Positions 1 to 64,000 of a DNA stretch of 64,000 nucleotides are shown here, piece by piece (position 1 is the first letter of the stretch; every line of letters starts with the position of its first letter). The stretch covers positions 5,012 through 69,011 of the forward strand of contig DAOUJL010000033.1 of assembly GCA_034422735.1 (NCBI GenBank), written 5' to 3'. The translations under genes were made by a program, and so were the position numbers. This DNA is from Dehalococcoidia bacterium (GTDB taxonomy: Bacteria; Chloroflexota; Dehalococcoidia; Lucifugimonadales; CATOSD01). The notes under the pieces are model-generated. The model searched no databases. It was given only the letters and a program-made list of their open reading frames with translations, and had not been told where the DNA came from.

Positions 1-146
1 GTGCCGGCGAAATTCAGCGGCCTGTCCTGGATCTCGATACGCTCCTCCAGCAGTGCGATGGGTGCCTCAGCTTTCAGGCGCTCGACCTCCTCGCGCTTGG
101 CGTCCACGATAGTCTTGAGGATGTCCGGGGTGTTGGGGTCGATCAT
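1..146 (-). CDS. trpC: indole-3-glycerol phosphate synthase, N-terminal fragment (gene runs off the left edge)
   Basis: The reverse strand from ATG 146..144 reads MIDPNTPDILKTIVDAKREEVERLKAEAPIALLEERIEIQDRPLNFAG..., a typical TrpC N-terminus. ATGA start/stop overlap with the upstream HAD gene. Lies in the trp operon. Absent from the ORF track because it is truncated. Confidence 0.7.
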   Translation of the reverse strand, partial: MIDPNTPDILKTIVDAKREEVERLKAEAPIALLEERIEIQDRPLNFAG

Positions 147-827
147 GCGCCTCTCCACGCATCCACTAGATCGGGCAGATCGGCCACGCTCTGCGCCGGG
201 CCGAGCGCATCGTAGTCGTCGAAGGCCTCTCGCGGCGTCACGCCCGTCAGCACGGGCAGGAACGGCACGCACGCCCTGCGGGCCGTTTCGGCGTTGGTCC
301 TGCTGTCCCCGACGTAGAGCGCCAGGGGAGGCTCACTGCCGAGCCCCGACACTGCGCTCAGCAGACCGCCGGGGTGCGGCTTCAGCTCCGGGGCAGTGTC
401 CGCGCCCACTATCACGTCGAAGACGCCCTCCAGCCCGTCGCGGGCGAGTATGGTGTCGATGCGGGTCTTGAACTTCTGCGTGACAATCCCCATCGCGACG
501 CGCCGCTCCCTCAGCTCGGACAGCACACTGGGCACGAACTCGTACAGCATGGTAGAGTCTGCCATCACCTCGTCGGCCTTCTCCACGAAGAGCCGGATGT
601 ACTCCTCGGCGCGGCCCCTGTGCTGCTCGCCCGCCAGCGCGACCAGCGAGTTTTCGAGCGACAGCCCTATCGTGGCGCAGATGGCGTCGTCGCTCGCTGG
701 AGACAGGCCCATGCCGGTCAGCGCGTGGTTCGCAGCCTCAATCACCCCGGTCGAGGAGTCTCCAAGCGTGTAGTCGAAGTCGAACACGATAGCCGTCGGC
801 CAGCCCTCCGGAGTCCCGCGATCCAGC

Positions 828-835
<8 letters not shown>
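143..835 (-). CDS. HAD-superfamily phosphatase (phosphoglycolate-phosphatase-like) embedded in the trp operon
   Basis: 230-aa ORF. HAD motif I FDFDYTLGDS (DxDxT) and motif IV-like YVGDSRTNAETA. Overlaps the trpD stop by 8 nt and the trpC start by 4 nt (ATGA). Confidence 0.75.
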
Positions 836-1841
<1,006 letters not shown>

Positions 1842-1845
1842 GGCG

Positions 1846-2415
1846 TCACCCTTCGGTGTTCAGAAAGTTGCGCAGCAGGTCGTGGCCCACCTTGGTCATG
1901 ACCGACTCCGGGTGGAACTGGATGCCCTCCACCTTGTCGCTCTTGTGGCGCAGCCCCATCACTATGCCGTTGTCGGTCCACGCGGTGACCTCGAGCTCGT
2001 CGGGCAGGTCCTGCGGGTAGACGGCCAGCGAGTGGTAGCGAATCGCCTCGAACGGGTTGGGCAGACCGGCGAACACGCCCTTGCCGTCGTGGTGGATGAG
2101 CGACGTCTTGCCGTGCATGATCTCTCCGGCGCCGCCGACGACGCCTCCGTAGGCGTAGCCGATGCACTGGTGGCCGAGGCAGACGCCCAGCGTGGGGACC
2201 TTCGGTCCGAAGTGCCGCACCACGTCGTTGGATATGCCCGCCTTTTCGGGCGTGCACGGGCCGGGCGAAATGACTATCTTCTCCGGCGCGAGGTCCTCGA
2301 TCTCCTCCAGCGTAATCTCGTCGTTCCGGGCGACACTCACGTCCGCGCCCAACTCGCAGAGGTACTGGTATATGTTGTAGGTGAAGCTGTCATAGTTGTC
2401 TATCAGCAGAATCAC
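1846..2415 (-). CDS. trpG: anthranilate synthase component II (glutamine amidotransferase)
   Basis: 189 aa, GTG start. MILLIDNYDSFTYNIYQYL..., catalytic GVCLGHQ and FHPES motifs. Confidence 0.92.
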   Translation of the reverse strand: MILLIDNYDSFTYNIYQYLCELGADVSVARNDEITLEEIEDLAPEKIVISPGPCTPEKAGISNDVVRHFGPKVPTLGVCLGHQCIGYAYGGVVGGAGEIMHGKTSLIHHDGKGVFAGLPNPFEAIRYHSLAVYPQDLPDELEVTAWTDNGIVMGLRHKSDKVEGIQFHPESVMTKVGHDLLRNFLNTEG

Positions 2416-2419
2416 TTCT

Positions 2420-2507
2420 CACCCCCATCCTAGCCTTCCCCCATCAAGGGGGAAGGGACTTGTGGGCACCCCCATCCTAGCCTTCCCCCACCGAGGGGGA
2501 AGGGACC
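2420..2507. repeat. two tandem copies of a 41-nt GC-hairpin REP-like element (period 47 nt) in the trpE-trpG spacer
   Basis: Copy 1 is 2420..2460 and copy 2 is 2467..2507. Each reads CACCCCCATCCTAG-CCTTCCCCC-N5-GGGGGAAGG-GAC, with 9-bp perfect stems at 2434-2442/2448-2456 and 2481-2489/2495-2503. The same family occurs inverted at 63284..63366. Confidence 0.85.
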
Positions 2508-2518
2508 TCCAAGTCTCG

Positions 2519-3985
2519 CTACCCGCCGCCTTCGGCCTGGTCGATGGCGCGCATGACGGCGGACGCCTTGTGAATCGTTTCCTCGTACTCGGACGCCGGT
2601 ATGCTGTCGAACACGATGCCGCCTCCCGCTTGAGCGTACGCCACGCCGTCCTTGACCACCAGCGTCCGGATGGTGATGGCGGTGTCCATGTTCCCGGAGA
2701 AGTCGAAGTAGCCGACCGCGCCGGCGTAAGGTCCGCGTTTGACCGGCTCCAGCTCGGCTATGATCTCCATGGCGCGGATCTTGGGCGCGCCGGAGACCGT
2801 TCCCGCCGGGAAGCACGCCCTGAGCGCGTCGAAGCTTGTAGCGTCGTCGCGCAGTTTGCCCTCGACGTGCGAGACCAGGTGCATGACGTGGGAGTAGCGC
2901 TCGACCTCCATCAGCTCGGTCACGCGGACGCTGCCCGGCTCGCTCACACGGCCCACGTCGTTCCTCGACAGGTCCAGCAGCATGATGTGTTCGGCGCGCT
3001 CTTTCTCGTCGGTGCGCATCCTGTGCTCCAGCGCGGCGTCCTCCTCATCCGTAGCGCCGCGCGGCAGCGTGCCCGCTATGGGGTGCATGGCGATGTTACC
3101 GTCCTCGACCTGCACCAGCATTTCGGGGGACGCGCCCACGATCTGGAAGCCGTCCAGTTCGAGGTAGTACATGTACGGCGACGGGTTGATGGCGCGAAGC
3201 GCGCGGTATATCTCGAACGGGTTGGCATCGGTGGGGCGCGCGAACCGCTGGGAGGGGACGGCCTGGATGATGTCGCCATCGACCACGTACTGCTTGGCAC
3301 GTACCACGTTCGCCTCGAACTGCTCGCGCTCCATGTTCGGGGTCACTTGCCGCGACTCGCTCGGCTCGCGGGCCGGGGGATACAGCGGACCGCGCAGCCG
3401 ATCCACCAGTTCGTCGATCCGGCCCACCGCGTCCCGGTAGGCGGCCTCCACGTCACCGTCCAGGTGCGCGTGGCTCACCACCCTCAGCTTGTGTCCGACG
3501 TGGTCGAATACCACGAAGGTGGTGGTCAGCATGAAGATGGACTCCGGCACGCCCAGGGTGTCCTTCTCCGGTGAGGGCAACCGCTCGAAATAGTTGACCG
3601 CCTCGTAGGAGAGATAGCCGACCATACCCCCGTTGAAGCGCACCGCCGGACCTATGTCGGCGATGGTGAACTCGGACAGCGCCTTCTCCACCGGAATCAG
3701 CGGATCGACCGCCCCCTCCGCCTGCCCCGGCCCTGTCTTGACTATGCGCGTCGGCTCCGTCCCGATGAAGCTGTAGCGTGCGAGCTGCTCCCCGCCCTCC
3801 ACGCTTTCGAGCAGAAAGGAGTACGGTTTCCGCGCGACCTTCAGGTAGGCCGATACCGGCGTCTCCAGGTCGGCGTTTATCTCGACGTAGACCGGCACCA
3901 GGTTGGCCGACTTTCCCAGCCGCTTCACCTCCTCGAGGGAGGGATAGTATTTCTGGTTGGTTGCTCGTGTCCCTGCGCTGGTCAT
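2519..3985 (-). CDS. trpE: anthranilate synthase component I
   Basis: 488 aa from ATG 3985 (MTSAGTRATNQKYYPSLEEV...). Has LLESVEGGE and the chorismate-binding C-terminus (GAPKIRAMEII..., GGGIVFDS). The 798-aa ORF-track version is an arbitrary upstream extension across trpS. ATGA overlap with the trpS stop. Confidence 0.92.
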   Translation of the reverse strand: MTSAGTRATNQKYYPSLEEVKRLGKSANLVPVYVEINADLETPVSAYLKVARKPYSFLLESVEGGEQLARYSFIGTEPTRIVKTGPGQAEGAVDPLIPVEKALSEFTIADIGPAVRFNGGMVGYLSYEAVNYFERLPSPEKDTLGVPESIFMLTTTFVVFDHVGHKLRVVSHAHLDGDVEAAYRDAVGRIDELVDRLRGPLYPPAREPSESRQVTPNMEREQFEANVVRAKQYVVDGDIIQAVPSQRFARPTDANPFEIYRALRAINPSPYMYYLELDGFQIVGASPEMLVQVEDGNIAMHPIAGTLPRGATDEEDAALEHRMRTDEKERAEHIMLLDLSRNDVGRVSEPGSVRVTELMEVERYSHVMHLVSHVEGKLRDDATSFDALRACFPAGTVSGAPKIRAMEIIAELEPVKRGPYAGAVGYFDFSGNMDTAITIRTLVVKDGVAYAQAGGGIVFDSIPASEYEETIHKASAVMRAIDQAEGGG

Positions 3986-5043
3986 CCCTTCCTCCCGGGC
4001 AGTATCAGGCCCATGCGATGTTTCACTTCCTCCAGCTTGGGATCGGCGACCGCGCGCGCCTGGTCGGCGCCCCTCTCCAACAGCCGGTCCAACTCGGCGA
4101 CGTCCTCCATAAGCCGGTTGTGGCGCTCCCGGATGGGCGTCAGCGCCTCGATGACGACCTCCGCCACCCTGTTCTTCAGGTCGCCGTAGCCGCGGGCGTC
4201 GGCGAAGTCGGACTCCACCTCCGCCTCGGTCTTGTCGGTTATCACCTTGTAGATACCCAGCAGGTTGTTCACGCCCGCCCGGTCCGGCTCGTCGGAAAAG
4301 CGGATTTCGTTCTCGTTGTCGGTCACGGCGCGCCGGATGGAGCGCTGGATCTCGGCGGGTTCGTCGAGCAGCCGCACCGCGTGGCCGCGAATGTGCGAGA
4401 AGCTCTTGGACATCTTGACGTTGGGGTCGTTGAGCCCCATCACGCGGCCGCCGATTTCGGGAATGACCGCCTCCGGCACCACGAACGTGTCGCCGTAGAC
4501 GCGGTTGAACCGCTGGGCGATGTCGCGGGCAAGCTCCACGTGCTGCCGCTGGTCCTCGCCGACCGGCACTTCGTGCGCGTCGTACAGGATGATGTCGCCC
4601 GCCATCAGCACCGGATAGTCCAGCAGCCCGGTCGACACCCGCTCCTGGTTGTCCGCCTTCTCCTTGAACTGCGTCATGCGCTCCAGCCAGCCCACCGGCG
4701 TGACGCAGTTCAGCAGCCAGCACCCCTCCGCGTGCGCGGTGACGTGGCTCTGGATGAAGATGGTGCTCTTGTCCGGGTCCAGCCCCGCCGCGAACAGCAT
4801 CGCCGCCAGCGAGCGCGTCTGGTGGCGCAGCTCGTCGGGGTCCTGCGGCGTGGTGAGGGCGTGCAGGTCCACGATGCAGAAGAAGTTCTCCTTTTCCGCC
4901 TGCCTGTCCGCCCAACCCTTGATGGCGCCCAGGTAGTTGCCGAGCTGCACGTCGCCGCTCGGCTGGATGCCGCTGAACACACGCCTTCGAGTCTGGCTGG
5001 ACTCGCTTGCCCGCTCGTTCTCGGTCTTGACCTGCGTGCTCAT
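3982..5043 (-). CDS. trpS: tryptophan--tRNA ligase
   Basis: 353 aa from ATG 5043, with GGAGG about 8 nt upstream. Class I aaRS features: SGIQPSGDVQLGNYLGA and the KMSKS loop (VKMSKSF). Preceded by a Trp T-box. Confidence 0.93.
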   Translation of the reverse strand: MSTQVKTENERASESSQTRRRVFSGIQPSGDVQLGNYLGAIKGWADRQAEKENFFCIVDLHALTTPQDPDELRHQTRSLAAMLFAAGLDPDKSTIFIQSHVTAHAEGCWLLNCVTPVGWLERMTQFKEKADNQERVSTGLLDYPVLMAGDIILYDAHEVPVGEDQRQHVELARDIAQRFNRVYGDTFVVPEAVIPEIGGRVMGLNDPNVKMSKSFSHIRGHAVRLLDEPAEIQRSIRRAVTDNENEIRFSDEPDRAGVNNLLGIYKVITDKTEAEVESDFADARGYGDLKNRVAEVVIEALTPIRERHNRLMEDVAELDRLLERGADQARAVADPKLEEVKHRMGLILPGRKG

Positions 5044-5072
5044 TCCTGTTCCTCCAAGTGTACCTTCACCCA

Positions 5073-5103
5073 ACAAAAAACCCGTCCTGACAAGGGACGG
5101 GTT
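5073..5103 (-). terminator. intrinsic terminator of the T-box leader
   Basis: Minus strand reads AACCCGTCC-CTTGTCA-GGACGGGTT followed by TTTTGTTGGG. 9-bp stem at 5103..5095/5087..5079. Lies about 30 nt upstream of the trpS ATG. Its 5' arm can alternatively pair with the T-box sequence. Confidence 0.8.
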
Positions 5104-5352
5104 CTCAATCCGTGGTGCCACCCAATTTCAGCCGCCAGCACGGGCGGCATCTCTGGCAGACGGGGAGGAGCCGCGCAATGCGCAACCTCCGCATCTTGGG
5201 CTGTGATAACGGCGCCCATCCCGTCCCGCCCTACAACCGGCGACCGACCGATATTCGGGTGGCGGCTCCCAGGTCCATTCAGCTTCCGCGCCAGCGCCGG
5301 CTCTCACCTTGCCCGGCTCTCTGAGGCCCCGCTTGGAAGCGTACTACTCCTG
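5073..5352 (-). promoter_or_regulatory. T-box riboswitch leader, Trp specifier (UGG)
   Basis: Minus strand shows: conserved T-box sequence AAATTGGGTGGCACCACGG (5128..5110); stem I with AGAGAG (5322..5317) and GGTGAGAG (5308..5301); stem base GCTTCC/GGAAGC; a specifier loop reading GAA-UGG-A with UGG at 5277..5275; then the terminator hairpin. Confidence 0.85.
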
Positions 5353-5385
5353 TTCTTAGCCTTTCGAATCTGAAATGTCCGACAA

Positions 5386-5415
5386 AGTATAGAGACCGTT
5401 TTCCAGAAATGTCAA
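5386..5415 (-). promoter_or_regulatory. sigma70-type promoter of the T-box/trpS-trp operon
   Basis: Minus strand: -35 TTGACA (5415..5410), 18-nt spacer, -10 TATACT (5391..5386). Confidence 0.6.
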
Positions 5416-5440
5416 GCGATGGACTCGCCGGCAAACGAAG

Positions 5441-5469
5441 TTGCAGGCTGCACACTAACTAACTACAAT
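5441..5469 (+). promoter_or_regulatory. sigma70-type promoter of the PIN toxin-antitoxin-like pair
   Basis: -35 TTGCAG (5441..5446), 17-nt spacer, -10 TACAAT (5464..5469). Lies in an AT-richer stretch divergent from the T-box promoter. Confidence 0.55.
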
Positions 5470-5515
5470 ACTATATGGAGGAAGCATCCGAGGATCTTTG
5501 AGGAGGATACACGGC

Positions 5516-5923
5516 ATGACGATAGACCGAGCCAAGATGTACCGAGATATGGCGCTTCGAGGCAAGTATCGCAACTTGTACACGCACCTATGCGGCCTTC
5601 CTGCCCAGGAGTGGCGGACGACCTTCAGCGAGATCGAGTCTATCCTGGGCTTCGAATTACCCGCGTCAGCGCGTCTTCACCGGCCCTGGTGGGCAAATCA
5701 GAGCGCCAGTAGCGGGCACAGCCATGCGCTTGCCTGGGGCGTCGCCGGTTGGGAGACAGCGGAGGTCGACATGGACGCGGAGACGCTGTTGCTTAGACCG
5801 ACGAGGCACAAGGAGACCAAGCGCAGGCCCAGGCTCGATGAGTTTTGGCCCGTCCACCCGACGGCGGTGTTCCCGGAAGGCTTGAGCCTCAGGAGAGAGG
5901 ATATGTACGAGGACAGGATTTAG
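5516..5923 (+). CDS. hypothetical protein; putative atypical antitoxin/partner of the downstream PIN toxin
   Basis: 135 aa from ATG 5516, with GAGGAGG 8 nt upstream. Ends 6 nt before the PIN gene. The N-terminal part has the motif ...TTFSEIESILGFELPASARLHRPWWANQ. The C-terminal part ends ...LSLRREDMYEDRI. No recognisable AbrB/RHH/Phd fold by eye. Confidence 0.5.
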   Translation: MTIDRAKMYRDMALRGKYRNLYTHLCGLPAQEWRTTFSEIESILGFELPASARLHRPWWANQSASSGHSHALAWGVAGWETAEVDMDAETLLLRPTRHKETKRRPRLDEFWPVHPTAVFPEGLSLRREDMYEDRI

Positions 5924-5929
5924 CCCGCC

Positions 5930-6352
5930 ATGTTCATAGACACCAACGTTCTCGTAAGCTCCCGTTTCCACAACGCCCCTGACCACGACGTTGCTAGAGC
6001 GAGATTGGAGCGCGCCATCCAGAGCGACGAGCCACTGACAATAAGCCGGCAGGTAGTCCGAGAGTACCTTGCCGTCGTCACGCGGCCACAATCGTGGCGA
6101 GTCGGAATCGGCCGGGAAGAAGCGATAGACGACGCCAACTCACTGCTGGCCAACTTCGAGGTGTTGGAAGACGGTCACGATGTCACAGAGGTTTTGCTTT
6201 CGCTCTGCCGTGAGGTTCCTGGCGGAGGGCGACAAATCCATGACGCCAATATCGTGGCGACCATGTTGGCGCACGGAGAGCGCAGACTGCTTACGTTCAA
6301 CACGCGGGACTTCCGACGTTTCGGAGGTCACATAGAGCTGGTGGATCGCTAA
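5930..6352 (+). CDS. vapC: PIN-domain ribonuclease, type II toxin VapC family
   Basis: 140 aa. MFIDTNVL (first acidic residue), ...VVREYL..., IHDANIVATM and TFNTRDFRRF give the four conserved acidic positions of PIN domains. Confidence 0.85.
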   Translation: MFIDTNVLVSSRFHNAPDHDVARARLERAIQSDEPLTISRQVVREYLAVVTRPQSWRVGIGREEAIDDANSLLANFEVLEDGHDVTEVLLSLCREVPGGGRQIHDANIVATMLAHGERRLLTFNTRDFRRFGGHIELVDR

Positions 6353-6493
6353 AGGCTGTCATGCCCCGAAAATATCCGCCGCCCGATCCAACGGCTGGCG
6401 TCGGGCCTAGGCCTTGGTGCCACGTACGGTGACGTACTGGCGGCGCCCGTGTGCGTTGCAGCCCTGGTTGACGGTCGGCTCACACGTGCCGGC

Positions 6494-6521
6494 GCTGCGT
6501 TATTTGAGCGAGCCGTTCATG
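6494..6521. repeat. 28-nt direct repeat, copy A (duplicate of the 113-aa/101-aa gene junction)
   Basis: GCTGCGTTATTTGAGCGAGCCGTTCATG versus copy B GCTGCGTTGTCTGAGCGATCCGTTCATG (25/28 identical), 302 nt apart. On the minus strand copy A reads ATGAACGGCTCGCTCAAATAA (MNGSLK*), overlapping the stop of the 101-aa gene. Confidence 0.8.
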
Positions 6522-6822
6522 CGTGATTCCAAGTACGAGTAGCCTTGACTCTGGTCTGCTCGGATACTCGATTCGAAGTGATGATCTTCTCCAGAGCGTC
6601 CTTTGCGCGTCTAGCCCGTATGATGCTTCGGGCTTTGCTTGTACGCGATTGACAGGACTTCCAAGTATAGTCACGGTCTCGGCAAATCTGTTCGGCAATA
6701 TCTCGGCTTGAGAGTTTGCAGTTATTGAACAGATCGAAGTAGGTGACGAAGCACTCCATCCCTACTGACATGAGATTCCTCTCCCAGGAGTCGACGCTGC
6801 GTTGTCTGAGCGATCCGTTCAT
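6517..6822 (-). CDS. hypothetical protein (101 aa), low-GC islet
   Basis: ATGA-coupled to the upstream 113-aa gene. AT-richer codon usage than the rest of the window. I recognise no family. Basic C-terminal half (SRTSKARSIIRARRAKDALEKIITSNRVSEQTRVKA). Confidence 0.55.
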   Translation of the reverse strand: MNGSLRQRSVDSWERNLMSVGMECFVTYFDLFNNCKLSSRDIAEQICRDRDYTWKSCQSRTSKARSIIRARRAKDALEKIITSNRVSEQTRVKATRTWNHA

Positions 6823-6823
6823 G
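6796..6823. repeat. 28-nt direct repeat, copy B
   Basis: Spans the stop of the 113-aa gene and the first 8 codons (MNGSLRQR) of the 101-aa gene. See copy A at 6494..6521. Confidence 0.8.
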
Positions 6824-7160
6824 GGCGGGCGTTAGCGAACTCCTCTCGGGTCGGCGGCAACTGCGCAAACCAGTCTGTGGCAAAGACCGCCTCCCTGTCT
6901 CTGTCCAGATCGTCACCGCTGTACGTGCCTGGGCGTCCAGTCCCCATTGCAACAACAATCACAGTGATGTCGGGCAATTGCCTCAGCTTACAAAAGGCTG
7001 AAATACAATTTAGATGAGGTCCGAAACCGAAATCAAGCACACCCCATCCAATGAGCCCAGTTATTCTCCCGTAGAATATCGTCTGCCGGTTCGATGCACT
7101 TGAAATGAGAACCTGCCAGATCTGTAGGCAGCGGGTCTCGAAATCAATGAGTGGCGGCAT
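6819..7160 (-). CDS. hypothetical protein (113 aa), low-GC islet
   Basis: ATG 7160 with AAGGAG about 11 nt upstream. Local GC is about 42-50% against about 65% in the flanks. The stretch ...QTIFYGRITGLIGW...LNCISAFCKLRQLPDITVIVVAMGTGRPGTYS weakly recalls an MGMT/Atl-like winged helix without the catalytic PCHR. Confidence 0.55.
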   Translation of the reverse strand: MPPLIDFETRCLQIWQVLISSASNRQTIFYGRITGLIGWGVLDFGFGPHLNCISAFCKLRQLPDITVIVVAMGTGRPGTYSGDDLDRDREAVFATDWFAQLPPTREEFANARP

Positions 7161-7234
7161 TTTTCTTCACTCCTTCTCCATCCAGCCGTTCGTCTTCAGC
7201 GCCTCTACCGCCTCGTGTGAATGCCACCCTGCCT

Positions 7235-8470
7235 CTACCGGGGAGAGGTGTCTGCCGGTTCCAGCAGCCGCTCCACCCTGTCCAGTAGCCGGCAGCCCAC
7301 ATCGTACTTGCTCATCAGCGGCAGCTCCTCCACCCCACCCTCGCGGTCCAGCAGCACCACCTTGTTGGTGTCCACCGCGAACCCGCTTCCGGGCGAGGTG
7401 ATGTCGTTCGCCGCAATGAGGTGAAGGCCCTTACCGATGAGCTTGGCCTGGGCGTTTTCCAGCAGGTCCTCGCTCTCGGCAGCAAAGCCTACCTTGACGA
7501 GCTTCTCGCCCGTTGCCTCCGCGAGAATGTCGGGATTCTTGGTGAGCTCGATGGTCCAGGTGTCCGACTCGCCCTTCTTGACCTTCTGGTCTGCCGCGGA
7601 AACCGGTCGCCAGTCCGCCACCGCCGCCGCCATCACCAGTGCGTCCGCGTCGCGGCACTCTGCGAACACAGCATCGCGCATTTGGAGCGCCGTGCCGACC
7701 TTGACGACACGCACGCCCACGGGATCCGGCAGCGCCGTCGGCGCGGACACGATGACCGCCGAAGCTCCGCGGTCGCGCGCAGCCTCCGCTATGGCGAAGC
7801 CCATCTTGCCGGACGAGCGGTTGGCTATCACGCGCACCGGATCGAGCGGTTCCTCCGTGCCTCCCGCGCTCACCACGATCTTGCGGTTCACCAGGCTGCC
7901 ATTCCTGGCGAGGGCAACCTTCGCTAGCTCGATGATCTCCGCTGGCTCAACCATGCGCCCCCGCCCCACAAGCCCCGAGGCCATGCGTCCGCTCGCCGGC
8001 CCGGCGATCACGACACCCCTCTTGCGCAGCCTCTCCACGTTCTGCTGCGTGGCGGCGTTCTCGTACATGTTGGCGTCCATCGCGGGCGCCACTATCACCG
8101 GGGCTACTGTCGCCAGCACCGTGGTCGTCAGTGCGTCGTCCGCGAAGCCCCACGCCAGCTTGGCCATCGTGTTGGCCGTGGCGGGCGCGATGACGATCAC
8201 GTCAGCCCGCTCCGCCATCGCGATGTGGTCCATGCTCAGCTCGGACTGCGGATCATACACGTCCGTCACCACCGGCCCGTGGGTGATGCTGCCGAACGTC
8301 AGCGGTGTCAGGAAGTTGGTCGCGCCCCTCGTCAGCACCACGTCCACCACGGCGCCCGCCTGCGTAAGCTTGCTCGCCAGGTCGACCGCCTTGAAGCAGG
8401 CGATGCTGCCTGTCACGCCGAGCACCACGCGCCTGCCCTCAAGCGGACTAGCCATCGCCGCTGCCTCCAT
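7235..8470 (-). CDS. coaBC: bifunctional phosphopantothenoylcysteine decarboxylase / phosphopantothenate-cysteine ligase
   Basis: 411 aa. N-terminal flavoprotein domain (VVLGVTGSIACFKAVDLASKL) and C-terminal CoaB domain (SAGGTEEPLDPVRVIANRSSGKMG). The start may instead be M6 at 8455. Confidence 0.92.
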   Translation of the reverse strand: MEAAAMASPLEGRRVVLGVTGSIACFKAVDLASKLTQAGAVVDVVLTRGATNFLTPLTFGSITHGPVVTDVYDPQSELSMDHIAMAERADVIVIAPATANTMAKLAWGFADDALTTTVLATVAPVIVAPAMDANMYENAATQQNVERLRKRGVVIAGPASGRMASGLVGRGRMVEPAEIIELAKVALARNGSLVNRKIVVSAGGTEEPLDPVRVIANRSSGKMGFAIAEAARDRGASAVIVSAPTALPDPVGVRVVKVGTALQMRDAVFAECRDADALVMAAAVADWRPVSAADQKVKKGESDTWTIELTKNPDILAEATGEKLVKVGFAAESEDLLENAQAKLIGKGLHLIAANDITSPGSGFAVDTNKVVLLDREGGVEELPLMSKYDVGCRLLDRVERLLEPADTSPR

Positions 8471-9248
8471 CTGTCGCGCTGGACTCGACGTTCATCTCGT
8501 AGATGATTCTCAGCCCCACGAGCGTGAGATCCGGGTCGACCGCGTCGAATAGACCCACTTCGCGCTCGACCACCCCGGCGAGTCCCCCGGTAGCAATCAC
8601 TTTCGACCCGCCGCCCAACTCCGCGTCGAACCTTCCCACCATGCCCTTGATCAACTCAGCGTAGCCGAGAATCAGCCCCGACTGTATGGCGTGTATGGTA
8701 TTTCCGCCTATGGCCGCTGGGGGCGCGGACAGCTCGACGCGGCGCAACATCGAGGTTCGCCTGAAGAGAGTGTCCGCGGCCAGCGATATGCCCGGAGCGA
8801 TAGCCCCGCCCAGGTAGTCGCCGTCGGCCGTCACCGCGTCAAGCACGGTCGCCGTGCCTACGTCGACCACGATGGCCGGTCCGCCGTAAAGGTGCAGCGC
8901 CGCGGCGGCGTCCACGATGCGGTCTGCGCCGACGTCGCGCGGGCTGTCGTACAGGATGCGTATGCCGGTGTCCACGTCGGCACCCACCACGAGAGGCTCG
9001 ACGCCGAAATACTCGTCGCACACCTCAACCAGCGACGCCGTAAGCGGCGGGACCACGCTGCACATGGAGACAGAATCGATTGCGGAGGGATCGATACCGC
9101 GAATGGGCAGCAACTGCCGTATCAGCAGGCCGTACTCGTCCGACAGGCGCTCCACGTCCGTCGCGAGCCGCCCCCTGGCCCTGACAGAGCCACCTTCGAA
9201 CACGCCCAGCGTGATGTTCGTGTTGCCTACGTCGATAGCGAGTAGCAT
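8448..9248 (-). CDS. coaX: type III pantothenate kinase
   Basis: 266 aa. MLLAIDVGNTNITLGVF..., VVDVGTATV, ATGGLA. Overlaps the coaBC start. Confidence 0.9.
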   Translation of the reverse strand: MLLAIDVGNTNITLGVFEGGSVRARGRLATDVERLSDEYGLLIRQLLPIRGIDPSAIDSVSMCSVVPPLTASLVEVCDEYFGVEPLVVGADVDTGIRILYDSPRDVGADRIVDAAAALHLYGGPAIVVDVGTATVLDAVTADGDYLGGAIAPGISLAADTLFRRTSMLRRVELSAPPAAIGGNTIHAIQSGLILGYAELIKGMVGRFDAELGGGSKVIATGGLAGVVEREVGLFDAVDPDLTLVGLRIIYEMNVESSATDGGSGDG

Positions 9249-9329
9249 TTACACACCCACTATGTAGAGCCGCCTGGCGTGCTCGCGCCGCCAAGGCGGC
9301 GTTCCCGGCCTCTGCCGCTTTGGGCGGGC

Positions 9330-10478
9330 CTACTTGCGGATTATGGCGTTGCCTTCTCTCCGCCAGCGCGCGCTCAGGTAGTCGCTCGCGTCGAGCAGCT
9401 TGTCCAGCGAAGGATACTCCGACTCGCTGAGCTTGGGCGCGCCTAGCACCTTGGCCGCGTCGGAAGCCGCGGCCTGTCCGGATATGCGCTCGCGCTCGCG
9501 GTTGGTCCACGCCTCGGCGATGTGAATGTCCCACTTGGAATCGCCCTGGCCGGACGGACTCGCGGCGGCCTGGGGCTCTATCCGAAGAATCTCGACAGCC
9601 TCCGGGGCCTGCGGATCGGACGCCGGGCTCTCGACGCTCTTCTCCCGCTTCGGCTTGTCCGCGTCCCCGGACCGTCCACGGGCCGCTCCGCCGTCGCCGG
9701 ACTGCGGTCGCCGCTGTCTACTACCGCCGCCCACGATCTGCGGACGGGGAGGCGCGCCGCCGTTCGCGCCCTGCGTGCGAGAGTTAGTGAAGCTGACGAT
9801 TGTGTCGCCGCCGTCCGCCGGCCTCTCTACGACTACGTCCTTCAAAGACTCCAGGAAGCGGGTGAACGTGCTGTGGCCGAGCGCCTTGTAGCTGAAGCTG
9901 GGGTCGATTCGCTGCATCGTCTGGTACAGCCTCGAGCCGCCGACGACGCCCTCGGAGTCCATAGACGCGTTGATCGCGCGGCGCAGCAACGCCTCGCCTT
10001 GCGGTTCGCTCGACCTGCGCCGGCGCCGCTGGGCCTGCGCGGCGGGCTTGGGGTCGTCTTCAAGGTAGATATAGCGGTCGCAGGACTTCACCAGCGTTGG
10101 TGAAGAGTGGCCCCGCCTCCCGGCGCCAATCGCCGTCTTGCCCGCGGAGCGCAGCTTGTTCACAAGCGGCACGAAATCGCTGTCCGAGGATACGATGACG
10201 AACACGTCCACCGGCGCGCTGTACAGCAAGTCTATCGCGTCGATGGTGAGTGAAATGTCGCTGGAGTTCTTGCTCTGCTTCGTCGAGCGGAAGTGGTGAG
10301 ACGCTTCGATTCCGTACTCCAGAAGCTGGTCGCGCTTGCTGCGATGCACCGACCAGTCGGCGTAGGCCCGCTTGATAATGACCCTTCCAACGTCGGATAA
10401 CTGGTCCAGAAGGGACTCCATCGATTCAAGCCCCACGTTCTCGTAATCCACCAGCACGGCTACATTTTCTTCGGCCAA
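9330..10478 (-). CDS. NYN-domain (PIN-like RNase fold) protein with OST-HTH/LOTUS domain and a long C-terminal extension
   Basis: 382 aa. NYN part VAVLVDYENV...ISLTIDAIDLLYSAPVDVFVIVSSDSDFVPLVNKLRSAGKTAIG. LOTUS-like part LLRRAINASMDSEGVVGGSRLYQTMQRIDPSFSYKALGHSTFTRFLESL. Then a low-complexity Gly/Arg/Pro linker and a roughly 70-aa C-terminal domain. Confidence 0.75.
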   Translation of the reverse strand: MAEENVAVLVDYENVGLESMESLLDQLSDVGRVIIKRAYADWSVHRSKRDQLLEYGIEASHHFRSTKQSKNSSDISLTIDAIDLLYSAPVDVFVIVSSDSDFVPLVNKLRSAGKTAIGAGRRGHSSPTLVKSCDRYIYLEDDPKPAAQAQRRRRRSSEPQGEALLRRAINASMDSEGVVGGSRLYQTMQRIDPSFSYKALGHSTFTRFLESLKDVVVERPADGGDTIVSFTNSRTQGANGGAPPRPQIVGGGSRQRRPQSGDGGAARGRSGDADKPKREKSVESPASDPQAPEAVEILRIEPQAAASPSGQGDSKWDIHIAEAWTNRERERISGQAAASDAAKVLGAPKLSESEYPSLDKLLDASDYLSARWRREGNAIIRK

Positions 10479-10563
10479 AGCCTCTCAACCCCTTCTATCT
10501 ACGACTCCGCGTTCCATCGACGCCGCGGACATTGTACCACTTATGGCAAACGCCGTAGCGTCG

Positions 10564-10932
10564 CTACTCAGTGGGCCTGCCGAACAGCAGCACCAGCCGC
10601 AGCGGCACGCTTCCCGTGTTGCGGAAACCGTGGTCCACTCCGGGCGGCACCAGGACCGCGTCCCCGGCGGCGACGGGCACATCCTCGCCCTCTATCCACA
10701 TCACGCCCTCGCCCTCCAGGAAGTAGTACGTCTCCTCCAAGCTGCGGTCGCCCTCGTGAACGTGGTTGCCCTCGCTTACGCCCGGGTCCAGCTCCCACAC
10801 GTCGAACGTGACGCCCACCTTGCTCACGTCCTTGAAGAACCGCCTCATGCGCACAGTCCCGTCACCGCCGTGCATGGACTCGTATGGATATACGCCCTCA
10901 GCGTAAGTCTCCTTCCAGTAGGTGGTCGCCAT
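10564..10932 (-). CDS. cupin-domain protein
   Basis: 122 aa from ATG 10932 (MATTYWKETY...). Cupin motifs GNHVHEGD and GDAVLVPPGVDHGFRN. The longer ORF-track version overlaps the upstream amidohydrolase. Confidence 0.8.
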   Translation of the reverse strand: MATTYWKETYAEGVYPYESMHGGDGTVRMRRFFKDVSKVGVTFDVWELDPGVSEGNHVHEGDRSLEETYYFLEGEGVMWIEGEDVPVAAGDAVLVPPGVDHGFRNTGSVPLRLVLLFGRPTE

Positions 10933-10942
10933 GGCAAAACTC

Positions 10943-12631
10943 CTAGAAATAGGCGTCGGGATTGCGCGGGTCGCGGGCGTTGCGCTCGTCCTTGCGCGAG
11001 CCGCCGTCCACGGACCGGTCGTACAGCACGCGCCCGCCGATGATGGTCGCGTCGATCTCGATGTCGTCGATGCTGTGTGGCTCAACAGCAAGCGGGTCGC
11101 CCGACAGCACGACCACGTCGCCCAGCTTGCCCGGCTCGATTGATCCCTTGTCGTTCTCCTCGAACGCAAGGTAGGCGGCGTCGATGGTCATGGAGCGCAG
11201 CGACTCCTCAGGCGACAGGCAGAACTCGGGTCCCAGTTCGTTCCCGTCGCGTGTCAGCCGGGTGGCCGCGGTGTGGACGTTCAGCATCGGGTCCACCGGC
11301 GTCACGAACCAGTCCGAATGGCCTCCGAACTTGATGCCCCGGTCAAGCGCGCTCTTGAGCGGGCTGATGCGCGATCCTCGCTCCGGCCCCAGGAACAGGT
11401 CGCGGTGCCGGTCTCCCCAGTGGTAGACGTGCAGGTTGAAGAACGACGCCAGCACGCCCATTTCCGCCATGCGGTCGAGCTGGTCCTCGCGCACCGCCTG
11501 GCAGTGCTCGATGCGGAAGCGGTGGTCGCGCTTGGGGTATCGCTCCAGAGTGTACTCGAAGGCGTCCAGGATGGCGTCGATGGCCGCGTCGCCGTTGCCG
11601 TGTATGCCCACCTGGAAATCGGCGCGATTGCCCTGGTCCACCAGTACGTTGAGCTGCTCCTGGGGCATGATGAGTATTCCGCTCTCATCCGGCCGGTCGT
11701 AGTAGGGCTGCGTGAGCGCGCCGGAGTGACCCTGGATGGAGCCGTCGGCGCCTATCTTCAGGATGCCCACCTTGATGTCGTCGCCGCCGAATCCGCTCCG
11801 GATTTCCGCCTCCGCGTACTTGGGCACCACATCCAGCGGCGACTCCCGCTCCAGCATCGACATGAAGCTGCGCGCCACGTAGGCGCGAATGGGAAACTTG
11901 CCCTGCCTCGCCGCGATCTGGTAGGCGCTGAAGCCGCCAATCGGGTTGCCCGTGTCGTGCAGCGAAGTCACGCCCGTCTTGAGCATCTGCTTGGCCGCCC
12001 ACTCCAGACCGTCCACCATCTGCGAAATGCCCGGCTGCGTAACCAGGAAGCGCACCAGGTTGCCCGCGCGCTCGTACAGCAGCCCGGTCGCGTCGCCATT
12101 GGCGTCCCGGTCGATGCGACCGCCCACCGGGTCCGGCGTGGACCTGGTGACCCCGGCCATCTCCAGCGCGCGGCTGTTGGCATAACTCAGGTGCCCGGCC
12201 ACGTAGGAGATGTACACCGGGTTGTTGGGCGTGGCGGCGTCCATGTCCTGCCGCGTGATGTGACGCATGTCCTGGACCAGCGAGTCGTCGAACCCCCGCC
12301 CGGAAATCCACTCTCCCCTACCCGCCTGCTTGGCCGCCTCGCCGAGCTTCTCCACGATGTCCGCGATGGTGCGGTTCGGCGGAGTGCCGCAATTCACCAT
12401 TTCCAGGTTGAATTGTGCCGCCATCACCGGGTGGACGTGGGACTCCACGAACCCCGGCACCACAGTCTTGCCGTCCAGGTCGAGCACCGTCACCGGATCG
12501 ACGGCCATGCTCATCGCCTCTTCGTTCGTGCCCACGCGAACGATTCGCCCGCCCAGTATCGCCACCGCTTCTGCGCGTGAGCTACGGTCGTCGAGCGTTA
12601 TCACGTTGGCGTTTGTGATTATCAGGTTCAT
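10943..12631 (-). CDS. amidohydrolase-3 family metal-dependent hydrolase (YtcJ-like)
   Basis: 562 aa. MNLIITNANVITLDD..., metal-binding ESHVHPV, C-terminal ...GSIEPGKLGDVVVLSGDPL typical of this family. Confidence 0.8.
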   Translation of the reverse strand: MNLIITNANVITLDDRSSRAEAVAILGGRIVRVGTNEEAMSMAVDPVTVLDLDGKTVVPGFVESHVHPVMAAQFNLEMVNCGTPPNRTIADIVEKLGEAAKQAGRGEWISGRGFDDSLVQDMRHITRQDMDAATPNNPVYISYVAGHLSYANSRALEMAGVTRSTPDPVGGRIDRDANGDATGLLYERAGNLVRFLVTQPGISQMVDGLEWAAKQMLKTGVTSLHDTGNPIGGFSAYQIAARQGKFPIRAYVARSFMSMLERESPLDVVPKYAEAEIRSGFGGDDIKVGILKIGADGSIQGHSGALTQPYYDRPDESGILIMPQEQLNVLVDQGNRADFQVGIHGNGDAAIDAILDAFEYTLERYPKRDHRFRIEHCQAVREDQLDRMAEMGVLASFFNLHVYHWGDRHRDLFLGPERGSRISPLKSALDRGIKFGGHSDWFVTPVDPMLNVHTAATRLTRDGNELGPEFCLSPEESLRSMTIDAAYLAFEENDKGSIEPGKLGDVVVLSGDPLAVEPHSIDDIEIDATIIGGRVLYDRSVDGGSRKDERNARDPRNPDAYF

Positions 12632-12693
12632 CGCCTATCCTCCCGGTGAGCGGAGCTGTTATGCCTGCCCAGTAACGGCCGCCATTTGTTGCC

Positions 12694-13959
12694 CTAGTCC
12701 GCGACGCGATGGAATGCCGCCCGCAGTCGCGGCCCTACCTCGGCGAGTTGCTCCGGCTGCGCTGTGCTGAAGGCCATCCTGATGTGGTTGTCGTCGGAGT
12801 TCTTGCGGTCGCTGAAGAAGTTCGAACCCAGCGGGAACACCAGCCCCTCTTCCGATGCTGCCTGCACCAGGTCCCGCGCCGACGCCCCAACGCACTCTAC
12901 CCACAGGAAGAAGCCGCCCTCAGGCTTGCGAAACCTCACGTATGGCTCGCAGTACGCGAGGAGCGACTCCGCCAGTATCTCGCACTTTTCGGCATAGATG
13001 GGCCTCATGTGTCGCACGTGCTCATCCAGGTCGCCCGAGGTCAAGTACCCTGTCAGCGCCCACTGGATGAGCGGCGAGCCTCCCATGTCGAAGCGCACAC
13101 GCGCCATTGCGTCGATGAAGTCCGGCCTCGCCTCCACCCAGCCGACGCGCAGCCCGGTGGCGATGGTCTTGCTCAGGCTGCCCAGCCGCAGCACGCCCTC
13201 GCCCTGGGAGAGACTGTAGAGCGATGAGGGAGGTCCGTCATCGAATCCAAGCTCGGTGTAGGCGGCATCCTCCAGCACCAGCACCCCGTGCCGCGCACAC
13301 ACCTCCAACAACTCCTCGCGCCGCCGCTGGGACAGCGTCACCCCGGTGGGATTGTGGTAGTCGGCGACGGTGTAGAAGAGCTTGGGCGTCTTCCCAGCGG
13401 CCTTCACACGCTCAATGGTCTCGGCCAATGCTTCGACGGACACGCCTTCGTCTTCCATGGGGACTTCGGCTATCTCAGTCATGTACCCGCGCATCGATCT
13501 CACGCTGCCCGAGAAGCTGGGAGCCTCCGCGATGACCACGTCGCCCGGCTGGAGAAAAGTCTTGGAAACGTTGTCTATCGCGCCCGAGCTGCCGTTGTGG
13601 ACGATGATGTTGTCCTGTCCGATGGCGGCCCCTTCGATGCGGCTCTGCCGTTCGGCAATCGCCTCGCGCAGGCCCTCGTAGCCGTACCATCCGCCGTAGG
13701 TGAGCGTGGCAGACGGGTTGGCGTCGAGCGCGCTGCTCAGTGCCTCCCTGATGTACTCGACCGGGAGGGTGGGCGGGTCGGGGATTCCGGCCGCCAGGAC
13801 GATGGGATCGGGGTGGTCGGTTGGCAGCCGCCACATCCTGCCCGAGTCGGAGGAGCTGCCCGCGCCTATTGTCCTGGCCGACTCGGATAGCAGGTCGTCC
13901 AGTTGGAACGGACCCATGCCTCGGCCGGGCGCCGCATTCTCCCTATCAGTCTCTGACAT
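12694..13959 (-). CDS. PLP-dependent aminotransferase, class I/II fold
   Basis: 421 aa. ...FYTVADYHNPTGVTLS..., PLP-lysine context LGSLSKTIATGLRVGW. Confidence 0.8.
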   Translation of the reverse strand: MSETDRENAAPGRGMGPFQLDDLLSESARTIGAGSSSDSGRMWRLPTDHPDPIVLAAGIPDPPTLPVEYIREALSSALDANPSATLTYGGWYGYEGLREAIAERQSRIEGAAIGQDNIIVHNGSSGAIDNVSKTFLQPGDVVIAEAPSFSGSVRSMRGYMTEIAEVPMEDEGVSVEALAETIERVKAAGKTPKLFYTVADYHNPTGVTLSQRRREELLEVCARHGVLVLEDAAYTELGFDDGPPSSLYSLSQGEGVLRLGSLSKTIATGLRVGWVEARPDFIDAMARVRFDMGGSPLIQWALTGYLTSGDLDEHVRHMRPIYAEKCEILAESLLAYCEPYVRFRKPEGGFFLWVECVGASARDLVQAASEEGLVFPLGSNFFSDRKNSDDNHIRMAFSTAQPEQLAEVGPRLRAAFHRVAD

Positions 13960-14020
13960 TCGCGTAGACCTCCGTAGTAGCCTGCGCGCGGACTAGTCTG
14001 AGTCCGGCGCTGTCCGCTCA

Positions 14021-14029
14021 ATTGTAGCA
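14021..14029 (-). promoter_or_regulatory. extended -10 promoter element (TGCTACAAT) upstream of the aminotransferase operon
   Basis: Minus strand TG (14029..14028) + C + TACAAT (14026..14021), about 60 nt upstream of ATG 13959, which carries a GGAGG RBS. The same TGCTAnAAT motif recurs at 33879, 49404 and 51743. Confidence 0.4.
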
Positions 14030-14050
14030 CGCGATCCCGAGAGACATCGG

Positions 14051-15136
14051 CTAGCCTGAAATGTCTGCCAGCGCCTGCAGCACCTGCTGCGGAGAAGGCC
14101 TGTCGTAGGTGCTGCCCAGGTACTTCCACCTGATGACGCCGGAACTGTCGATTACGAATGTGGATGGCCTGGCCAGATTGTTGTCCTGCGGGTTGAGCAC
14201 GCCGTAGGCCTGCACAACGTCCTTCTCAGGGTTGTACAGAATCGGGAACGGCACGCCCGAATTTCTGGCCATGGCCTGGGCGTTGGACAGGTTGTCTACG
14301 CTTATCGCCACCACTATCGCGTTATGGTCCTTGATTGCGCTGTACTGGTTTGTCAACTCGACGAGTTGCTGCTTGCAGAATGGTCACCAGTATGCACGAT
14401 AGAAGACGATCACCAGGTTTCCCTGCCCCAGCCGCTCGTCTGTCGAGAACTCCCCGCCGTCGAATCTCGGCAGCGTAAACGACGGCGCCACCTGCCCAAC
14501 CTCGGTGCCCGTCGCCGGCTCAGGCGCGACCGTCGCGGTTGGCGGAACTGCCGTGGCAGTGGGTGGCACCGCGGTGGCAGTGGGCGGGACGGCAGTGGCG
14601 GTCGGTTGCGCTGCGGCGGTGGCTGTTGGTGGCACGGACGTCGCGGTCGGCGGCGCCGCGGCGGTCGCAGTGGGCGGCGCCGCGGTGGCTGTCGGCGGTA
14701 CTGCCGTAGCGGTGGGTGGCACCGCGGTGGCAGTCGGTTCCGGAGTCTCGGTCGGCTGCACCACGGGGATGGTCGTTGGTACGGGCGCCGGAGTCAGTGT
14801 CGCCTGGGACGCGGCAGTTTCCACCGGCCACCGTGTGGGCGTCGGCTCCAGCGCGGAACGCGGCTGAGCGGTCCCTCTTGGTTGAGCGGGTACCGCCGGC
14901 TGTGGCGTGGGTAAGGCCGGCGCCTGTGTGGCGGCAGGCGGCGCTGTCGTCGCCTGGGGAACTGTTACGGCGGTATGCGTTGGCTCCGCCGCGGCGCCGG
15001 ATGCTCCTGCTTCCTGATCGCCGCCGGTGGAAGACTCACCGCACGCGAGCAGGCCGTACGACAGCAACAGGACGGCCGACAATACGACAGTCAGCCTGAA
15101 TCCACTCAGCTTCAATTTACTTCTCTCCAACTTCAC
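14051..15136 (-). CDS. candidate selenoprotein: lipoprotein with Pro/Thr-repeat linker and thioredoxin-fold (AhpC/TSA-redoxin-like) domain with a UxxC motif (in-frame TGA at 14386..14384)
   Basis: ORFs 14384..15136 and 14051..14356 share one frame. They are separated only by a TGA plus 9 sense codons. Read-through gives ...LVIVFYRAYW-U-PFCKQQLVELTNQYSAIKDHNAIVVAISVD.... Lipobox LLAC. The likely true start is TTG 15115, with GGAGAG 7 nt upstream. If not read through as Sec, this is a pseudogene. Confidence 0.6.
14354..14368 (-). promoter_or_regulatory. candidate bacterial SECIS-like hairpin
   Basis: Perfect inverted repeat CAACTC-GTC-GAGTTG, beginning 15 nt downstream of the in-frame UGA. The apical loop contains G about 20 nt from the UGA. 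The stem is short (5-6 bp), so this is weak on its own. Confidence 0.35.
14525..14737 (-). repeat. about 10 tandem copies of a 21-nt coding repeat (heptapeptide PPTATAV and variants)
   Basis: Protein segment PTATAVPPTATAVPPTATAAPPTATAAAPPTATSVPPTATAAAQPTATAVPPTATAVPPTATAVPPTATVAP. The plus strand shows repeated GGTGGCACCGCGGTGGCAGTG-like units. Confidence 0.85.
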
Positions 15137-15184
15137 CAGCCAGAAGCCCGCGAGGGGAACAGCTTATGATGGACTCCAAAGCAC

Positions 15185-15214
15185 TTGACCCGCGCGGTCA
15201 CATAAACTTACACT
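15185..15214 (+). promoter_or_regulatory. possible promoter of pncB
   Basis: -35 TTGACC (15185..15190), 18-nt spacer, -10 TACACT (15209..15214), 34 nt before ATG 15248. Confidence 0.3.
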
Positions 15215-15247
15215 GAAATCACTCGCCACTTAGGACGTGACTACGCC

Positions 15248-16648
15248 ATGAAGCGAGCGAATCCCTCTCCGTCGCTGTTCGCCGATCTATATCAACTCAC
15301 CATGGCGCAGGCCCTTTGGCAAAGCGGGACCACGGCTGAAGGCACGTTCAGTCTGTACTTTCGCAAGCACCTGCCGGGCAGGGCCTTCTACGTCTTCGCC
15401 GGCCTCCAGCAAGCCTTGGAGCATCTCGAGCGGCTTTCGTTCGAGGCTGAAGATATTGCATACCTACGTTCAACCGGCCTCTTCGACGACGATTTCCTCG
15501 ACTACCTGGGATTGCTCAGATTCACCGGAAGAGTCAGGGCCGTTCCAGAGGGTACGATTGTGTTCGCCGGTGAGCCGGTCATCGAGGTTTCCGCGCCCAT
15601 AGTGGAAGCGCAAATCCCCGAGACTTTTCTCGTCAACTGCATCAACTCCAACACGCTGTTCGCCTCTAAGGCCGCCCGCGTCGTCTACGCCGCCCGCGGC
15701 CGAAACGTCTATGACTTTGCCGCACGCCGCACTCACGGGCTTGACGCCGCCGACAAGTTTGCGCGCGTGAGCTACATGGTGGGGTTCGACGGCACCAGTA
15801 ACCTCGTCGCGGGCGCCCGCCACGGCATCCCGGTCGTTGGCACCATGGCCCATTCGTTCGTTTCCGCGTTCGACGACGAGACCGAAGCATTTCGCAGCTA
15901 CGCCCGCTCTTTTCCGGCCGCGAGTACCCTGCTTGTTGACACCTATGATACCCTAAATGGGACTCTGAGGGCCATACAGGTTGCCCGGGAGATGCGCTTG
16001 GACGGCCAGGAACTCCGCGCTATACGGCTGGACAGCGGCGACCTCGCCGACCTCGCCGTGGAGTGCCGGGCACTTCTGAATCGCGATGGGTTCGGAGGCG
16101 TCAGAATAATCGCCAGTGGCGCGCTCGACGAATACTCGATTGACGAACTGCTTAGAGCCAGCGCGCCCATCGACGGTTTTGGGGTCGGCACGAAAGCGGG
16201 CGTATCGGAGGACGCGCCCTGGGCAGACTCCGTCTACAAACTCGTGGCCTACGGTGGCAGACTCACGATGAAGCTCAGCGACGACAAGGAAACAATTCCA
16301 GGCTCTAAGCAAGTCTACCGCTACTACGGCAGGGCGGGGCAGCCCCTCCGCGATATCATGACTACTGCCACCGAGCCCCGTCCTTCACCCGGTGCGCGGC
16401 CCATGCTGACGGAAGTGATGAGAAACGGCAAGATTACTGTCGACCTGCCGGAATTGGGAGAGTTGCGAGACAGGTTCGGCTCGGAGTTCGTACAACTCGA
16501 CCGGCGCTACAAGAGGCTGCGTACCTCGCCGGATTCCTACGAGGTGGCGGTCAGTAAGGAACTGTCTGGCCTGCAGGCCAGCGCTGCCACCATGTTCCGC
16601 AAGCGGAGCGACGTGGTCGTCGACGAATCTCTGTCGGAAAGATCCTGA
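15248..16648 (+). CDS. pncB: nicotinate phosphoribosyltransferase
   Basis: 466 aa. LFADLYQLTMAQALW, GTMAHSFV, IRLDSGDL motifs of the NAPRTase family. Confidence 0.88.
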   Translation: MKRANPSPSLFADLYQLTMAQALWQSGTTAEGTFSLYFRKHLPGRAFYVFAGLQQALEHLERLSFEAEDIAYLRSTGLFDDDFLDYLGLLRFTGRVRAVPEGTIVFAGEPVIEVSAPIVEAQIPETFLVNCINSNTLFASKAARVVYAARGRNVYDFAARRTHGLDAADKFARVSYMVGFDGTSNLVAGARHGIPVVGTMAHSFVSAFDDETEAFRSYARSFPAASTLLVDTYDTLNGTLRAIQVAREMRLDGQELRAIRLDSGDLADLAVECRALLNRDGFGGVRIIASGALDEYSIDELLRASAPIDGFGVGTKAGVSEDAPWADSVYKLVAYGGRLTMKLSDDKETIPGSKQVYRYYGRAGQPLRDIMTTATEPRPSPGARPMLTEVMRNGKITVDLPELGELRDRFGSEFVQLDRRYKRLRTSPDSYEVAVSKELSGLQASAATMFRKRSDVVVDESLSERS

Positions 16649-17217
16649 TGGCGCGCCTTCCATACATCGGCAGGAACGACCTTCCCGACGATAAGCGTCC
16701 GATCTTCGACCGGATCGCCGAGCGTCGTAGCGGCCCTGAATCCGGCGGAGCACTGCCCCACTCGTTCGCGCTTTTGCTCAACAGCCCCGATGCCGCGGAG
16801 GCAGTAGGCGCGCTTGGCGAGTACGTGCGATGGGGAAGTCCCTTGGACCCCGCCGCGAGAGAGATCGCCATTCTGGCCGCCGCGATGGAGATGGGCAGCG
16901 AATACGTGTGGCAACACCACGAGCCTGTCGCCCGCCGCGAGGGCGTGCGCGAGGAGACCATCGAGGCCATCCGCTCCGGCAGGGCGCCGATGGGCCTGCC
17001 CGCCAAGGAGGGTGTGTTCGCCCAGGCGGCACGCGAGATCGTTCGCAACGGCACGCTGACCGATCGTACCTTTCAGGCTATTCATCACCTGCTGGGCGCG
17101 GCCCTCACCGTCGATCTGGTCGTCGCGGTAAGCTACTACGTCATGCTGGCGAGGGCGCTAGGCTCCCTCGGCATCGACCTCGAAGACGGGCTCCGGTCCA
17201 CGCCTGGCCTTCCGTAG
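16648..17217 (+). CDS. carboxymuconolactone decarboxylase (AhpD-like) family protein
   Basis: 189 aa. The ATG overlaps the pncB TGA by 1 nt. All-helical CMD-like sequence (...REIAILAAAMEMGSEYVWQHHEPVARREG...). Confidence 0.7.
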   Translation: MARLPYIGRNDLPDDKRPIFDRIAERRSGPESGGALPHSFALLLNSPDAAEAVGALGEYVRWGSPLDPAAREIAILAAAMEMGSEYVWQHHEPVARREGVREETIEAIRSGRAPMGLPAKEGVFAQAAREIVRNGTLTDRTFQAIHHLLGAALTVDLVVAVSYYVMLARALGSLGIDLEDGLRSTPGLP

Positions 17218-17254
17218 CGGCTCGCCGCGGCAGTTTCGAAAGCAGGAGACGCTG

Positions 17255-18466
17255 ATGGCCGAGGGCGCCCTCTCGGACGTGAAGGTTCTGGACTTCACCC
17301 ACATGATCGCCGGCCCGTATTGCACCAAGCTGATGGCGGACTACGGCGCGGACGTTATCAAGGTCGAACGTCCCGACGGCGGGGATGGGACGAGAAGGCT
17401 TGGCCCGTTTCCCGGCGACGAGCCGCACCACGAGCGCAGTGGGCTGTTCCTTCACCTCAACACCAACAAGCGGGGCGTCTCTCTCGACCTCAAGACCTCC
17501 GACGGCAACCGCATCGCACGCCGGATGGCGGCGGACACCGACGTCGTGGTCGAGAGCTTCCGCCCCGGCGTCATGGCGAGCCTCGGCCTGGACTACGCCA
17601 CCCTCAGTGCCGACAACCCGGCACTGGTGTACACCTCAATCTCGAACTTCGGACAGACGGGGCCTTACCGTGACTTCAACGCGTCCGAGATCGTCCTGTA
17701 CGGTATGGGCGGCGAGATGTACTCCTCGGGTCTCGAAGACAGGGAGCCGATCAAGCTAGGCGGCACAATGGTCCAGTACCAAGCCGGCGCGGCAGCAGCC
17801 GTCGCGACGATGGGCGCACTGTTCGCCGCCCAGGCTTCGGGCCAGGGTCAGCACGTCGACGTCTCGATCATGGAGACCCAGGTCGGCTCGATAGACCGCC
17901 GCATGAGCACGCTGATCGCCTACCAGTACACCGGCGAGATAAGCAAGAGGATCCCTTTCGGCGTCATGGGCTATCCCATCGGCGTCTACCCGTGCGCCGA
18001 CGGCTATGTGGAGCTTACCGGCGGCATCGTCTACTTCGACAGGGTAATCGAGATGCTGGGCAGACCCGCCATGTTCGACGATCCCAAGTGGCACGCCCCG
18101 GAGGCGCAGACCGACCCGGACCTGAGAGAGGAGTTTGACGAGTTCTTCATCCCGTGGTGTCTGGAGCGCACCAAGTACGAGATATGGTGCGCCGCCCAGG
18201 ATGCGCGTGTGCTCAGCGGCCCTATCAACACGATGGAGGACCTCGCGGGCGACCCCAATTTCAACGAAAGGGGCGCATTCGCCGAGTTCGACCACCCCAG
18301 CGCGGGCCGGCTTGCCTATCCCGGTCGACCCTTCGTCATGGAGCGGACGCCCTGGGCCGCGCGCATGGCCGCGCCGCTGCTGGGCCAGCACAACGCCGAC
18401 GTGTTCGGCGAATTGGGATACGACCGCGCCGCGCTGGTTCGGCTGCGCGAAACGGGCGCAATCTAG
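17255..18466 (+). CDS. CoA-transferase family III (CaiB/BaiF-like)
   Basis: 403 aa. VKVLDFTHMIAGPYCTKLMADYGADVIKVERPDGGD is the canonical N-terminus of the family. Confidence 0.88.
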   Translation: MAEGALSDVKVLDFTHMIAGPYCTKLMADYGADVIKVERPDGGDGTRRLGPFPGDEPHHERSGLFLHLNTNKRGVSLDLKTSDGNRIARRMAADTDVVVESFRPGVMASLGLDYATLSADNPALVYTSISNFGQTGPYRDFNASEIVLYGMGGEMYSSGLEDREPIKLGGTMVQYQAGAAAAVATMGALFAAQASGQGQHVDVSIMETQVGSIDRRMSTLIAYQYTGEISKRIPFGVMGYPIGVYPCADGYVELTGGIVYFDRVIEMLGRPAMFDDPKWHAPEAQTDPDLREEFDEFFIPWCLERTKYEIWCAAQDARVLSGPINTMEDLAGDPNFNERGAFAEFDHPSAGRLAYPGRPFVMERTPWAARMAAPLLGQHNADVFGELGYDRAALVRLRETGAI

Positions 18467-18477
18467 GGGCGCCGCCT

Positions 18478-19764
18478 ATGCCTGGACTGCCACTGGCAGG
18501 CGTTCGAGTACTGGACATGACGGTCGTATGGGCCGGCACGTACTGCGCGACGCTGCTCGCCGACCTCGGAGCCGAGGTCATTCGCGTCGAGTCGACCAGG
18601 CACCCCGCCCCTCTCACCAGGGGCGCGATGGCCCACCCGACTGAGGAACTGGTAAAGGACTCGCCTCCGATGTTCGGCGGTATGCCCGGCCGCGTGCCGG
18701 GACGCCGCCCCTGGAATCGCTTTCCCGTCTTCAACGCCCACGGCCGCAACAAGCTGAGCATGACGGTGGACCTGCTCAAATCGAGCGGCAAAGAGATCTT
18801 CAACAGCCTCGTCCGGATCAGCGACGTATTCGTCGAAAACAACGTGACTGAGACGATGGACAAGCTCGGTATCTCCTACGAGGGACTGCGGGAACTGCGC
18901 GCGGACATTGTCACGCTCAGGATGCCCGCGTACGGCAGCACCGGGCGCTACAGGAACTTCCGCTCGCTAGGCATTCACATGGAGGGCACGGTAGGACATT
19001 CCCTGCTGCGCGGTTACGCCGACATGGACCCCTCCGCCAACACCCAGGTGTACGTCGCCGACGCCGCAGCGGGCGCGCAGGGCGCCTTCGCCGTGCTCAC
19101 AGCCTTGCACCACCGCCGGCGCACGGGCGAGGGACAGCTAATCGAGCTGGCGCAGGCCGAGAACGTCGCCCCATTCCTGGGCCAGTTCTTCATGGACTAC
19201 TCGATGAACAGTCGCAGCGGTTCCACTATCGGGAATCGCCACCCTTACGCCATTCAGGGCTGCTACCCGTGCAAGGGCGAAGACCGCTGGGTTACGATCA
19301 CCATTTTCGACGACGCCGACTGGGCCGCCTTTCGCGCGGCAATCGGATCGCCGGAGTGGGCGGAAGACCCGCGCTTCGACACCCAGCACGGTCGTTACCA
19401 AGCCCACGACGAGCTCGACACGCGCATAGCGGAGTGGACGAGTGAGCGCGTCCACTACGAAGCCATGAACACCCTCCAACAGGCGGGCGTGGCCGCTGGC
19501 GCGGTGATGGACCAGGCCGACGCCTACTCCGATCCGCACCTCGCGGAGCGCGGCGCCTTCGAAGAGGCGTACCAGGAAGACGTGGGCACACACCTGTACC
19601 CCGGCGCTCCGTACAAGTTGTCCCGGACTCCCCTCCGGATCCGGCGCGGGCCGGTGCGGCTGGGTGAGGACAACGAGTACGTCTACAAGCAGCTACTCAA
19701 CATCCCGAACGAGCGGTACGCCGAACTCGAACGCGAAGGCCACATCGGCATGGACTACGAGTAG
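18478..19764 (+). CDS. CoA-transferase family III (CaiB/BaiF-like), second paralogue
   Basis: 428 aa from ATG 18478 (MPGLPLAGVRVLDMTVVWAGTYCATLLADLGAEVIRVES). The ORF-track N-terminal extension overlaps the previous gene. Confidence 0.85.
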   Translation: MPGLPLAGVRVLDMTVVWAGTYCATLLADLGAEVIRVESTRHPAPLTRGAMAHPTEELVKDSPPMFGGMPGRVPGRRPWNRFPVFNAHGRNKLSMTVDLLKSSGKEIFNSLVRISDVFVENNVTETMDKLGISYEGLRELRADIVTLRMPAYGSTGRYRNFRSLGIHMEGTVGHSLLRGYADMDPSANTQVYVADAAAGAQGAFAVLTALHHRRRTGEGQLIELAQAENVAPFLGQFFMDYSMNSRSGSTIGNRHPYAIQGCYPCKGEDRWVTITIFDDADWAAFRAAIGSPEWAEDPRFDTQHGRYQAHDELDTRIAEWTSERVHYEAMNTLQQAGVAAGAVMDQADAYSDPHLAERGAFEEAYQEDVGTHLYPGAPYKLSRTPLRIRRGPVRLGEDNEYVYKQLLNIPNERYAELEREGHIGMDYE

Positions 19765-19774
19765 GAGTGGTAGC

Positions 19775-21154
19775 CTACACCACCGGCCAGCGCGGCGCAT
19801 AGGACACCCCGGTGCGTTCCATCAGCCCGGCGCCGATCCGCTGGACCCGCTGAATCAGCTCCCACTCGTCCACGAACAGCGCCTTGTGGTTCTCCACCAC
19901 GACTCGACCGTCCACGATCACCGTGTGAACGCTGCGTCCGTCTGCGCTGTAGACCAGGTTGTTCACAGGATTGAAGAGCGTGCGCCATTCCGGTCGGCGC
20001 GTGTCGAACAGCACCAGGTCGGCCTTCTTCCCAACCTCGATGGACCCGGTGTCGGCGCCCAGCCCCATCGCCCGCGCCGACCCCAGCGTCGCCAACTCCA
20101 CCGCGGTCTCCGCCGGCACCATCGCCACATCCTGCCTGCCGTCCTTGTACAGCACGGCGGCCAGGTACATCGAGCGCATAGTTTCCAGCAGGTTCGAGTT
20201 ATTGCCTGCGTCGGTCCCCAACCCTACGGTTATGCCCCTCTCCAGCATCTCCGGCAGTTTCGCGGTGCGCGTCATGCCGGACCCGCCCTTGATTGCAGCG
20301 GTGGGGCACATCACAATGCTCGCTCCGCTCCGAGCGATGCTGTCCAACTCCGCGTCGTCCAGGCCGAGCCCGTGCGCCAGCGTAACGTTGTCTCCCAGTA
20401 CACCCAATCGCTCCAGCCGCTCCGTCGGCGTCACACCACGCGCCGAAATCGAGGCCGCTCTTGCGTCCGGCCCCGTGCTGTGGTGCAGCGTCAGCCCAGT
20501 CTGCCGGTCGTCGGCGAGCCGTTTCGCGGCAGTAAGCAGCTCGTCTGAGGCGTATTCCGCCGAGAACGGCATGGCCCACGCCCGCACGCGGCCGTCCAGG
20601 GCGCCGTCGAACTCCTCCACCGCCGAACGCATCACGCCCTCGGCCTCAGACGTGGAGTACACCGGCACGTTCAGCGGATTGGGCATATCGGTGACCTGCG
20701 CCCCCACTACGATGCGGCAGCCCGACTCCTCGTAGGCCCTCATGCAGGCGTCCACGTGCTTGGTGCTGCCGGGGTCGAGAAGAGTGGTCGTGCCGTACTT
20801 GAGAAGCTCGGTGATGGCCAGCAGCGACGTGTAGTACTCCTCCTCGGGAGTCATCGCCGATTGCAGCCGGAACACGTTGGGAAGATACGCACGGCCCAGG
20901 TCGTCCGGGAAGATGCCCCGCGTGGCGTGGGCGTAGCTGATGTGCATGTGGCCGTTGCCGAACCCCGGCGTAATCACCATCTCGCTGGCGTCGATGGTGC
21001 GGTCGGCGTGGACGCCCCGCAGGTCGGCGCTCTTGCCCACGCGAGAGATGCGGCTCCCCTCCACCACGATTGCGCCGTCGGCCACGATCCGCCGCTCGGC
21101 GTCGAGCGTCAGGACAAACCGGGCGTTGTCTATCTTGAGAGTTGGCTCAGACAA
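19775..21154 (-). CDS. amidohydrolase family protein (TRZ/ATZ / aminohydrolase-like)
   Basis: 459 aa. ...ITPGFGNGHMHISYAHATRG (HxH metal site), ...HHSTGPDA..., GLGTDAGNNSN. Confidence 0.8.
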   Translation of the reverse strand: MSEPTLKIDNARFVLTLDAERRIVADGAIVVEGSRISRVGKSADLRGVHADRTIDASEMVITPGFGNGHMHISYAHATRGIFPDDLGRAYLPNVFRLQSAMTPEEEYYTSLLAITELLKYGTTTLLDPGSTKHVDACMRAYEESGCRIVVGAQVTDMPNPLNVPVYSTSEAEGVMRSAVEEFDGALDGRVRAWAMPFSAEYASDELLTAAKRLADDRQTGLTLHHSTGPDARAASISARGVTPTERLERLGVLGDNVTLAHGLGLDDAELDSIARSGASIVMCPTAAIKGGSGMTRTAKLPEMLERGITVGLGTDAGNNSNLLETMRSMYLAAVLYKDGRQDVAMVPAETAVELATLGSARAMGLGADTGSIEVGKKADLVLFDTRRPEWRTLFNPVNNLVYSADGRSVHTVIVDGRVVVENHKALFVDEWELIQRVQRIGAGLMERTGVSYAPRWPVV

Positions 21155-21169
21155 GGCGCCACCTCCGAG

Positions 21170-22617
21170 TTATGCCAGCACGCGCGGCAGCCGGGTGCTC
21201 CCCATCAGGTAGCGGTCGATGCCGCGTGCCGCCTCTCTGCCCTCCGCGAGAGCCCACACGACCAGCGACTGGCCTCGTGACATGTCGCCCGCCGTGAACA
21301 CGCCCTCGACGTTCGTCATCATGTCGGCGTCTCTGCCCACGTTGCCGCGGGGATCCAAAGCCAGGCCCAGGTCGGTAGTAATGTCGCCGTGCTCCGGGTG
21401 CAGGAAGCCCATCGCCAACAACACCAGGTCCACGTCCAGGGCGAAGTCGCTGCCCGGCACCTCGAGCATGGCCGGCCGGCCCGTGTCGTCGGGAGGCCCC
21501 CACTCAAGCCTCACCCCGTTCAGTTTCTCCACCTTGCCCGACCCGGTGAAACTCCTGGTCAAGATGTTGTAGTCGCGAACGCCGCCTTCCTCATGTGAGG
21601 AAGAGGTGCGCAGTATGGCCGACCACTGCGGCCACGGGTTGTCAGGACGCCGCTCGACGGGCGGCTCAGGCAGCAACTCGAGCTGATAGACTATCTCGGC
21701 GCCCTGCCGATGCGCCGTTCCCAGACAGTCCGACCCGGTGTCGCCGCCGCCTAAGATAACCACGCGCTTGCCCTCGGCCGTGATGCGCTCGTCCGGGTCA
21801 ACGTGCTGCCCGGCGATTAACCTATTCTGCTGCGTCAGGTAGTCCATCGCGAAGTGCACGCCGTCAAGCTCGCGCCCTGGCACGGGCAGGTCACGCGGAA
21901 TCGTCGACCCGCCGGCGAGCAACAGCGCGTCGTAGCCGTCCCTCAGTTCGGAGATAGCGCAGTCCCGGCCCACGTAAACGCCCGTCCTGAACTCCACGCC
22001 CTCGTCGGCCATCTGGTCCACGCGGCGCTGTACGACGTACTTTTCCAGTTTGAAGTCCGGGATGCCGAGCCTGAGCAGGCCGCCCACGACCTCGTCGCGC
22101 TCGAATACAGTCACCCTGTGGCCGCTGGCGTTGAGTTGCTGCGCGGCCGCCAGCCCTGCCGGGCCCGACCCTACGACCGCAACTGTTCTTCCGGTGCGGG
22201 TCTTTGGCGGGTTCGGCTTGATCCATCCCTCGGCCCAGCCCCGGTCGGCGATCGATTTCTCGATGTGTTCGATTGTCACCGGGTCTTGGTTGATGGAGAG
22301 CACGCACGAAACCTCGCACGGCGCGGGACAAATGCGCCCCGTGAACTCCGGAAAGGCGTTGGTCTTATGCAGGGCGTCGAGCGCCTCACGCCACCGGCCC
22401 CTGTACACGTGGTCGTTCCAGTCCGGAATCAGGTTGCCCAGCGGACAGCCCATGTGGCAGAACGGAACCGAGCAGTTCATGCAGCGCGAACCCTGTTCAC
22501 GCGCCTGCTCCTCGCTCCACTTGTGGTAAATCTCGCCGAAGTGACGAATGCGCTCGCTTGCGGCGGCGCTCGGTATCGGCATCCGCCCGCTCTCTTTGAA
22601 CCCGGTGACTTTGCCCA

Positions 22618-22618
<1 letters not shown>
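21170..22618 (-). CDS. gltD: glutamate synthase small subunit (NAD(P)H-dependent)
   Basis: 482 aa. Fe-S Cys cluster CMNCSVPFCHMGCPLGN, FAD/NAD folds VAVVGSGPAGLAAA and VVILGGGDTGSDC. Confidence 0.92.
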
Positions 22619-27138
<4,520 letters not shown>

Positions 27139-27206
27139 AGCACGCTTTTCTCGGTATGAATGGTGAATGGGAAAGTGCCTGGGGAACGGAACGCCGCACC
27201 GCCCAA

Positions 27207-27235
27207 AACATAGCAGTTTGTGAAATATGTGTCAA
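27207..27235 (-). promoter_or_regulatory. sigma70-type promoter of gltBD
   Basis: Minus strand: -35 TTGACA (27235..27230), 17-nt spacer, -10 TATGTT (27212..27207), about 65 nt upstream of ATG 27138. Confidence 0.55.
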
Positions 27236-27400
27236 ATGGATATTCGATGCTGACGTCGTACAAATCCAACCCGACACTCAGGTCGAAACCGGCGTCCCGC
27301 GTCGCTTCCCACGGGTTGCCATGCGTCTGCGGGTGTTGTAGCTTGTCCCCATACCAAAGCGCTCGTTAAGTCCCACGGGCGCGGCAGTCGGGAGGGCGGC

Positions 27401-27784
27401 TTGGACAGGCTCATCAGCTTCGATATAGACGGCACGCTCGAAACGGGCAACCCGCCCGGCCTGATAACCATGCACATGGTCCGCCAGATCCAGGCGCACG
27501 GCTACATCGTCGGAAGCTGCTCAGACCGCCCTATCAGCGCCCAGCAGCGCATGTGGGAGGAACACGGCATCGCGGTGGACTTTACCGTGCTGAAGCACAG
27601 GCTCGACGGGGTGAAGGCACAGTTCGCCGCTGACGAGTACTACCACGTCGGCGATACCGAGGTCGACCGCCATTACGCCGGGCTGTCGGGGTTCGCGTTC
27701 ATCCCGGTCCAGGGTGTTTCGCCCGACGTTGGCTGGCTTCCTCACCTTGTCCACGTCCACGAAGAAAACGGAGGTGCACCATGA
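27401..27784 (+). CDS. small HAD-like hydrolase
   Basis: 127 aa. TTG start with GGAGGG 5 nt upstream. Motif I ISFDIDGTLE and later ...YYHVGDTEVD. ATGA overlap with the next gene. Confidence 0.6.
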   Translation: MDRLISFDIDGTLETGNPPGLITMHMVRQIQAHGYIVGSCSDRPISAQQRMWEEHGIAVDFTVLKHRLDGVKAQFAADEYYHVGDTEVDRHYAGLSGFAFIPVQGVSPDVGWLPHLVHVHEENGGAP

Positions 27785-28716
27785 CACTGAAACTGGGAAT
27801 CCACACCGGGCAGCAGGAGTGTTCCTACGACGACCTGCGCCGCGTCTGGCGCCTTGCCGACTCCACCGGCTTCTACTGGGTCTCCATCTGGGACCACTTC
27901 TACGAGCAGCCGATGCGGGATTCCAAGGGCGACTGCTTCGAGGGCGTGGCCATAATGAGCGCCCTTGCCGCCGAAACCACCAACGTCCGCGTCGGCTCGC
28001 TGGTGTTCGGCATGGCCTACCGCTACCCGGCGGTGCTCGCCAAGGCGGCCGCGACCGTTGACCACGTGAGCGGCGGCCGGCTGGAGCTGGGTCTGGGCGC
28101 CGGCTGGTATGAGCTGGAGCACACCACGTTCGGCATTCCCTTCCTTCCCGTCCGCGACCGCATGGACGTCATGGAGGAGGGCGTACAGATCATCAAGACG
28201 CTTCTGACGGAGGGGTCAGTGACCTTCGAGGGCAAGCACTTCCAGCTAGAGAACGCCAACTGTTTTCCCATGCCGGTGCAGCGTCCGCCCCGCGTCTGGG
28301 TCGGCGGGCGCGGCGAGCGGCGCACGCTGCGGATCGCGGCGCGCTACGCAGACGGCTGGAACGTGCCCTACATCTCGCCAGAGGAGTACGCCCACAAGAT
28401 TGGCGTGCTCGATCGATGGTGCGACGTCGAGGACCGCGATCCCGCGGACATCTCCCGCTCCGTGAACGTCGGATTCTGGATGGGCGTATCGGCCGCCGAC
28501 GCCGAGAGCGAGCGCCAGCGATTTCGCGCCCAGTACGGCGAGCGAGCCGACGAGCAGGCGGGCGGCCAGCTATTCGGCACCGCGAGCGAGGTGGTGGACC
28601 GCATCGGCGAATACGCCGACGCCGGCGCCGAGGGCCTGAACATCGCCCTGCGCGCACCCTTCAACTTCGAGGCGCTGCAGGCCTTCGCCGAAGAGGTGCT
28701 GCCGGCCTTCAGGTAG
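27781..28716 (+). CDS. luciferase-like monooxygenase (LLM) family, probably F420-dependent oxidoreductase
   Basis: 311 aa. ...FYWVSIWDHFY..., GGRLELGLGAGW, typical LLM TIM-barrel motifs. Confidence 0.8.
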   Translation: MTLKLGIHTGQQECSYDDLRRVWRLADSTGFYWVSIWDHFYEQPMRDSKGDCFEGVAIMSALAAETTNVRVGSLVFGMAYRYPAVLAKAAATVDHVSGGRLELGLGAGWYELEHTTFGIPFLPVRDRMDVMEEGVQIIKTLLTEGSVTFEGKHFQLENANCFPMPVQRPPRVWVGGRGERRTLRIAARYADGWNVPYISPEEYAHKIGVLDRWCDVEDRDPADISRSVNVGFWMGVSAADAESERQRFRAQYGERADEQAGGQLFGTASEVVDRIGEYADAGAEGLNIALRAPFNFEALQAFAEEVLPAFR

Positions 28717-28791
28717 GGCGCCTGTCGTGAGGTCAACTCCTCGTTGACTGAGGAAGTGGCGCACAGGCGGACCGGGTGGCTAAGACACGAC

Positions 28792-28818
28792 GGGGACCGA
28801 GAGCGAGTCTCGGTCCCC
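28792..28818. terminator. bidirectional terminator hairpin between convergent genes
   Basis: GGGGACCGAGA-GCGAG-TCTCGGTCCCC, an 11-bp perfect stem, between the LLM stop (28716) and the NHL stop (28841). Confidence 0.6.
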
Positions 28819-28840
28819 GATCTCTGGCCGACAGTTCTTC

Positions 28841-29848
28841 TTACAGGTTGAACTGCGGGTCCATGTAGTCCTTCTCTTTGACGTACACCTGCAGACGGCC
28901 GCGCGTGCTGTCGGTGACGATGATGCGGTCCTGGTCGTCGACGGCGATTCCCACCGGGCGGTTGAAGCGGCCCATCGGCGTGATGTCCTCCACACGCCTG
29001 TAGGCCTTCGTGACGTCCGGGTTGGCCTCCACGACCTCTTTGGCCCAGTTCGAAAACTCGGTGGCGTCGCCGTACAGCGCCGTTATCACGTCGCCTTCCG
29101 GGCCGAATATCTGCACGCGCAGGTTGCCCCAGTCGACCACGTAAACGTCGCCCTCGGAGTCCACCGCGACGTCGGACGGGTGGTCCAGCTCACCGCCGTC
29201 CTCGCGCCCGCCGCCTCCAAAGCTCAGCAGGAACTCTCCGTCCGCGCTGAACTTCTGGACCCTGTCGTTGCCCCAGTCGGCGACGTACACGTTGCCGTCG
29301 CTGTCCAGCGCGATGCCCCACGGCTTGGAGAGTTGTCCGTTGCCGCCGCCGGAAGAGCCGAACGATGACAGAAAATCGCCGCCCTTCGAGAACTTCTGCA
29401 CCCTGTCGTTGCCCGCGTCCACCACGTACAGGTTGTCGTCCGCGTCGAACGCAAGGCCGGCCGGGCCGCGCATCAGGCCCTCGTCGCTACCCTCATCGCC
29501 CCACTGGCCTACAGTCTGCCCGTCCTCGTCAAACACCACGATGGAGTTTGAGTGCTCGTCAGAGCAGTACAGGTTGCCCTCGCCATCGACCGCCAGGCCT
29601 ACCGGCCAGACGAACTGCTCGCGACCGAAGTCGCCTATGAACTGCTGGTCGATGGTGAGCTTGCCGATTCGCTTGTTGGGCGCCACTACTCCGCCGGCCC
29701 CTTCCTGGCCCCGGCTGAGCACGTAGAGCACGCCCTCCGGGGCGGTGGCTACCGCCACGGGCTGCGTGAACCCGTTGCCCGCGGCTGCGTTGCGGCCGAC
29801 GGCGTGGCTGAAGCTCCAGGTCCTGCCGGCAACAGTTGTCGTTAGCAT
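28841..29848 (-). CDS. NHL-repeat beta-propeller protein
   Basis: About 335 aa from ATG 29848, with GGGGGA 6 nt upstream (a TTG at 29863 is also possible). Six repeats with ...YV(A/V)D.GNDRVQKF.... No signal peptide seen. Confidence 0.8.
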   Translation of the reverse strand: MLTTTVAGRTWSFSHAVGRNAAAGNGFTQPVAVATAPEGVLYVLSRGQEGAGGVVAPNKRIGKLTIDQQFIGDFGREQFVWPVGLAVDGEGNLYCSDEHSNSIVVFDEDGQTVGQWGDEGSDEGLMRGPAGLAFDADDNLYVVDAGNDRVQKFSKGGDFLSSFGSSGGGNGQLSKPWGIALDSDGNVYVADWGNDRVQKFSADGEFLLSFGGGGREDGGELDHPSDVAVDSEGDVYVVDWGNLRVQIFGPEGDVITALYGDATEFSNWAKEVVEANPDVTKAYRRVEDITPMGRFNRPVGIAVDDQDRIIVTDSTRGRLQVYVKEKDYMDPQFNL

Positions 29849-29889
29849 GTCGAATCCCCCCAATATGGTTGCAGGCCGCGGTGGAAATC

Positions 29890-31302
29890 CTAGCCGAACT
29901 GGTACTCCCTGGTTGCGGCGATGAGCGCCAGCGTCTCGCCCACACGCCTCGACGACTTCGCGTAGTCCGCGTCCGTCGCCCAGGAGATCGCGCCCTCGGA
30001 CTCCACGTTCGTGACCAGCTCCGCCTTTGTCGACTCGGCGACCTCAATCGGTCCCATCAGGTCCAGGCAGTGGTCGACCAGCGCCTCGGCGCTCATAGAC
30101 TGCCCGTTGGAACCGGCTATCCGGCGGATCATGCTCTGCACCCCCGGAAGCTCGACGTCGTTCACCCGGTCGGCCACGAAGTTCACGCGCTTGACCAGCG
30201 AGCCGCTGTTGATCCACTCCTTGCCGGTGTGCCAGCCCTCCACGCTGGGCGGGTCCAGTATCTCCTGGCCCATGTAGCCGGGCTCCTTGGAGAGCGCCTC
30301 CAGCCTCGGGTCCACTCCCAGGCCGTCCTGCGTCATCCGCAGCGTGCCGACTACGACTTCGACGGGGCTCTTGACCTTCTGGTACATCGCCTCCTTGAAG
30401 AAGTCGGAGTTGAACAGCGTCCGCAGCACCGGCCGTATCTCGTAGCCGGAGTCGACGAACACCTTGGAGAGCAGCTTGATGGCCTCGGGGTCTCGCGGTT
30501 CTTCAATGTCCCACGCGGGCACCTGCGGCTCGTCGGCGACGAAGAAGTTGTACAGGTGGCGGGAGATGAACCGCGGGCACGCCTCCTGCTGGAGGATGAT
30601 GTCGATGATGTCCTCGCCGTCGAAGTTGCCCGTCTGACCCAGGAACGTCTTCTCGCTGAAGTCGTGGTCCTCGGCCCTGAACTCGAACGACCAGGGGTGC
30701 CTGCCGTAGGGATACCGCGGCATCTTTGCCGAGATAGTCCAGCCGGTGAAGGCGCGGGAGCACTCGAACACGTCGGTCTCGGTGTAGTTGCCCACGCCTA
30801 GGGAGAAGAGCTCGAGCAGTTCACGTCCCCAGTTCTCGTTGGGGGCGTTCTTGTGGTTTTCGTTGTTATCCAGCCAGAAGATCATGGCCGGGTTGCTCGC
30901 CAGCTTCACCAGCAGGTCGCGGTAGTTGCCCATGCCGCTCTCGCGGAACATGCGAATCTGCTCGATCAGGTGGTTGCAGTTGTCCACCTTGCCGTTGCCG
31001 GTGGCGAACACCTGGTGCCAGAACAGCGCCATCTTCTCTTCGAGAGGTCGCTGGGTGTTCAGCAGATGGTATAGCCAATAAGCCTGGCCCGGGCCAACCG
31101 CTCCTCCCGGCATCTCGGTGATGGGATGATGCCTGAACAGCGTGTACTCGTCTGTTGGGGCCTGCGCGTCCACGTCCAGCAACTCCTCGACGGTGGCCTC
31201 GTAGCCCTTCTCTACCCTTGCCTCGATCTCCTCACGTGTCGCGCCGAATCCGGCACGCCGCATCAGGTGAGACATAAGGGCGATGTCTTCTCTGTTGGCC
31301 AT
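29890..31302 (-). CDS. DUF1800-family protein
   Basis: 470 aa from ATG 31302, with GGAGGAG 6 nt upstream. MANREDIALMSHLMRRAGFGATREEIEA... is the characteristic DUF1800 N-terminus. The ORF-track 581-aa version is an unsupported extension. Confidence 0.75.
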   Translation of the reverse strand: MANREDIALMSHLMRRAGFGATREEIEARVEKGYEATVEELLDVDAQAPTDEYTLFRHHPITEMPGGAVGPGQAYWLYHLLNTQRPLEEKMALFWHQVFATGNGKVDNCNHLIEQIRMFRESGMGNYRDLLVKLASNPAMIFWLDNNENHKNAPNENWGRELLELFSLGVGNYTETDVFECSRAFTGWTISAKMPRYPYGRHPWSFEFRAEDHDFSEKTFLGQTGNFDGEDIIDIILQQEACPRFISRHLYNFFVADEPQVPAWDIEEPRDPEAIKLLSKVFVDSGYEIRPVLRTLFNSDFFKEAMYQKVKSPVEVVVGTLRMTQDGLGVDPRLEALSKEPGYMGQEILDPPSVEGWHTGKEWINSGSLVKRVNFVADRVNDVELPGVQSMIRRIAGSNGQSMSAEALVDHCLDLMGPIEVAESTKAELVTNVESEGAISWATDADYAKSSRRVGETLALIAATREYQFG

Positions 31303-31883
31303 CGGTTCTCCTCCTTTCGCATTTTGCGCCGCCTCATTCTGACGACAACTCCACTTCAGGACGCCCGCGCCGCCGACATCGTTCCCCGCGGGACGGGTCG
31401 CTACGTCGTGGCGGTTGCCGCCAGCCTCAAAGTAGCAAACCGCCAATCCCTTGTCAAACCTGCCTGTGCTCCGAACAGTGCCCTTTCGTTTTCGCCTTTC
31501 CGGCCAGGAGTGCGGGTCCAGGATGCGGCCAATCCGAGCGGTGAATGCGCCCCTGGGAGTGGCTCTACGAAAAATCTGCGCGATTCTGCTACATTCCGCA
31601 CATTTCGTAGCTGGGCGGGCCGGTGTTATCGTCACTTTCTGTGAGGCAAGTTGTTAAGGTTCGTCACGCGAATTGCGCCGAATGTGACAGAATGCGACCC
31701 GTTCGACAGGCTCAGGGCAGGCTACGCCCCTACTCCACATCTGGCGGCAACAGCGCCTATGCTGTAGAAAGTAGCACGTGCGTGCTGTAGAATCAAGAGG
31801 GTGGTGCGTGCGCCGGTTTGTTGGCGCGAGGCGGGGTTACTTTACATAAGATGGCGGGAGTGGGGCTGGAGGTGGGAATTTTT

Positions 31884-31905
31884 GTGGCATGTGCGTGGCA
31901 TGTGC
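31884..31905 (+). repeat. 11-nt tandem duplication GTGGCATGTGC x2
   Basis: Read directly in the GT-rich non-coding region upstream of sodC. Confidence 0.8.
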
Positions 31906-31938
31906 ATGGCAGGTCCGAGATACCAGCGAGGCATGGAG

Positions 31939-32070
31939 GTGGCGTTTGGGTTACGCGGCTGGGAAGCTCTGGGACACAGTTCAGGGTGGGATTGCGCGGT
32001 GGTGGGAAGGGGTGTAGCTTTTGGGTTACGCGGTTGGGAAGGTATGGGGCACGAATTTTGGGGTGGACTC
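31939..32070 (+). repeat. about 1.75 copies of an imperfect 75-nt tandem repeat, G-tract rich
   Basis: The unit starts GTGGCGTTTGGGTTACGCGGCTGGGAAGCTCTGGGACAC... (31939) and repeats as GTAGCTTTTGGGTTACGCGGTTGGGAAGGTATGGGGCAC... (32014). Confidence 0.75.
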
Positions 32071-32134
32071 GGCGCCGCCGGCCGGTCGGGAGGCTGGTAG
32101 TCGGCGACGCTTAACGAACGAAGGGAGAATCGTA

Positions 32135-32665
32135 GTGAAGACGAGAATCGGGAAACTCGGTTTGGCTTTGACAGCGGCAGTCGCGCTGATGCTCGCAGCC
32201 GCGGCGTGCGGCGACGACGGCAGCAGTTGGGGCGATGCGCGCTACACCGCCGAGATGCGGAACGTGGAGGGCGAACCCATAGGCACTGTCGTGATGCAGC
32301 AAGGCTCTGGGGGATTCCTGGTGACCGTCATGGTGGAAGGAATCGAACCCGGCCCGCACGGCATCCACATCCACTCGGTCGGGACGTGCACACCGGATTT
32401 CAAGGCGTCGGGCGGACACATCAACGTGGACGATCGCCAACACGGGCTGCTCAATCCGGACGGCCCGGACAACGGCGACCTGCCCAACATCTACGCCGCC
32501 GCCAATGGCGCCGTGCAGGCCGAACTCTTCACTACGCTGGTTGACCCGGACATGCTGATGGACGACGACGGGTCCGCCATCGTGATCCACGAGAACCGCG
32601 ACGACCACAACACGCAGCCTATCGGGGGAGCCGGAGGGCGCGTCGCCTGCGGCGTGCTTAACTAG
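32135..32665 (+). CDS. sodC: Cu/Zn superoxide dismutase, lipoprotein
   Basis: 176 aa from GTG 32135, with AAGGGAG 7 nt upstream. Signal peptide plus lipobox LAAAAC. SodC motifs HGIHIHSVGTC, GGHINV, NGDLPN, IVIHENRDD, GGAGGRVACGVL. Confidence 0.88.
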   Translation: MKTRIGKLGLALTAAVALMLAAAACGDDGSSWGDARYTAEMRNVEGEPIGTVVMQQGSGGFLVTVMVEGIEPGPHGIHIHSVGTCTPDFKASGGHINVDDRQHGLLNPDGPDNGDLPNIYAAANGAVQAELFTTLVDPDMLMDDDGSAIVIHENRDDHNTQPIGGAGGRVACGVLN

Positions 32666-32732
32666 GAGCCGTGTTCTACTCCGGATCGATACTATTCCCA
32701 AGACACCTCGAGCGTAAGGGCGGCGGTCAGCC

Positions 32733-33848
32733 ATGAAGATAACCGACATACAGATAGAGGTGGTGGAGCGCCAGCTCTCGACCACCGGCCTAGAATCCGA
32801 CCTGGGCCGCTTTGGTGGCGGCGTCGAGCAGGGCGTGCTGCGCGTGCTCACGGACGAGGGCGTGGAGGGCAACGCCTTCGTCGGCAACTTCCGCCAGGGC
32901 GGCGGCCCGCTGTTCGACTCCATCCTTTCGGTACTCAAGCCCGAGCTGGTCGGGCGCGACCCCGCCGACCGCGAGTGGCTGTGGAGCAGGCTGCCCATAT
33001 TGCGGGGACGCCGCGGCCTTTCGATGCAGGCCTGGGCGCCGGTCGACGTCGCGCTCTGGGACATCGCGGGCAAGGCGGCGGGCGTGCCCGTCTACCACCT
33101 GCTTGGCGCCCGCAGGCGCGAGACCGAGGTGTACGCCACCTACCCTCCGCGCCACGAGTCCCCGGAGGGCTTCGTCAAGGAGGCGCGGGAGGTCGTGTCA
33201 CAAGGCTTCCGCGCCTTCAAGATTCACCCCGGCGTCATGTCGACTCGCGACGTGACCGAGATGGTGGGCCGGGTGCGGGACGCGGTCGGATTCGACGTGC
33301 GCCTTATGCTGGACCCCAACGGCGGCTACGGCTTTCGCAAGGCGCTGGAGATTGGCCGCGCGCTTGACGATTTCGGCTTCTACTGGTACGAAGACCCGAT
33401 CCCGTGGCATGAGTACGATGCCATCGCCGAGCTAAGCCGCAGGCTGGACGTGCCGCTGTGCATGAGCGACCAGCCGGATCTCCAGTTCGCCAACGGCGCG
33501 CGGCTGGCCCGAATGGGCGCGGCGCGCCTGGTGCGGGGCACCGCAGCCAAGCTGGGCATAACCGGACTCAAGAAGCTCTGCTCGCTGGCGGAGGGCTTCG
33601 GACTGAACTGCGAGGTTGGCACCGCCGGAAACCCCCTCTTGCAGGCGGCAAACCTCCACGTGATCTTCTCCGTCGAAAACTGCGACTTCTACGAGTACTG
33701 GATGCCTCAGTCCGCCCACCAATTCGGACTGGTAGAGCAGATAGTCCTCAACGACAAGGGAACCATCAGCGCCCCCACCTCGCCGGGCCTCGGCTACGAG
33801 ATCGATTGGGACTGGGTGCGCCTACACCGCACGAATACACTGAACTAG
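32733..33848 (+). CDS. enolase-superfamily enzyme (mandelate racemase / muconate lactonizing enzyme family)
   Basis: 371 aa. ...FKIHPG..., RLMLDPNG, YWYEDP, PLCMSDQ metal-ligand pattern. Confidence 0.85.
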   Translation: MKITDIQIEVVERQLSTTGLESDLGRFGGGVEQGVLRVLTDEGVEGNAFVGNFRQGGGPLFDSILSVLKPELVGRDPADREWLWSRLPILRGRRGLSMQAWAPVDVALWDIAGKAAGVPVYHLLGARRRETEVYATYPPRHESPEGFVKEAREVVSQGFRAFKIHPGVMSTRDVTEMVGRVRDAVGFDVRLMLDPNGGYGFRKALEIGRALDDFGFYWYEDPIPWHEYDAIAELSRRLDVPLCMSDQPDLQFANGARLARMGAARLVRGTAAKLGITGLKKLCSLAEGFGLNCEVGTAGNPLLQAANLHVIFSVENCDFYEYWMPQSAHQFGLVEQIVLNDKGTISAPTSPGLGYEIDWDWVRLHRTNTLN

Positions 33849-33878
33849 CGTGCAATCAAGGTGCCGTCTCGCCGCTTG

Positions 33879-33887
33879 TGCTAAAAT
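33879..33887 (+). promoter_or_regulatory. extended -10 element (TGCTAAAAT) upstream of the giant FtsX operon
   Basis: TG 33879..33880, TAAAAT 33882..33887, 34 nt before ATG 33921, which has an AGGAGG RBS. Confidence 0.4.
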
Positions 33888-33920
33888 TGCAGCACGCGCC
33901 TAGCCGGCGCCAGGAGGCCG

Positions 33921-36900
33921 ATGGTTCCCCTCAACACCCGCAGGCTGATCGTCAAACGCCTGTTAGACGATTGGAAGCTCTTGCTCAGTATCTTTCTGGG
34001 CTTTGTAATCACCACTACGCTGGTCGCGGGCGCGCCCGTCTACTTTCGCTCGCTTCAGAGGGTGAGCGTCAACACGGCCATCGACAGGGCCTCCGTCTTC
34101 TTCCTCAACTTCTTCGCCTACGCCCCGCACGTGCAGTTCGACAGGGACAACGTGCTGCTGAGCGAGTCCCATCTCGTCGACGCCATAGACCGGCACATCT
34201 CCGAGATATACAGGAGCCACGAGCGGTACATCCAGTCTCCCACCTTCCTCGTCGGCAAGCCCAACTCCCCGCTGCCCAACCAGCCCGGGGCCGCCGACCA
34301 GGTGTCCCGCGGATATGTCCAGTACCTTTCCAACATGGGCGGCCACGTCGAGTTTCTTTCCGGCCGCCTCCCTACGGACTCGCTGTCACAGGGACCGCGC
34401 GGCCCGGTATTCGAGGCCATGGTCGGCTCCAGGCAGGCGCGCGTGTTCGACCTCGAAGTCGGCGACGAGGTGGTGCTGACCCCCTCCCTCGGCGACCCTG
34501 TCCGCGTCACCGCGACGATAGCCGGCGTTATAGAAGCAATCGACCCACTGGACGAGTACTGGAGCCGCAACGCGGAGGCCTATCTCAACCCCGCACCCCT
34601 GGAGGAGGAGGTCGACGTCGAGGTAACCGTAGACCCGGCCGAGCCCCCGTTATCACTCTTCGTCACGCTCGAATCGCTGATTACGGGCGTGGGGGACGCC
34701 TATCCCGGCTCTGTGGCCAGCATGCACTGGAACGTGTTCATCGACAAGGAGCCGCTGAAGCGGTGGTCGATTCCGGATACCCGGGACCGGATCACGCAGG
34801 TAGAGAACGACTTCACGCAGGCGCTGCCCGGCGCGGCCGTGTTTACCGGCATATCCCGCCTGCTGGACAACTACGAGCGCCGCAGCTTCTTCACCGGCAT
34901 CCCATTACTGCTGCTCATCACCGTCATGCTCCTCACGGTGCTCTACTCCATCGCCATGATGGTGTCCTACCTGGTCCAGAGCCGCGAGGACGACGTTGCC
35001 CTGCTGCGAAGTCGCGGCGTTAGCGCGTTCCAACTGCTGCGGCTGTACGCCCTCGAGGGCGCCATTCTCGCCGTGACCGCCGCGGTGCTGGCGCCATTCC
35101 TCGCCATGGCCGTCGTGGCGCTCGCCGGCCTGCTGCCCTACTTCAGCGAGATAAAACAGAGCGTACTGCTTCCGATCGATCTCCACTGGTACCCGTTCGC
35201 CCTGTCCGCTGCGGTCGGATTCGTCTGCCTCGCCATGTTCGTGGTACCGGCTCTCATCGGCTCCAGGGCCGGGCTGATAGCCCACAAGCTGCGCTCGTCC
35301 CGCCCGCCGTCCGTGCCGCTGTTCCAGCGTTACTACGTCGACGTGGCAATACTCATAGTGGGCGGCCTCATCTTCTGGGAATTGCAGCAGCGGGGCCAGT
35401 TCGTCTCGGGCGGGCTGTTCGAGGACGTGCAGGTAAACGAGGCGATGTTGCTGGCGCCCGTGCTCTTCCTGGTCGCTGTCGCGCTGCTCTTCATGCGGCT
35501 GTTTCCGCTGTTCGTCCGATTCCTGAATGGCGACGCGCCGACGCTGCTGCACCTGCTCGCCGGCGTTACGGTGGCGGTGCTGGCCATCGGCGTCGTGCTG
35601 GACACGCTGGGCTCCGGCCTCACGGACTACGCGGCCCCGCTCGCCCTGCTCGCGGCCGCCGCCGCGGCGTACACGTACTCCCACCGGTCGGAGGGAGCCG
35701 TGTCGCGTGGGGCCGCAATGGTCGCCCAGGTCGCGGCGACGGCGCTGTTCATCCTTCGCGACCCTCCCTCGCCCGGCGAGGCCGCATTCATCCCGACAGT
35801 CGCGCTGGCGGCGCTCGTTCCGCTGCACCTGCTCTTTCTCGCCCTGCGCCACTTCGCCAGGACGTCGCCCGTCTGGGTGTCCATGGCGCTGCTGAGGATG
35901 GCCCGCAACCCGTTGCAGTACACCTGGCTGGTGCTGCTGCTGGTGCTGGTCACCGGGCTTGGCGTGCTCGCGACGACCGTTGGCGGCACTCTGAACCGCA
36001 GCTACGAGGAGCGCGTCCTATACGACACGGCCACCGACATTCGCGTGGCCGACATGCCCGGCTACATCGCCAGGGGCACAAGCGCCGTAAAGGAGACTTA
36101 CCTCCAGATCCCGGGAGTGACGCAGGTGTCGCTCGCGCTGCGCGGACAGGGGCTGGTGGGCACGACCGTCTCGGGCATTCACTTCGACCTGCTTGCGGTC
36201 GAATCCGACGATTTCCAGTACATGTCGTGGTACCGAGACGACTTCTCCGCCGCGCCTCTGAGCGGCGTCATGCGGTCGCTCCAGCCCATCTCGCGCCACG
36301 AGCCGCTAGTTCTGCCCCAGGACGCGGAGACGTTCGGCATGTGGGTCAAGCCCGGTGGAGAGTACTCCAACATGTTCCTGTGGGCCGCCATGCAGGACTC
36401 CACCGGAATCGTGAAGACCCTCTCACTCGGAGAGGTAGGCCCGGAGGAATGGCAGCTCATGAGCGGCCGGATGCCGTCCGGCATGGTGCCGCCCGTGGTG
36501 CTGGCCGCCATCCAGACCTACGAACCGGTCTTCGGCCCGACCGGAACCGCCGGCTCGCTGCTGATGGACGACATGCACGTCACGACCGGCAACGGCGACG
36601 ATTTCGTGTTGGTGGACGGCTTCGAGGGCCGCTCGAACTGGACTCCCCTGGCCACCTCGCCGCTCTCCACCGACAGCATCGCGCCGACGTCACAGGAGTT
36701 CCGCAGCGGCCAGGCGGCGGGCCTGTTCGTGTTCGGCAAGGACACCGACCGGGGAATCAGGGGCTTCTATCAGAGCCCAAGCGGCGGACCTCTTCCCGTG
36801 GTGGCAAGCTCCAGGTTCCTTGAGACGACCGGCGCCCGCGTTGGCGACGTGATGATTCTGGACGTAATGAGCCGACTCGTGCCGGTCCGTTTCACGAACC

Positions 36901-37577
36901 GCGTGAACTACTTCCCTACCATGACGTCACAGCGCAGCGGCTTTATTCTCACCGACCTGGACGACCTGCTGCGCCATCTGAACATTCTCAGCCCCACCAC
37001 CAGCTTCTACCCGAACGAGTTGTTCATCTCGGAAGCGCCCGGCGCGGGAGACTCGGTGAGCGAGACGATTCTGAGGCTGACGGGCACCACGGACCGCGTA
37101 TTCGACCGCGACGCCCGCCTGGAGGCCATCCGCCACGACCCGCTCATTACCGCGGGCTGGCGCGCCATGATGGCGCTTTCCCTGGGCCTGATAGTGTTTA
37201 CCGCCGGACTCGGGTATCTCATCTACCTCCTGGCATTCACCAACCGCGGACGCAACGAGATGGGCTTCCTTCAATCGCTGGGCATGACGGGACGCCAGGT
37301 GCTGGGGCTGCTCAGCATCGAGCACCTTGCCATAGTGCTGGTGGGTCTGGGCATCGGCACCTGGGCCGGTTTTCAGATGAGCTCCATCATGGTCTCGTCC
37401 GTCGCCGTGACCGAGTTGGGGGACCCGGTGGTGCCGCCTTTCGTGATGATGACGGACTGGCCTATGCTGGCGATCATCTACGCCACCACCGCGTCGATCT
37501 TCTTGCTGTCGACGCTGGCCCTGGCCAGGTCGATGCGGAACCTCGAACTCCACTCCATATCCAGGCTGGAGGGCTGA
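33921..37577 (+). CDS. giant double-module FtsX/MacB-type ABC permease (1218 aa), paralogue 1
   Basis: By eye there are two units of TM1 + large extracytoplasmic domain + 3 TM, for example ...SREDDVALLRSRGVSAFQLLRLYALEGAILAV... and ...RNEMGFLQSLGMTGRQVLGLLSIEHLAIVLVGLGIG.... They are joined by about 6 extra TM helices. The stop is 1 nt before the next start. Confidence 0.8.
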   Translation: MVPLNTRRLIVKRLLDDWKLLLSIFLGFVITTTLVAGAPVYFRSLQRVSVNTAIDRASVFFLNFFAYAPHVQFDRDNVLLSESHLVDAIDRHISEIYRSHERYIQSPTFLVGKPNSPLPNQPGAADQVSRGYVQYLSNMGGHVEFLSGRLPTDSLSQGPRGPVFEAMVGSRQARVFDLEVGDEVVLTPSLGDPVRVTATIAGVIEAIDPLDEYWSRNAEAYLNPAPLEEEVDVEVTVDPAEPPLSLFVTLESLITGVGDAYPGSVASMHWNVFIDKEPLKRWSIPDTRDRITQVENDFTQALPGAAVFTGISRLLDNYERRSFFTGIPLLLLITVMLLTVLYSIAMMVSYLVQSREDDVALLRSRGVSAFQLLRLYALEGAILAVTAAVLAPFLAMAVVALAGLLPYFSEIKQSVLLPIDLHWYPFALSAAVGFVCLAMFVVPALIGSRAGLIAHKLRSSRPPSVPLFQRYYVDVAILIVGGLIFWELQQRGQFVSGGLFEDVQVNEAMLLAPVLFLVAVALLFMRLFPLFVRFLNGDAPTLLHLLAGVTVAVLAIGVVLDTLGSGLTDYAAPLALLAAAAAAYTYSHRSEGAVSRGAAMVAQVAATALFILRDPPSPGEAAFIPTVALAALVPLHLLFLALRHFARTSPVWVSMALLRMARNPLQYTWLVLLLVLVTGLGVLATTVGGTLNRSYEERVLYDTATDIRVADMPGYIARGTSAVKETYLQIPGVTQVSLALRGQGLVGTTVSGIHFDLLAVESDDFQYMSWYRDDFSAAPLSGVMRSLQPISRHEPLVLPQDAETFGMWVKPGGEYSNMFLWAAMQDSTGIVKTLSLGEVGPEEWQLMSGRMPSGMVPPVVLAAIQTYEPVFGPTGTAGSLLMDDMHVTTGNGDDFVLVDGFEGRSNWTPLATSPLSTDSIAPTSQEFRSGQAAGLFVFGKDTDRGIRGFYQSPSGGPLPVVASSRFLETTGARVGDVMILDVMSRLVPVRFTNRVNYFPTMTSQRSGFILTDLDDLLRHLNILSPTTSFYPNELFISEAPGAGDSVSETILRLTGTTDRVFDRDARLEAIRHDPLITAGWRAMMALSLGLIVFTAGLGYLIYLLAFTNRGRNEMGFLQSLGMTGRQVLGLLSIEHLAIVLVGLGIGTWAGFQMSSIMVSSVAVTELGDPVVPPFVMMTDWPMLAIIYATTASIFLLSTLALARSMRNLELHSISRLEG

Positions 37578-37578
37578 T

Positions 37579-40500
37579 TTGTTCCAGCTCATCTACCTGG
37601 TATCGAGAGCTATCGCCGCCTGGCCGCTGGTCGTCCGCCGCAGCCTCGCCCACTGGCGCCTGCTGTCCACGGTCGTGGTGGGCGTGGTGCTGGCATCGGC
37701 AGTGATGTCCGGCACCGTCATCTACTACGACGCGTTGAGAGAGCTCGCGCTCAAGAGCACGCTCGCCCGGCTTACCGAAGACGAGGCCAACATCGTGGTC
37801 AAGGCCGACCGCGGCCCCACCACGGTCGAGGAATTCGCGAAGGTCGCCCGAACGGTGGACGCGGAGGTGGACGCGAGGGCCGCCTGGTTCCTCGAGGACC
37901 GCGTGATGGGCGCCAAGACGGCGACGTTCTTCCTGTCCCCGGTCGGTGATGAGGCAGGCGCGGGCCAGGACAACGCGCGCGCCTACTTCGCGTTCGTGCC
38001 TACGCTGGACGAGCAGATCCGAATCGTGAGCGGCGGCTGGGGCGCGCCGTCGGCCCCGAGCCCTCGCGGACAGCCGCTGCACCTGCAGGCGATTGTCCCG
38101 GCGGACGCCGCCGAGCTGTTCGGAGTCGGCATCGGGGACAGCCTGTCCGCGGTGCCGTACTGGAACGACGCCATTCCCTACGCCACCGTTACTATTTCCG
38201 GCATTTTCGAACGCACCGGCCCGGACGAGTTCTGGCACCTCGACACCGCCGTGCTTGCCGCCTCCACCTCCGGCAACTTCCGCACGATCCCGTTCTTCCT
38301 CACGAGGGAGGCCTACTTCGACACCCTCGGCGCTTCGTTCATCGACATGGACAGCACCTACGCCTGGCTGCTCCAGGTGGACCAGTCCACGCTGGACGCT
38401 CGCAACGCCTGGATTGCCAGAAGCGGTCTCGACACGATGGAGAGCCGCCTGTCCCGCAACCTGTTCAGCTACCGCCAGATAACGGAGCTCGAGGACGCTC
38501 TCGCCGACTACGACCGGCGTCTCTTCTTCAGCAAGCTGCCCATGTTCGTCGTCCTCGTGCTGATCGCGGTGGTCATCCTCTACTACGTCGTGACCATCTC
38601 GTCCCTCGTGGTCGAGCAGCAGCGCGGCGAGATAGCCCTGCTGCGCAGCAGAGGCGCGAGCTCCGCGCAGATCCTCGCCGTATTCGTGCTAGAGGGTCTG
38701 ACCATCTCTGTGCTCGCCGCCGTCGCCTCTCCTCTGATCGCGGCGTTCCTGATAAGCATCCTCGGCTACACTCCCGCGTTCTCCGACCTGAGCGGTGGGG
38801 ACAGGCTGGACGTGGCGATTTCCGGCGGCGCTTTCGCCATGGGCGCGCTCGGCGGCCTTCTCAGCTTCGCGGCCCTGCTCATTCCGGCCGTCCAGGCGTC
38901 CAAGGTCGGCGTAACCCGCCACAGGCAGGAGGCCGCGAGACCCACCGCGCAGCCTTTCTTCCTGCGCTACTATCTCGACGTCCTTCTGCTGGTCATCAGC
39001 GTCGTGCTATTCAGGCAGCTATCGGACCAGGGATCCGTGGTCGCCAGCAGCGTCTTTGGCGAGCTTGTGGTCAACCAAGCGCTGCTGGCAGTGCCCGCGC
39101 TCGTGCTCGTGGCCGTCGCTATGGTGCTGTTGCGGCTCTTCCCGCTGGCGATCCGCTTCCTGAGCGGCGACTCCCCCTCGCTGCTGCATCTCGTGGCTGG
39201 CGCGGCCGCCGCCATACTCGCGCCCTCTATAGTGGTGCGCGCCATCAACAACGGCGAGCCGCTGACCTGGATCGCACAGCTCGCCGCGCTGGCGGCGCTC
39301 GTGGCGGCATACTGGGCAACGGCCAGGACCGACGCCCCGCTGAGGCGATGGGCCGGAGTGGCCGCGCAGGCCGTCCTCGTGGCTGTCCTGATATCAGTCG
39401 GGCCGACCCTGCCGATGCCCCAGGTCTTCATTCCCATCCTGGTGGCCATTCCGATCGCCCAGGTGGCCTACCGGCTGCTGCACGCCTACGGGCTGAACGC
39501 CCCGGCGGGCTTCTCCATGGGTATGTGGCAGATGGCCCGCAGACCCACCCACTACGCTCGCCTGTCGCTGCTGCTGGTGCTGATGGCCGGACTCGGAATC
39601 GTGGCCGCCAGCTTCGGCGGCACGCTCGAGCGCAGCTTCGACGAGCGCGCCCGCTACTCCTCCGGCGCCGACCTGCGGCTGGAAGGCGTAATCCTGAACA
39701 CCCGGGGCCGGAGCGTCTCGGCCGTGGACGAATACCTCGCGCTGCCGGGCGTGTCGGTGGTCGGGCCGGCCTTCCGCGGGGCGGGCAGCGACCTGTCCGA
39801 GCTGCTGGGCGAAAGCTACACCATGGTGGCCGTCGATACCAGCGTGGTGAGCGAAGTCGGCTGGTTCCGGGAAGACTTCGCCGACCAGCCGATGCCCGAA
39901 CTCCTCGCCCGGCTCGAGCACCCCAGCCTGCCCGCCGGGTTGCCGCTGCCCGACGAGGCATCCGAGCTCTGGCTCGTCATCAAGACCGACAGGCCCCAGC
40001 CCGACGTCGGCGTTATCGCTCGCCTCAAGGACGCCAACGGACGCTACTACACCTACATCATGGGGCCGCTGGACTCGACCCAGTGGGAGCGAATGGCGGT
40101 GCCGCTGTTCCGTCGAGACGGAAGGGTTTTCAGCGGCAGGCGGCAGCTTCTGACTCCGCAGGTGCCCATGGAGCTCGTCTCGGTAAGCGTAAACAAGTTC
40201 GACGGGCGGGGCAGGCTCCGGGCCGGCACTATCTCCATAAGCCGGATCAGCGCTTTCACGCCCGAAGGCGAACAGGTCCTGGAATCGTTCGACGACGTGT
40301 ACGGCTGGAGCATCATCCGGGCCGCGCCGGAGTCCGTGTCCGACGCCATTCAACCAACCAACTCGTCGTTCGAAGGTGACACCGCCGCGGCCCAGTTCAT
40401 CTGGACGGAGGGCAACCCGCTGGTGAGCCGCGGCATGTTCTACGGCCCGCCCATAACCCCGGTGTCCGTGCTCGCCAGCGGGCTGTTCCTCAGGGAAACC

Positions 40501-41259
40501 GGCCACCGCGTGGGCGATACGTTCGAGGTGTCGGTGCAGGGCCACCGCCTGCCCGTCCACATAATCGAGAAGCTGGACTTCTTCCCCACGCTGGACACCT
40601 TCAACAGGCTGTTCCTGGTGTCCGACCTCAGGGCGGTCGCGGCCCTCGCGAACCTGGACGTGACCGCCGGCGAGCTGCGTCCCAACGAGATGTGGATCGA
40701 GACGGCCATGAACGGCTCGGAGCGCGAGGAGTTGGTCGGAATCCTCACGGACGACCCGCCGTTCCCGTCCCGCAGGGTGCACGACACCTTGCAGAATCTC
40801 GAGGAATCGCAGGTAGACCCACTCGTTCAGGCCGGCTGGCGCGCGCTGCTGTTCATGGCCTTCACCGCCGTACTCATTCTCAGCGGCCTGGGTTTCCTGG
40901 TGCACGCCTACGTGTCGTTCAGAAGCCGCGAGATGGAGTTCGCGCTGATGCGTACCATCGGATTCTCCACGCGCCAGTTGACCACCCTGATATGGCTGGA
41001 GCAGGCGCTCATCATTGTCGCCGGCCTCGCGCTCGGCACCTGGATGGGCGGACGCATCGGCGCGATCATAATGCCGTTCCTCAGCAACGACGACCAGGGC
41101 AGCCAGGTGCTGCCGCCGTTCATACTCGAGGTCAACTGGACGACGCTGGCGATAACCTACGCAATTATGGCCGTGGCGTTCACGCTCATCATAACCGGTA
41201 TGATATGGTTCGTACGTCGAATCTCCCTCCAGCGCATCCTGCGCCTCGGGGAAATGTAG
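37579..41259 (+). CDS. giant double-module FtsX/MacB-type ABC permease (1226 aa), paralogue 2
   Basis: TTG start with GGAGGG 5 nt upstream. Same architecture as paralogue 1 (...QQRGEIALLRSRGASSAQILAVFVLEGLTISV... and ...SREMEFALMRTIGFSTRQLTTLIWLEQALIIVAGLALG...). Confidence 0.8.
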   Translation: MFQLIYLVSRAIAAWPLVVRRSLAHWRLLSTVVVGVVLASAVMSGTVIYYDALRELALKSTLARLTEDEANIVVKADRGPTTVEEFAKVARTVDAEVDARAAWFLEDRVMGAKTATFFLSPVGDEAGAGQDNARAYFAFVPTLDEQIRIVSGGWGAPSAPSPRGQPLHLQAIVPADAAELFGVGIGDSLSAVPYWNDAIPYATVTISGIFERTGPDEFWHLDTAVLAASTSGNFRTIPFFLTREAYFDTLGASFIDMDSTYAWLLQVDQSTLDARNAWIARSGLDTMESRLSRNLFSYRQITELEDALADYDRRLFFSKLPMFVVLVLIAVVILYYVVTISSLVVEQQRGEIALLRSRGASSAQILAVFVLEGLTISVLAAVASPLIAAFLISILGYTPAFSDLSGGDRLDVAISGGAFAMGALGGLLSFAALLIPAVQASKVGVTRHRQEAARPTAQPFFLRYYLDVLLLVISVVLFRQLSDQGSVVASSVFGELVVNQALLAVPALVLVAVAMVLLRLFPLAIRFLSGDSPSLLHLVAGAAAAILAPSIVVRAINNGEPLTWIAQLAALAALVAAYWATARTDAPLRRWAGVAAQAVLVAVLISVGPTLPMPQVFIPILVAIPIAQVAYRLLHAYGLNAPAGFSMGMWQMARRPTHYARLSLLLVLMAGLGIVAASFGGTLERSFDERARYSSGADLRLEGVILNTRGRSVSAVDEYLALPGVSVVGPAFRGAGSDLSELLGESYTMVAVDTSVVSEVGWFREDFADQPMPELLARLEHPSLPAGLPLPDEASELWLVIKTDRPQPDVGVIARLKDANGRYYTYIMGPLDSTQWERMAVPLFRRDGRVFSGRRQLLTPQVPMELVSVSVNKFDGRGRLRAGTISISRISAFTPEGEQVLESFDDVYGWSIIRAAPESVSDAIQPTNSSFEGDTAAAQFIWTEGNPLVSRGMFYGPPITPVSVLASGLFLRETGHRVGDTFEVSVQGHRLPVHIIEKLDFFPTLDTFNRLFLVSDLRAVAALANLDVTAGELRPNEMWIETAMNGSEREELVGILTDDPPFPSRRVHDTLQNLEESQVDPLVQAGWRALLFMAFTAVLILSGLGFLVHAYVSFRSREMEFALMRTIGFSTRQLTTLIWLEQALIIVAGLALGTWMGGRIGAIIMPFLSNDDQGSQVLPPFILEVNWTTLAITYAIMAVAFTLIITGMIWFVRRISLQRILRLGEM

Positions 41260-41287
41260 TGACCCTGCCAAAGGGATGGGAGTGAAG

Positions 41288-42178
<891 letters not shown>

Positions 42179-42179
42179 C

Positions 42180-42893
42180 GTGAACAGATACCAGCGGCTG
42201 ACCGCCGCCATCGACGTGACCCGGACCTACCGTCTCGGCTCAGAGGAAGTCACCGCCCTACGCGGCGTCAACCTCACCGTGTTGCCCGGCCAGTTCGTGG
42301 CGATAGTCGGCAGATCCGGCTCGGGCAAGACAACGCTTCTCAACATCCTGGCCGGCCTGGACAAGCCCACCTCCGGCGACGTGCTCTTCGAGGAGCGCAG
42401 CGTCAACGACATGGACGAACATGAACTCCTGGAGATTCGCCGCCACAAGCTCGGCTTCGTCTTCCAGTCGTTCGGCCTGCTGCCGCTCCTTTCCGCGCTG
42501 GAGAACGTGGAGCTCCCCCTGCGCATAGCCGGCGTGAAGGGCCGCGACCGGGAGGATAGGGCGCGTGAGGCGCTGGAGATGGTCGGCCTCTGGCCGCGTG
42601 CGCGCCACCGGCCCTACGAGCTGTCCGGCGGAGAGCAGCAGCGCGTCGCAATCGCGCGCGCGATAGTGAACAACCCGCCGCTCCTGCTCGCGGACGAGCC
42701 CACCGGCGAGCTCGACTCCGTGAACGCCAGGTCCATATTCGGGCTGTTCAAGCAGATGGTCCAAGAGCGCGGCATAAGCGTGCTCGCCGCCACCCACGAC
42801 TCCACGCTGCTGGAGATGGCCGACGAGGTCAAGGAAATCCGCGACGGCGTGCTGTTGGACCAGGCGGCGCAGGGACTACGCTTCCGCGACTAG
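42180..42893 (+). CDS. ABC transporter ATP-binding protein (MacB/LolD-type), second copy
   Basis: 237 aa. GTG start 1 nt after the previous stop, with GGAGGAG 7 nt upstream. Walker A GRSGSGKTT, LSGGEQQRVAIA, LLLADEPTGELD. Confidence 0.9.
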   Translation: MNRYQRLTAAIDVTRTYRLGSEEVTALRGVNLTVLPGQFVAIVGRSGSGKTTLLNILAGLDKPTSGDVLFEERSVNDMDEHELLEIRRHKLGFVFQSFGLLPLLSALENVELPLRIAGVKGRDREDRAREALEMVGLWPRARHRPYELSGGEQQRVAIARAIVNNPPLLLADEPTGELDSVNARSIFGLFKQMVQERGISVLAATHDSTLLEMADEVKEIRDGVLLDQAAQGLRFRD

Positions 42894-43642
42894 ACCGACG
42901 TGGGGCTGTGAAGCTCCAGTTGGGCCGCCGCGCCGCCGCCTGCCGGCAGCAGCGGCTCCACGTGCGCCCAGATCTGGTCGCCGATCGCCTCAACCGAGCC
43001 CGTGCCGTCGATTACGCGCCACCTTTCGGGTTCGGCATCCGCCAGGGCCCTGTAACCCCTACGCACCCGCCGGTGAAACGCGAGCGACTCCTCCTCGAAG
43101 CGGCGGGAGCCTTCCTCGTCCAGCCGACCCGCGGCCGCCTCCTCGCTCTCCGCGCCATCCATCGGCAGGGCCATCTGCACGGCGCCCACGCGCTGCAAGC
43201 CGACCTCCGGGGGGCAATCTACGAGGAACGTCAGGTGAGGCGTGACTCCGTCAGTCGCCAGAGCGTTCATCTGCTCGATTGCGGAAACCGGCAGGCGCCG
43301 GCCGTAGCCCTGATACGCGACAGTGGAATCTGCAAAGCGGTCAGCGACCACGATGAGGCCGTGTTGCTCGTGAGACTGCCTCAGCACCTTGGCCGCCAAC
43401 TCCGCCCTAGCCGCCAGGAAGAGGAACAGTTCGGCTCCCTTCGAGATTGCCTGGCTTCCCTGCTGGCCGCCCCAGGGCCGACCCTTGATCAACTCTCTCA
43501 GGTGCATTCCGAGCGGCGTCGTGCCCGGCTCTTTCACCGCCAGCACCGACAAGCCCGACTGGCGCAATCGCTCGCACAACAGCTCGAACTGCGTAGTCTT
43601 CCCGCTGCCCTCGCCGCCCTCGAACGATACGAATAGCGCCAA
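42890..43642 (-). CDS. tmk: thymidylate kinase
   Basis: FVSFEGGEGSGKTTQ P-loop, ...VKEPGTTPLG..., DRFADSTVAYQG. The proposed TTG start at 43642, with GGGAG 6 nt upstream, avoids a 59-nt overlap. The ORF maximum extends to ATG 43720. Confidence 0.85.
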   Translation of the reverse strand: MALFVSFEGGEGSGKTTQFELLCERLRQSGLSVLAVKEPGTTPLGMHLRELIKGRPWGGQQGSQAISKGAELFLFLAARAELAAKVLRQSHEQHGLIVVADRFADSTVAYQGYGRRLPVSAIEQMNALATDGVTPHLTFLVDCPPEVGLQRVGAVQMALPMDGAESEEAAAGRLDEEGSRRFEEESLAFHRRVRRGYRALADAEPERWRVIDGTGSVEAIGDQIWAHVEPLLPAGGGAAAQLELHSPTSV

Positions 43643-43661
43643 CTGCCGCTCCCGACCTGGC

Positions 43662-45299
43662 CTATCGCCTGAAGATGACCACGTGGCGGCCGGGGTCCCT
43701 GCCCATGCTCGACGAGGCAAGGCCGAACTTGCCCGCGATCTCGTGTTGCAGCCGCCTCACGTATGCTCCCTGCGGGTTCAGCTCCACGTGACCCTCGCCC
43801 TTGCGGACCCGTATCGCCGCCTCCTCCGCCTCGAGCACCGCGCCGTCCACCTGCTCGTCCGAAATCGGCGTCAGGCCGTGCCTGCGCGTAATCGCCTGGA
43901 TGAACTGCTCCAGTTGCGCCGTGGTGTTCTTGCGTAGCACGTACACCGGCTTGCCAATCTCCTCCGCGTCCCGAAGCGCCTTCGTCTTTCGGCGGTAGTA
44001 GTTCTTGGTGGTGACCAGCAGGTCGGCGCGGCTGATGTCCATCACCAGCTCGATCGGCGCGTTCGCGCTGCGCACCACGTGTTGCAGCCGGCCCCGGTTC
44101 ACGCCGTAGGGCAGTATGTGCGTCGTCTTGGGCGGCTCGACATCCTCACGCTCCAGTCCCTCCGCCGCCGGGAACGGGGCCTCCCGCCGCCGGGGCGTAT
44201 CCACCCCGCGCAGGTCGGTGCGCGCGCCTGTCTGTTCGCTCCGCTTCACCCTGTAGCCGCCCTCGCCGTCGCTCTCGCGCGTCTCCGGCGCTACGGCGAA
44301 GCCCCTCAGCATTCGGTCCACCACGTCGGTCACGTCCGGATGGACCGTGACCTCGTTCCACCCCTGTATCTCGACCAGGACGTCGAACGTCGGCGGCGCC
44401 CTCCGCTCCAGAACCGTTTTCTGGGTGCGTCGCCGCCGGGCCTCGATGTCGCCCAGCGTGACCGACTGCACCCCACCGACCAGGTCCGAAAGCGTGGGAT
44501 TCATGATCAGGTTGTCGAGCGTGTTACCGTGCGCCGTGGCCACCAGTTGCACGCCGCGCTCGGCGATGGTGCGGGCGGCGTTGGCCTCCAGCTCCGTGCC
44601 GATCTCGTCGATGATGATGACCTCCGGCATGTGGTTCTCCACCGCCTCGATCATCACGTCGTGCTGCAGCGCCGGCTTTGGCACCTGCATTCTCCGGGCG
44701 CGCCCGATGCCCGGATGGGGAATGTCGCCGTCGCCCGCAATCTCGTTGGAAGTGTCCACCACTATGACGCGCTTCCCGGCGTCGTCCGCCAGCACGCGCG
44801 CCACCTCGCGCAGCATCGTCGTCTTGCCCACGCCCGGCTTGCCGAGCAGCAGCACGCTTTTGCCGCTGAAGATGAGGTCCTCGATGATACGGATGGTGCC
44901 GTAGACCGCGCGCCCGAACCTCAGCGTCAGTCCCACCACGTCGCCGCGCCGGTTCCGTATCGCCGATATGCGGTGCAGCGTGCGTTCCACGCCCGCCCGG
45001 TTGTCCTCGCCGAAGCTGCCCACGCGGTCGATTACGTGTCGCAGGTCGTCGTAGGTAACCTCGTCGCTGCCCAGCGACACGCTCTCGTTGGGCACTCGCG
45101 CTTCGGCTTCTCGCCCCAGGTCGAGCACGACCTCGAGCAGTTCGTCTATGTTTTCATGGCCCCTGACCGACTCCTCTATGCGAGGAGGCAGCTTGTCCAG
45201 GAGCGCCTCCATGTCGTCGACTATCCGCCTCTCCACCAAGGGCGTTCGCACCTCCGGCCTGCCTGGTTCCTCTGCCCGGCGCTGTCGCCACCGGGCCAT
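43662..45299 (-). CDS. SpoIIIAA/Ycf45-like AAA ATPase with C-terminal R3H nucleic-acid-binding domain
   Basis: 545 aa. Walker A LLLGKPGVGKTTMLRE, ...VIVVDTSNEIAGDGDIPHPGIGRARRMQV..., C-terminal ...GAYVRRLQHEIAGKFGLASSSMGRDPGRHVVIFR (R3H-like). Confidence 0.75.
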   Translation of the reverse strand: MARWRQRRAEEPGRPEVRTPLVERRIVDDMEALLDKLPPRIEESVRGHENIDELLEVVLDLGREAEARVPNESVSLGSDEVTYDDLRHVIDRVGSFGEDNRAGVERTLHRISAIRNRRGDVVGLTLRFGRAVYGTIRIIEDLIFSGKSVLLLGKPGVGKTTMLREVARVLADDAGKRVIVVDTSNEIAGDGDIPHPGIGRARRMQVPKPALQHDVMIEAVENHMPEVIIIDEIGTELEANAARTIAERGVQLVATAHGNTLDNLIMNPTLSDLVGGVQSVTLGDIEARRRRTQKTVLERRAPPTFDVLVEIQGWNEVTVHPDVTDVVDRMLRGFAVAPETRESDGEGGYRVKRSEQTGARTDLRGVDTPRRREAPFPAAEGLEREDVEPPKTTHILPYGVNRGRLQHVVRSANAPIELVMDISRADLLVTTKNYYRRKTKALRDAEEIGKPVYVLRKNTTAQLEQFIQAITRRHGLTPISDEQVDGAVLEAEEAAIRVRKGEGHVELNPQGAYVRRLQHEIAGKFGLASSSMGRDPGRHVVIFRR

Positions 45300-45396
45300 A
45301 GCGTCAGCCTACAGCATACCAGCAGATACGTGGGGGCGGCAATTGGGCCACGCACTCGTTCGACCAGTCAATCGAATGGCCCGCCGCCGGCACCCC

Positions 45397-46350
45397 TCAC
45401 GCCGGCGCCTCCGCTCCGCTTGCCAGCCGCACCGGCGAGGCCGTCGCGCGTATGCACATCACGTACTCCGGGCCGGGCGCAAAGTCCATCGCACTCATCG
45501 CGCTCAGGAGGTCCGGCTGAAATTCCGCCACCAGTGCGCGTATCCGCCGCGCGCCCGCTAGTCGCGCTAACCCGAAACGGACCAGCGATGTGGCCGCGTC
45601 CACCGACCCGGGGGCACAGGTCACGTCCAGCCATCCGTTCGGCCCGCTGCGCCCCACTCTCAGGCGGCCTGCCAGTCCGCGTTGGCTCTCCAGCACGAAC
45701 TCGCGCGCCCGTCCGGGTCCGCGCTCGCGCGAGTCCCGCCACTGGTCGAACGTCACTCCCGCCATGCGTCGGACTGCGGACGGCGCCGACGCGCTGTACA
45801 GGCGAAACAGGTCGTACCCGTCTCGCCGAGACGCCTCTCTAGAAGCCGCGCCGCGCCGCTCAGCGCGGGCCGTCGGGAGGTTCGGTCGTCCGCCAGCCAA
45901 GAGCGTCTCGTGGTAAACGGGAAAGTAACCGGCCCGGCGCGCCGCGCCCAGCAGCGGGCACTCCACGGGCAGCCTGAGAAACACGCGCTGCGCTCCCGAA
46001 CGCGCCGCCTCGGCGGACACCCGCTCCAATACTCGTTCCGCCGCAGACTCCGCGTCGCCGCTCGCCACAAGCTGAGTCACCTGCCAGCTCCCCCGGCCAC
46101 TCAGCCGGCCGGCGGCCGCGACGGCCTCGGCGCCTCCCTCTCTTGCGACCCAGGCGCCCGCCCTCATCCTTCCCGCTGCGCACGACCTGGCCACTGCCGC
46201 GAGGGACGGCCTGCCGCCCAGCCCGGACAGGACGCCGGCCAGCGGACGCGCGTGGTTGTGGAGGGGGCGTTGCCTGAGAATCGCCTGCGCGGCGAGCCGG
46301 AGGTGGACCGCAATGGGTGAAACACCGGAGTTGGTAGTCATCGAGACCAC
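45397..46350 (-). CDS. hypothetical protein, possibly a GNAT-fold acetyltransferase-like protein
   Basis: 317 aa, Ala/Arg-rich. Segments such as ...GAQRVFLRLPVECPLLGAARRAGYFPVYHETLL resemble the GNAT beta4-alpha3 region. Co-directional with pdxST. Confidence 0.4.
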   Translation of the reverse strand: MVSMTTNSGVSPIAVHLRLAAQAILRQRPLHNHARPLAGVLSGLGGRPSLAAVARSCAAGRMRAGAWVAREGGAEAVAAAGRLSGRGSWQVTQLVASGDAESAAERVLERVSAEAARSGAQRVFLRLPVECPLLGAARRAGYFPVYHETLLAGGRPNLPTARAERRGAASREASRRDGYDLFRLYSASAPSAVRRMAGVTFDQWRDSRERGPGRAREFVLESQRGLAGRLRVGRSGPNGWLDVTCAPGSVDAATSLVRFGLARLAGARRIRALVAEFQPDLLSAMSAMDFAPGPEYVMCIRATASPVRLASGAEAPA

Positions 46351-46363
46351 CGGGACAGCGTTG

Positions 46364-46945
46364 CTACGCGCTGCCCTCCACCATCCGCACGAACAACTCG
46401 TGCACCCTGGTGTCGTCGGTCAATTCGGGATGAAAGGAGGTGGCAAGCAGCTTGTCCTGGCGCACGGCTACCGGACGGCCGTCCGGGATGCGGGCCAATA
46501 CGCGCACGCCCTCGCCCACCTCGTTGACCACCGGCGCGCGGATGAACACTGCCCGGAAGGCCGGGCCGGAGATGTCGCCCATCTCCAGCTCCGCCTCGAA
46601 GCTGTTGACCTGGCTGCCGAATGCGTTGCGGCTCACCTCGATGTCCATCAGCCCCAGCGGAGAGGGCCGGTGGTCGGTGAGCCGCTTGGATATGACTATC
46701 ATGCCGGCGCAGGTGCCCCAGATGGGCATGCCCTCCGACGCCTTTTCCTTCAACGGGCCTCTGAAATCGTAGATGTCGATTAGCTGGACGATCGTGGTGC
46801 TTTCGCCGCCGGGGATGATAAGGCCGTCGACGTCGTCCAGTTGGTGCGGGAGCCGGATCTCCGCCGACTCCACGCCCAGCCGGTCGAGCACCTCCCGGTG
46901 CTCCGCGAAATCGCCCTGGATTGCGAGAACGCCAAGCGTTGGCAA
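46364..46945 (-). CDS. pdxT: pyridoxal 5'-phosphate synthase, glutaminase subunit
   Basis: 193 aa. LGVLAIQGDFAEH, GTCAGMI, FHPELT motifs. Confidence 0.92.
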   Translation of the reverse strand: MPTLGVLAIQGDFAEHREVLDRLGVESAEIRLPHQLDDVDGLIIPGGESTTIVQLIDIYDFRGPLKEKASEGMPIWGTCAGMIVISKRLTDHRPSPLGLMDIEVSRNAFGSQVNSFEAELEMGDISGPAFRAVFIRAPVVNEVGEGVRVLARIPDGRPVAVRQDKLLATSFHPELTDDTRVHELFVRMVEGSA

Positions 46946-46946
46946 G

Positions 46947-47846
46947 CTACCAACCTCTCGTGGCCAGCTGCTGCTCCTCCGGCATGGTCCGGACGTCCAG
47001 TCCCGGCATGGCCTTGCCCAGCCCGGTCGAGACCTCTACGAGTATCGCTGGGTCGTTGTAGTGGGTCGTCGCCTTGACGATGGCCTCGGCCATCAACTGA
47101 GGCGTCTCGGACTTGAAGATGCCCGAGCCCACGAACACGCCATCCACGCCGAGCTGCATCATCAGGGCCGCGTCCGCGGGGCTGGCGATGCCGCCCGCGG
47201 CAAAGTTGACCACGGGCAACCGGCCGGTGTCGTGGATCTCCTTCACAAGCTCGTAGGGTGCGCGTAGGTCCCTGGCCGTCGCCATTAGCTCGGCTTCGTC
47301 CATTCCCACTATGCGCTTGATCTCGCCGAGCACCTTCCGGGCGTGGCGCACCGCCTCCACGATGTTGCCGGTGCCGGCTTCGCCCTTCGTGCGAATCATG
47401 GCGGCGCCCTCGCCTATGCGCCTCAGCGCCTCGCCGAGGTCCCGGCAGCCGCACACGAAAGGAATCTTGAAGTCGTGCTTGTTTACGTGGTTGTTCTCGT
47501 CGGCCGGGGTCAGCACCTCGGACTCGTCCACGTAGTCCGCGCCAAGCTCTTCCAGGATCTGCGCCTCGACGAAGTGCCCGATTCGGGACTTGGCCATGAC
47601 CGGAATCGTGACCGCGTCGATGATCTCACTGATCATCTGCGGGTCGGACATACGCGCCACGCCGCCCGCCGCGCGGATGTCGGAAGGCACGCGCTCCAGA
47701 GCCATGACGGCGACCGCTCCGGCATCCTCGGCGATCTTCGCCTGCTCGGGGGTTACCACGTCCATGATCACCCCGCCCTTGAGCATCTGGGCCAGCCCGA
47801 CCTTAACCCTCCAAGTACCGGTCTCCGACCTTACGTCAACTGCCAT
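46947..47846 (-). CDS. pdxS: pyridoxal 5'-phosphate synthase, synthase subunit
   Basis: 299 aa. ...[41 protein letters not shown]... is near-universal PdxS sequence. Confidence 0.95.
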
Positions 47847-47932
47847 CTTTGGCCTCCTCCAGCCGCTCGCGTTTTTCAGCGAAATATCGCGCGGTTACAC
47901 GCCTTCACGCGGCCCGCATGAGTTTTCGCGCC

Positions 47933-47961
47933 ATTATACTCCTGACCACCGCTCTTTACAA
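47933..47961 (-). promoter_or_regulatory. sigma70-type promoter of pdxST
   Basis: Minus strand: -35 TTGTAA (47961..47956), 17-nt spacer, -10 TATAAT (47938..47933). Confidence 0.5.
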
Positions 47962-48040
47962 TTGCCGCTCCGGTCTGCCAAGCTTGTATCGAGGCACGCA
48001 TGACGCGCCGACATGCCCGGAAACTTGGCGACATATCTCC

Positions 48041-48069
48041 TTGCGGGCCGAATATGCGTGCGCTACAAT
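48041..48069 (+). promoter_or_regulatory. sigma70-type promoter of the TPR gene
   Basis: -35 TTGCGG (48041..48046), 17-nt spacer, -10 TACAAT (48064..48069), 28 nt before ATG 48098. Confidence 0.5.
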
Positions 48070-48097
48070 TCGCAAACTTTCTCCCAGGGTGTCACCG

Positions 48098-48946
48098 ATG
48101 AGCCAATCCCACGTCGAAGATAAGGCCAAACTGCGCAAAGACCTATCCAGGAAGGCCGTCGCCCTCGCGATGAAGAGCCGCTGGAAGGAAGCCAGCGCCG
48201 TCAACCGCGCCATACTGAAGGACTTTCCCCGCGACCTCGAAGCCTGGAACAGGCTGGGCAAGGCGCTCAGCGAGTTGGGGTGCGTCGCCGAGGCCCGGGA
48301 CGCGTTCGGCAGAGCGCTTGAAGTGTCGCCGCACAACAGCATCGCCCGAAAGAACTTCGAAAGGCTGAATCGGCTAGATGAGGACGAGCAGCCCGCGCTG
48401 GTCACCAGCGGCGCGACCGCCCAGGCCTTCATAGAGGAGGGCGGCAACTCCGGCGTTACGTCGCTGGTCAATCTTGCTCCCGCCAGCGGCCTGTTCAAGC
48501 TCTCTCCCGGCCATCCCATCGAGCTTCGGTGCGAGGGCGGCGGGCTGAAGGTGTTCCGCGCCTCCGGAGACTACGTGGGGCGCGTCGAATCGCGGCTGGC
48601 CTCCAGGCTGGCCAGGCTCATCAAGGGAGGCAACCGCTACGACGCCACCGTGCGCAGCGTCTCCGAGCGGGAGGTCGTCATCATCATCCGCGAGTCGTTC
48701 CGCCACCACTCCCAGGCGCACGTCCCGTCCTTCCCCGCCCGCGTCACCGGGCCATACCCTGTGTACCTGCCCGGCGCCTCCGTTGATTACGGCCTGTCCG
48801 ACGAGATAGACGGCGAGGAACAGCTATCGGTCAAGGACTGGTCGAACGACGACACCGAGCCCGGCGACGACGCCGCGTTCACGCCCGTTATCCACCGCAT
48901 CATAAACAGCCCGGGCAGCGACCTCGACGGCGACGACGACTATTAG
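48098..48946 (+). CDS. TPR-repeat protein with HIRAN-like central domain and acidic tail
   Basis: 282 aa from ATG 48098. TPR helices (...WKEASAVNRAILKDFPRDLEAWNRLGKALSELGCVAEARDAFGRALEVSPHN...). Then ...GHPIELRCEGGGLKVFRASGDYVGRVESRLASRLARLIKGGNRYDATVRSVSE.... Asp/Glu-rich C-terminus. Confidence 0.65.
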   Translation: MSQSHVEDKAKLRKDLSRKAVALAMKSRWKEASAVNRAILKDFPRDLEAWNRLGKALSELGCVAEARDAFGRALEVSPHNSIARKNFERLNRLDEDEQPALVTSGATAQAFIEEGGNSGVTSLVNLAPASGLFKLSPGHPIELRCEGGGLKVFRASGDYVGRVESRLASRLARLIKGGNRYDATVRSVSEREVVIIIRESFRHHSQAHVPSFPARVTGPYPVYLPGASVDYGLSDEIDGEEQLSVKDWSNDDTEPGDDAAFTPVIHRIINSPGSDLDGDDDY

Positions 48947-48973
48947 CGCGTCCCGCGCCTCAGCCTCCGCCTG

Positions 48974-49243
48974 TTACGAGGCGGGTTCTGAGTCGGAATC
49001 GGCCAGCGGGCGCTCGCGGTAATAGATGCCCCATCGCCTCATCGCCTCTTCGATATCCGGCGACTGAATCTCCGACAGTTGGCGAAAGAATCCCGCCAGC
49101 GCGTGCGCGTGAAGCAGTTCCTCCGAACACACCCAGCTCGCCTCCGCCGGCACCACGTACACCAGGCCGTTCTGGTGCTCGCACTGCATCTCGATGCGCT
49201 TACCGCCCGTGTCGTGCTTCACGCTGATTCCGTACTCTGCCAT
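48974..49243 (-). CDS. hypothetical small protein (89 aa)
   Basis: ATG 49243 preceded by GAGAGGAGAG. MAEYGISVKHDTGGKRIEMQCEHQNGLVYVVPAEASWVCSEE.... I recognise no family. Confidence 0.5.
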   Translation of the reverse strand: MAEYGISVKHDTGGKRIEMQCEHQNGLVYVVPAEASWVCSEELLHAHALAGFFRQLSEIQSPDIEEAMRRWGIYYRERPLADSDSEPAS

Positions 49244-49403
49244 GTCTCTCCTCTCGTTCAGGCGTCGTGCTCCGGATGAGTAACTACTCCATTTTAACAC
49301 TCACACAACCGTCGTCCCCGCGCAAGCGAGAATCTAGGAGTGTGGGGCACTCCACACTGCCTGCGCCGCGACTGACCTCTGGCCACTCTACGCCCCGCCC
49401 CTA

Positions 49404-49412
49404 TGCTACAAT
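49404..49412 (+). promoter_or_regulatory. extended -10 element (TGCTACAAT) upstream of the Kelch lipoprotein gene
   Basis: Context CCCCTATGCTACAATCCTCCCAGC, nearly identical to the context at 51743. It would give a leader of about 170 nt. Confidence 0.4.
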
Positions 49413-49587
49413 CCTCCCAGCACACCTTTGCGGCGACCGATCTGACTGTCGCACCCCATCGCCACTTGGCAGGCTCGTTGGCCCAGTATTGGAGCATCTC
49501 CCGTACTCGGAGATGTTGCCGGCCAAAGTCAGTCTGTCCCAACGGAGGGCGGCTCGCCGATGGTGAACTTGATAAGGAGTCGCCGCA

Positions 49588-51621
49588 ATGACGGTCGCCG
49601 CGCCGAGGTTTGATTATCGTGTCGCCCTTATCGGGTTGTTTTTCGTCACAGCTGCCCTGACGTGGTCATGCGGTGGTGAAACGCAACCCACCGCACCCAC
49701 GATTGCGCCCACCGCCGCTAGCACGCCTACTACATCGCCCACCGCGACCGTCCCAACCGCAACGCCCGCACCCACGACGACGCCTGTGCCTGCCACCAAC
49801 ATACCATTCCCTACCCCGACTCCTTCCCCGACACCCAACCCCGCCATGGACGTCTTCGGGTCCGCCATGGTGAAGATGTCGGACGGTGGCGGCGCCGCAA
49901 TCGAGATCAACGCCAACCTTGAGGCGATATCAGACGGACAAAGAGTCCAGATTCCCATTTCGTACACCGGAGTCTTTGCCATCGGCGGCCTTAACTGGTC
50001 GGACGTTGTCGTCGCTGCGCCAGTTCTCGGGATAGAGTCCCGGGTTATGACGCTCTCGGCCCCGTTCCTCACGACCGTTCATGTTCTCGACGAGTCGTCG
50101 GGCAAATGGGAAGCGAACTACGGTCACTCGCCCAATTCGATAGCGTTTGATAAGCTCTTCGCGCCGCGTGCTTACGAGCTTACTGAGTTGGTTCTGTCCG
50201 GCAAGGAAGAGATTAACGGCATAGACGCCACAGTCTTCACTGCCAAGTTGCGTAACTTCGCGGTCGTCGGCTCGCAGGGCAATTTAGACGTCGTCTACTG
50301 GATAGGTGTGGATGATGGTCTGCCACTCAAAGTGTCCGCCTCCGGTACCCTGGATGTCGATGCTGACGTGGTGCTGATTGGCGAAACGGTCGCGGAGTCT
50401 GCGTCGGTCGAAATAACGGCTACTATATTCGACCACGGAAAGCACGTAGACGTTGTATCCCCCACCCTGGGCCTTCAACGTTTTCAGCATGAGGCGCTGC
50501 TGCTGAATGACGGGCGCGTACTCGTAGGGGGCGGATTCACAGGAATCTCCAACAACAATGTCGTCGTCCCTTTTCCAGTAGGCTTCGTCCAGACATATGA
50601 TCCGTCTGCGGACATGTGGTCGTTCCAGGATCCCATGGAAAACGCCGGCTTCTTGTACTCGGCCCTCAAGCTGGGTGACGGCAAAGTTCTGTTTGTCGGC
50701 CTGTCAGGCGACGAGAACTTAGTCGAACCATTCGCGAGCCTGTTCGACCCTGGGGAAAATTCATGGGAAGATGCCCCTGCACCTTCCACGACTCGTGGTT
50801 TTCCTGAGACCCTTCTACTTGATGACGGACGCGTTCTTCTCTTAGGTGGTTGGGACTTTACGTCATCGGACACCACATTCACGCGAGAGGTGGTGAAGGC
50901 GGTCGAGGTTTACGACCCCCAGACCGGCGAATGGCGCCAGGCTGCTCCGCTGACCCAGGACTTCCAAGAACCCCCACACTACACTCTGTTGAACGACGGG
51001 CGGGTGATTGCGATGGGAGTCGGCGGCGACATGTTTGCTGAAAGGACAGCTTTCGCCGAATTGTATGACCCCAATTCCGATTCTTGGACACCCATCAGCA
51101 GCGCTGATGCCCACTACTCGCTCAACAACGCCCTCAGCTTGGCCGATGGCAGAGTACTCGTGCTCGGGTCGCTTCCCAGATGGATTTCCAATCAACGCCC
51201 GGACGGAAGCTCCGGGATCGTCACCTTGCCAGACGGAAGCCGGCTGACCGCCGCTCAGGTAGCAGAGCGATTCCCTGCGGCGAAGATCTACGACCCGGCC
51301 ACCGACACATGGTCTGCCGCCGGGGGTATGACTCACACACGGAACAGCGCCTCGCTCGCTCTGCTTCCCGACGGTAGGGTTCTGGCAGCCGGCGGTGAGA
51401 ACTACTGGTCCAAGGACTCCTTATCCTACTCCACGACCGAGATTTTCGATCCGCAGACCAACTCGTGGTCGCCGGGGCCTAACCTGACCGATCTGCGAGC
51501 CGGTGCCACCGCGACGCTAATGCCAGATGGCAGGGTGCTGCTGGTCGGGGGCATGGGGCTTGTGCAGGACATCGAGGAGATATACCCCCATGCAACCGCG
51601 GAAATAGTCGATCCCGGTTAG
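49588..51621 (+). CDS. secreted/lipid-anchored Kelch-repeat beta-propeller protein with Pro/Thr linker
   Basis: 677 aa. Signal sequence ending ...AALTWSC. P/T-rich linker (PTAPTIAPTAASTPTTSPTATVPTATPAPTTTPVP...). At least seven repeats of the type LLNDGRVLVGGG / LLPDGRVLAAGG with ...YDP.T..W. Confidence 0.8.
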   Translation: MTVAAPRFDYRVALIGLFFVTAALTWSCGGETQPTAPTIAPTAASTPTTSPTATVPTATPAPTTTPVPATNIPFPTPTPSPTPNPAMDVFGSAMVKMSDGGGAAIEINANLEAISDGQRVQIPISYTGVFAIGGLNWSDVVVAAPVLGIESRVMTLSAPFLTTVHVLDESSGKWEANYGHSPNSIAFDKLFAPRAYELTELVLSGKEEINGIDATVFTAKLRNFAVVGSQGNLDVVYWIGVDDGLPLKVSASGTLDVDADVVLIGETVAESASVEITATIFDHGKHVDVVSPTLGLQRFQHEALLLNDGRVLVGGGFTGISNNNVVVPFPVGFVQTYDPSADMWSFQDPMENAGFLYSALKLGDGKVLFVGLSGDENLVEPFASLFDPGENSWEDAPAPSTTRGFPETLLLDDGRVLLLGGWDFTSSDTTFTREVVKAVEVYDPQTGEWRQAAPLTQDFQEPPHYTLLNDGRVIAMGVGGDMFAERTAFAELYDPNSDSWTPISSADAHYSLNNALSLADGRVLVLGSLPRWISNQRPDGSSGIVTLPDGSRLTAAQVAERFPAAKIYDPATDTWSAAGGMTHTRNSASLALLPDGRVLAAGGENYWSKDSLSYSTTEIFDPQTNSWSPGPNLTDLRAGATATLMPDGRVLLVGGMGLVQDIEEIYPHATAEIVDPG

Positions 51622-51742
51622 GCGGAGGTAGCACACAGAAACCCCGGCTTGCATGACCATTCCAAACTCCTCTGCCTTTACTCGGGCGATCTCACGATGA
51701 ATGTGACCAGCCGCGCCCCTCGCCGCCCCCGCCGCCCGCCTA

Positions 51743-51751
51743 TGCTATAAT
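51743..51751 (+). promoter_or_regulatory. extended -10 element (TGCTATAAT) upstream of the MBL hydrolase gene
   Basis: Context CGCCTATGCTATAATCCTCACCGC, 70 nt before ATG 51822. Confidence 0.45.
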
Positions 51752-51821
51752 CCTCACCGCGCCCTCCAACGGCGACGACCACTCGCGCGGCCCACGCCCG
51801 CCGCCAACAGGAGACCATCAG

Positions 51822-52463
51822 ATGCCCCCTCACTACCAGGACGACTCCATCATCATCCACAAGTACGAGTGCGGCGATTTCGGCAACAACGCCTATCTCG
51901 TCGTGTGCCCCAAGACCAACGAGAGCATCATCATCGACACGCCGGGCGATCCGGGCAAGGTGATCGAGGCGGCCAGGTCAACCAACGTGAAGGCCATAAT
52001 CATCACCCACAACCACTGGGACCACCTGGTGGGCTTCGACGAGGTGACCGGCGCGATAGACGCCCCCGTCGCAATCGGCGCGGACGACGCCGACGCCCTT
52101 CCCCGCCCGCCCGCGCGGCTGTTGCGCGACGGCGACGAGATCGTGGCCGGTACCGTGACCCTGCGGGCCATCGGCACACCCGGCCACACGCCCGGCTCCA
52201 CGTGCTACACCGTCGGCAGCGCGCTCTTCTCCGGCGACACGCTCTTCCCCGGCGGTCCCGGAAAGTCCGGGTCCCCCGAAAAGCTGCGGCAGATCATCGA
52301 GAGCATCACCACCAAGCTGTTTACGCTGGAGAGCGTCGTTAACGTCTATCCCGGTCACGGCGCCGACGGCGACCTCAAGAGCAGTAAGGAAGAGTACGCC
52401 GTCTTCGCGTCCAGGGAGCACCCGGCCGACCTGGCCGGAGACGTTTCTTGGCTCGGCAGCTAG
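51822..52463 (+). CDS. MBL-fold metallo-hydrolase (glyoxalase II-like)
   Basis: 213 aa. IITHNHWDH (HxHxDH), GTPGHTPGS, GDTLFPGGPG. Confidence 0.85.
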   Translation: MPPHYQDDSIIIHKYECGDFGNNAYLVVCPKTNESIIIDTPGDPGKVIEAARSTNVKAIIITHNHWDHLVGFDEVTGAIDAPVAIGADDADALPRPPARLLRDGDEIVAGTVTLRAIGTPGHTPGSTCYTVGSALFSGDTLFPGGPGKSGSPEKLRQIIESITTKLFTLESVVNVYPGHGADGDLKSSKEEYAVFASREHPADLAGDVSWLGS

Positions 52464-53155
52464 ACACGCCTGAACACACGGACGCCCGTCCTCCGTGGCG
52501 ACCGCGCGACGTCGCGCTCGCCACGGTCGGGACGTTAGTGGCGTTCGTCATCCTGATCGCCATAGCGGCGGGCCTCGCCTCCATCGGCGACGAACGGGGC
52601 GTCGGGTCGTTCCCGATCTGGGCGCTGGCCGCCTTCTACCTCGTGCTCGTGGCGATGGCCTGGTACTTCAGCGTGCGCAAGTACGGCGCCGCATGGCGCA
52701 CCCTCGGCTTTCGCGTCCCGGAAAACCTGTGGAGCTTCGCCCTCGCCTTGGTCGTGCTGCTCGCCAGCCTCTCTCTGTTCGCCGCGTACAAGCTCGCCAC
52801 CGACCATCTGCCCGTCAGTTGGCTCCGGCCGGACGTCGTGCCGCCCGAGGTGTTCGGCCACGGACTCGAGCGCGTCGGCAACGGACTCGCCATCGTGGCT
52901 GTCGCCCCCGTTGCCGAGGAGCTCTTCTTCCGCGGCTTCATGCTTGGCGGCCTCGTGGCGGCGGTCGGAGACCTGCGCGCAATGGTCGTGAGTTCGGTGC
53001 TCTTCGCCGCGATGCACGCCTCCATCGGCACGTTCATTCCGCTATTCGCGGCCGGAATGCTGCTGGCCTGGCTCTACCTGCGGACGCGCTCCATCTGGCC
53101 GCCCATAGCCGCGCACTCCACGCAGAACGCGCTGGCGATGCTGAACCCGGGCTGA
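52448..53155 (+). CDS. CPBP-family intramembrane glutamic endopeptidase (CAAX protease/Abi family)
   Basis: 235 aa, TTG start overlapping the previous gene. Multi-TM. Motifs PVAEELFFRGF, FAAMH, AHSTQNA. Confidence 0.82.
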   Translation: MARQLDTPEHTDARPPWRPRDVALATVGTLVAFVILIAIAAGLASIGDERGVGSFPIWALAAFYLVLVAMAWYFSVRKYGAAWRTLGFRVPENLWSFALALVVLLASLSLFAAYKLATDHLPVSWLRPDVVPPEVFGHGLERVGNGLAIVAVAPVAEELFFRGFMLGGLVAAVGDLRAMVVSSVLFAAMHASIGTFIPLFAAGMLLAWLYLRTRSIWPPIAAHSTQNALAMLNPG

Positions 53156-53186
53156 CCGATGCCACGCACAGCCTTGTGAGGACGCC

Positions 53187-53990
53187 ATGACCTCCGACAG
53201 AATAAACAGAATCGACCGCGTCATGCGGTCTCTCGCCGCCGAGGGCAGAAAGGCGATGGCGCCTTTCGTCACAATCGGCCACCCGGACATCGAGACCTCC
53301 GAGGCACTGGTCGAGGCCATTATCAGCGGCGGGGCCGACATGCTGGAGCTGGGCATCCCCTTCAGCGATCCCCTCGCCGACGGGCCTACGGTGCAAGCGA
53401 CCAGCTTCGCGGCGCTTCGCAACGGCGTGACGGTGGCGGTCGCGCTCGACAGCGTCCGCCGCCTCCGGGCCAGGGGAGTGGAAGCCCCGCTCGTATTCAT
53501 GGGCTACTACAACCCCTACCTGAGCTACGGGCTGGAGCGCTTTGTACAGGACTCGGCCTCCGCCGGCGTGGACGGCCTGATTGTGCCCGACCTGCCCGCG
53601 GAGGAGTCCGGCGACCTCGCCGCCCTCTGCGCCGAGCACGGCCTTCACCTCATCCCGCTCCTGGCGCCCACCAGCACCGACGAGCGCATCGCCAGCGCTT
53701 GCAAGGCCGCGGGAGGGTTTATATACTGCGTCAGCCTTACCGGTGTGACGGGGGCCCGCGGCGAGCTCTCCGCGACGGTCGAGTCCCTGGTCGAAAGGGT
53801 TCGACGGCACACCGACCTGCCCCTGCTGGTAGGATTCGGCATTTCGCGGCGCGAGCATGTTGAGGCCGTCGGGCGGTTCGCCGACGGCGTGATCCTGGCC
53901 AGCGCCATGCTGGACGCCATCGCCGCCGCCGCGCCGGAGCAACGCATTCAGGTGGCGCGGGATTTCATTCGCGGGCTGCTAACGGAGTGA
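53187..53990 (+). CDS. trpA: tryptophan synthase alpha chain
   Basis: 267 aa. ...ADMLELGIPFSDPLADGPTVQ..., GFIYCVSLTGVTG, VGFGIS. Confidence 0.93.
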   Translation: MTSDRINRIDRVMRSLAAEGRKAMAPFVTIGHPDIETSEALVEAIISGGADMLELGIPFSDPLADGPTVQATSFAALRNGVTVAVALDSVRRLRARGVEAPLVFMGYYNPYLSYGLERFVQDSASAGVDGLIVPDLPAEESGDLAALCAEHGLHLIPLLAPTSTDERIASACKAAGGFIYCVSLTGVTGARGELSATVESLVERVRRHTDLPLLVGFGISRREHVEAVGRFADGVILASAMLDAIAAAAPEQRIQVARDFIRGLLTE

Positions 53991-54000
53991 GCTACGCCAG

Positions 54001-54372
54001 ATGACCAAGCTGAGAGGAATTCGCGGAGCAACAACCGCGGACGCAAACACCAAGCCGGCCATATTGGCCGCCACGGGCGAACTGCTCGCCGAACTGGTAG
54101 CCCGCAACGGCTTCGACCTCGACGACGTGGCCGGCGCCTTCTTTACCACCACCCAGGACCTCAACGCTGAGTTTCCCGCCGTCGCCGCGCGCCAGTCGGG
54201 CTGGACGAGCGTGGCGCTCATGTGCGGCCATGAAATGAACGTCCCGGATGCGCAGCCAATGTGCATACGGGTCATGGTGCTCATCAATACCGACAAGACA
54301 CCCGACCAGCTCGACAACGTGTACCTCAAGGACGCCGTGCATCTCAGGGACAGGGGCGTGGACGGGAAGTAG
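54001..54372 (+). CDS. aroH: chorismate mutase, AroH class
   Basis: 123 aa. LRGIRGATT... and ...FFTTTQDLNAEFPA... are hallmarks of AroH-type CM. Confidence 0.88.
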   Translation: MTKLRGIRGATTADANTKPAILAATGELLAELVARNGFDLDDVAGAFFTTTQDLNAEFPAVAARQSGWTSVALMCGHEMNVPDAQPMCIRVMVLINTDKTPDQLDNVYLKDAVHLRDRGVDGK

Positions 54373-54428
54373 ATGGCGGTCTCAGCGGCGGCCCGAGCGG
54401 GCGCGGCGACCGGCGAGGCCCGAACGAG

Positions 54429-55367
54429 ATGAAGATAGACGACGAACTGGCCGCCCTCCGCGTCGAGCGCGACTCGATGCTCACTATCGGCGTCTTCGAC
54501 GGGGTGCATCGCGGCCACCGCCGCCTGCTGGCCAAGCTCGTCGACCAGGCTCGCCGCGCCGGCCGGGCCGCCGGGGTAGTGACGTTTCGCAACCACCCAG
54601 CATCCGTGCTGCGAGCCGATTTTCAGCCCAACTACCTGACCACCCTCGAGGACCGCCTGCACCTGCTGCGCGCGACCGGCGTCGATTTCGTGGCCCCCAT
54701 CACGTTCGACGCGGAGCTTTCCAGGCTCGACGCCAGGGCCTTCGCCGCGCGGCTGGTGTCCGCCCTGCGCATGAGGGGGCTGGTCGTGGGAGCCGACTTC
54801 GCGATGGGCCACGGGCGCGGCGGCGACCCTGAAGCGCTCGCCCAACTCGGCGAAGAGATGGGCTTTACCGTGCAGGCCGTGGACCTGCTCGCCGACGGAA
54901 CCCGGGCCGTGAAGAGCACCTCGATCCGCCGGGCACTGGCGGACGGCGACGTCGAGACGGTCGCCAAGATGCTGGGCCGCAGTTTCAGCTCCCAGGGCGT
55001 GGTCGCGGAAGGCGATAAGAGAGGGCGCGAGCTGGGCTTTCCTACCGCCAATGTCGAGACTCCGGCCGGTCTCGCCGTGCCCGCCAACGGCATCTACGCC
55101 GCGTGGGCACACTTCGACGACGAACGCCGCATGGCCGCGGTCAGCATAGGGGTCAGGCCCACGTTCGGCGAGAATCCGAGAGCGATCGAGGCCTATCTGC
55201 TAGAATACCAGGGAGACCTTTACGGCAAGACCATGCGCCTCGAGTTCGTTGCCCACCTGCGCGAGGAGCTCAAGTTCGACACGGTTGAAGCGCTGATAAC
55301 CCGGATGCGCGAAGACGTCCGCAAGACGAAAGAGATACTGCTGCACTCAGCGGAGGTAACCAATTGA
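54429..55367 (+). CDS. ribF: bifunctional riboflavin kinase / FMN adenylyltransferase
   Basis: 312 aa from ATG 54429. TIGVFDGVHRGHRRLL, ...GFPTANV..., GVYAAW-like and ...RPTFGEN..., LEFVAHLREELKF. Confidence 0.9.
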   Translation: MKIDDELAALRVERDSMLTIGVFDGVHRGHRRLLAKLVDQARRAGRAAGVVTFRNHPASVLRADFQPNYLTTLEDRLHLLRATGVDFVAPITFDAELSRLDARAFAARLVSALRMRGLVVGADFAMGHGRGGDPEALAQLGEEMGFTVQAVDLLADGTRAVKSTSIRRALADGDVETVAKMLGRSFSSQGVVAEGDKRGRELGFPTANVETPAGLAVPANGIYAAWAHFDDERRMAAVSIGVRPTFGENPRAIEAYLLEYQGDLYGKTMRLEFVAHLREELKFDTVEALITRMREDVRKTKEILLHSAEVTN

Positions 55368-56464
55368 ACCTGCGAACACCCGGCCCGATTCCCGTGCCCG
55401 ACGACATCCTGGGAGCGATGGGCGAGCCGATGATCAACCATCGCGGACCGGAGTTCGCCGAGATGCTCCACCGCGCAACCGACCGGCTGAAGCAGGTTTT
55501 CGAGACCGCCAACGACACCTTCATCCTCACCTCCTCAGGCAGCGGCGCTATGGAGGCCGCAATTGCCAACACCCTCTCCCCGGGTGACAAGGTTTTGTCG
55601 GCCTCCGTGGGCGTGTTCGGCGACCGATTCGCCGATATAGCCGAGATTTACGGCGCCGAGGTCACCCGCCTCGAGTTTCCGTGGGGCGAGCCTATCGACC
55701 CCGACGCCCTGCGCGCGTCCCTCGACGAGGACCCCGATTACAAGGCCGTCCTCGTCACCCACAACGAGACCTCCACCGCCGTCGCCAACGACCTCCAGGC
55801 CGTGGCGTCGGTCGTCAAGGGCGAGTTCGACAAGCTGCTGCTCGTGGACGGCATAAGCAGCGCCTGCTCGCTGCCGCTCTCCACCGACGCCTGGGGCTGC
55901 GACGTGGTGGCCTCAGCGTCCCAGAAGGGCTGGATGCTCCCGCCCGGCCTCGCCTTCATCACCTTCAGCGAGAGCGCATGGCAGGCTTACGAAAAGTCAA
56001 CCATGCCCAAGTTCTACTTCGATCTGGCCCAGTACAGGCGGTACCTGGAAATCGGCCAGCCGCCCTACACGCCCGCCGTCTCGCTCATGTTCGCCCTGGA
56101 CCTGGCCCTCGGACGCCTGCTGGACGAGGGCATGGGCGCCGTTTTCGAGCGCCACGCCACCATAGGCCGGCTGACCCGTGCGGGCGTGAAGCGGCTGGGA
56201 CTGGACCTGTTCGCAAACGAGAACGCCGCGTCCGATACCGTGACCGCCGTGCGCGTTCCGGAGGGCGTGGACGCCGGCAAGCTCGTCAAGCTGGCCCAGA
56301 GCGACCATGACGTGGTGCTGGCGGGCGGACAGGAGCGGCTGAGCGGCAAGATCATACGCATCGGGCACATGGGCTACTGCACTCCCGAGGAAATCGAAGA
56401 GGCCCTGCACGCCATAGAGTCCGCTCTGCCAAACGCGAGGATAGAGCCCGCCGCGGCCCGCTGA
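55364..56464 (+). CDS. class V aminotransferase (alanine/serine-glyoxylate aminotransferase family)
   Basis: 366 aa. The TTG start overlaps the ribF stop. ...LRTPGPIPVP..., PLP-lysine context SASQKGWMLPPGLAF. Confidence 0.82.
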   Translation: MNLRTPGPIPVPDDILGAMGEPMINHRGPEFAEMLHRATDRLKQVFETANDTFILTSSGSGAMEAAIANTLSPGDKVLSASVGVFGDRFADIAEIYGAEVTRLEFPWGEPIDPDALRASLDEDPDYKAVLVTHNETSTAVANDLQAVASVVKGEFDKLLLVDGISSACSLPLSTDAWGCDVVASASQKGWMLPPGLAFITFSESAWQAYEKSTMPKFYFDLAQYRRYLEIGQPPYTPAVSLMFALDLALGRLLDEGMGAVFERHATIGRLTRAGVKRLGLDLFANENAASDTVTAVRVPEGVDAGKLVKLAQSDHDVVLAGGQERLSGKIIRIGHMGYCTPEEIEEALHAIESALPNARIEPAAAR

Positions 56465-56488
56465 GCCGCCGCATCCCCGGTTTCGCCC

Positions 56489-56941
56489 ATGACCATGCCA
56501 GAGATGATGAAGGCCATGTCCAAGCTGCGAATGGCCCTCGCGTCCATCAGGGATAAGGAGCGGGAGTTGGACGGGCTGCGCCGCCAGTTCGAGCGCCAGC
56601 TCGCGCGGACACGGACCCACGCCATCTATGGTGCGAGCTCACTCGACGCCGCCCTCGGCATCATGGACGAAGTGCAGGAGCGGCTGGACGACGTCGAAAC
56701 CCGACGCCAGCACCTGGACTCGATCAAGAAGCGCGCGCAGGAGGAACTGGCCGCTCTCGAACTGACGAACAAGATCGAGAGGGCTAAGGCCGAACTGCGC
56801 GACCTCAGGCGTCGCGGCGAGGCGCCCGAAGACCGCCAGCGCATGGATGAGCTTGAGCAGTTCATCGAGTCCGCGAGCCTGCGCGCCGCCGAGGCCATCA
56901 CCGGAAGGCACGACTTCGAGGACGGCGTCAGCCTCCTTTAG
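56489..56941 (+). CDS. hypothetical coiled-coil protein (150 aa)
   Basis: Heptad-rich, charged sequence (…ERELDGLRRQFERQLARTR…EELAALELTNKIERAKAELRDLRRRG…). No enzymatic motif. Confidence 0.55.
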   Translation: MTMPEMMKAMSKLRMALASIRDKERELDGLRRQFERQLARTRTHAIYGASSLDAALGIMDEVQERLDDVETRRQHLDSIKKRAQEELAALELTNKIERAKAELRDLRRRGEAPEDRQRMDELEQFIESASLRAAEAITGRHDFEDGVSLL

Positions 56942-57177
56942 GCGCATGTAGGCGCGGGCGTCGCCTCTCGCCGCCCCCACCTCGCCAAAGCACGGACGGC
57001 GCACCCTTCGAAGGGACACACGCCATGGAACCCATCTTCCTGATCTGCATCGGAGCCGCCCTGTTCGCGCACGCATGGTACGCCAAGGGAATGTACGACG
57101 ACGGGCGCGCCACCGGCATAGTGATGGGTGCGCTGGGCGCGGGCGCTCTCATCGCCCGGAGCCTTCCGAATTGCCCC

Positions 57178-57930
57178 CTACCAGCCCCGGCAGGCGCGGC
57201 CCCACCGCTGCTCGTGGTCGGCAACCAGCCGCCGAAACTCCTCCTCGTACGAGGGCGCTCGTATCGAGCCGGTCGTCATGATCAGCGCGTCCTCACGGTT
57301 GTCGGCGTAGTACCCTTTGCGCAACCCTCTTTGCGTGAATCCGTACTTGGAGTACAGGTTCTGGGCCACGTGATTGGACACCCGCACCTCAAGCGTCAAC
57401 CGGTCCGCCTTGTGCTCCAGGGCCTGCTCTATCGCCGCGATCAGCAGCAGCTCTCCCACTCCCATTCCGCGGTACACGGTGCGCACGCCCACCGAAACGA
57501 TGTGCGCCTCGTCCAGCACCTGCCAGGTGCCCAGAAATCCCGTCAAGTACTGCTGTCCCGGCTCCCACGCGGTGGTGCGCCACGGCAAAAGCCCCCTGGC
57601 GTTTCGGATGAACCGCCGCACGCCGCCCTGCCCGACGTCAACCTCCTCTTCAGCTTCGACGTAGGGATTGGGGGCCTCCTCGCTCTCCACCTCCTCCCTG
57701 CGCCAGGCCACGAGGTAGCGCGCCACCCTGTTGCCCAGTTCACGAGTGAAGGACGTGGGAGGAAACGTCTCCGGAAACGCCTCGCGCTCGATCTCGGCCG
57801 CCTGCGCCACGTCCTCGACGCCAAGCGGGCGCACCGCGAACGGCATCTGCCGCACGGCGCCGGCGTCCGACCGCTGCCGCGTGTCCTTCATGGAGTACAC
57901 GGACCCACCCGGCGGACCTGCCCTGAGCAT
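57178..57930 (-). CDS. rimI: ribosomal-protein-alanine N-acetyltransferase (GNAT)
   Basis: ...VRPLGVEDVAQAAEIEREAF..., VGVRTVYRGMGVGELLL, LEVRVSNHVAQNLYSKYGF. The true start may be the internal ATG at 57891 or 57846. None has a clear RBS. Confidence 0.8.
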   Translation of the reverse strand: MLRAGPPGGSVYSMKDTRQRSDAGAVRQMPFAVRPLGVEDVAQAAEIEREAFPETFPPTSFTRELGNRVARYLVAWRREEVESEEAPNPYVEAEEEVDVGQGGVRRFIRNARGLLPWRTTAWEPGQQYLTGFLGTWQVLDEAHIVSVGVRTVYRGMGVGELLLIAAIEQALEHKADRLTLEVRVSNHVAQNLYSKYGFTQRGLRKGYYADNREDALIMTTGSIRAPSYEEEFRRLVADHEQRWGRACRGW

Positions 57931-57946
57931 GCCGAACGGGTTGGCA

Positions 57947-58516
57947 TCAGAACGGAATCCCCCACAACGAGTACCAGGACTCCAGGCTCTTCTCCACCGG
58001 CAGCTTCTCCTGCTCCATCACCGCTCCCAGCCGCATCTCGGCCGCATTGTCGCGGTTCTCCGGCCCCGAAAGCACCAGCGGATAGAAGTAGCCCCTCTTG
58101 ACGTTGTAAACCCAGTAAGCCTTCTTGCCGTCGTACTCCAGCCCGAACACGGCTGCCAGAATGCGGTCGCCGAACCCCTGCTCGGTTATCGTCTCTCCCA
58201 CCAGATGCAGGGTTGTCGCCAGGTCATCGAAGTCCTCGTCCTGCAGCGTCACCCACTTGGTGCCGTAGGTATCGTCCACCACGTCGAACGCGGTGCCGGT
58301 CGCCCTTCCGCTCACCTCGAGAATGTCGCGGATCTCCTGCTCCAGGTTCTCGAAGAAGCTGGATTCCACCGGATTGAACACCAAGCCCGCCCTGTCCGTC
58401 AGTTTCAGGTCGCTCCGCCCCTCCAGCGACGCCCCCGCCGTCACCACCGCGAAGTACTGCTCCCGCCTCGGTTTGCGTAGCCTGTTGCGTCCCAGCAGCG
58501 AATCAAGAAATCCCAT
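57947..58516 (-). CDS. conserved hypothetical protein, resembles the PspA-associated 'PspAB' family
   Basis: 189 aa. N-terminus MGFLDSLLGRNRLRKP... and C-terminus ...SLESWYSLWGIPF match my recollection of actinobacterial PspAB proteins. Immediately downstream of htpX. Family assignment is unverified. Confidence 0.45.
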   Translation of the reverse strand: MGFLDSLLGRNRLRKPRREQYFAVVTAGASLEGRSDLKLTDRAGLVFNPVESSFFENLEQEIRDILEVSGRATGTAFDVVDDTYGTKWVTLQDEDFDDLATTLHLVGETITEQGFGDRILAAVFGLEYDGKKAYWVYNVKRGYFYPLVLSGPENRDNAAEMRLGAVMEQEKLPVEKSLESWYSLWGIPF

Positions 58517-58519
58517 ACT

Positions 58520-59452
58520 CTAGCCTCGCAGCCCCCGCTCCATGTCCCGCTGCATCTCCCTCAGCTTTTCGATGCGCGCCTCCACCGGCGGATGGCTCGC
58601 GAAGAGCGAGGCTCCCCCACTCTGCTTCAGCTTGGGAATGATGAAGAAGGCGTTTGCGTGCTCCACCTGCCGCAGGTCTTTCTCCGGAATGCGGTACATG
58701 TCGTCGCTTATCTTCGCCAGCGCCGACGCGAGTTGGAGCGGCGCACCCGTGATCACCGCGCCGCCCCGGTCCGCCGCGAACTCCCTGTACCTCGACAGCG
58801 CCATGATGAGAAGCTGGCTCAGGAAGTATACGAGTATCGTGCCGATGTACACCGCCAGCATCACGAGCATGAACTGCCCCGCGTCGCGGTTGTCGCTGTC
58901 GCGTCCGCCGAACCCTCCGAACAGGCTGACCCAGAACAGCATCTGCATCAGGAATCCCGCCGCGATTACGATTATGCTCGCCCAGGTCAGCACGGCCACG
59001 TCGCGGTTCTTCACGTGCGCCATCTCGTGCGCCAGCACCGCCTCCAGCTCCCGGTCCGTTAGCCGGCGCATCAGCCCGGTCGTCACCGCCACGACGGCGT
59101 TGCTGGGATTGCGCCCGGTCGCGAACGCGTTTGGCACCGGCGTGTCCATCACCGCGATGTGCTTGGGCTTGGGCATGTCCGCCATGGCCGCCAGCCGCTC
59201 CACCATCGCGTGAAGGCGCGGTTCCTCGTCCGGCTCCACTATCTTGGCGCCGGTGGCCATCAGCACCAGCTTGTCCGAGGAATAGTACTGGAACACTGCC
59301 ATGCCGACCGATATCGCCAGCACGAAGAACCAGGGCACCCCCGCGAAGAGCAGCAACCCCATGAATGCAATGTAAAGGCAACCGAGCAGAAATACAGTGA
59401 ACATCATGCGGAAGGTCAGCTCGGTGTCCCTCCCGTAACCGTGTTGCCTCAT
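58520..59452 (-). CDS. htpX: zinc metalloprotease HtpX (M48 family)
   Basis: 310 aa, 4 TM. HEMAHVKNRD zinc site, ...EFAADRGGA... Confidence 0.92.
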   Translation of the reverse strand: MRQHGYGRDTELTFRMMFTVFLLGCLYIAFMGLLLFAGVPWFFVLAISVGMAVFQYYSSDKLVLMATGAKIVEPDEEPRLHAMVERLAAMADMPKPKHIAVMDTPVPNAFATGRNPSNAVVAVTTGLMRRLTDRELEAVLAHEMAHVKNRDVAVLTWASIIVIAAGFLMQMLFWVSLFGGFGGRDSDNRDAGQFMLVMLAVYIGTILVYFLSQLLIMALSRYREFAADRGGAVITGAPLQLASALAKISDDMYRIPEKDLRQVEHANAFFIIPKLKQSGGASLFASHPPVEARIEKLREMQRDMERGLRG

Positions 59453-59514
59453 CCGGAACCCCCGCTCAAGTAGACTCTTTCATATCCGTCATTGAAGTCA
59501 TTTCTCCGTCGCGC

Positions 59515-59530
59515 ATTATATGAAATTATA
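59515..59530 (-). promoter_or_regulatory. two tandem TATAAT boxes upstream of htpX
   Basis: Minus strand GTGTATAATTTCATATAATGCG: TATAAT at 59530..59525 and at 59520..59515, in an AT-rich spacer 63-78 nt before ATG 59452. No good -35. Confidence 0.35.
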
Positions 59531-59638
59531 CACCAGCGCTCAGTCTGAGGCGGAAACGCCCCAGCGGTATCCCGTCCGCCGCTTCTCTGGTACCATGTTC
59601 GCTCACGTTTCGGCACCCGCCGCGGCTTCCCGCCCGCG

Positions 59639-62600
59639 TTGCAGGAGGACCCCAGCTTGCAGTCCCTCTTCGGCATCGACACCGACGTCCTGATGGTCGT
59701 TGTGCTCGGCGCGCTCGTCGGCATATTGGCGGCGCTCGGCTTTACGGCGCTGCTCAACCGCGTCATGCTCAAGATAGGCGTCCGTAACCTCCCCAGGCGC
59801 CCCGCCCAGACCGCCCTCATCGTCGTCGGCCTCATGCTCAGCACGCTCATCATCTCCGCCGCGCTCGGCACCGGCGACACCATCTACCACAGCATTCGCT
59901 ACAGCGTCGTGGAAGGGCTGGGCGAGATTGACGAGGTGCTCGCTCCCGGCGATACCGAACGCGCCGACCTGCGCGGCGACCCCTACTTCCCAATCGAGCG
60001 TTTCGACGCGCTCGCCTCCGAGCTTGAGGGAGACGCCGACGTCGATGGCCTTGCTCCCTCGATCTCCGAAGAAGTGCCTGCGGTTAACCCCGCGAGTCGC
60101 CTCAGCGAAGGGAGTATGCGCGTCTTCGCCATCGACCCCGCAAGGCTGGGCGTGTTCGGCCCCGTCCTCGACGCCAACGGCGACGAAGCGCGGCTGGAAG
60201 ACCTGGGGGAGGGCGAGACCTACATCAACGAAGAGGCCGCCGACGAGCTGGACGCCTCGGACGGCGACACCATAGTCCTCTACACTCAAGATGGCGAGAT
60301 CCCGCTGCGCGTGCACCGCGTGGTCCGAGACGGCGGCCTGGCCGGCCAGGAGCCGACCGCGCTCCTAACGCTGGACGCGGCCCAGCGCATGTTCGGCAAG
60401 CCGGGCCAGATCAACTCCGTTCTGGTGTCCAACCGCGGCGACGGCGAGAAGGGCGCGGAGCTGAGCGACGAGGTTACCGAGCGTCTGCGCGGCCTGCTGA
60501 CCGATCGCGCGGCTGCCGAGAGCATCGTCGCCCTCCTGTCCGACCCGGCTGTGCTGGACTCGCTGGACGATGCGGCCGCCGACCTGGAGCCGGAGTCGCA
60601 CCGGGAGGACGTGTTGCGAGCCGCCTCACTGCTCCGCGCGGGCGAGGCCACTCCGGAGCTCGTCAGCCTCCTTGCCGAGCAGAGCGTTGCGGCGCAAATG
60701 ATGCTGGCCGTCGAGCGCGCGAAGGGCCGGGAGGCCGCGTTCCAGGCGTTCGGCCTCTTCTCTCAGCTCAACTCGCTCACCGTTCGCCCCATCAAGAAGC
60801 AGTTTCTGGAGTTGGCCGACCAGGTATCCAACGCCATCACCTCCATATTCGTCATACTCGGCACCTTTTCCGTCATCGCCGGCGTAATGCTCATATTCCT
60901 CATATTCGTCATGCTGGCCGCCGAGAGAAAGCCGGAGATGGGGATTGCCCGCGCAGTCGGCATGAAACGCCGCCACCTGGTGCAATCGTTCGTGTACGAG
61001 GGCATGGCCTACGACCTGGCCTCCGCGCTGGTGGGCGCGCTGCTCGGCATAGGCGTCGGGATGCTGATGGTCGCGGGTATGGCGGCCATCTTCGCCGACG
61101 ACAGTCAAGGCTTCGAGCTCGCGCCCAGCTACACCCTGCGCAGCTTCATCATCGCCTACAGCCTCGGCGTGGTCCTCACGTTCGCCACCGTGCTGGTATC
61201 GTCGTACCGCGCCAGCCGGCTGAACATCGTGGCGGCCATTCGCGACCTGCCGGACACGCTCCAATCGACGCAGAGCGAGTCGCGTCTACGCATGATGCTG
61301 CGCTCGGTGGGGCGGCCCGTGTTCTTCATCGTGGCCGCCTACCGCGACCTGCGTTCCGGCAACCTATGGGCCGCGTTGGGGCGGTTCGCGCTCGCCGTGC
61401 TGTGGGTGATCGTGTTCCCCATCTGGATTGCGGACGTGGTCTGGTCCGTCGCCAGGATATGCGCCGCCGCGCTTACCCACGGCTGGCTTACGTTCGTCGT
61501 GGGCGCGCTACTGGTAGCCCTGGGGCTCTGGAGCGAGCAGGCCGCGCCTTTCACCATCGGCGTGACGACCTCTCTCATCGGCATCGGTCTGATGCTGCGC
61601 GGTCTGTACACGCGGCGGAACTGGAGCGCGCGGGCGCAGAACGACCTTACCGCGGCGGCGATTGCCGCCGTGTGCCTGTTCTGGCTGGTGGTGGGCGTAA
61701 CCCAGTCCCAGACTTACACCGTGGTGCTGAGCCTAGTGGTCGCCGGATTCGAGGCGATTCGCCAGTTGTCCCTCAGAAAGCAGGCCGTCAACATAGAGCT
61801 GGAAGACAAGCACGCCTTCACCTTCGTCGGGCTGTCGATTATCCTCTTCTGGATAACGCCTTTCGATGCTCTCGAGTTCGTGTTGCCGGAGCTTAGCTCC
61901 AACATCGAGATGTTCCTCATCTCGGGCGTGTGCATGGTCGCGGCCGCCGTGTGGGTAGTCATTTACAACGCCGACCTCATCACCGGTCTGCTCGCCTGGG
62001 CGCTGGGCCTGTTCCCGCGCCTGCGTCCCGCAATCAACACAGCCATCGCCTACGCGCTCTATTCCAAGATACGCACCGGCCTCACGCTGGCCATGCTGTC
62101 GCTGGTCATATTCACGCTCATTGTCATGTCCGCGCTCACACAGTCCTTCGGCCAGGCGCTGGAAGACGTGGACTCGGTAACCGGCGGCTGGGACGTGTCG
62201 GCGTCTTCCAACTACAGCACGCCAGTGGACGACTTCCGTGGCGAACTTGCCGCGGCGCTCGGCGACCGCGCGGGCGACGTAACCGCTGTGGGCGCCTACA
62301 GCACGCTGCCGGTCGAGGCGCGTCAGCCGGGCGCTGAATCCCAGGAGTGGAAGACATACCGCGTGCAGGGAGCCGACGCCGCGTACCTGGAGCAGAGCCA
62401 GTACAACATCCAGCTGATGAGCCGCGAGCACGGCGAGACGAACGAGGACATCTGGGCCGCGCTGCGCGCCGACCCCAGCCTCGCGATAGTTGACCAGTTC
62501 GCGGTGCCCTCTCGCGGTGGAAATTTCGGCCAGGTAGGCGGTCCGGAGTTCAAGATGGAAGGCTTCTACCTCGGCGATGACGAGATGCCGGCGACCCGGA

Positions 62601-63280
62601 TTGAGCTGCGCGACGCCCGAACCGGCAACGTCGCCACGGTGACCGTCATAGGCGTGCTGGATGCCCTGGCGGACCGCATCGGCCTGGTGGTGACGTCCAA
62701 GTCCGTGCTCGACCAACTCGCGGGCGAGCCAGTGCCTTTCACCGTACACCGCCTGAAGCTCAACCCGGGCGCTGACGCCGCGGCGGTGGCGCGTGACGTC
62801 GAGGCCGCCTTCCTCGAAAACGGCCTGGAAACCACCATACTCGCCGAGGACCTGGCCGAGGACCGCGAGGCCAACGTAGCAATCAACCGCCTGTTGCAGG
62901 GCTTCATGGCCACCGGCCTGCTGGTGGGCATAGCGGCGCTGGGCGTCATCAGCCTGCGCGCCGTTGTAGAGCGCCGCCAGCAGATCGGCGTGCTCAAGGC
63001 TATCGGCTACCGGCGCGGCATGATCCTGGCGAGCTACCTCATCGAGTCGTCCTTCATCTCGCTGCTGGGCATACTGATCGGCGTCGGCCTCGGAACGCTG
63101 CTGTCCATAAACCTCGTGGACGATATCGCGCGGGAAGTGCCGGGGCTGACGTTCACCGTCCCATGGGGCGAGCTCGCCGTCATCGTGGTGTTGGCCTACG
63201 TGTTCTCGCTGCTCACCACCTTCGTGCCCGCGCGCCAGGCCGCCGGCATCTACCCCGCCGAGGCCCTACGCTACGCCTAA
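59639..63280 (+). CDS. giant double-module FtsX/MacB-type ABC permease (about 1213 aa), orphan third paralogue
   Basis: N-terminal ...LKIGVRNLPRRPAQTALIVVGLMLSTLIISA.... FtsX cores ...RKPEMGIARAVGMKRRHLVQSFVYEGMAYDLASALVGALLG... and ...RRQQIGVLKAIGYRRGMILASYLIESSFISLLGILIGVGLG.... Start uncertain (TTG 59639, ATG 59693 or ATG 59765). No adjacent ATPase. Confidence 0.8.
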   Translation: MQEDPSLQSLFGIDTDVLMVVVLGALVGILAALGFTALLNRVMLKIGVRNLPRRPAQTALIVVGLMLSTLIISAALGTGDTIYHSIRYSVVEGLGEIDEVLAPGDTERADLRGDPYFPIERFDALASELEGDADVDGLAPSISEEVPAVNPASRLSEGSMRVFAIDPARLGVFGPVLDANGDEARLEDLGEGETYINEEAADELDASDGDTIVLYTQDGEIPLRVHRVVRDGGLAGQEPTALLTLDAAQRMFGKPGQINSVLVSNRGDGEKGAELSDEVTERLRGLLTDRAAAESIVALLSDPAVLDSLDDAAADLEPESHREDVLRAASLLRAGEATPELVSLLAEQSVAAQMMLAVERAKGREAAFQAFGLFSQLNSLTVRPIKKQFLELADQVSNAITSIFVILGTFSVIAGVMLIFLIFVMLAAERKPEMGIARAVGMKRRHLVQSFVYEGMAYDLASALVGALLGIGVGMLMVAGMAAIFADDSQGFELAPSYTLRSFIIAYSLGVVLTFATVLVSSYRASRLNIVAAIRDLPDTLQSTQSESRLRMMLRSVGRPVFFIVAAYRDLRSGNLWAALGRFALAVLWVIVFPIWIADVVWSVARICAAALTHGWLTFVVGALLVALGLWSEQAAPFTIGVTTSLIGIGLMLRGLYTRRNWSARAQNDLTAAAIAAVCLFWLVVGVTQSQTYTVVLSLVVAGFEAIRQLSLRKQAVNIELEDKHAFTFVGLSIILFWITPFDALEFVLPELSSNIEMFLISGVCMVAAAVWVVIYNADLITGLLAWALGLFPRLRPAINTAIAYALYSKIRTGLTLAMLSLVIFTLIVMSALTQSFGQALEDVDSVTGGWDVSASSNYSTPVDDFRGELAAALGDRAGDVTAVGAYSTLPVEARQPGAESQEWKTYRVQGADAAYLEQSQYNIQLMSREHGETNEDIWAALRADPSLAIVDQFAVPSRGGNFGQVGGPEFKMEGFYLGDDEMPATRIELRDARTGNVATVTVIGVLDALADRIGLVVTSKSVLDQLAGEPVPFTVHRLKLNPGADAAAVARDVEAAFLENGLETTILAEDLAEDREANVAINRLLQGFMATGLLVGIAALGVISLRAVVERRQQIGVLKAIGYRRGMILASYLIESSFISLLGILIGVGLGTLLSINLVDDIAREVPGLTFTVPWGELAVIVVLAYVFSLLTTFVPARQAAGIYPAEALRYA

Positions 63281-63283
63281 TCA

Positions 63284-63366
63284 ACTCCCTTCCCCCTCGC
63301 GGGGGGAAGGTCAGGATGGGGGTGACGAGATAGTCCCCTCTCCCTCGATGGGAGAGGATGAGGGTG
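63284..63366. repeat. two copies of the GC-hairpin REP-like element, inverted relative to 2420..2507
   Basis: Copy A 63284..63324: CCTTCCCCC-TCGCG-GGGGGAAGG-TCAGGATGGGGGTG. Copy B 63332..63366 is a variant: CCTCTCCC-TCGAT-GGGAGAGG-ATGAGGGTG. Confidence 0.85.
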
Positions 63367-63378
63367 AAAAACCGGAGA

Positions 63379-64000
63379 ATGTGGCAAACCGTTGGTCACG
63401 ACAAGGCTATAGCGTCCCTCCAGCGCGCAGTCGAAAACGGCCGGCTCTCCCACGCCTACCTGCTCACCGGCCCACCGCGCGTTGGCAAGCGCACCCTCGC
63501 CCTGGACATCGCGCGGGCCGTCAACTGCGTGGAGGCGGAGCGGCCGTGCGGCGAGTGCCGCCAGTGCGACCGCGTGACCCGGGGCCTCCACACCGACGTG
63601 TACACTGTGGCACTGGAACCGATGCCGTCCGACGAAAGTCGGCTACGCACGTCCATCCTCATCGGCCAGGTCCGGGAGGCGCAAGAGCAAGCCGCCCTCA
63701 AGCCATACGAGGGCGCAGGGCGCGTCTTCATATTCGAAAGCGCCGAGCTTCTCAGCGAACCGGCCGCCAACGCCCTCCTCAAGACCCTGGAGGAGCCTCC
63801 CGACCAGGTGACCCTGGTGCTGCTTGCCACCGCGGCCGAGCTACTGCCCGAGACCATCGTCTCAAGGTGCACAGTGATAAGACTCCGCCCGCTCAGCCAC
63901 GCCCTCATCGAGGAAGTGCTGCAAGTCGCACACGACGCGCCGCCGGAGCTTGCGCGCCGCATCGCGCGAGCGTCGCACGGCAGGCTCGGCTGGGCGCGCG
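63379..64000 (+). CDS. holB: DNA polymerase III subunit delta' (partial, runs off the right edge)
   Basis: MWQTVGHDKAIASLQRAVENGRLSHAYLLTGPPRVGKRTLALDIARAVNC...CGECRQCDRV...ALLKTLEEPP.... In-frame alternative starts ATG 63358 and GTG 63364 lie inside the REP copy. Confidence 0.88.
   Translation, partial: MWQTVGHDKAIASLQRAVENGRLSHAYLLTGPPRVGKRTLALDIARAVNCVEAERPCGECRQCDRVTRGLHTDVYTVALEPMPSDESRLRTSILIGQVREAQEQAALKPYEGAGRVFIFESAELLSEPAANALLKTLEEPPDQVTLVLLATAAELLPETIVSRCTVIRLRPLSHALIEEVLQVAHDAPPELARRIARASHGRLGWAR

Follow-up and report, generated by a model that had tools for sequence, protein, structure and literature searches.

A conserved in-frame UGA predicted to encode selenocysteine in a predicted AhpC/TSA-fold lipoprotein of Dehalococcoidia

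A reading frame interrupted by a single TGA

The DNA analyzed here (the window) is a stretch of 64,000 nucleotides from a contig of a Dehalococcoidia bacterium. On its minus strand lies a gene that is open from its start to its stop apart from a single in-frame TGA at 14384-14386, at the first-Cys position of a W-C-x-x-C motif. The gene and its features are as follows.

14051..15136, minus strand: predicted selenoprotein gene, 361 codons including one UGA, followed by the stop
15136-15134 and 14053-14051, minus strand: GTG start (ATG at this place in the orthologue L013) and TAG stop
15041..15136, minus strand: predicted signal peptide with lipobox, residues 1-32, comprising a basic n-region KLERSKLKLSGFR, a hydrophobic core and L-L-A-C, with Cys32 at 15043-15041
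14510..15040, minus strand: Pro/Thr/Ala/Ser-rich linker (stalk) of about 177 residues, defined by sequence composition
14553-14738, minus strand: 8.6 imperfect 21-nt repeats within the linker, encoding P-P-T-A-T-A-V
14054..14509, minus strand: AhpC/TSA (thioredoxin-fold) domain, residues 210-361, defined by the PF00578 and PF08534 profiles
14375..14386, minus strand: redox motif U-P-F-C, with the predicted Sec codon UGA at 14386-14384 (residue 251) and the resolving Cys at 14377-14375
14354..14368, minus strand: candidate SECIS hairpin CAACUC-GUC-GAGUUG, with a 6-bp stem and a 3-nt loop that starts with G; the hairpin begins 15 nt past the UGA and its loop 21 nt past it

A sequence-only reading of the window had joined two minus-strand open reading frames, 14384..15136 and 14051..14356, into one gene. 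We found that the two indeed share a frame, and that the gap between them consists of the TGA and nine sense codons. Reading through the gap gives the junction ...GNLVIVFYRAYW-TGA-PFCKQQLVELT..., in which the TGA replaces the first Cys of the redox motif, as had been proposed. The gene contains no further stops or frameshifts. The public gene calls give only fragments of it, in line with the expectation that gene callers would split it. Scans for sigma-70 promoters and terminators returned nothing useful for this gene.

The proposal that TGA is a normal stop in the surrounding genes also held, since the HAD, trpS and first FtsX genes (identities taken from annotation) all end in TGA. TGA is the stop of about 12 of the 42 coding-like open reading frames of the window, and the other interrupted frames there were unconvincing. 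The neighbors encode NAPRTase, a protein of the CMD family that lacks CxxC, CoA-transferases, an aminotransferase and an amidohydrolase; no functional link that would point to a redox partner or an operon logic was found among these neighbors.

Export signal, stalk and redox domain

The lipobox of the predicted protein, put forward in the earlier reading, was recovered with a lipoprotein pattern (basic n-region, hydrophobic core and lipobox [LVI..][ASTVIL][GAS]C), with the signal peptide ending in G-L-L-A-C (...LLLSYGLLAC in the window; a pattern match only). Most orthologues have a lipobox as well (ALTGC, VLLGC, ALYGC, LLVAC, LLLSC, ILLGC or ALAAC). The Pro/Thr linker that had been described after the lipobox proved to be rich in Pro, Thr and Ala and to be built partly of repeats. 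The orthologues have stalks of constant composition whose length ranges between about 50 and 265 residues.

With the UGA translated as Cys, the domain matched PF00578 across the TGA over profile positions 1-123 of 124 (E value of 4.6e-31; 107.8 bits against a gathering cut-off of 26), which bears out the claim that thioredoxin-fold sequence continues on either side of the TGA. The Redoxin profile PF08534 also matched (E value of 5.5e-23). In a sequence search, the nearest solved structures were Mycobacterium tuberculosis AhpE (E value of about 1e-12) and BCP/PrxQ (about 1e-11 for BCP), followed by ResA. On these Pfam and PDB sequence matches, we regard the fold as settled. In the motif alignment, U falls on the Thr of the peroxiredoxin TxxC motif (FTGIC in AhpE) and the second Cys on the peroxidatic Cys. 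The window protein is predicted to be a membrane-tethered, thioredoxin-like redox lipoprotein.

Conservation of the TGA, and Cys at its position in distant homologues

We compared 22 distinct orthologous sequences, drawn from the window, from ENA/Logan contigs and from 16 GTDB species-representative loci, nearly all of them from Dehalococcoidia/Chloroflexota metagenome-assembled genomes. All 22, which are of 44-99% identity and represent no fewer than 14 Dehalococcoidia/Chloroflexota species, have the TGA at the identical codon, including both members of a tandem pair in each of two genomes. Close orthologues lie on the chromosomes OZ242014.1 (96% identical), CAXXGY010000001.1, CATOSD010000001.1 and OZ240222.1. 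The two residues between U and C vary within the set (PF, PI, PV, TH, TF, VR, PY, TY and VF).

In database searches, the close homologues (77-99% identity, with a further set at 50-59%) are all fragments of 85 to 109 amino acids that start at various points past the TGA. Homologues of 30-41% identity have Cys at the TGA position. In the alignment of Cys to TGA in full-length homologues, which the earlier reading had called for, P0013 reads FYRAYLCPFC, P0022-24 read FYRAYWCPFC, and the Planctomycetota homologues have CPFC or CPYC. An exhaustive census of cluster representatives gave, among the best 150, 90 that resembled post-TGA fragments and 46 Cys forms, the latter with the signature FYR(G/A)xWCxxCxxQL. 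For pairs of unsaturated sequences, omega was 0.02-0.16 upstream of the TGA and 0.09-0.15 downstream, and purifying selection is therefore equal on either side of the TGA.

Inactivation of an ordinary Cys-type redoxin gene by a nonsense mutation (a pseudogene), or else an error of sequencing or assembly, would account for the fragmentary gene calls, and a TGA is one substitution from TGC or TGT. Such an accident would not be expected to give an identical TGA in 22 distinct sequences from independent assemblies that span 14 or more species and include the two tandem paralogues of each of two genomes, nor an omega of about 0.1 on either side of it in a gene free of other stops and frameshifts. 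Relatives broken at other places had been named as the sign of decay; every relative is interrupted at this very codon. Genuine decay was seen in one copy, L029, which lacks its entire N-terminal half, unlike the TGA-bearing orthologues. Conservation thus effectively refutes decay or error, which we consider the least probable of the explanations.

If translation really ended at the TGA, the product would be a truncated lipoprotein in which 41 residues of the fold follow the signal and the stalk; a C-terminal fragment might or might not be initiated separately. Since termination always competes with Sec insertion, some truncated product is to be expected, and a TTG lies nine codons past the TGA. 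Neither piece, however, could form a thioredoxin fold alone, and a cytoplasmic C-terminal fragment would be apart from the exported N-terminal half. The first start past the TGA differs in position among the orthologues (giving products of 85 to 109 amino acids), and there is therefore no conserved internal start. The downstream part is also in the same frame and under the same purifying selection. Termination is thus a very improbable explanation of the gene.

A conserved hairpin after the UGA

The perfect hairpin CAACTC-GTC-GAGTTG that had been reported 15 nt past the TGA was located at 14368..14354. All 22 sequences have a hairpin here, at an offset of 13-15 nt. The stem has 6-8 bp, the loop G[U/G]N is of 3 nt except in L020, where it has 5 nt, and the distance between UGA and loop is 21 nt. 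An RNAalifold consensus of 21 sequences contained this hairpin as its sole helix. In the alignment, 99.2% of the cells of the stem were paired, against 17-37% when the partners were slid. The third pair of the stem is AU in 10 sequences, GC in 9 and GU in 2, and never A/C; the divergent members have stems of 7-8 bp with four pair types. This covariation is confined to one or two stem pairs in sequences that are phylogenetically related.

As judged from codon usage, such a stem would arise in 16% of cases and the codon combination of the window in 0.13%. The stem is built from mutually pairing rare codons (CAA, 10% of Gln codons, and TTG, 5.7% of Leu codons), which we count in favor of the SECIS reading. 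The Planctomycetota Cys-type genes have no hairpin at the fixed position; their peptide differs there, so that they are a weak control. The nearest Cys homologue, P0013, retains a degraded version of the stem, and part of the stem may therefore be due to the conserved Q-L-V-E-L peptide.

The published bSECIS model calls for a stem of 4-16 bp, a loop of 3-9 nt that begins with G[G|U], and 16-37 nt from UGA to loop, together with a minimum free energy of -7.5 kcal/mol or lower (PMC13188914). The geometry of the hairpin matches this model, and with its conservation through compensatory changes it upholds the earlier suggestion of a SECIS element. In energy, the hairpin of the window reaches -5.6 kcal/mol alone and -6.6 kcal/mol for the UGA plus 45 nt, short of -7.5 kcal/mol. 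Within the clade of the window, the SECIS candidate thus misses the customary energy threshold, whereas the hairpins of the divergent clades have energies of -11 to -21 kcal/mol. An 81-nt fold that includes a clade-specific lower stem had -18.8 kcal/mol and an unremarkable z score of -1.28. The longer lower stem of this minimum free energy fold (UACUGG, which overlaps the UGA, with CCAGUA) was set aside, as by eye it is not conserved beyond the close clade. At gathering thresholds, no Rfam family matched within the window.

Probable selenocysteine decoding

The window, a further 10 kb of the contig and about 20 related loci yielded no selA, selB, selD or tRNA-Sec gene; as these cover a small fraction of each genome, the result does not count against Sec. 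ARAGORN returned no tRNA-Sec in the window and 20 loci. Using E. coli SelA, SelB and SelD as queries, tblastn against the window and the related loci gave only AIRS-family matches of 27%. Pfam annotation of the window contained no Sec-machinery genes, and the 10-kb extension of the contig (scaffold_648, 107.8 kb) added trp-operon genes only. In a protein search with E. coli SelD, the best 120 of 8,000 candidates were all from Enterobacterales. A SelD-like gene in L008 was rejected, as its motifs read as ThiL. One unusual ARAGORN hit, in L017, resembled a tRNA whose anticodon has 4 bases.

The class Dehalococcoidia is known to be capable of Sec decoding and rich in selenoproteins: Dehalogenimonas has selC, selB, selA and selD (PMC4918011), and Dehalococcoidia metagenome-assembled genomes of the same naming series have 46-49 selenoprotein genes (PMC13326102). 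In L020, a genome with the selenoprotein gene, a second gene 3 kb away has two conserved sites of a UGA followed by a hairpin.

Readthrough of the UGA could in principle insert a residue other than Sec, either Cys, delivered by a Sec-like tRNA that carries Cys (a route described in the literature), or Trp by near-cognate suppression. The lack of Sec machinery in the DNA of the window and related loci and the sub-threshold hairpin of the window clade would be compatible with this explanation. Insertion of Cys or Trp, however, would not hold the codon at UGA over UGC or UGU, and the UGA kept in 22 of 22 sequences, across lineages in which synonymous sites are saturated, therefore speaks against it. 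The distant homologues have only Cys at the site, which makes a classic Sec/Cys pair. Moreover, the hairpin geometry and the G[U/G] loop match SelB-type SECIS elements (PMC13188914), and the family is a recognized selenoprotein family (PMC1088965, PMC2398784). We consider non-Sec readthrough improbable, if somewhat less so than termination or decay.

Proposed mechanism

The evidence is best explained if the gene specifies one polypeptide of 361 residues in which the UGA at 14386-14384 is read as selenocysteine, and we hold this reading with high confidence. As the ribosome nears the UGA, the hairpin at 14368-14354 would act as a bacterial SECIS and would recruit SelB-GTP with Sec-tRNA(Sec), so that Sec is inserted rather than translation terminated. 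The protein would then be exported by its N-terminal signal peptide and lipid-modified at Cys32. The Pro/Thr-rich stalk of about 180 residues would keep the domain at the outer face of the cytoplasmic membrane.

The active center is W-U-x-x-C and lacks the peroxiredoxin Pro, Thr and conserved Arg. The protein is therefore most likely a thiol:disulfide oxidoreductase, acting outside the cytoplasm through a selenylsulfide, or a reductant of oxidized thiols or peroxides. Sec would attack the substrate, the neighboring Cys would resolve the intermediate to form an intramolecular Se-S bond, and a membrane electron donor would re-reduce that bond.

A further proposal, which we make tentatively and consider rather doubtful, is that the clade represents a selenoenzyme displayed on the cell surface of aerobic-looking Dehalococcoidia, a single-membraned class, and lipid-anchored on a long Pro/Thr stalk, with its UGA read by an unusually small SECIS (6 bp and a G-first triloop, below threshold). 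If true, this would imply a lineage-specific mode of RNA recognition by SelB, and Sec would help the enzyme to resist over-oxidation at the cell surface.

Implications

In the public protein collections searched, every copy of the window gene is a fragment only, and a conserved exported redox enzyme of widespread environmental Dehalococcoidia therefore escapes the standard pipelines. With this gene, the Prx-like UxxC selenoproteins would gain a member that is lipid-anchored and displayed on a stalk. The gene also offers a natural candidate for a minimal SECIS that standard energy thresholds miss, which bears on the report that approximately 13% of the bacterial selenoprotein genes in the catalogue have no canonical SECIS (PMC13326102). 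The existing picture of Sec decoding and of the chemistry of the family is unchanged.

A thiolase-like gene of related Chloroflexota was observed to carry two conserved in-frame TGAs, one of which is a universal UGA and the other a Sec/Cys site. Soil and marine metagenomes contain this gene in abundance. The gene did not appear in the selenoprotein reviews searched and is apparently uncatalogued, and it may matter more than the window gene.

Comparison with known families

The strict peroxiredoxins (AhpE, BCP/PrxQ and AhpC, with PxxxTxxC and Sec forms TxxU) have their fold in common with the window protein. In contrast to these enzymes, FYRAYWUPFC has Arg in place of the motif Pro and Sec in place of the Thr, and the position of the catalytic Arg varies among the orthologues (LARPSTF, LATPSTF, LAAPSTF and LAKPSTF). 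With neither PxxxTxxC nor a conserved Arg, and with the NCBIfam peroxiredoxin models far below their cut-offs, a strict peroxiredoxin was ruled out.

ResA, TlpA, CcmG/DsbE and StoA share with the window protein an exported, membrane-tethered thioredoxin fold and a W-C-x-x-C center, and ResA was among its best structural and NCBIfam matches. The window protein differs from them in having a lipid and stalk anchor rather than a transmembrane helix, and Sec for Cys. Membership was rejected on the scores (51.8 against 170 bits for ResA, 33.8 against 123 for DsbE and 17.9 against 230 for TlpA). No cytochrome c maturation genes and no CcdA/DsbD were found nearby.

The best NCBIfam model was that of the SelL-related redox protein NF040769 (E value of 3.7e-14), to which the window protein was not assigned at 52.8 bits against a cut-off of 120. 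SelL shares the Prx-like fold and a Sec-containing dyad motif. SelL proper has a UxxU motif, whereas the motif of the window protein is UxxC.

The sequence places the window protein in a known family, the Prx-like thiol:disulfide oxidoreductase or Prx-like 1 selenoproteins, catalogued since 2004-2008; the assignment was made from the PF00578 domain, the W-U-P-F-C motif and the family description. The reference sequence of the family is WP_010940744.1 (Geobacter). This family (PF00578, UxxC), also listed as Prx-like protein, is catalogued in PMC1088965 (2005), PMC1794560 (2006), PMC2398784 (2008) and PMC13188914 (2026), and the GOS survey counted 225 Sec and 2,740 Cys sequences in it (PMC2398784). 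Export signals are not discussed in the cited literature on the family. The window protein and the family share the AhpC/TSA domain, a thioredoxin-like UxxC instead of the peroxiredoxin TxxC/TxxU, abundant Cys homologues, and a small hairpin just past the UGA with a G in the apical loop, in the window a candidate SECIS. The window clade, from Dehalococcoidia, differs from the family in its lipoprotein signal and long Pro/Thr stalk, and the candidate SECIS of the window in being minimal, with a 6-bp stem and a triloop under the usual energy threshold.

Reading frame and stop codon usage

The sequence-only reading had joined two minus-strand ORFs, lying in one frame and split by a TGA and nine sense codons, into a single candidate gene for an exported lipoprotein with a UxxC redox centre (U, selenocysteine or Sec). 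Direct reading of the DNA gave the same arrangement:

15136..14051, minus strand: predicted Sec-redoxin gene, 361 codons and a TAG stop in a single frame

The sole interruption of this frame is the TGA at 14386-14384, where the junction reads ...GNLVIVFYRAYW-TGA-PFCKQQLVELT..., and the TTG that ORF finders call as the start of the downstream ORF lies nine sense codons past the TGA. When Cys was put for the stop, the protein matched Pfam AhpC-TSA (PF00578) with an E value of 4.6e-31 over profile positions 1-123 of 124, across the TGA, and also matched Redoxin (E 5.5e-23). The TGA occupies the place of the first Cys of the redox motif with the fold continuing on both sides, as had been proposed.

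The HAD, trpS and first FtsX genes of the window stop at TGA, as the sequence-only reading had stated; its other factual statements were correct as well. The 42 coding-like ORFs of the window end in TGA (about 12), TAG (27) or TAA (3). With about 12 of the 42 ending in it, TGA serves as a normal stop here and has not been reassigned. No other convincing interrupted frame was found in the window. A class-V aminotransferase gene (55364-56464, plus strand) ends in a TGA at 56462-56464, beyond which its frame continues as a coding-like ORF of 158 codons that has no Pfam match; these are probably simply two adjacent genes.

Conservation of the TGA

In a search of 5.8 billion proteins, the close relatives were fragments only, 85-109 residues long and corresponding to the part after the TGA (twelve clusters at 77-99% identity and six more at 50-59%), and full-length matches were found at 30-41% identity only. 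The DNA behind these fragments, together with a scan of one genome per GTDB species, yielded 22 distinct orthologous sequences, almost all from Dehalococcoidia/Chloroflexota MAGs, including several closed chromosomes, and one labelled Spirochaetia. All 22 had the TGA at exactly the same codon with the frame open on either side, and the residues between U and C varied (PF, PI, PV, TH, TF, VR, PY, TY and VF). Two genomes carry tandem copies (L019, TGA at 9371 and 10124; L024, TGA at 10118 and 10853), with the TGA at the UxxC position in both copies.

Alignment with full-length homologues placed Cys at the TGA position, in FYRAYLCPFC of the protein P0013, FYRAYWCPFC of P0022-24, and CPFC or CPYC of Planctomycetota proteins. 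When the post-TGA segment was compared exhaustively with 1.84 billion cluster representatives, the best 150 matches included 90 short proteins without CxxC, consistent with post-TGA fragments, and 46 Cys forms with the signature FYR(G/A)xWCxxCxxQL. Omega (Nei-Gojobori, unsaturated pairs) was 0.02-0.16 for the part before the TGA and 0.09-0.15 for the part after it.

Genuine decay differs from this pattern. In the related locus L029 (OY764155.1, about 10001-10198), a truncated redoxin remnant keeps its C-terminal two-thirds intact, while the N-terminal part including the redox motif is gone, with unrelated sequence containing stops in its place. Taken together, the conserved TGA, the Cys forms, the selection on both sides, the use of TGA as a stop elsewhere and the contrast with L029 exclude a change of code throughout the genome, a sequencing error and a pseudogene.

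The copy labelled Spirochaetia bacterium (L026, OZ253572.1, 7.0 Mb) is of the Sec type (FYRAFW-TGA-TYC) with an 8-bp SECIS stem; in place of the lipobox and stalk it carries a short linker and a plain signal or anchor sequence. Its presence under this label suggests horizontal transfer or a mislabelled bin.

The candidate SECIS hairpin

The hairpin that the sequence-only reading had placed 15 nt past the TGA was found at that position:

14368-14354, minus strand: perfect inverted repeat CAACTC-GTC-GAGTTG, beginning 15 nt past the TGA

The consensus of 22 sequences is CA[A/G]CU[C/G]-G[U/G]N-GAG[U/C]UG, and RNAalifold (21 sequences) returned exactly the CA[A/G]CU[C/G]/GAG[U/C]UG helix and no other. 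Standard pairs filled 99.2% of stem cells, compared with 17-37% when the partners were slid by 1-3 columns. At the third stem pair, 10 sequences had A-U, 9 had G-C and 2 had G-U; the non-pairing A/C combination did not occur. Covariation was limited to one or two pairs among related sequences. Divergent members have stems of 7-8 bp in which the added position is U-A, C-G, A-U or G-C, and the L020 hairpin has lost its top pair and gained a G-C at its base. A degraded version of the stem is kept in the nearest Cys homologue. The window gave no Rfam match.

Because the stem overlaps the Q-L-V-E-L codons, and QL is also conserved in the Cys forms, we computed the expectation from codon usage. A 6-bp stem arose in 16% of draws from the window's own codon usage, and the combination found in the window's clade, CAA-CTC...GAG-TTG, which pairs two rare codons, was expected at 0.13%. 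Flanking synonymous sites had turned over between the compared clades (dS 0.26-1.0 for close pairs and 0.6-1.6 for more distant ones).

The bacterial SECIS model has an apical loop of 3-9 nt with G, usually G[G|U], in its first two positions, a stem of 4-16 bp, a UGA-to-loop distance of 16-37 nt and an MFE of -7.5 kcal/mol or lower (PMC13188914). The geometry of all the sequences agrees with this model: the loop begins with G[U/G] and is 3 nt long (5 nt in L020), the stem has 6-8 bp, and the loop lies 21 nt from the UGA. The MFE was -11 to -21 kcal/mol in the divergent clades, and in the window's own clade it fell narrowly short of the threshold, at -6.6 kcal/mol for the UGA plus 45 nt and -5.6 kcal/mol for the hairpin alone.

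In the close clade (window 14320-14400, minus strand), UACUGG, which overlaps the UGG-UGA codons, can pair with CCAGUA 40 nt downstream; the larger fold that would then surround the hairpin has an energy of -18.8 kcal/mol (z = -1.28). This pairing is not conserved in the divergent clades and may be fortuitous, or may strengthen a weak SECIS in this clade alone.

Selenocysteine machinery

Searches of the window, a further 10 kb of its 107.8-kb scaffold and about 20 related loci turned up no selA, selB, selD or tRNA-Sec gene. The DNA covered makes up little of these genomes, with sequenced chromosomes of about 2.5-3.7 Mb, so this negative result is uninformative. In the related locus L017, ARAGORN reported a tRNA-like gene with a four-base anticodon (cgca) at 4437-4510 on the plus strand.

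Indirect support for Sec decoding comes from other genomes. Within the class, the cultured Dehalogenimonas alkenigignens carries the genes selC, selB, selA and selD, and its SelD and FdhA contain Sec (PMC4918011). BSepDB places two Dehalococcoidia MAGs, one of them bearing the same kind of isolate name, in the top ten of bacteria by selenoprotein content, at 46-49 genes each (PMC13326102). In L020, a genome with Sec-redoxin, another gene 3 kb away carries two conserved sites of UGA plus hairpin. The proposed reading as a UxxC selenoprotein is supported, and the UGA of Sec-redoxin very probably encodes Sec.

Thiolase-like gene near the redoxin of L020

The second gene of L020 was also found in other loci:

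L020 9098-10336, minus strand: thiolase-like gene (Pfam Thiolase_C_1), about 3 kb from the redoxin gene
L061 and L062 6001-7182, and also L063-L142: thiolase-like gene with two conserved in-frame TGAs

The closest structure is 9myr, a "nonspecific lipid-transfer protein" (E 3e-75), and the downstream partner in L061 and L062 encodes a DUF35/ChsH2-type protein. The survey covered 80 metagenome loci (marine, soil and sediment) and genomic examples. At site 1, where the motif YD[C]YT has its Cys, 66 loci have TGA and 14 have TGC/TGT; a GC-rich hairpin lies behind the TGA forms and is mostly missing from the Cys forms. At site 2 (...VNG-TGA-GG(T)(A/G)S...), the codon is TGA in all 77 of 77 loci, and another 18 conserved codons in frame lead from it to the real stop. 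Its hairpin, 11 nt downstream, has five core positions that are 98-100% paired, covaries (U-A 33, A-U 9) and includes two fully compensated alternative stems. The loop G is third in most sequences of the thiolase-like hairpins. In the only two full-length homologues without the site 2 TGA, the residue there is Asn or Ser and not Cys, an unusual replacement for Sec. Thiolase is mentioned neither in the 2026 review (PMC13188914) nor in the deep-Sep paper, and no NCBIfam model reached its cut-off for the protein. The gene may represent a selenoprotein family not yet catalogued; alternatively, the UGA of site 2 may be recoded in some other way.

The protein and its neighbourhood

The lipobox (LLAC) and Pro/Thr linker described from the sequence were borne out at the N-terminus:

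residues 1-32: signal peptide ending in the lipobox L-L-A-C
after the lipobox, about 177 residues: Pro/Thr/Ala/Ser-rich linker (about 50-265 in orthologues)

Equivalent lipoboxes are present in most orthologues, and the window's linker consists partly of 8.6 imperfect 21-nt repeats. The structures closest to the catalytic domain are M. tuberculosis AhpE (E about 1e-12), followed by BCP/PrxQ and ResA. In the alignment of VFYRAYW-U-PFC with VFFPLAFTGIC of AhpE, Sec falls at the Thr position of peroxiredoxins (Prx) and the second Cys at the position of the peroxidatic Cys, while Arg stands where Prx has Pro. The catalytic Arg of peroxiredoxins is not conserved among the orthologues. With the Prx Pro and Thr absent and that Arg not conserved, the protein is not a canonical peroxiredoxin. 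No NCBIfam model reached its cut-off for Sec-redoxin, the best scores being for "SelL-related redox protein" (52.8 versus 120 bits) and ResA (51.8 versus 170). Judged from its sequence, Sec-redoxin has a putative W-U-x-x-C thioredoxin-type centre on an AhpC/TSA scaffold, with the predicted role of an exported thiol:disulfide (selenylsulfide) oxidoreductase. No CcdA/DsbD or cytochrome maturation genes were found in the window or the syntenic loci.

Among the enzymes encoded in the window are a Cu/Zn superoxide dismutase and a luciferase-like monooxygenase; with others there they may point to an aerobic lifestyle, which would fit a role of Sec-redoxin in oxidative-stress defence outside the cytoplasm. 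The dismutase gene (Sod_Cu, 32021-32665, plus strand) has an N-terminal extension of about 85 residues, and its product is possibly another exported antioxidant enzyme of the same genome. A CMD/AhpD-family gene (16648-17217, plus strand) lies two genes from the redoxin in a neighbourhood conserved in relatives. Pairs of Prx-like and AhpD-like selenoprotein genes are on record in the literature; the window's CMD protein, with the sequence ...EYVWQHHEP..., contains neither CxxC nor UxxC. At 33921-42893 and 59639-63280 (plus strand) are three FtsX/MacB-type permeases of 1218, 1226 and 1213 aa, unusually long for this type, two of them directly upstream of two adjacent ABC ATPase genes.

Relation to known selenoproteins

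The known family closest to Sec-redoxin is listed as "Prx-like thiol:disulfide oxidoreductase" in a 2006 survey of bacterial genomes (PMC1794560) and "Prx-like 1" (pfam00578, UxxC) in the GOS analysis, with 225 selenoproteins and 2,740 Cys homologues (PMC2398784). The 2026 review lists the Prx-like family (PF00578, UxxC/UxxU) as "predicted with high confidence" (PMC13188914). The phrase "lipoprotein signal" occurs in a 2022 preprint that describes new families of selenoproteins, some of them in ABC transport (bioRxiv 10.1101/2022.07.06.499078), so that such signals appear not to be new among selenoproteins. The practical value of the present gene lies in a corrected annotation and in the record of a sub-threshold SECIS. 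Sec-redoxin resembles the Prx-like thiol:disulfide oxidoreductases in its PF00578 domain, in UxxC at the position of the Prx TxxC, in its Cys homologues and in a SECIS with a loop G, which supports its membership of this already known UxxC family; the new specifics are the Dehalococcoidia clade, the lipobox with its Pro/Thr stalk, and the minimal SECIS.

What the first reader, a model, noticed from the sequence alone, without database searches (positions are those of the whole stretch)
33921..42893. Operon of two giant (1218 and 1226 aa) double-module FtsX/MacB-type permeases plus two distinct ABC ATPases, without any fusion or outer-membrane partner
Each permease contains two complete MacB-like units (TM1, an extracytoplasmic domain of about 260-370 aa, then the conserved 3-TM FtsX core). 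About six additional TM helices join the two units. This makes the proteins roughly 1.5-2 times the size of characterised tandem FtsX proteins. The second extracytoplasmic domains carry extra beta-rich inserts. In FtsX-2 an example is ...ELWLVIKTDRPQPDVGVIARLKDANGRYYTYIMGPLDSTQWERMAVPL.... In FtsX-1 it is ...FGMWVKPGGEYSNMFLWAAMQDSTGIVKTLSLGEVGPEEWQL.... These look like jelly-roll or carbohydrate-binding modules. The four genes are tightly coupled (1-nt gaps, RBS inside the preceding gene), implying a stoichiometric complex. A pseudo-dimeric permease should need two nucleotide-binding domains (NBDs). Two different permeases with two different ATPases therefore suggests either a large hetero-assembly or two specialised machines. 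MacB-type systems act by mechanotransmission (export/extraction, lipoprotein or peptide handling, cell-wall hydrolase activation). The substrate here is unknown. As far as I know, this architecture is uncharacterised.
Basis: partly seen in the sequence, partly recalled or inferred. Interest (0 to 1): 0.7.

Follow-up and report, generated by a model that had tools for sequence, protein, structure and literature searches.

The report
Paired giant YbbP-like ABC permeases
This is a real four-gene unit, conserved in uncultured marine Dehalococcoidia (Chloroflexota), that encodes two oversized 14-helix MacB/YbbP-type membrane "mechanotransmission" proteins and two ATPases; it is a new, unstudied variant of a known transporter class and its substrate is unknown.

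Summary
Four co-directional ORFs are present: X1 (33921-37577, 1218 aa), X2 (37579-41259, 1226 aa), A1 (41276-42178) and A2 (42180-42893).

- **Paralogy.** X1 and X2 are collinear paralogs at 29% identity. A1 and A2 are LolD/MacB-type ATPases at 50% identity.
- **X1 model.** An AlphaFold model (pLDDT 82.7) shows 14 TM helices: two 4-TM FtsX modules, each with a large ectodomain, joined by six extra helices.
- **Closest solved structure.** It is E. coli YbbP (10 TM, 804 aa; Foldseek E 1e-15).
- **Ectodomain 2 insert.** It carries a roughly 160-aa, 11-strand beta-sandwich. The best fold matches are PLAT/LH2 domains of lipases, and they are weak. No CBM was identified.
- **Not a mis-fusion.** 118 of the best 120 X1 homolog clusters are 1200-1269 aa. 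All named ones are SAR202, Dehalococcoidia or Chloroflexi.
- **Synteny.** The permease-permease-long ATPase-short ATPase order recurs in relatives with unrelated flanks, including a distant 10-TM lineage.
- **Variation.** TM7-10 are absent from 48 of the best 120 X2 homolog clusters.
- **A1 tail.** A1 has a conserved C-terminal tail that looks AbrB/SpoVT-like, below threshold.
- **Literature.** No paper on this family was found.

Verdict: an uncharacterised Type VII ABC machine, a new variant of a known kind. Substrate and subunit assembly remain unresolved.

The parts
33879..33920 (+). Short upstream intergenic region with a possible extended -10 (TGCTAAAAT, 33879-33887) and the RBS AGGAGG (33912-33917) ahead of the X1 ATG
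   Evidence: Read directly from the sequence. The consensus promoter scan did not call a -35/-10 pair here, so the promoter is only a suggestion.
33921..37577 (+). X1: 1218-aa tandem FtsX / Type VII ABC permease with 14 TM helices
   Evidence: ORF. Two FtsX stretches. AlphaFold pLDDT 82.7. Best structural match is YbbP 9ge6_A, E 1e-15. 118 of the best 120 homolog clusters are 1200-1269 aa.
34047..34880 (+). X1 ectodomain 1 (residues 43-320), alpha/beta and MacB/LolC-like in the model
   Evidence: Secondary structure. The N half aligns with LolC/LolE/MacB and their isolated periplasmic domains (5udf, 5lj8). No Pfam hit on its own.
34881..35297 (+). X1 FtsX core 1 (TM2-TM4) with the coupling segment DDVALLRSRG
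   Evidence: Pfam FtsX; NCBIfam LolC/ADOP partial hits at residues 327-454; R365 and G366 are invariant across the family.
35319..35864 (+). X1 linker bundle TM5-TM10 (residues 467-648). TM7-TM10 (35541-35864) is the four-helix addition that 10-TM relatives lack.
   Evidence: Model helices. Alignment A2 shows about 110 residues missing from the roughly 1100-aa relatives. Loop charges fit the positive-inside rule.
35994..37145 (+). X1 ectodomain 2 (residues 692-1075), MacB-like periplasmic fold plus an insert
   Evidence: AlphaFold model of residues 655-1218, pLDDT 84.5. Foldseek matches to LolE, MacB, YtrF and the periplasmic domains 3ftj and 5udf.
36309..36785 (+). X1 beta-sandwich insert in ectodomain 2 (residues about 797-955, 11 strands).
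   Evidence: Strands listed. Local Foldseek matches to PLAT/LH2 domains: 1hpl E 1.7e-3 prob 0.98, 3v92, 6u7m. W844, W907 and F901 are conserved family-wide. No Pfam hit.
37146..37535 (+). X1 FtsX core 2 (TM12-TM14)
   Evidence: Pfam FtsX at residues 1087-1207; model helices 1074-1119, 1124-1161 and 1180-1199.
37579..41259 (+). X2: 1226-aa paralog of X1 with the same architecture (TTG start)
   Evidence: ORF. 29% identity to X1, collinear over the full length, E 6e-148. Two FtsX stretches. Homologs fall into about 1220-1250 aa and about 1110-1120 aa forms.
38953..39498 (+). X2 linker TM region (residues about 459-640). Residues about 496-643 are missing from 10-TM X2 orthologues.
   Evidence: Hydropathy. 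tblastn in L013-L020 covers X2 residues 10-495 and 644-1225 only. 48 of the best 120 X2 homolog clusters are 1050-1159 aa.
39946..40473 (+). X2 beta-rich insert in ectodomain 2 (residues about 790-965), homologous to the X1 beta-sandwich. It contains the second quoted peptide.
   Evidence: Alignment with X1. Only a sub-threshold Pfam FlaA hit, E 0.13.
41276..42178 (+). A1: 'long' LolD/MacB-type ABC ATPase, 300 aa (296 aa if it starts at the ATG at 41288)
   Evidence: ABC_tran E 3e-32. LolD 223 bits, below the 307.75 cutoff. PDB relatives include LolD, MJ0796, MacB and YbbA. Canonical Walker A/B, signature and H-loop motifs can be read.
42047..42169 (+). A1 C-terminal tail (residues about 258-298), possibly an AbrB/SpoVT/MazE-like swapped-hairpin domain
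   Evidence: Pfam MazE_antitoxin E 5.9e-4, 20.2 bits, below the 24.7 cutoff. A profile of the tails hits SpoVT and AbrB best, at E 0.03-0.1. The motif vD..GRvQiP...L...P is conserved in Chloroflexota and Streptomyces long ATPases.
42180..42893 (+). A2: 'short' LolD/MacB-type ABC ATPase, 237 aa, GTG start, no tail
   Evidence: ABC_tran E 3e-37. LolD 232.6 bits, below cutoff. 50% identical to A1. Orthologues form a class distinct from A1.

Best explanation
The four genes encode an uncharacterised Type VII (MacB/FtsX-fold) ABC system of a Dehalococcoidia (SAR202-like) bacterium.

Shown or directly modelled:
- X1 and X2 are each a single-chain pseudo-dimer of the YbbP kind: two FtsX modules, each with a stalk-mounted ectodomain.
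- They are enlarged by four extra membrane helices (TM7-10) and by a beta-sandwich in ectodomain 2.
- A1 and A2 are catalytically intact LolD-type ATPases.

Inferred by analogy with MacB, LolCDE and YbbAP:
- Two ATPase domains dock on the two coupling segments of each permease, ALLRSRG after TM2 and EMGFLQSLG after TM12.
- ATP-driven closure zips the stalk helices and moves the ectodomains, so the work is done on the outer face of the membrane rather than by transport through a channel.

Most speculative step (about 0.3 on its own): the job is to pull a hydrophobic or lipid-anchored molecule out of the outer leaflet, as YbbAP and LolCDE do. The beta-sandwich would serve as the membrane, envelope or partner contact.

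The two permeases work in one pathway, possibly side by side. Which ATPase dimer serves which permease (A1-A1, A2-A2 or A1-A2) is unresolved.
For: - **Fold and class.** Two FtsX domains per permease. The full-length model (pLDDT 82.7) matches YbbP best, over the whole chain (9ge6_A, E 1e-15, TM 0.52 on the target). BceB follows over the whole chain, and LolE, LolC, MacB, HrtB and YtrF per half.
- **Topology.** 14 helices fit the positive-inside rule.
- **ATPases.** LolD, MacB, YbbA and FtsE are the nearest models and structures. All catalytic motifs are present.
- **Co-function.** The order permease-permease-long ATPase-short ATPase is kept in 10 related loci at 54-98% identity with different flanks. 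It is also kept in a distant 10-TM Chloroflexota lineage: 1095 + 1106 aa permeases with 292 + 231 aa ATPases. The permease pair stays adjacent at 43% identity even where the ATPases are elsewhere.
- **Mechanism.** The YbbAP-TesA paper describes 2 YbbA: 1 YbbP, coupling helices after TM2 and TM8, stalk-helix bundling on ATP binding, and extraction of hydrophobic compounds (PMC12646458).
- **Lipid hint.** PLAT/LH2 domains of lipases and lipoxygenase are the only non-transporter fold matches.
Against: - No substrate evidence of any kind exists. No conserved neighbour such as a TesA-like hydrolase, adaptor, lipoprotein chaperone or two-component system was seen.
- The PLAT match is weak (E about 1e-3 to 3e-2) and beta-sandwiches are promiscuous in fold searches. 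Two sub-threshold Pfam FlaA hits in the same region point elsewhere.
- One relative carries X1 alone, next to pspA, so the pair is not obligatory as neighbours.
- Subunit stoichiometry was not modelled, because no multimer prediction was available.
- Model coordinates were not inspectable, so no hydrophobic pocket was checked.
Confidence: 0.55

Rival explanations
1. FtsEX-like signal transmitter. The ectodomains, with the beta-sandwich as docking site, bind and allosterically switch an extracytoplasmic enzyme such as an envelope or S-layer hydrolase. Nothing is extracted or transported.
For: Same superfamily and same mechanotransmission logic (reviews listed). The ectodomains are large and modular. 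A relative even carries fn3 domains, as expected for protein-protein or envelope contacts. No transport partner genes are present.
Against: No hydrolase or coiled-coil activator gene is conserved next to the module. The FtsE model scores below cutoff, 189-209 bits against 264.85. Characterised FtsX proteins are 4-TM with a small ectodomain. The best structural match is YbbP, not FtsX.
Confidence: 0.2
2. MacB-like exporter of a monoderm. The system expels a peptide, glycolipid, siderophore or toxin from the membrane or outer face without needing an adaptor or outer-membrane duct.
For: MacB and Spr0694-0695 are among the fold matches. The ATPases score 197-210 bits on the MacB model. Chloroflexota are regarded as monoderm (background knowledge), so no TolC would be needed.
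Against: Gram-positive MacB-like pumps still use a membrane-fusion protein (Spr0693, PMC5768738, listed), and none is encoded here. No biosynthetic cluster is adjacent. The tandem YbbP-like design differs from homodimeric MacB.
Confidence: 0.13
3. BceAB-like antimicrobial-peptide sensing and target-protection module.
For: BceB and PsdB are tandem FtsX permeases and appear among sequence and fold matches.
Against: BceB has one ectodomain (TM7-8) and 10 TM helices, and is genetically coupled to a BceRS two-component system. Here there are two ectodomains and 14 TM helices, and no kinase or regulator is adjacent in the window or in L001 and L021. The module looks like a widely conserved core gene set of an oligotrophic marine lineage, not an accessory resistance island.
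Confidence: 0.07
4. Assembly alternative, cutting across the functional readings above. X1 and X2 are not independent machines. They form one hetero-supercomplex in which the AbrB-like tails of two A1 subunits pair and tie the two transporters together.
For: The permease pair stays adjacent across deep divergence. AbrB/SpoVT-type domains fold only as dimers (background knowledge), and the tail is conserved. The TM7-10 bundle could be a lateral interface.
Against: The tail assignment is below threshold. TM7-10 is dispensable in many X2 orthologues. A Streptomyces locus has two permeases and only one long ATPase, so A1 homodimers on a single permease explain the tail equally well. X1 occurs alone in one genome region.
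Confidence: 0.15
5. Artefact: two or more genes fused by a sequencing or assembly error, or chance ORFs in GC-rich DNA.
For: GC-rich DNA (65%) produces many long spurious ORFs, for example the 688-aa antisense ORF at 39394-41460.
Against: Full-length collinear homologs of the same length occur in hundreds of clusters and in chromosome-level assemblies. The single-chain model is confident, and a YbbP structure of the same design exists.
Confidence: 0.01

Closest known systems
E. coli YbbAP(-TesA), Type VII ABC transporter (PDB 9GE6/9GE7/9GE8; PMC12646458)
   Same: A single-chain tandem FtsX permease with two Porter/Sabre-type ectodomains, after the first helix of each module. It is internally pseudo-symmetric with linker helices between the modules, and is powered by separate LolD-like ATPases. 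It is the best whole-chain structural match (E 1e-15).
   Different: - YbbP has 804 aa and 10 TM helices (two linker helices); X1 and X2 have about 1220 aa and 14 TM helices (six linker helices).
- YbbP has no beta-sandwich insert.
- YbbAP has one permease and one ATPase gene (a YbbA homodimer); here there are two of each.
- No TesA-like partner gene lies nearby.
- Only about 11% sequence identity, and no curated YbbP-type sequence model is matched.
LolCDE lipoprotein extractor
   Same: FtsX core, the fold of each half including the periplasmic domain, and the ATPase type. LolD is the top NCBIfam and PDB relative.
   Different: LolC and LolE are separate 4-TM proteins of diderms that work with LolA/LolB. 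The lolCE model scores 17-33 bits against a cutoff of 362. The host is presumably monoderm.
BceAB / PsdAB peptide-antibiotic resistance transporters
   Same: Tandem FtsX permease in one chain, with 2 ATPases per permease. Whole-chain fold match.
   Different: One ectodomain only, 10 TM helices, about 646 aa, and a partner histidine kinase BceS. None of these holds here.
MacB (MacAB-TolC) and Gram-positive MacAB-like Spr0694-0695
   Same: Fold of each half, the mechanotransmission architecture and the ATPase family.
   Different: MacB is a homodimer of 4-TM chains with a fused ATPase, and needs an adaptor (MacA or Spr0693). Here there is no fusion and no adaptor. Pfam MacB_PCD is not detected in X1 or X2.
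About 1100-aa '10-TM' tandem FtsX permeases of Chloroflexota, and roughly 900-1100-aa ones of Actinomycetota (all unstudied; annotated only as 'FtsX-like permease family protein')
   Same: The Chloroflexota ones are true family members. They have both ectodomains, the beta-sandwich region and the same four-gene module. A Streptomyces locus has two large FtsX permeases plus a long ATPase with the same tail motif.
   Different: They lack TM7-10. The Streptomyces permeases are only marginally similar in sequence and come with a single ATPase.

Membership tests
Type VII ABC transporter superfamily (MacB/FtsX fold) | C-terminal three-helix FtsX domain (PF02687) | tested here: met
   Two stretches in each permease, 49.1 and 61.3 bits against a cutoff of 25.5.
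Type VII ABC transporter superfamily (MacB/FtsX fold) | Topology of TM1, large extracytoplasmic domain, then TM2-4, with long stalk helices | tested here: met
   Hydropathy. Model helices 18-56, 310-354, 664-703 and 1074-1119 extend beyond membrane length. Positive-inside rule holds.
Type VII ABC transporter superfamily (MacB/FtsX fold) | Ectodomain with the MacB/LolC periplasmic (Porter/Sabre) fold | tested here: met
   Foldseek matches to the isolated periplasmic domains 3ftj, 5udf, 5lj8 and 5c59, and to full LolC/E and MacB. This is met by predicted structure only; Pfam MacB_PCD is not detected.
Type VII ABC transporter superfamily (MacB/FtsX fold) | Cognate LolD/MacB/FtsE-type ATPase | tested here: met
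   A1 and A2 in the operon. Top models are LolD, YbbA, MacB and FtsE. PDB relatives.
Type VII ABC transporter superfamily (MacB/FtsX fold) | ATP-driven mechanotransmission to the ectodomains | not testable with these tools
   Needs biochemistry or structures in two nucleotide states.
YbbP-type tandem permease | Two FtsX modules and two ectodomains in one chain | tested here: met
YbbP-type tandem permease | 10 TM helices with a two-helix linker (TM5-6) | tested here: not met
   14 helices with a six-helix linker in X1, and in X2 by alignment. The feature is met in the roughly 1100-aa relatives.
YbbP-type tandem permease | One ATPase gene (YbbA homodimer) and a TesA-type hydrolase partner | tested here: not met
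   Two distinct ATPase genes. No SGNH/TesA-like gene among the neighbours.
LolCDE | Match to the curated lolCE / LolC / LolE / LolD models at cutoff | tested here: not met
   17-33 bits against 362-540 for the permeases. 223-233 bits against 307.75 for the ATPases.
FtsEX | 4-TM FtsX of about 300 aa with an FtsE equivalog | tested here: not met
   The permeases are 1218 and 1226 aa. The FtsE model gives 189.8 and 209.2 bits against 264.85.
BceAB-type | Single ectodomain between TM7 and TM8, with an adjacent BceRS-like two-component system | tested here: not met
   Two ectodomains. No kinase or regulator among the neighbours.
MacAB-type efflux pump | Membrane-fusion (HlyD-family) adaptor gene, and an ATPase fused to the permease in MacB proper | tested here: not met
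   Separate ATPases. No adaptor within about 10 kb.
ADOP duplicated orphan permease (TIGR03434) | Match to the subfamily model | tested here: not met
   19.9 bits against a cutoff of 622.3.
SpoVT/AbrB (MazE_antitoxin, PF04014) domain, for the A1 tail | Pfam gathering score, or a significant match to a solved AbrB/SpoVT domain | tested here: inconclusive
   20.2 bits against 24.7 (E 5.9e-4 on the fragment). A profile of the tails ranks SpoVT and AbrB first but at E 0.03-0.1. The motif pattern is conserved.
PLAT/LH2 or carbohydrate-binding module, for the ectodomain-2 insert | Significant fold or sequence match to the domain family | tested here: inconclusive
   PLAT domains of lipases and 5-LOX at E 1.7e-3 to 3e-2, prob 0.89-0.99, about 140 aligned columns. 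No CBM match, and no Pfam hit except sub-threshold FlaA.

The most novel reading that the evidence does not exclude
X1, X2, A1 and A2 assemble into one hetero-oligomeric envelope machine that has no characterised counterpart. Two different 14-TM Type VII transporters sit side by side and are tied together on the cytoplasmic face by pairing of the AbrB-like tails of A1. Their PLAT-like ectodomain modules hand a lipidic or lipid-anchored envelope component (for example an S-layer anchor or glycolipid) from one to the other. This would be a lineage-specific envelope-biogenesis system of monoderm Chloroflexota, including the abundant deep-ocean SAR202 group.
Probability: 0.12. Interest if true: 0.75.

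Novelty: new variant of a known kind. Interest (0 to 1): 0.5.

Why it matters
Type VII ABC systems perform key envelope tasks: lipoprotein sorting, control of cell division hydrolases, toxin and antibiotic efflux, and lipid extraction. Only a handful of architectures have been studied, and almost all come from Proteobacteria and Firmicutes.

This module is a conserved, self-contained and clearly different design:
- paired paralogous tandem permeases;
- a six-helix linker;
- a beta-sandwich on the second ectodomain;
- two ATPase classes, one with a possible dimerising tail.

It occurs in Dehalococcoidia/SAR202-type bacteria, which are abundant in the dark ocean and whose cell envelope is essentially unknown. 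Working it out would extend the structural repertoire of the superfamily and could give a first handle on envelope biogenesis in this lineage. The natural indel of TM7-10 among X2 orthologues also gives a ready-made comparison for asking what the extra helices do.

Tried and rejected
- **Genome scans with diverse alignments.** The single-protein scan worked but reached only Dehalococcoidia MAGs, so the phylum-wide distribution was not mapped.
- **Taxonomy from cluster members.** The listing of cluster members gave almost no taxonomy.
- **Pfam on excised regions.** Pfam on ectodomain 1, ectodomain 2 and the two inserts found nothing except FlaA at E 0.13. An earlier attempt failed on a frame error.
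- **Sequence search of the PDB.** The permeases gave only weak TM-core hits.
- **Internal N-module versus C-module similarity.** It is no longer detectable by BLAST.
- **Promoter, terminator and RNA scans.** The promoter/terminator scan gave nothing above shuffled expectation. Rfam found nothing in the window.
- **Literature.** Searches for SAR202 + FtsX, Type VII ABC + Chloroflexi, FtsX + 14 transmembrane, and ABC3 + TMSs found no paper on this family.
- **Rosetta-stone fusions.** Longer relatives showed only fn3 domains in one of them.
- **Readings rejected.** Assembly fusion; membership of LolCDE, FtsEX, BceAB, MacAB or ADOP; orthology of the Streptomyces permease pair to X1/X2, because BLAST scores are marginal.

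Full report
**1. The observation**

The window is GC-rich throughout, 59-69%. Four co-directional ORFs occupy 33921-42893:
- X1: 33921-37577, 1218 aa, ATG start.
- X2: 37579-41259, 1226 aa, TTG start.
- A1: 41276-42178, 300 aa.
- A2: 42180-42893, 237 aa, GTG start.

The X1/X2 and A1/A2 junctions have 1-nt gaps, with GGAGG-type ribosome-binding sites inside the upstream gene. The X2/A1 gap is 16 nt. It is 28 nt if A1 starts at the ATG at 41288, which has the better-spaced RBS and matches orthologue N-termini.

Pfam finds two FtsX stretches in each permease and nothing else. It finds ABC_tran in A1 and A2.

**2. Anatomy**

X1 and X2 are whole-length collinear paralogs: 29% identity, E 6e-148. 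A1 and A2 are 50% identical.

Hydropathy and an AlphaFold model of X1 residues 1-1200 agree. The model was built from 56 homologs and has mean pLDDT 82.7 and pTM 0.72.
- Module 1 helices: 18-56, 310-354, 369-402 and 424-459.
- Linker helices, six in all: 467-491, 512-536, 541-561, 567-589, 593-613 and 623-648.
- Module 2 helices: 664-703, 1074-1119, 1124-1161 and 1180-1199.

Loop charges follow the positive-inside rule for an N-in, 14-TM topology. Ectodomain 1 (residues 43-320) is alpha/beta.

Ectodomain 2 (residues 692-1075) has alpha/beta elements flanking an 11-strand beta-sandwich at about 797-955. The X2 peptide lies in the homologous region. From the order of secondary-structure elements, the sandwich sits between the first alpha/beta unit and the rest of the MacB-like domain. 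This is an inference, because coordinates could not be inspected.

**3. Fold comparison**

- The C-terminal half (pLDDT 84.5) matches LolE, LolC, MacB, YtrF, Spr0695, HrtB, YbbP and BceB at E 4e-10 to 1e-4. It also matches the isolated periplasmic domains of MacB and LolE.
- The full-length model matches E. coli YbbP best and end to end: 9ge6_A, E 1e-15, TM-score 0.52 on the target.
- BceB also matches end to end. LolC/E and MacB each match one half.
- The only non-transporter matches are local ones of about 140 columns to the PLAT/LH2 beta-sandwich of pancreatic lipase, lipoprotein lipase and 5-lipoxygenase (E 1.7e-3 to 3e-2, probability 0.89-0.99).
- Pfam sees nothing in either ectodomain or in the excised inserts. 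The exceptions are two sub-threshold hits to the same part of the FlaA profile, one in X2 and one in a relative.

The insert is therefore a beta-sandwich. 'Carbohydrate-binding module' is not shown, and 'PLAT-like' is only a lead.

**4. The ATPases**

Both have intact Walker A, Q-loop, signature, Walker B/catalytic Glu and H-loop motifs. Their nearest curated models and solved structures are LolD, YbbA, MacB, FtsE and MJ0796. All curated models score below the equivalog cutoffs.

A1 belongs to a distinct 'long' class. Members share a two-residue Q-loop insertion (WQQTSRN) and a conserved C-terminal tail, EEF.lvD..GRvQiP.e...L......v.l.P. The class includes orthologues in other Chloroflexota and a Streptomyces ATPase that is 50% identical.

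The tail resembles the SpoVT/AbrB/MazE swapped-hairpin domain:
- Pfam MazE_antitoxin gives E 5.9e-4 and 20.2 bits, against a cutoff of 24.7.
- A profile of the tails ranks SpoVT and AbrB first in the PDB, at E 0.03-0.1.

This is suggestive and below threshold. Such domains fold as dimers (background knowledge). If the assignment is right, two A1 chains must meet, either on one permease or between two.

**5. Relatives and synteny**

- *X1 homologs.* X1 has 465 homolog clusters in the word-indexed search. Of the best 120, 118 are 1200-1269 aa at 51-99% identity. All named ones are SAR202, Dehalococcoidia or Chloroflexi.
- *Source organism.* A genome scan returned 18 loci, all Dehalococcoidia MAGs. 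Several are chromosome-level, and the closest is 98% identical. The window therefore comes from an uncultured Dehalococcoidia bacterium, and the long ORFs are not assembly fusions.
- *Gene order.* X1-X2-A1-A2 is kept in ten of the loci at 54-98% identity, with unrelated flanking genes. At 43% identity (L013-L020) the X1-X2 pair is still adjacent, but no cognate ATPase lies within 7 kb downstream. One genome region has X1 alone, followed by pspA.
- *Wider family.* An exhaustive HMMER search found 3232 representative clusters at E <= 1e-3 and 638 at E <= 1e-30. Most are about 1085-1150 aa and match in two blocks that skip X1 residues about 537-645. The alignment shows they lack exactly TM7-TM10 while keeping TM5-6, both ectodomains and the beta-sandwich region.
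- *X2 length forms.* X2 orthologues come in both forms at the same identity level: 67 long and 48 short among the best 120. TM7-10 is therefore a dispensable, repeatedly gained or lost addition.
- *Age of the module.* A distant Chloroflexota member (P0456, 1095 aa) sits in the same four-gene module: 1095 + 1106 aa permeases, then 292 + 231 aa ATPases. Its long ATPase has the A1-type tail. The 2+2 module is therefore old.
- *Outside the phylum.* A Streptomyces locus has two large FtsX permeases (1064 and 906 aa) and one long ATPase with the same tail. Its permeases are only marginally similar to X1 and X2, so this is an analogy in organisation, not shown orthology.
- *Extra modules.* One X2-like relative carries fn3 domains in ectodomain 1, so the ectodomains accept extra beta-sandwich modules.

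**6. Neighbours**

- Upstream of the operon: a luciferase-like monooxygenase, an NHL-repeat protein, DUF1800, Cu/Zn superoxide dismutase and an enolase-superfamily enzyme.
- Downstream: thymidylate kinase (opposite strand), an AAA/R3H protein, PdxS and a TPR protein.

None recurs next to the module in relatives. No membrane-fusion adaptor, TesA-like hydrolase, two-component system or hydrolase activator is associated. The module is self-contained.

**7. How it most likely works**

*Shown.* The proteins have the Type VII ABC fold in the YbbP-like single-chain form. There are two coupling segments per permease, ALLRSRG after TM2 and EMGFLQSLG after TM12. These are conserved by module, not by paralog. 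Two competent LolD-type ATPases are present.

*Inferred from the YbbAP, MacB and LolCDE literature (PMC12646458).* Two ATPase domains bind each permease. ATP-driven dimerisation zips the four stalk helices and moves the ectodomains, so work is done on the outer face.

*More speculative.* By analogy with YbbAP and LolCDE, and with the weak PLAT-like hint, the work may be extraction of a hydrophobic or lipid-anchored molecule from the outer leaflet. The persistent adjacency of two paralogous permeases across deep divergence argues that they act in one pathway.

The ATPase assignment is open:
- The dimer-forming tail and the single-ATPase Streptomyces locus lean towards A1 homodimers.
- The conserved co-occurrence of both ATPase classes in Chloroflexota and the intrinsic N/C asymmetry of the permeases would suit A1-A2 heterodimers.

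**8. Comparison with known systems and novelty**

The system works like YbbAP, LolCDE and MacB. It fails the membership tests for every characterised family.
- It scores far below the LolC/E, LolD, FtsE and ADOP cutoffs.
- It has no adaptor (MacAB).
- It has two ectodomains and no kinase (BceAB).
- It has 14 rather than 10 helices, two ATPase genes and no TesA partner (YbbAP).

Four literature searches found no study of this family. Databases call its members only 'FtsX-like permease family protein' or 'ABC transporter permease'. It is best rated a new variant of a known kind: common in databases, never studied, and with several distinctive features.

Interest is moderate at 0.5. A transporter specialist would find the design noteworthy but not paradigm-breaking. 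The host lineage is uncultured and its envelope is unknown.

**9. Limits**

- No multimer prediction was available.
- Model coordinates could not be inspected.
- There is no taxonomic profile beyond what database names and one genome scan gave.
- The PLAT-like and AbrB-like assignments rest on sub-threshold or weak matches.

Noticed in passing
window 59639-63280 (+): A third giant tandem FtsX permease: 1213 aa, TTG start, two FtsX stretches plus a MacB_PCD hit, and many hydrophobic segments between the modules. It is unrelated to X1 and X2 beyond the FtsX cores (BLAST E 0.009). No ATPase gene is adjacent. It is preceded by an M48 peptidase on the opposite strand and followed by a DNA polymerase III delta'-like ORF that runs off the window.
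   Followed up: partly
window 42047-42169 (A1 residues about 258-298): The long ATPase carries a conserved C-terminal tail with an AbrB/SpoVT/MazE-like motif (vD..GRvQiP...L...P). The tail is shared with long ATPases next to giant FtsX permeases in other Chloroflexota and in Streptomyces. All matches are below threshold.
   Followed up: partly
X2 orthologues; L013-L020 about 12750-16090; window 38953-39498: A natural length polymorphism. About 40% of the best X2 homolog clusters (48 of 120) lack TM7-TM10 and are about 1110-1120 aa, at the same identity level as the 14-TM forms. X1 homologs almost always keep the four helices.
   Followed up: partly
L002 / L011 (same contig), genes after 11660: In one Dehalococcoidia MAG the X1 orthologue (62% identity) stands alone. 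It is followed by a 65-aa ORF, pspA (PspA_IM30), PspAA and a PAS/GAF sensor kinase. This may link it to membrane stress, or it may be coincidence.
   Followed up: no
P0124, P0126, P0130, P0135, P0137, P0142, P0146 (X1-like, 1336-1553 aa); P0201 (X2-like, 1521 aa): Some relatives have ectodomain 1 enlarged by 150-350 residues. P0201 carries two fibronectin type III domains there. The others have no Pfam match in the extra part.
   Followed up: partly
L022 (Streptomyces sp., GCA_040302585.1) 9001-16652: An actinobacterial locus with similar organisation: two large FtsX permeases (1064 and 906 aa), an 88-aa ORF and a 319-aa long ATPase with the A1-type tail. It sits beside PknG-like kinase, PP2C and VWA genes, and could serve as a tractable proxy.
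   Followed up: partly
window 33921-37577, residues R461-D474 and R526: A strongly conserved motif, SRPP..P.FQRYYLD, lies at the cytoplasmic start of TM5. D474 in TM5 and R526 and F528 in TM6 are invariant across X1, X2 and the 10-TM relatives. These may form a functional charged pair in the linker helices.
   Followed up: no
window 22618-27138 (-) and 21170-22618 (-): Large and small subunits of glutamate synthase (1506 aa and 482 aa), abutting each other. This is ordinary housekeeping context.
   Followed up: no
window 49588-51621 (+) and 28841-29863 (-): A 677-aa Kelch-repeat protein and a 340-aa NHL-repeat beta-propeller protein. Their functions are unknown.
   Followed up: no
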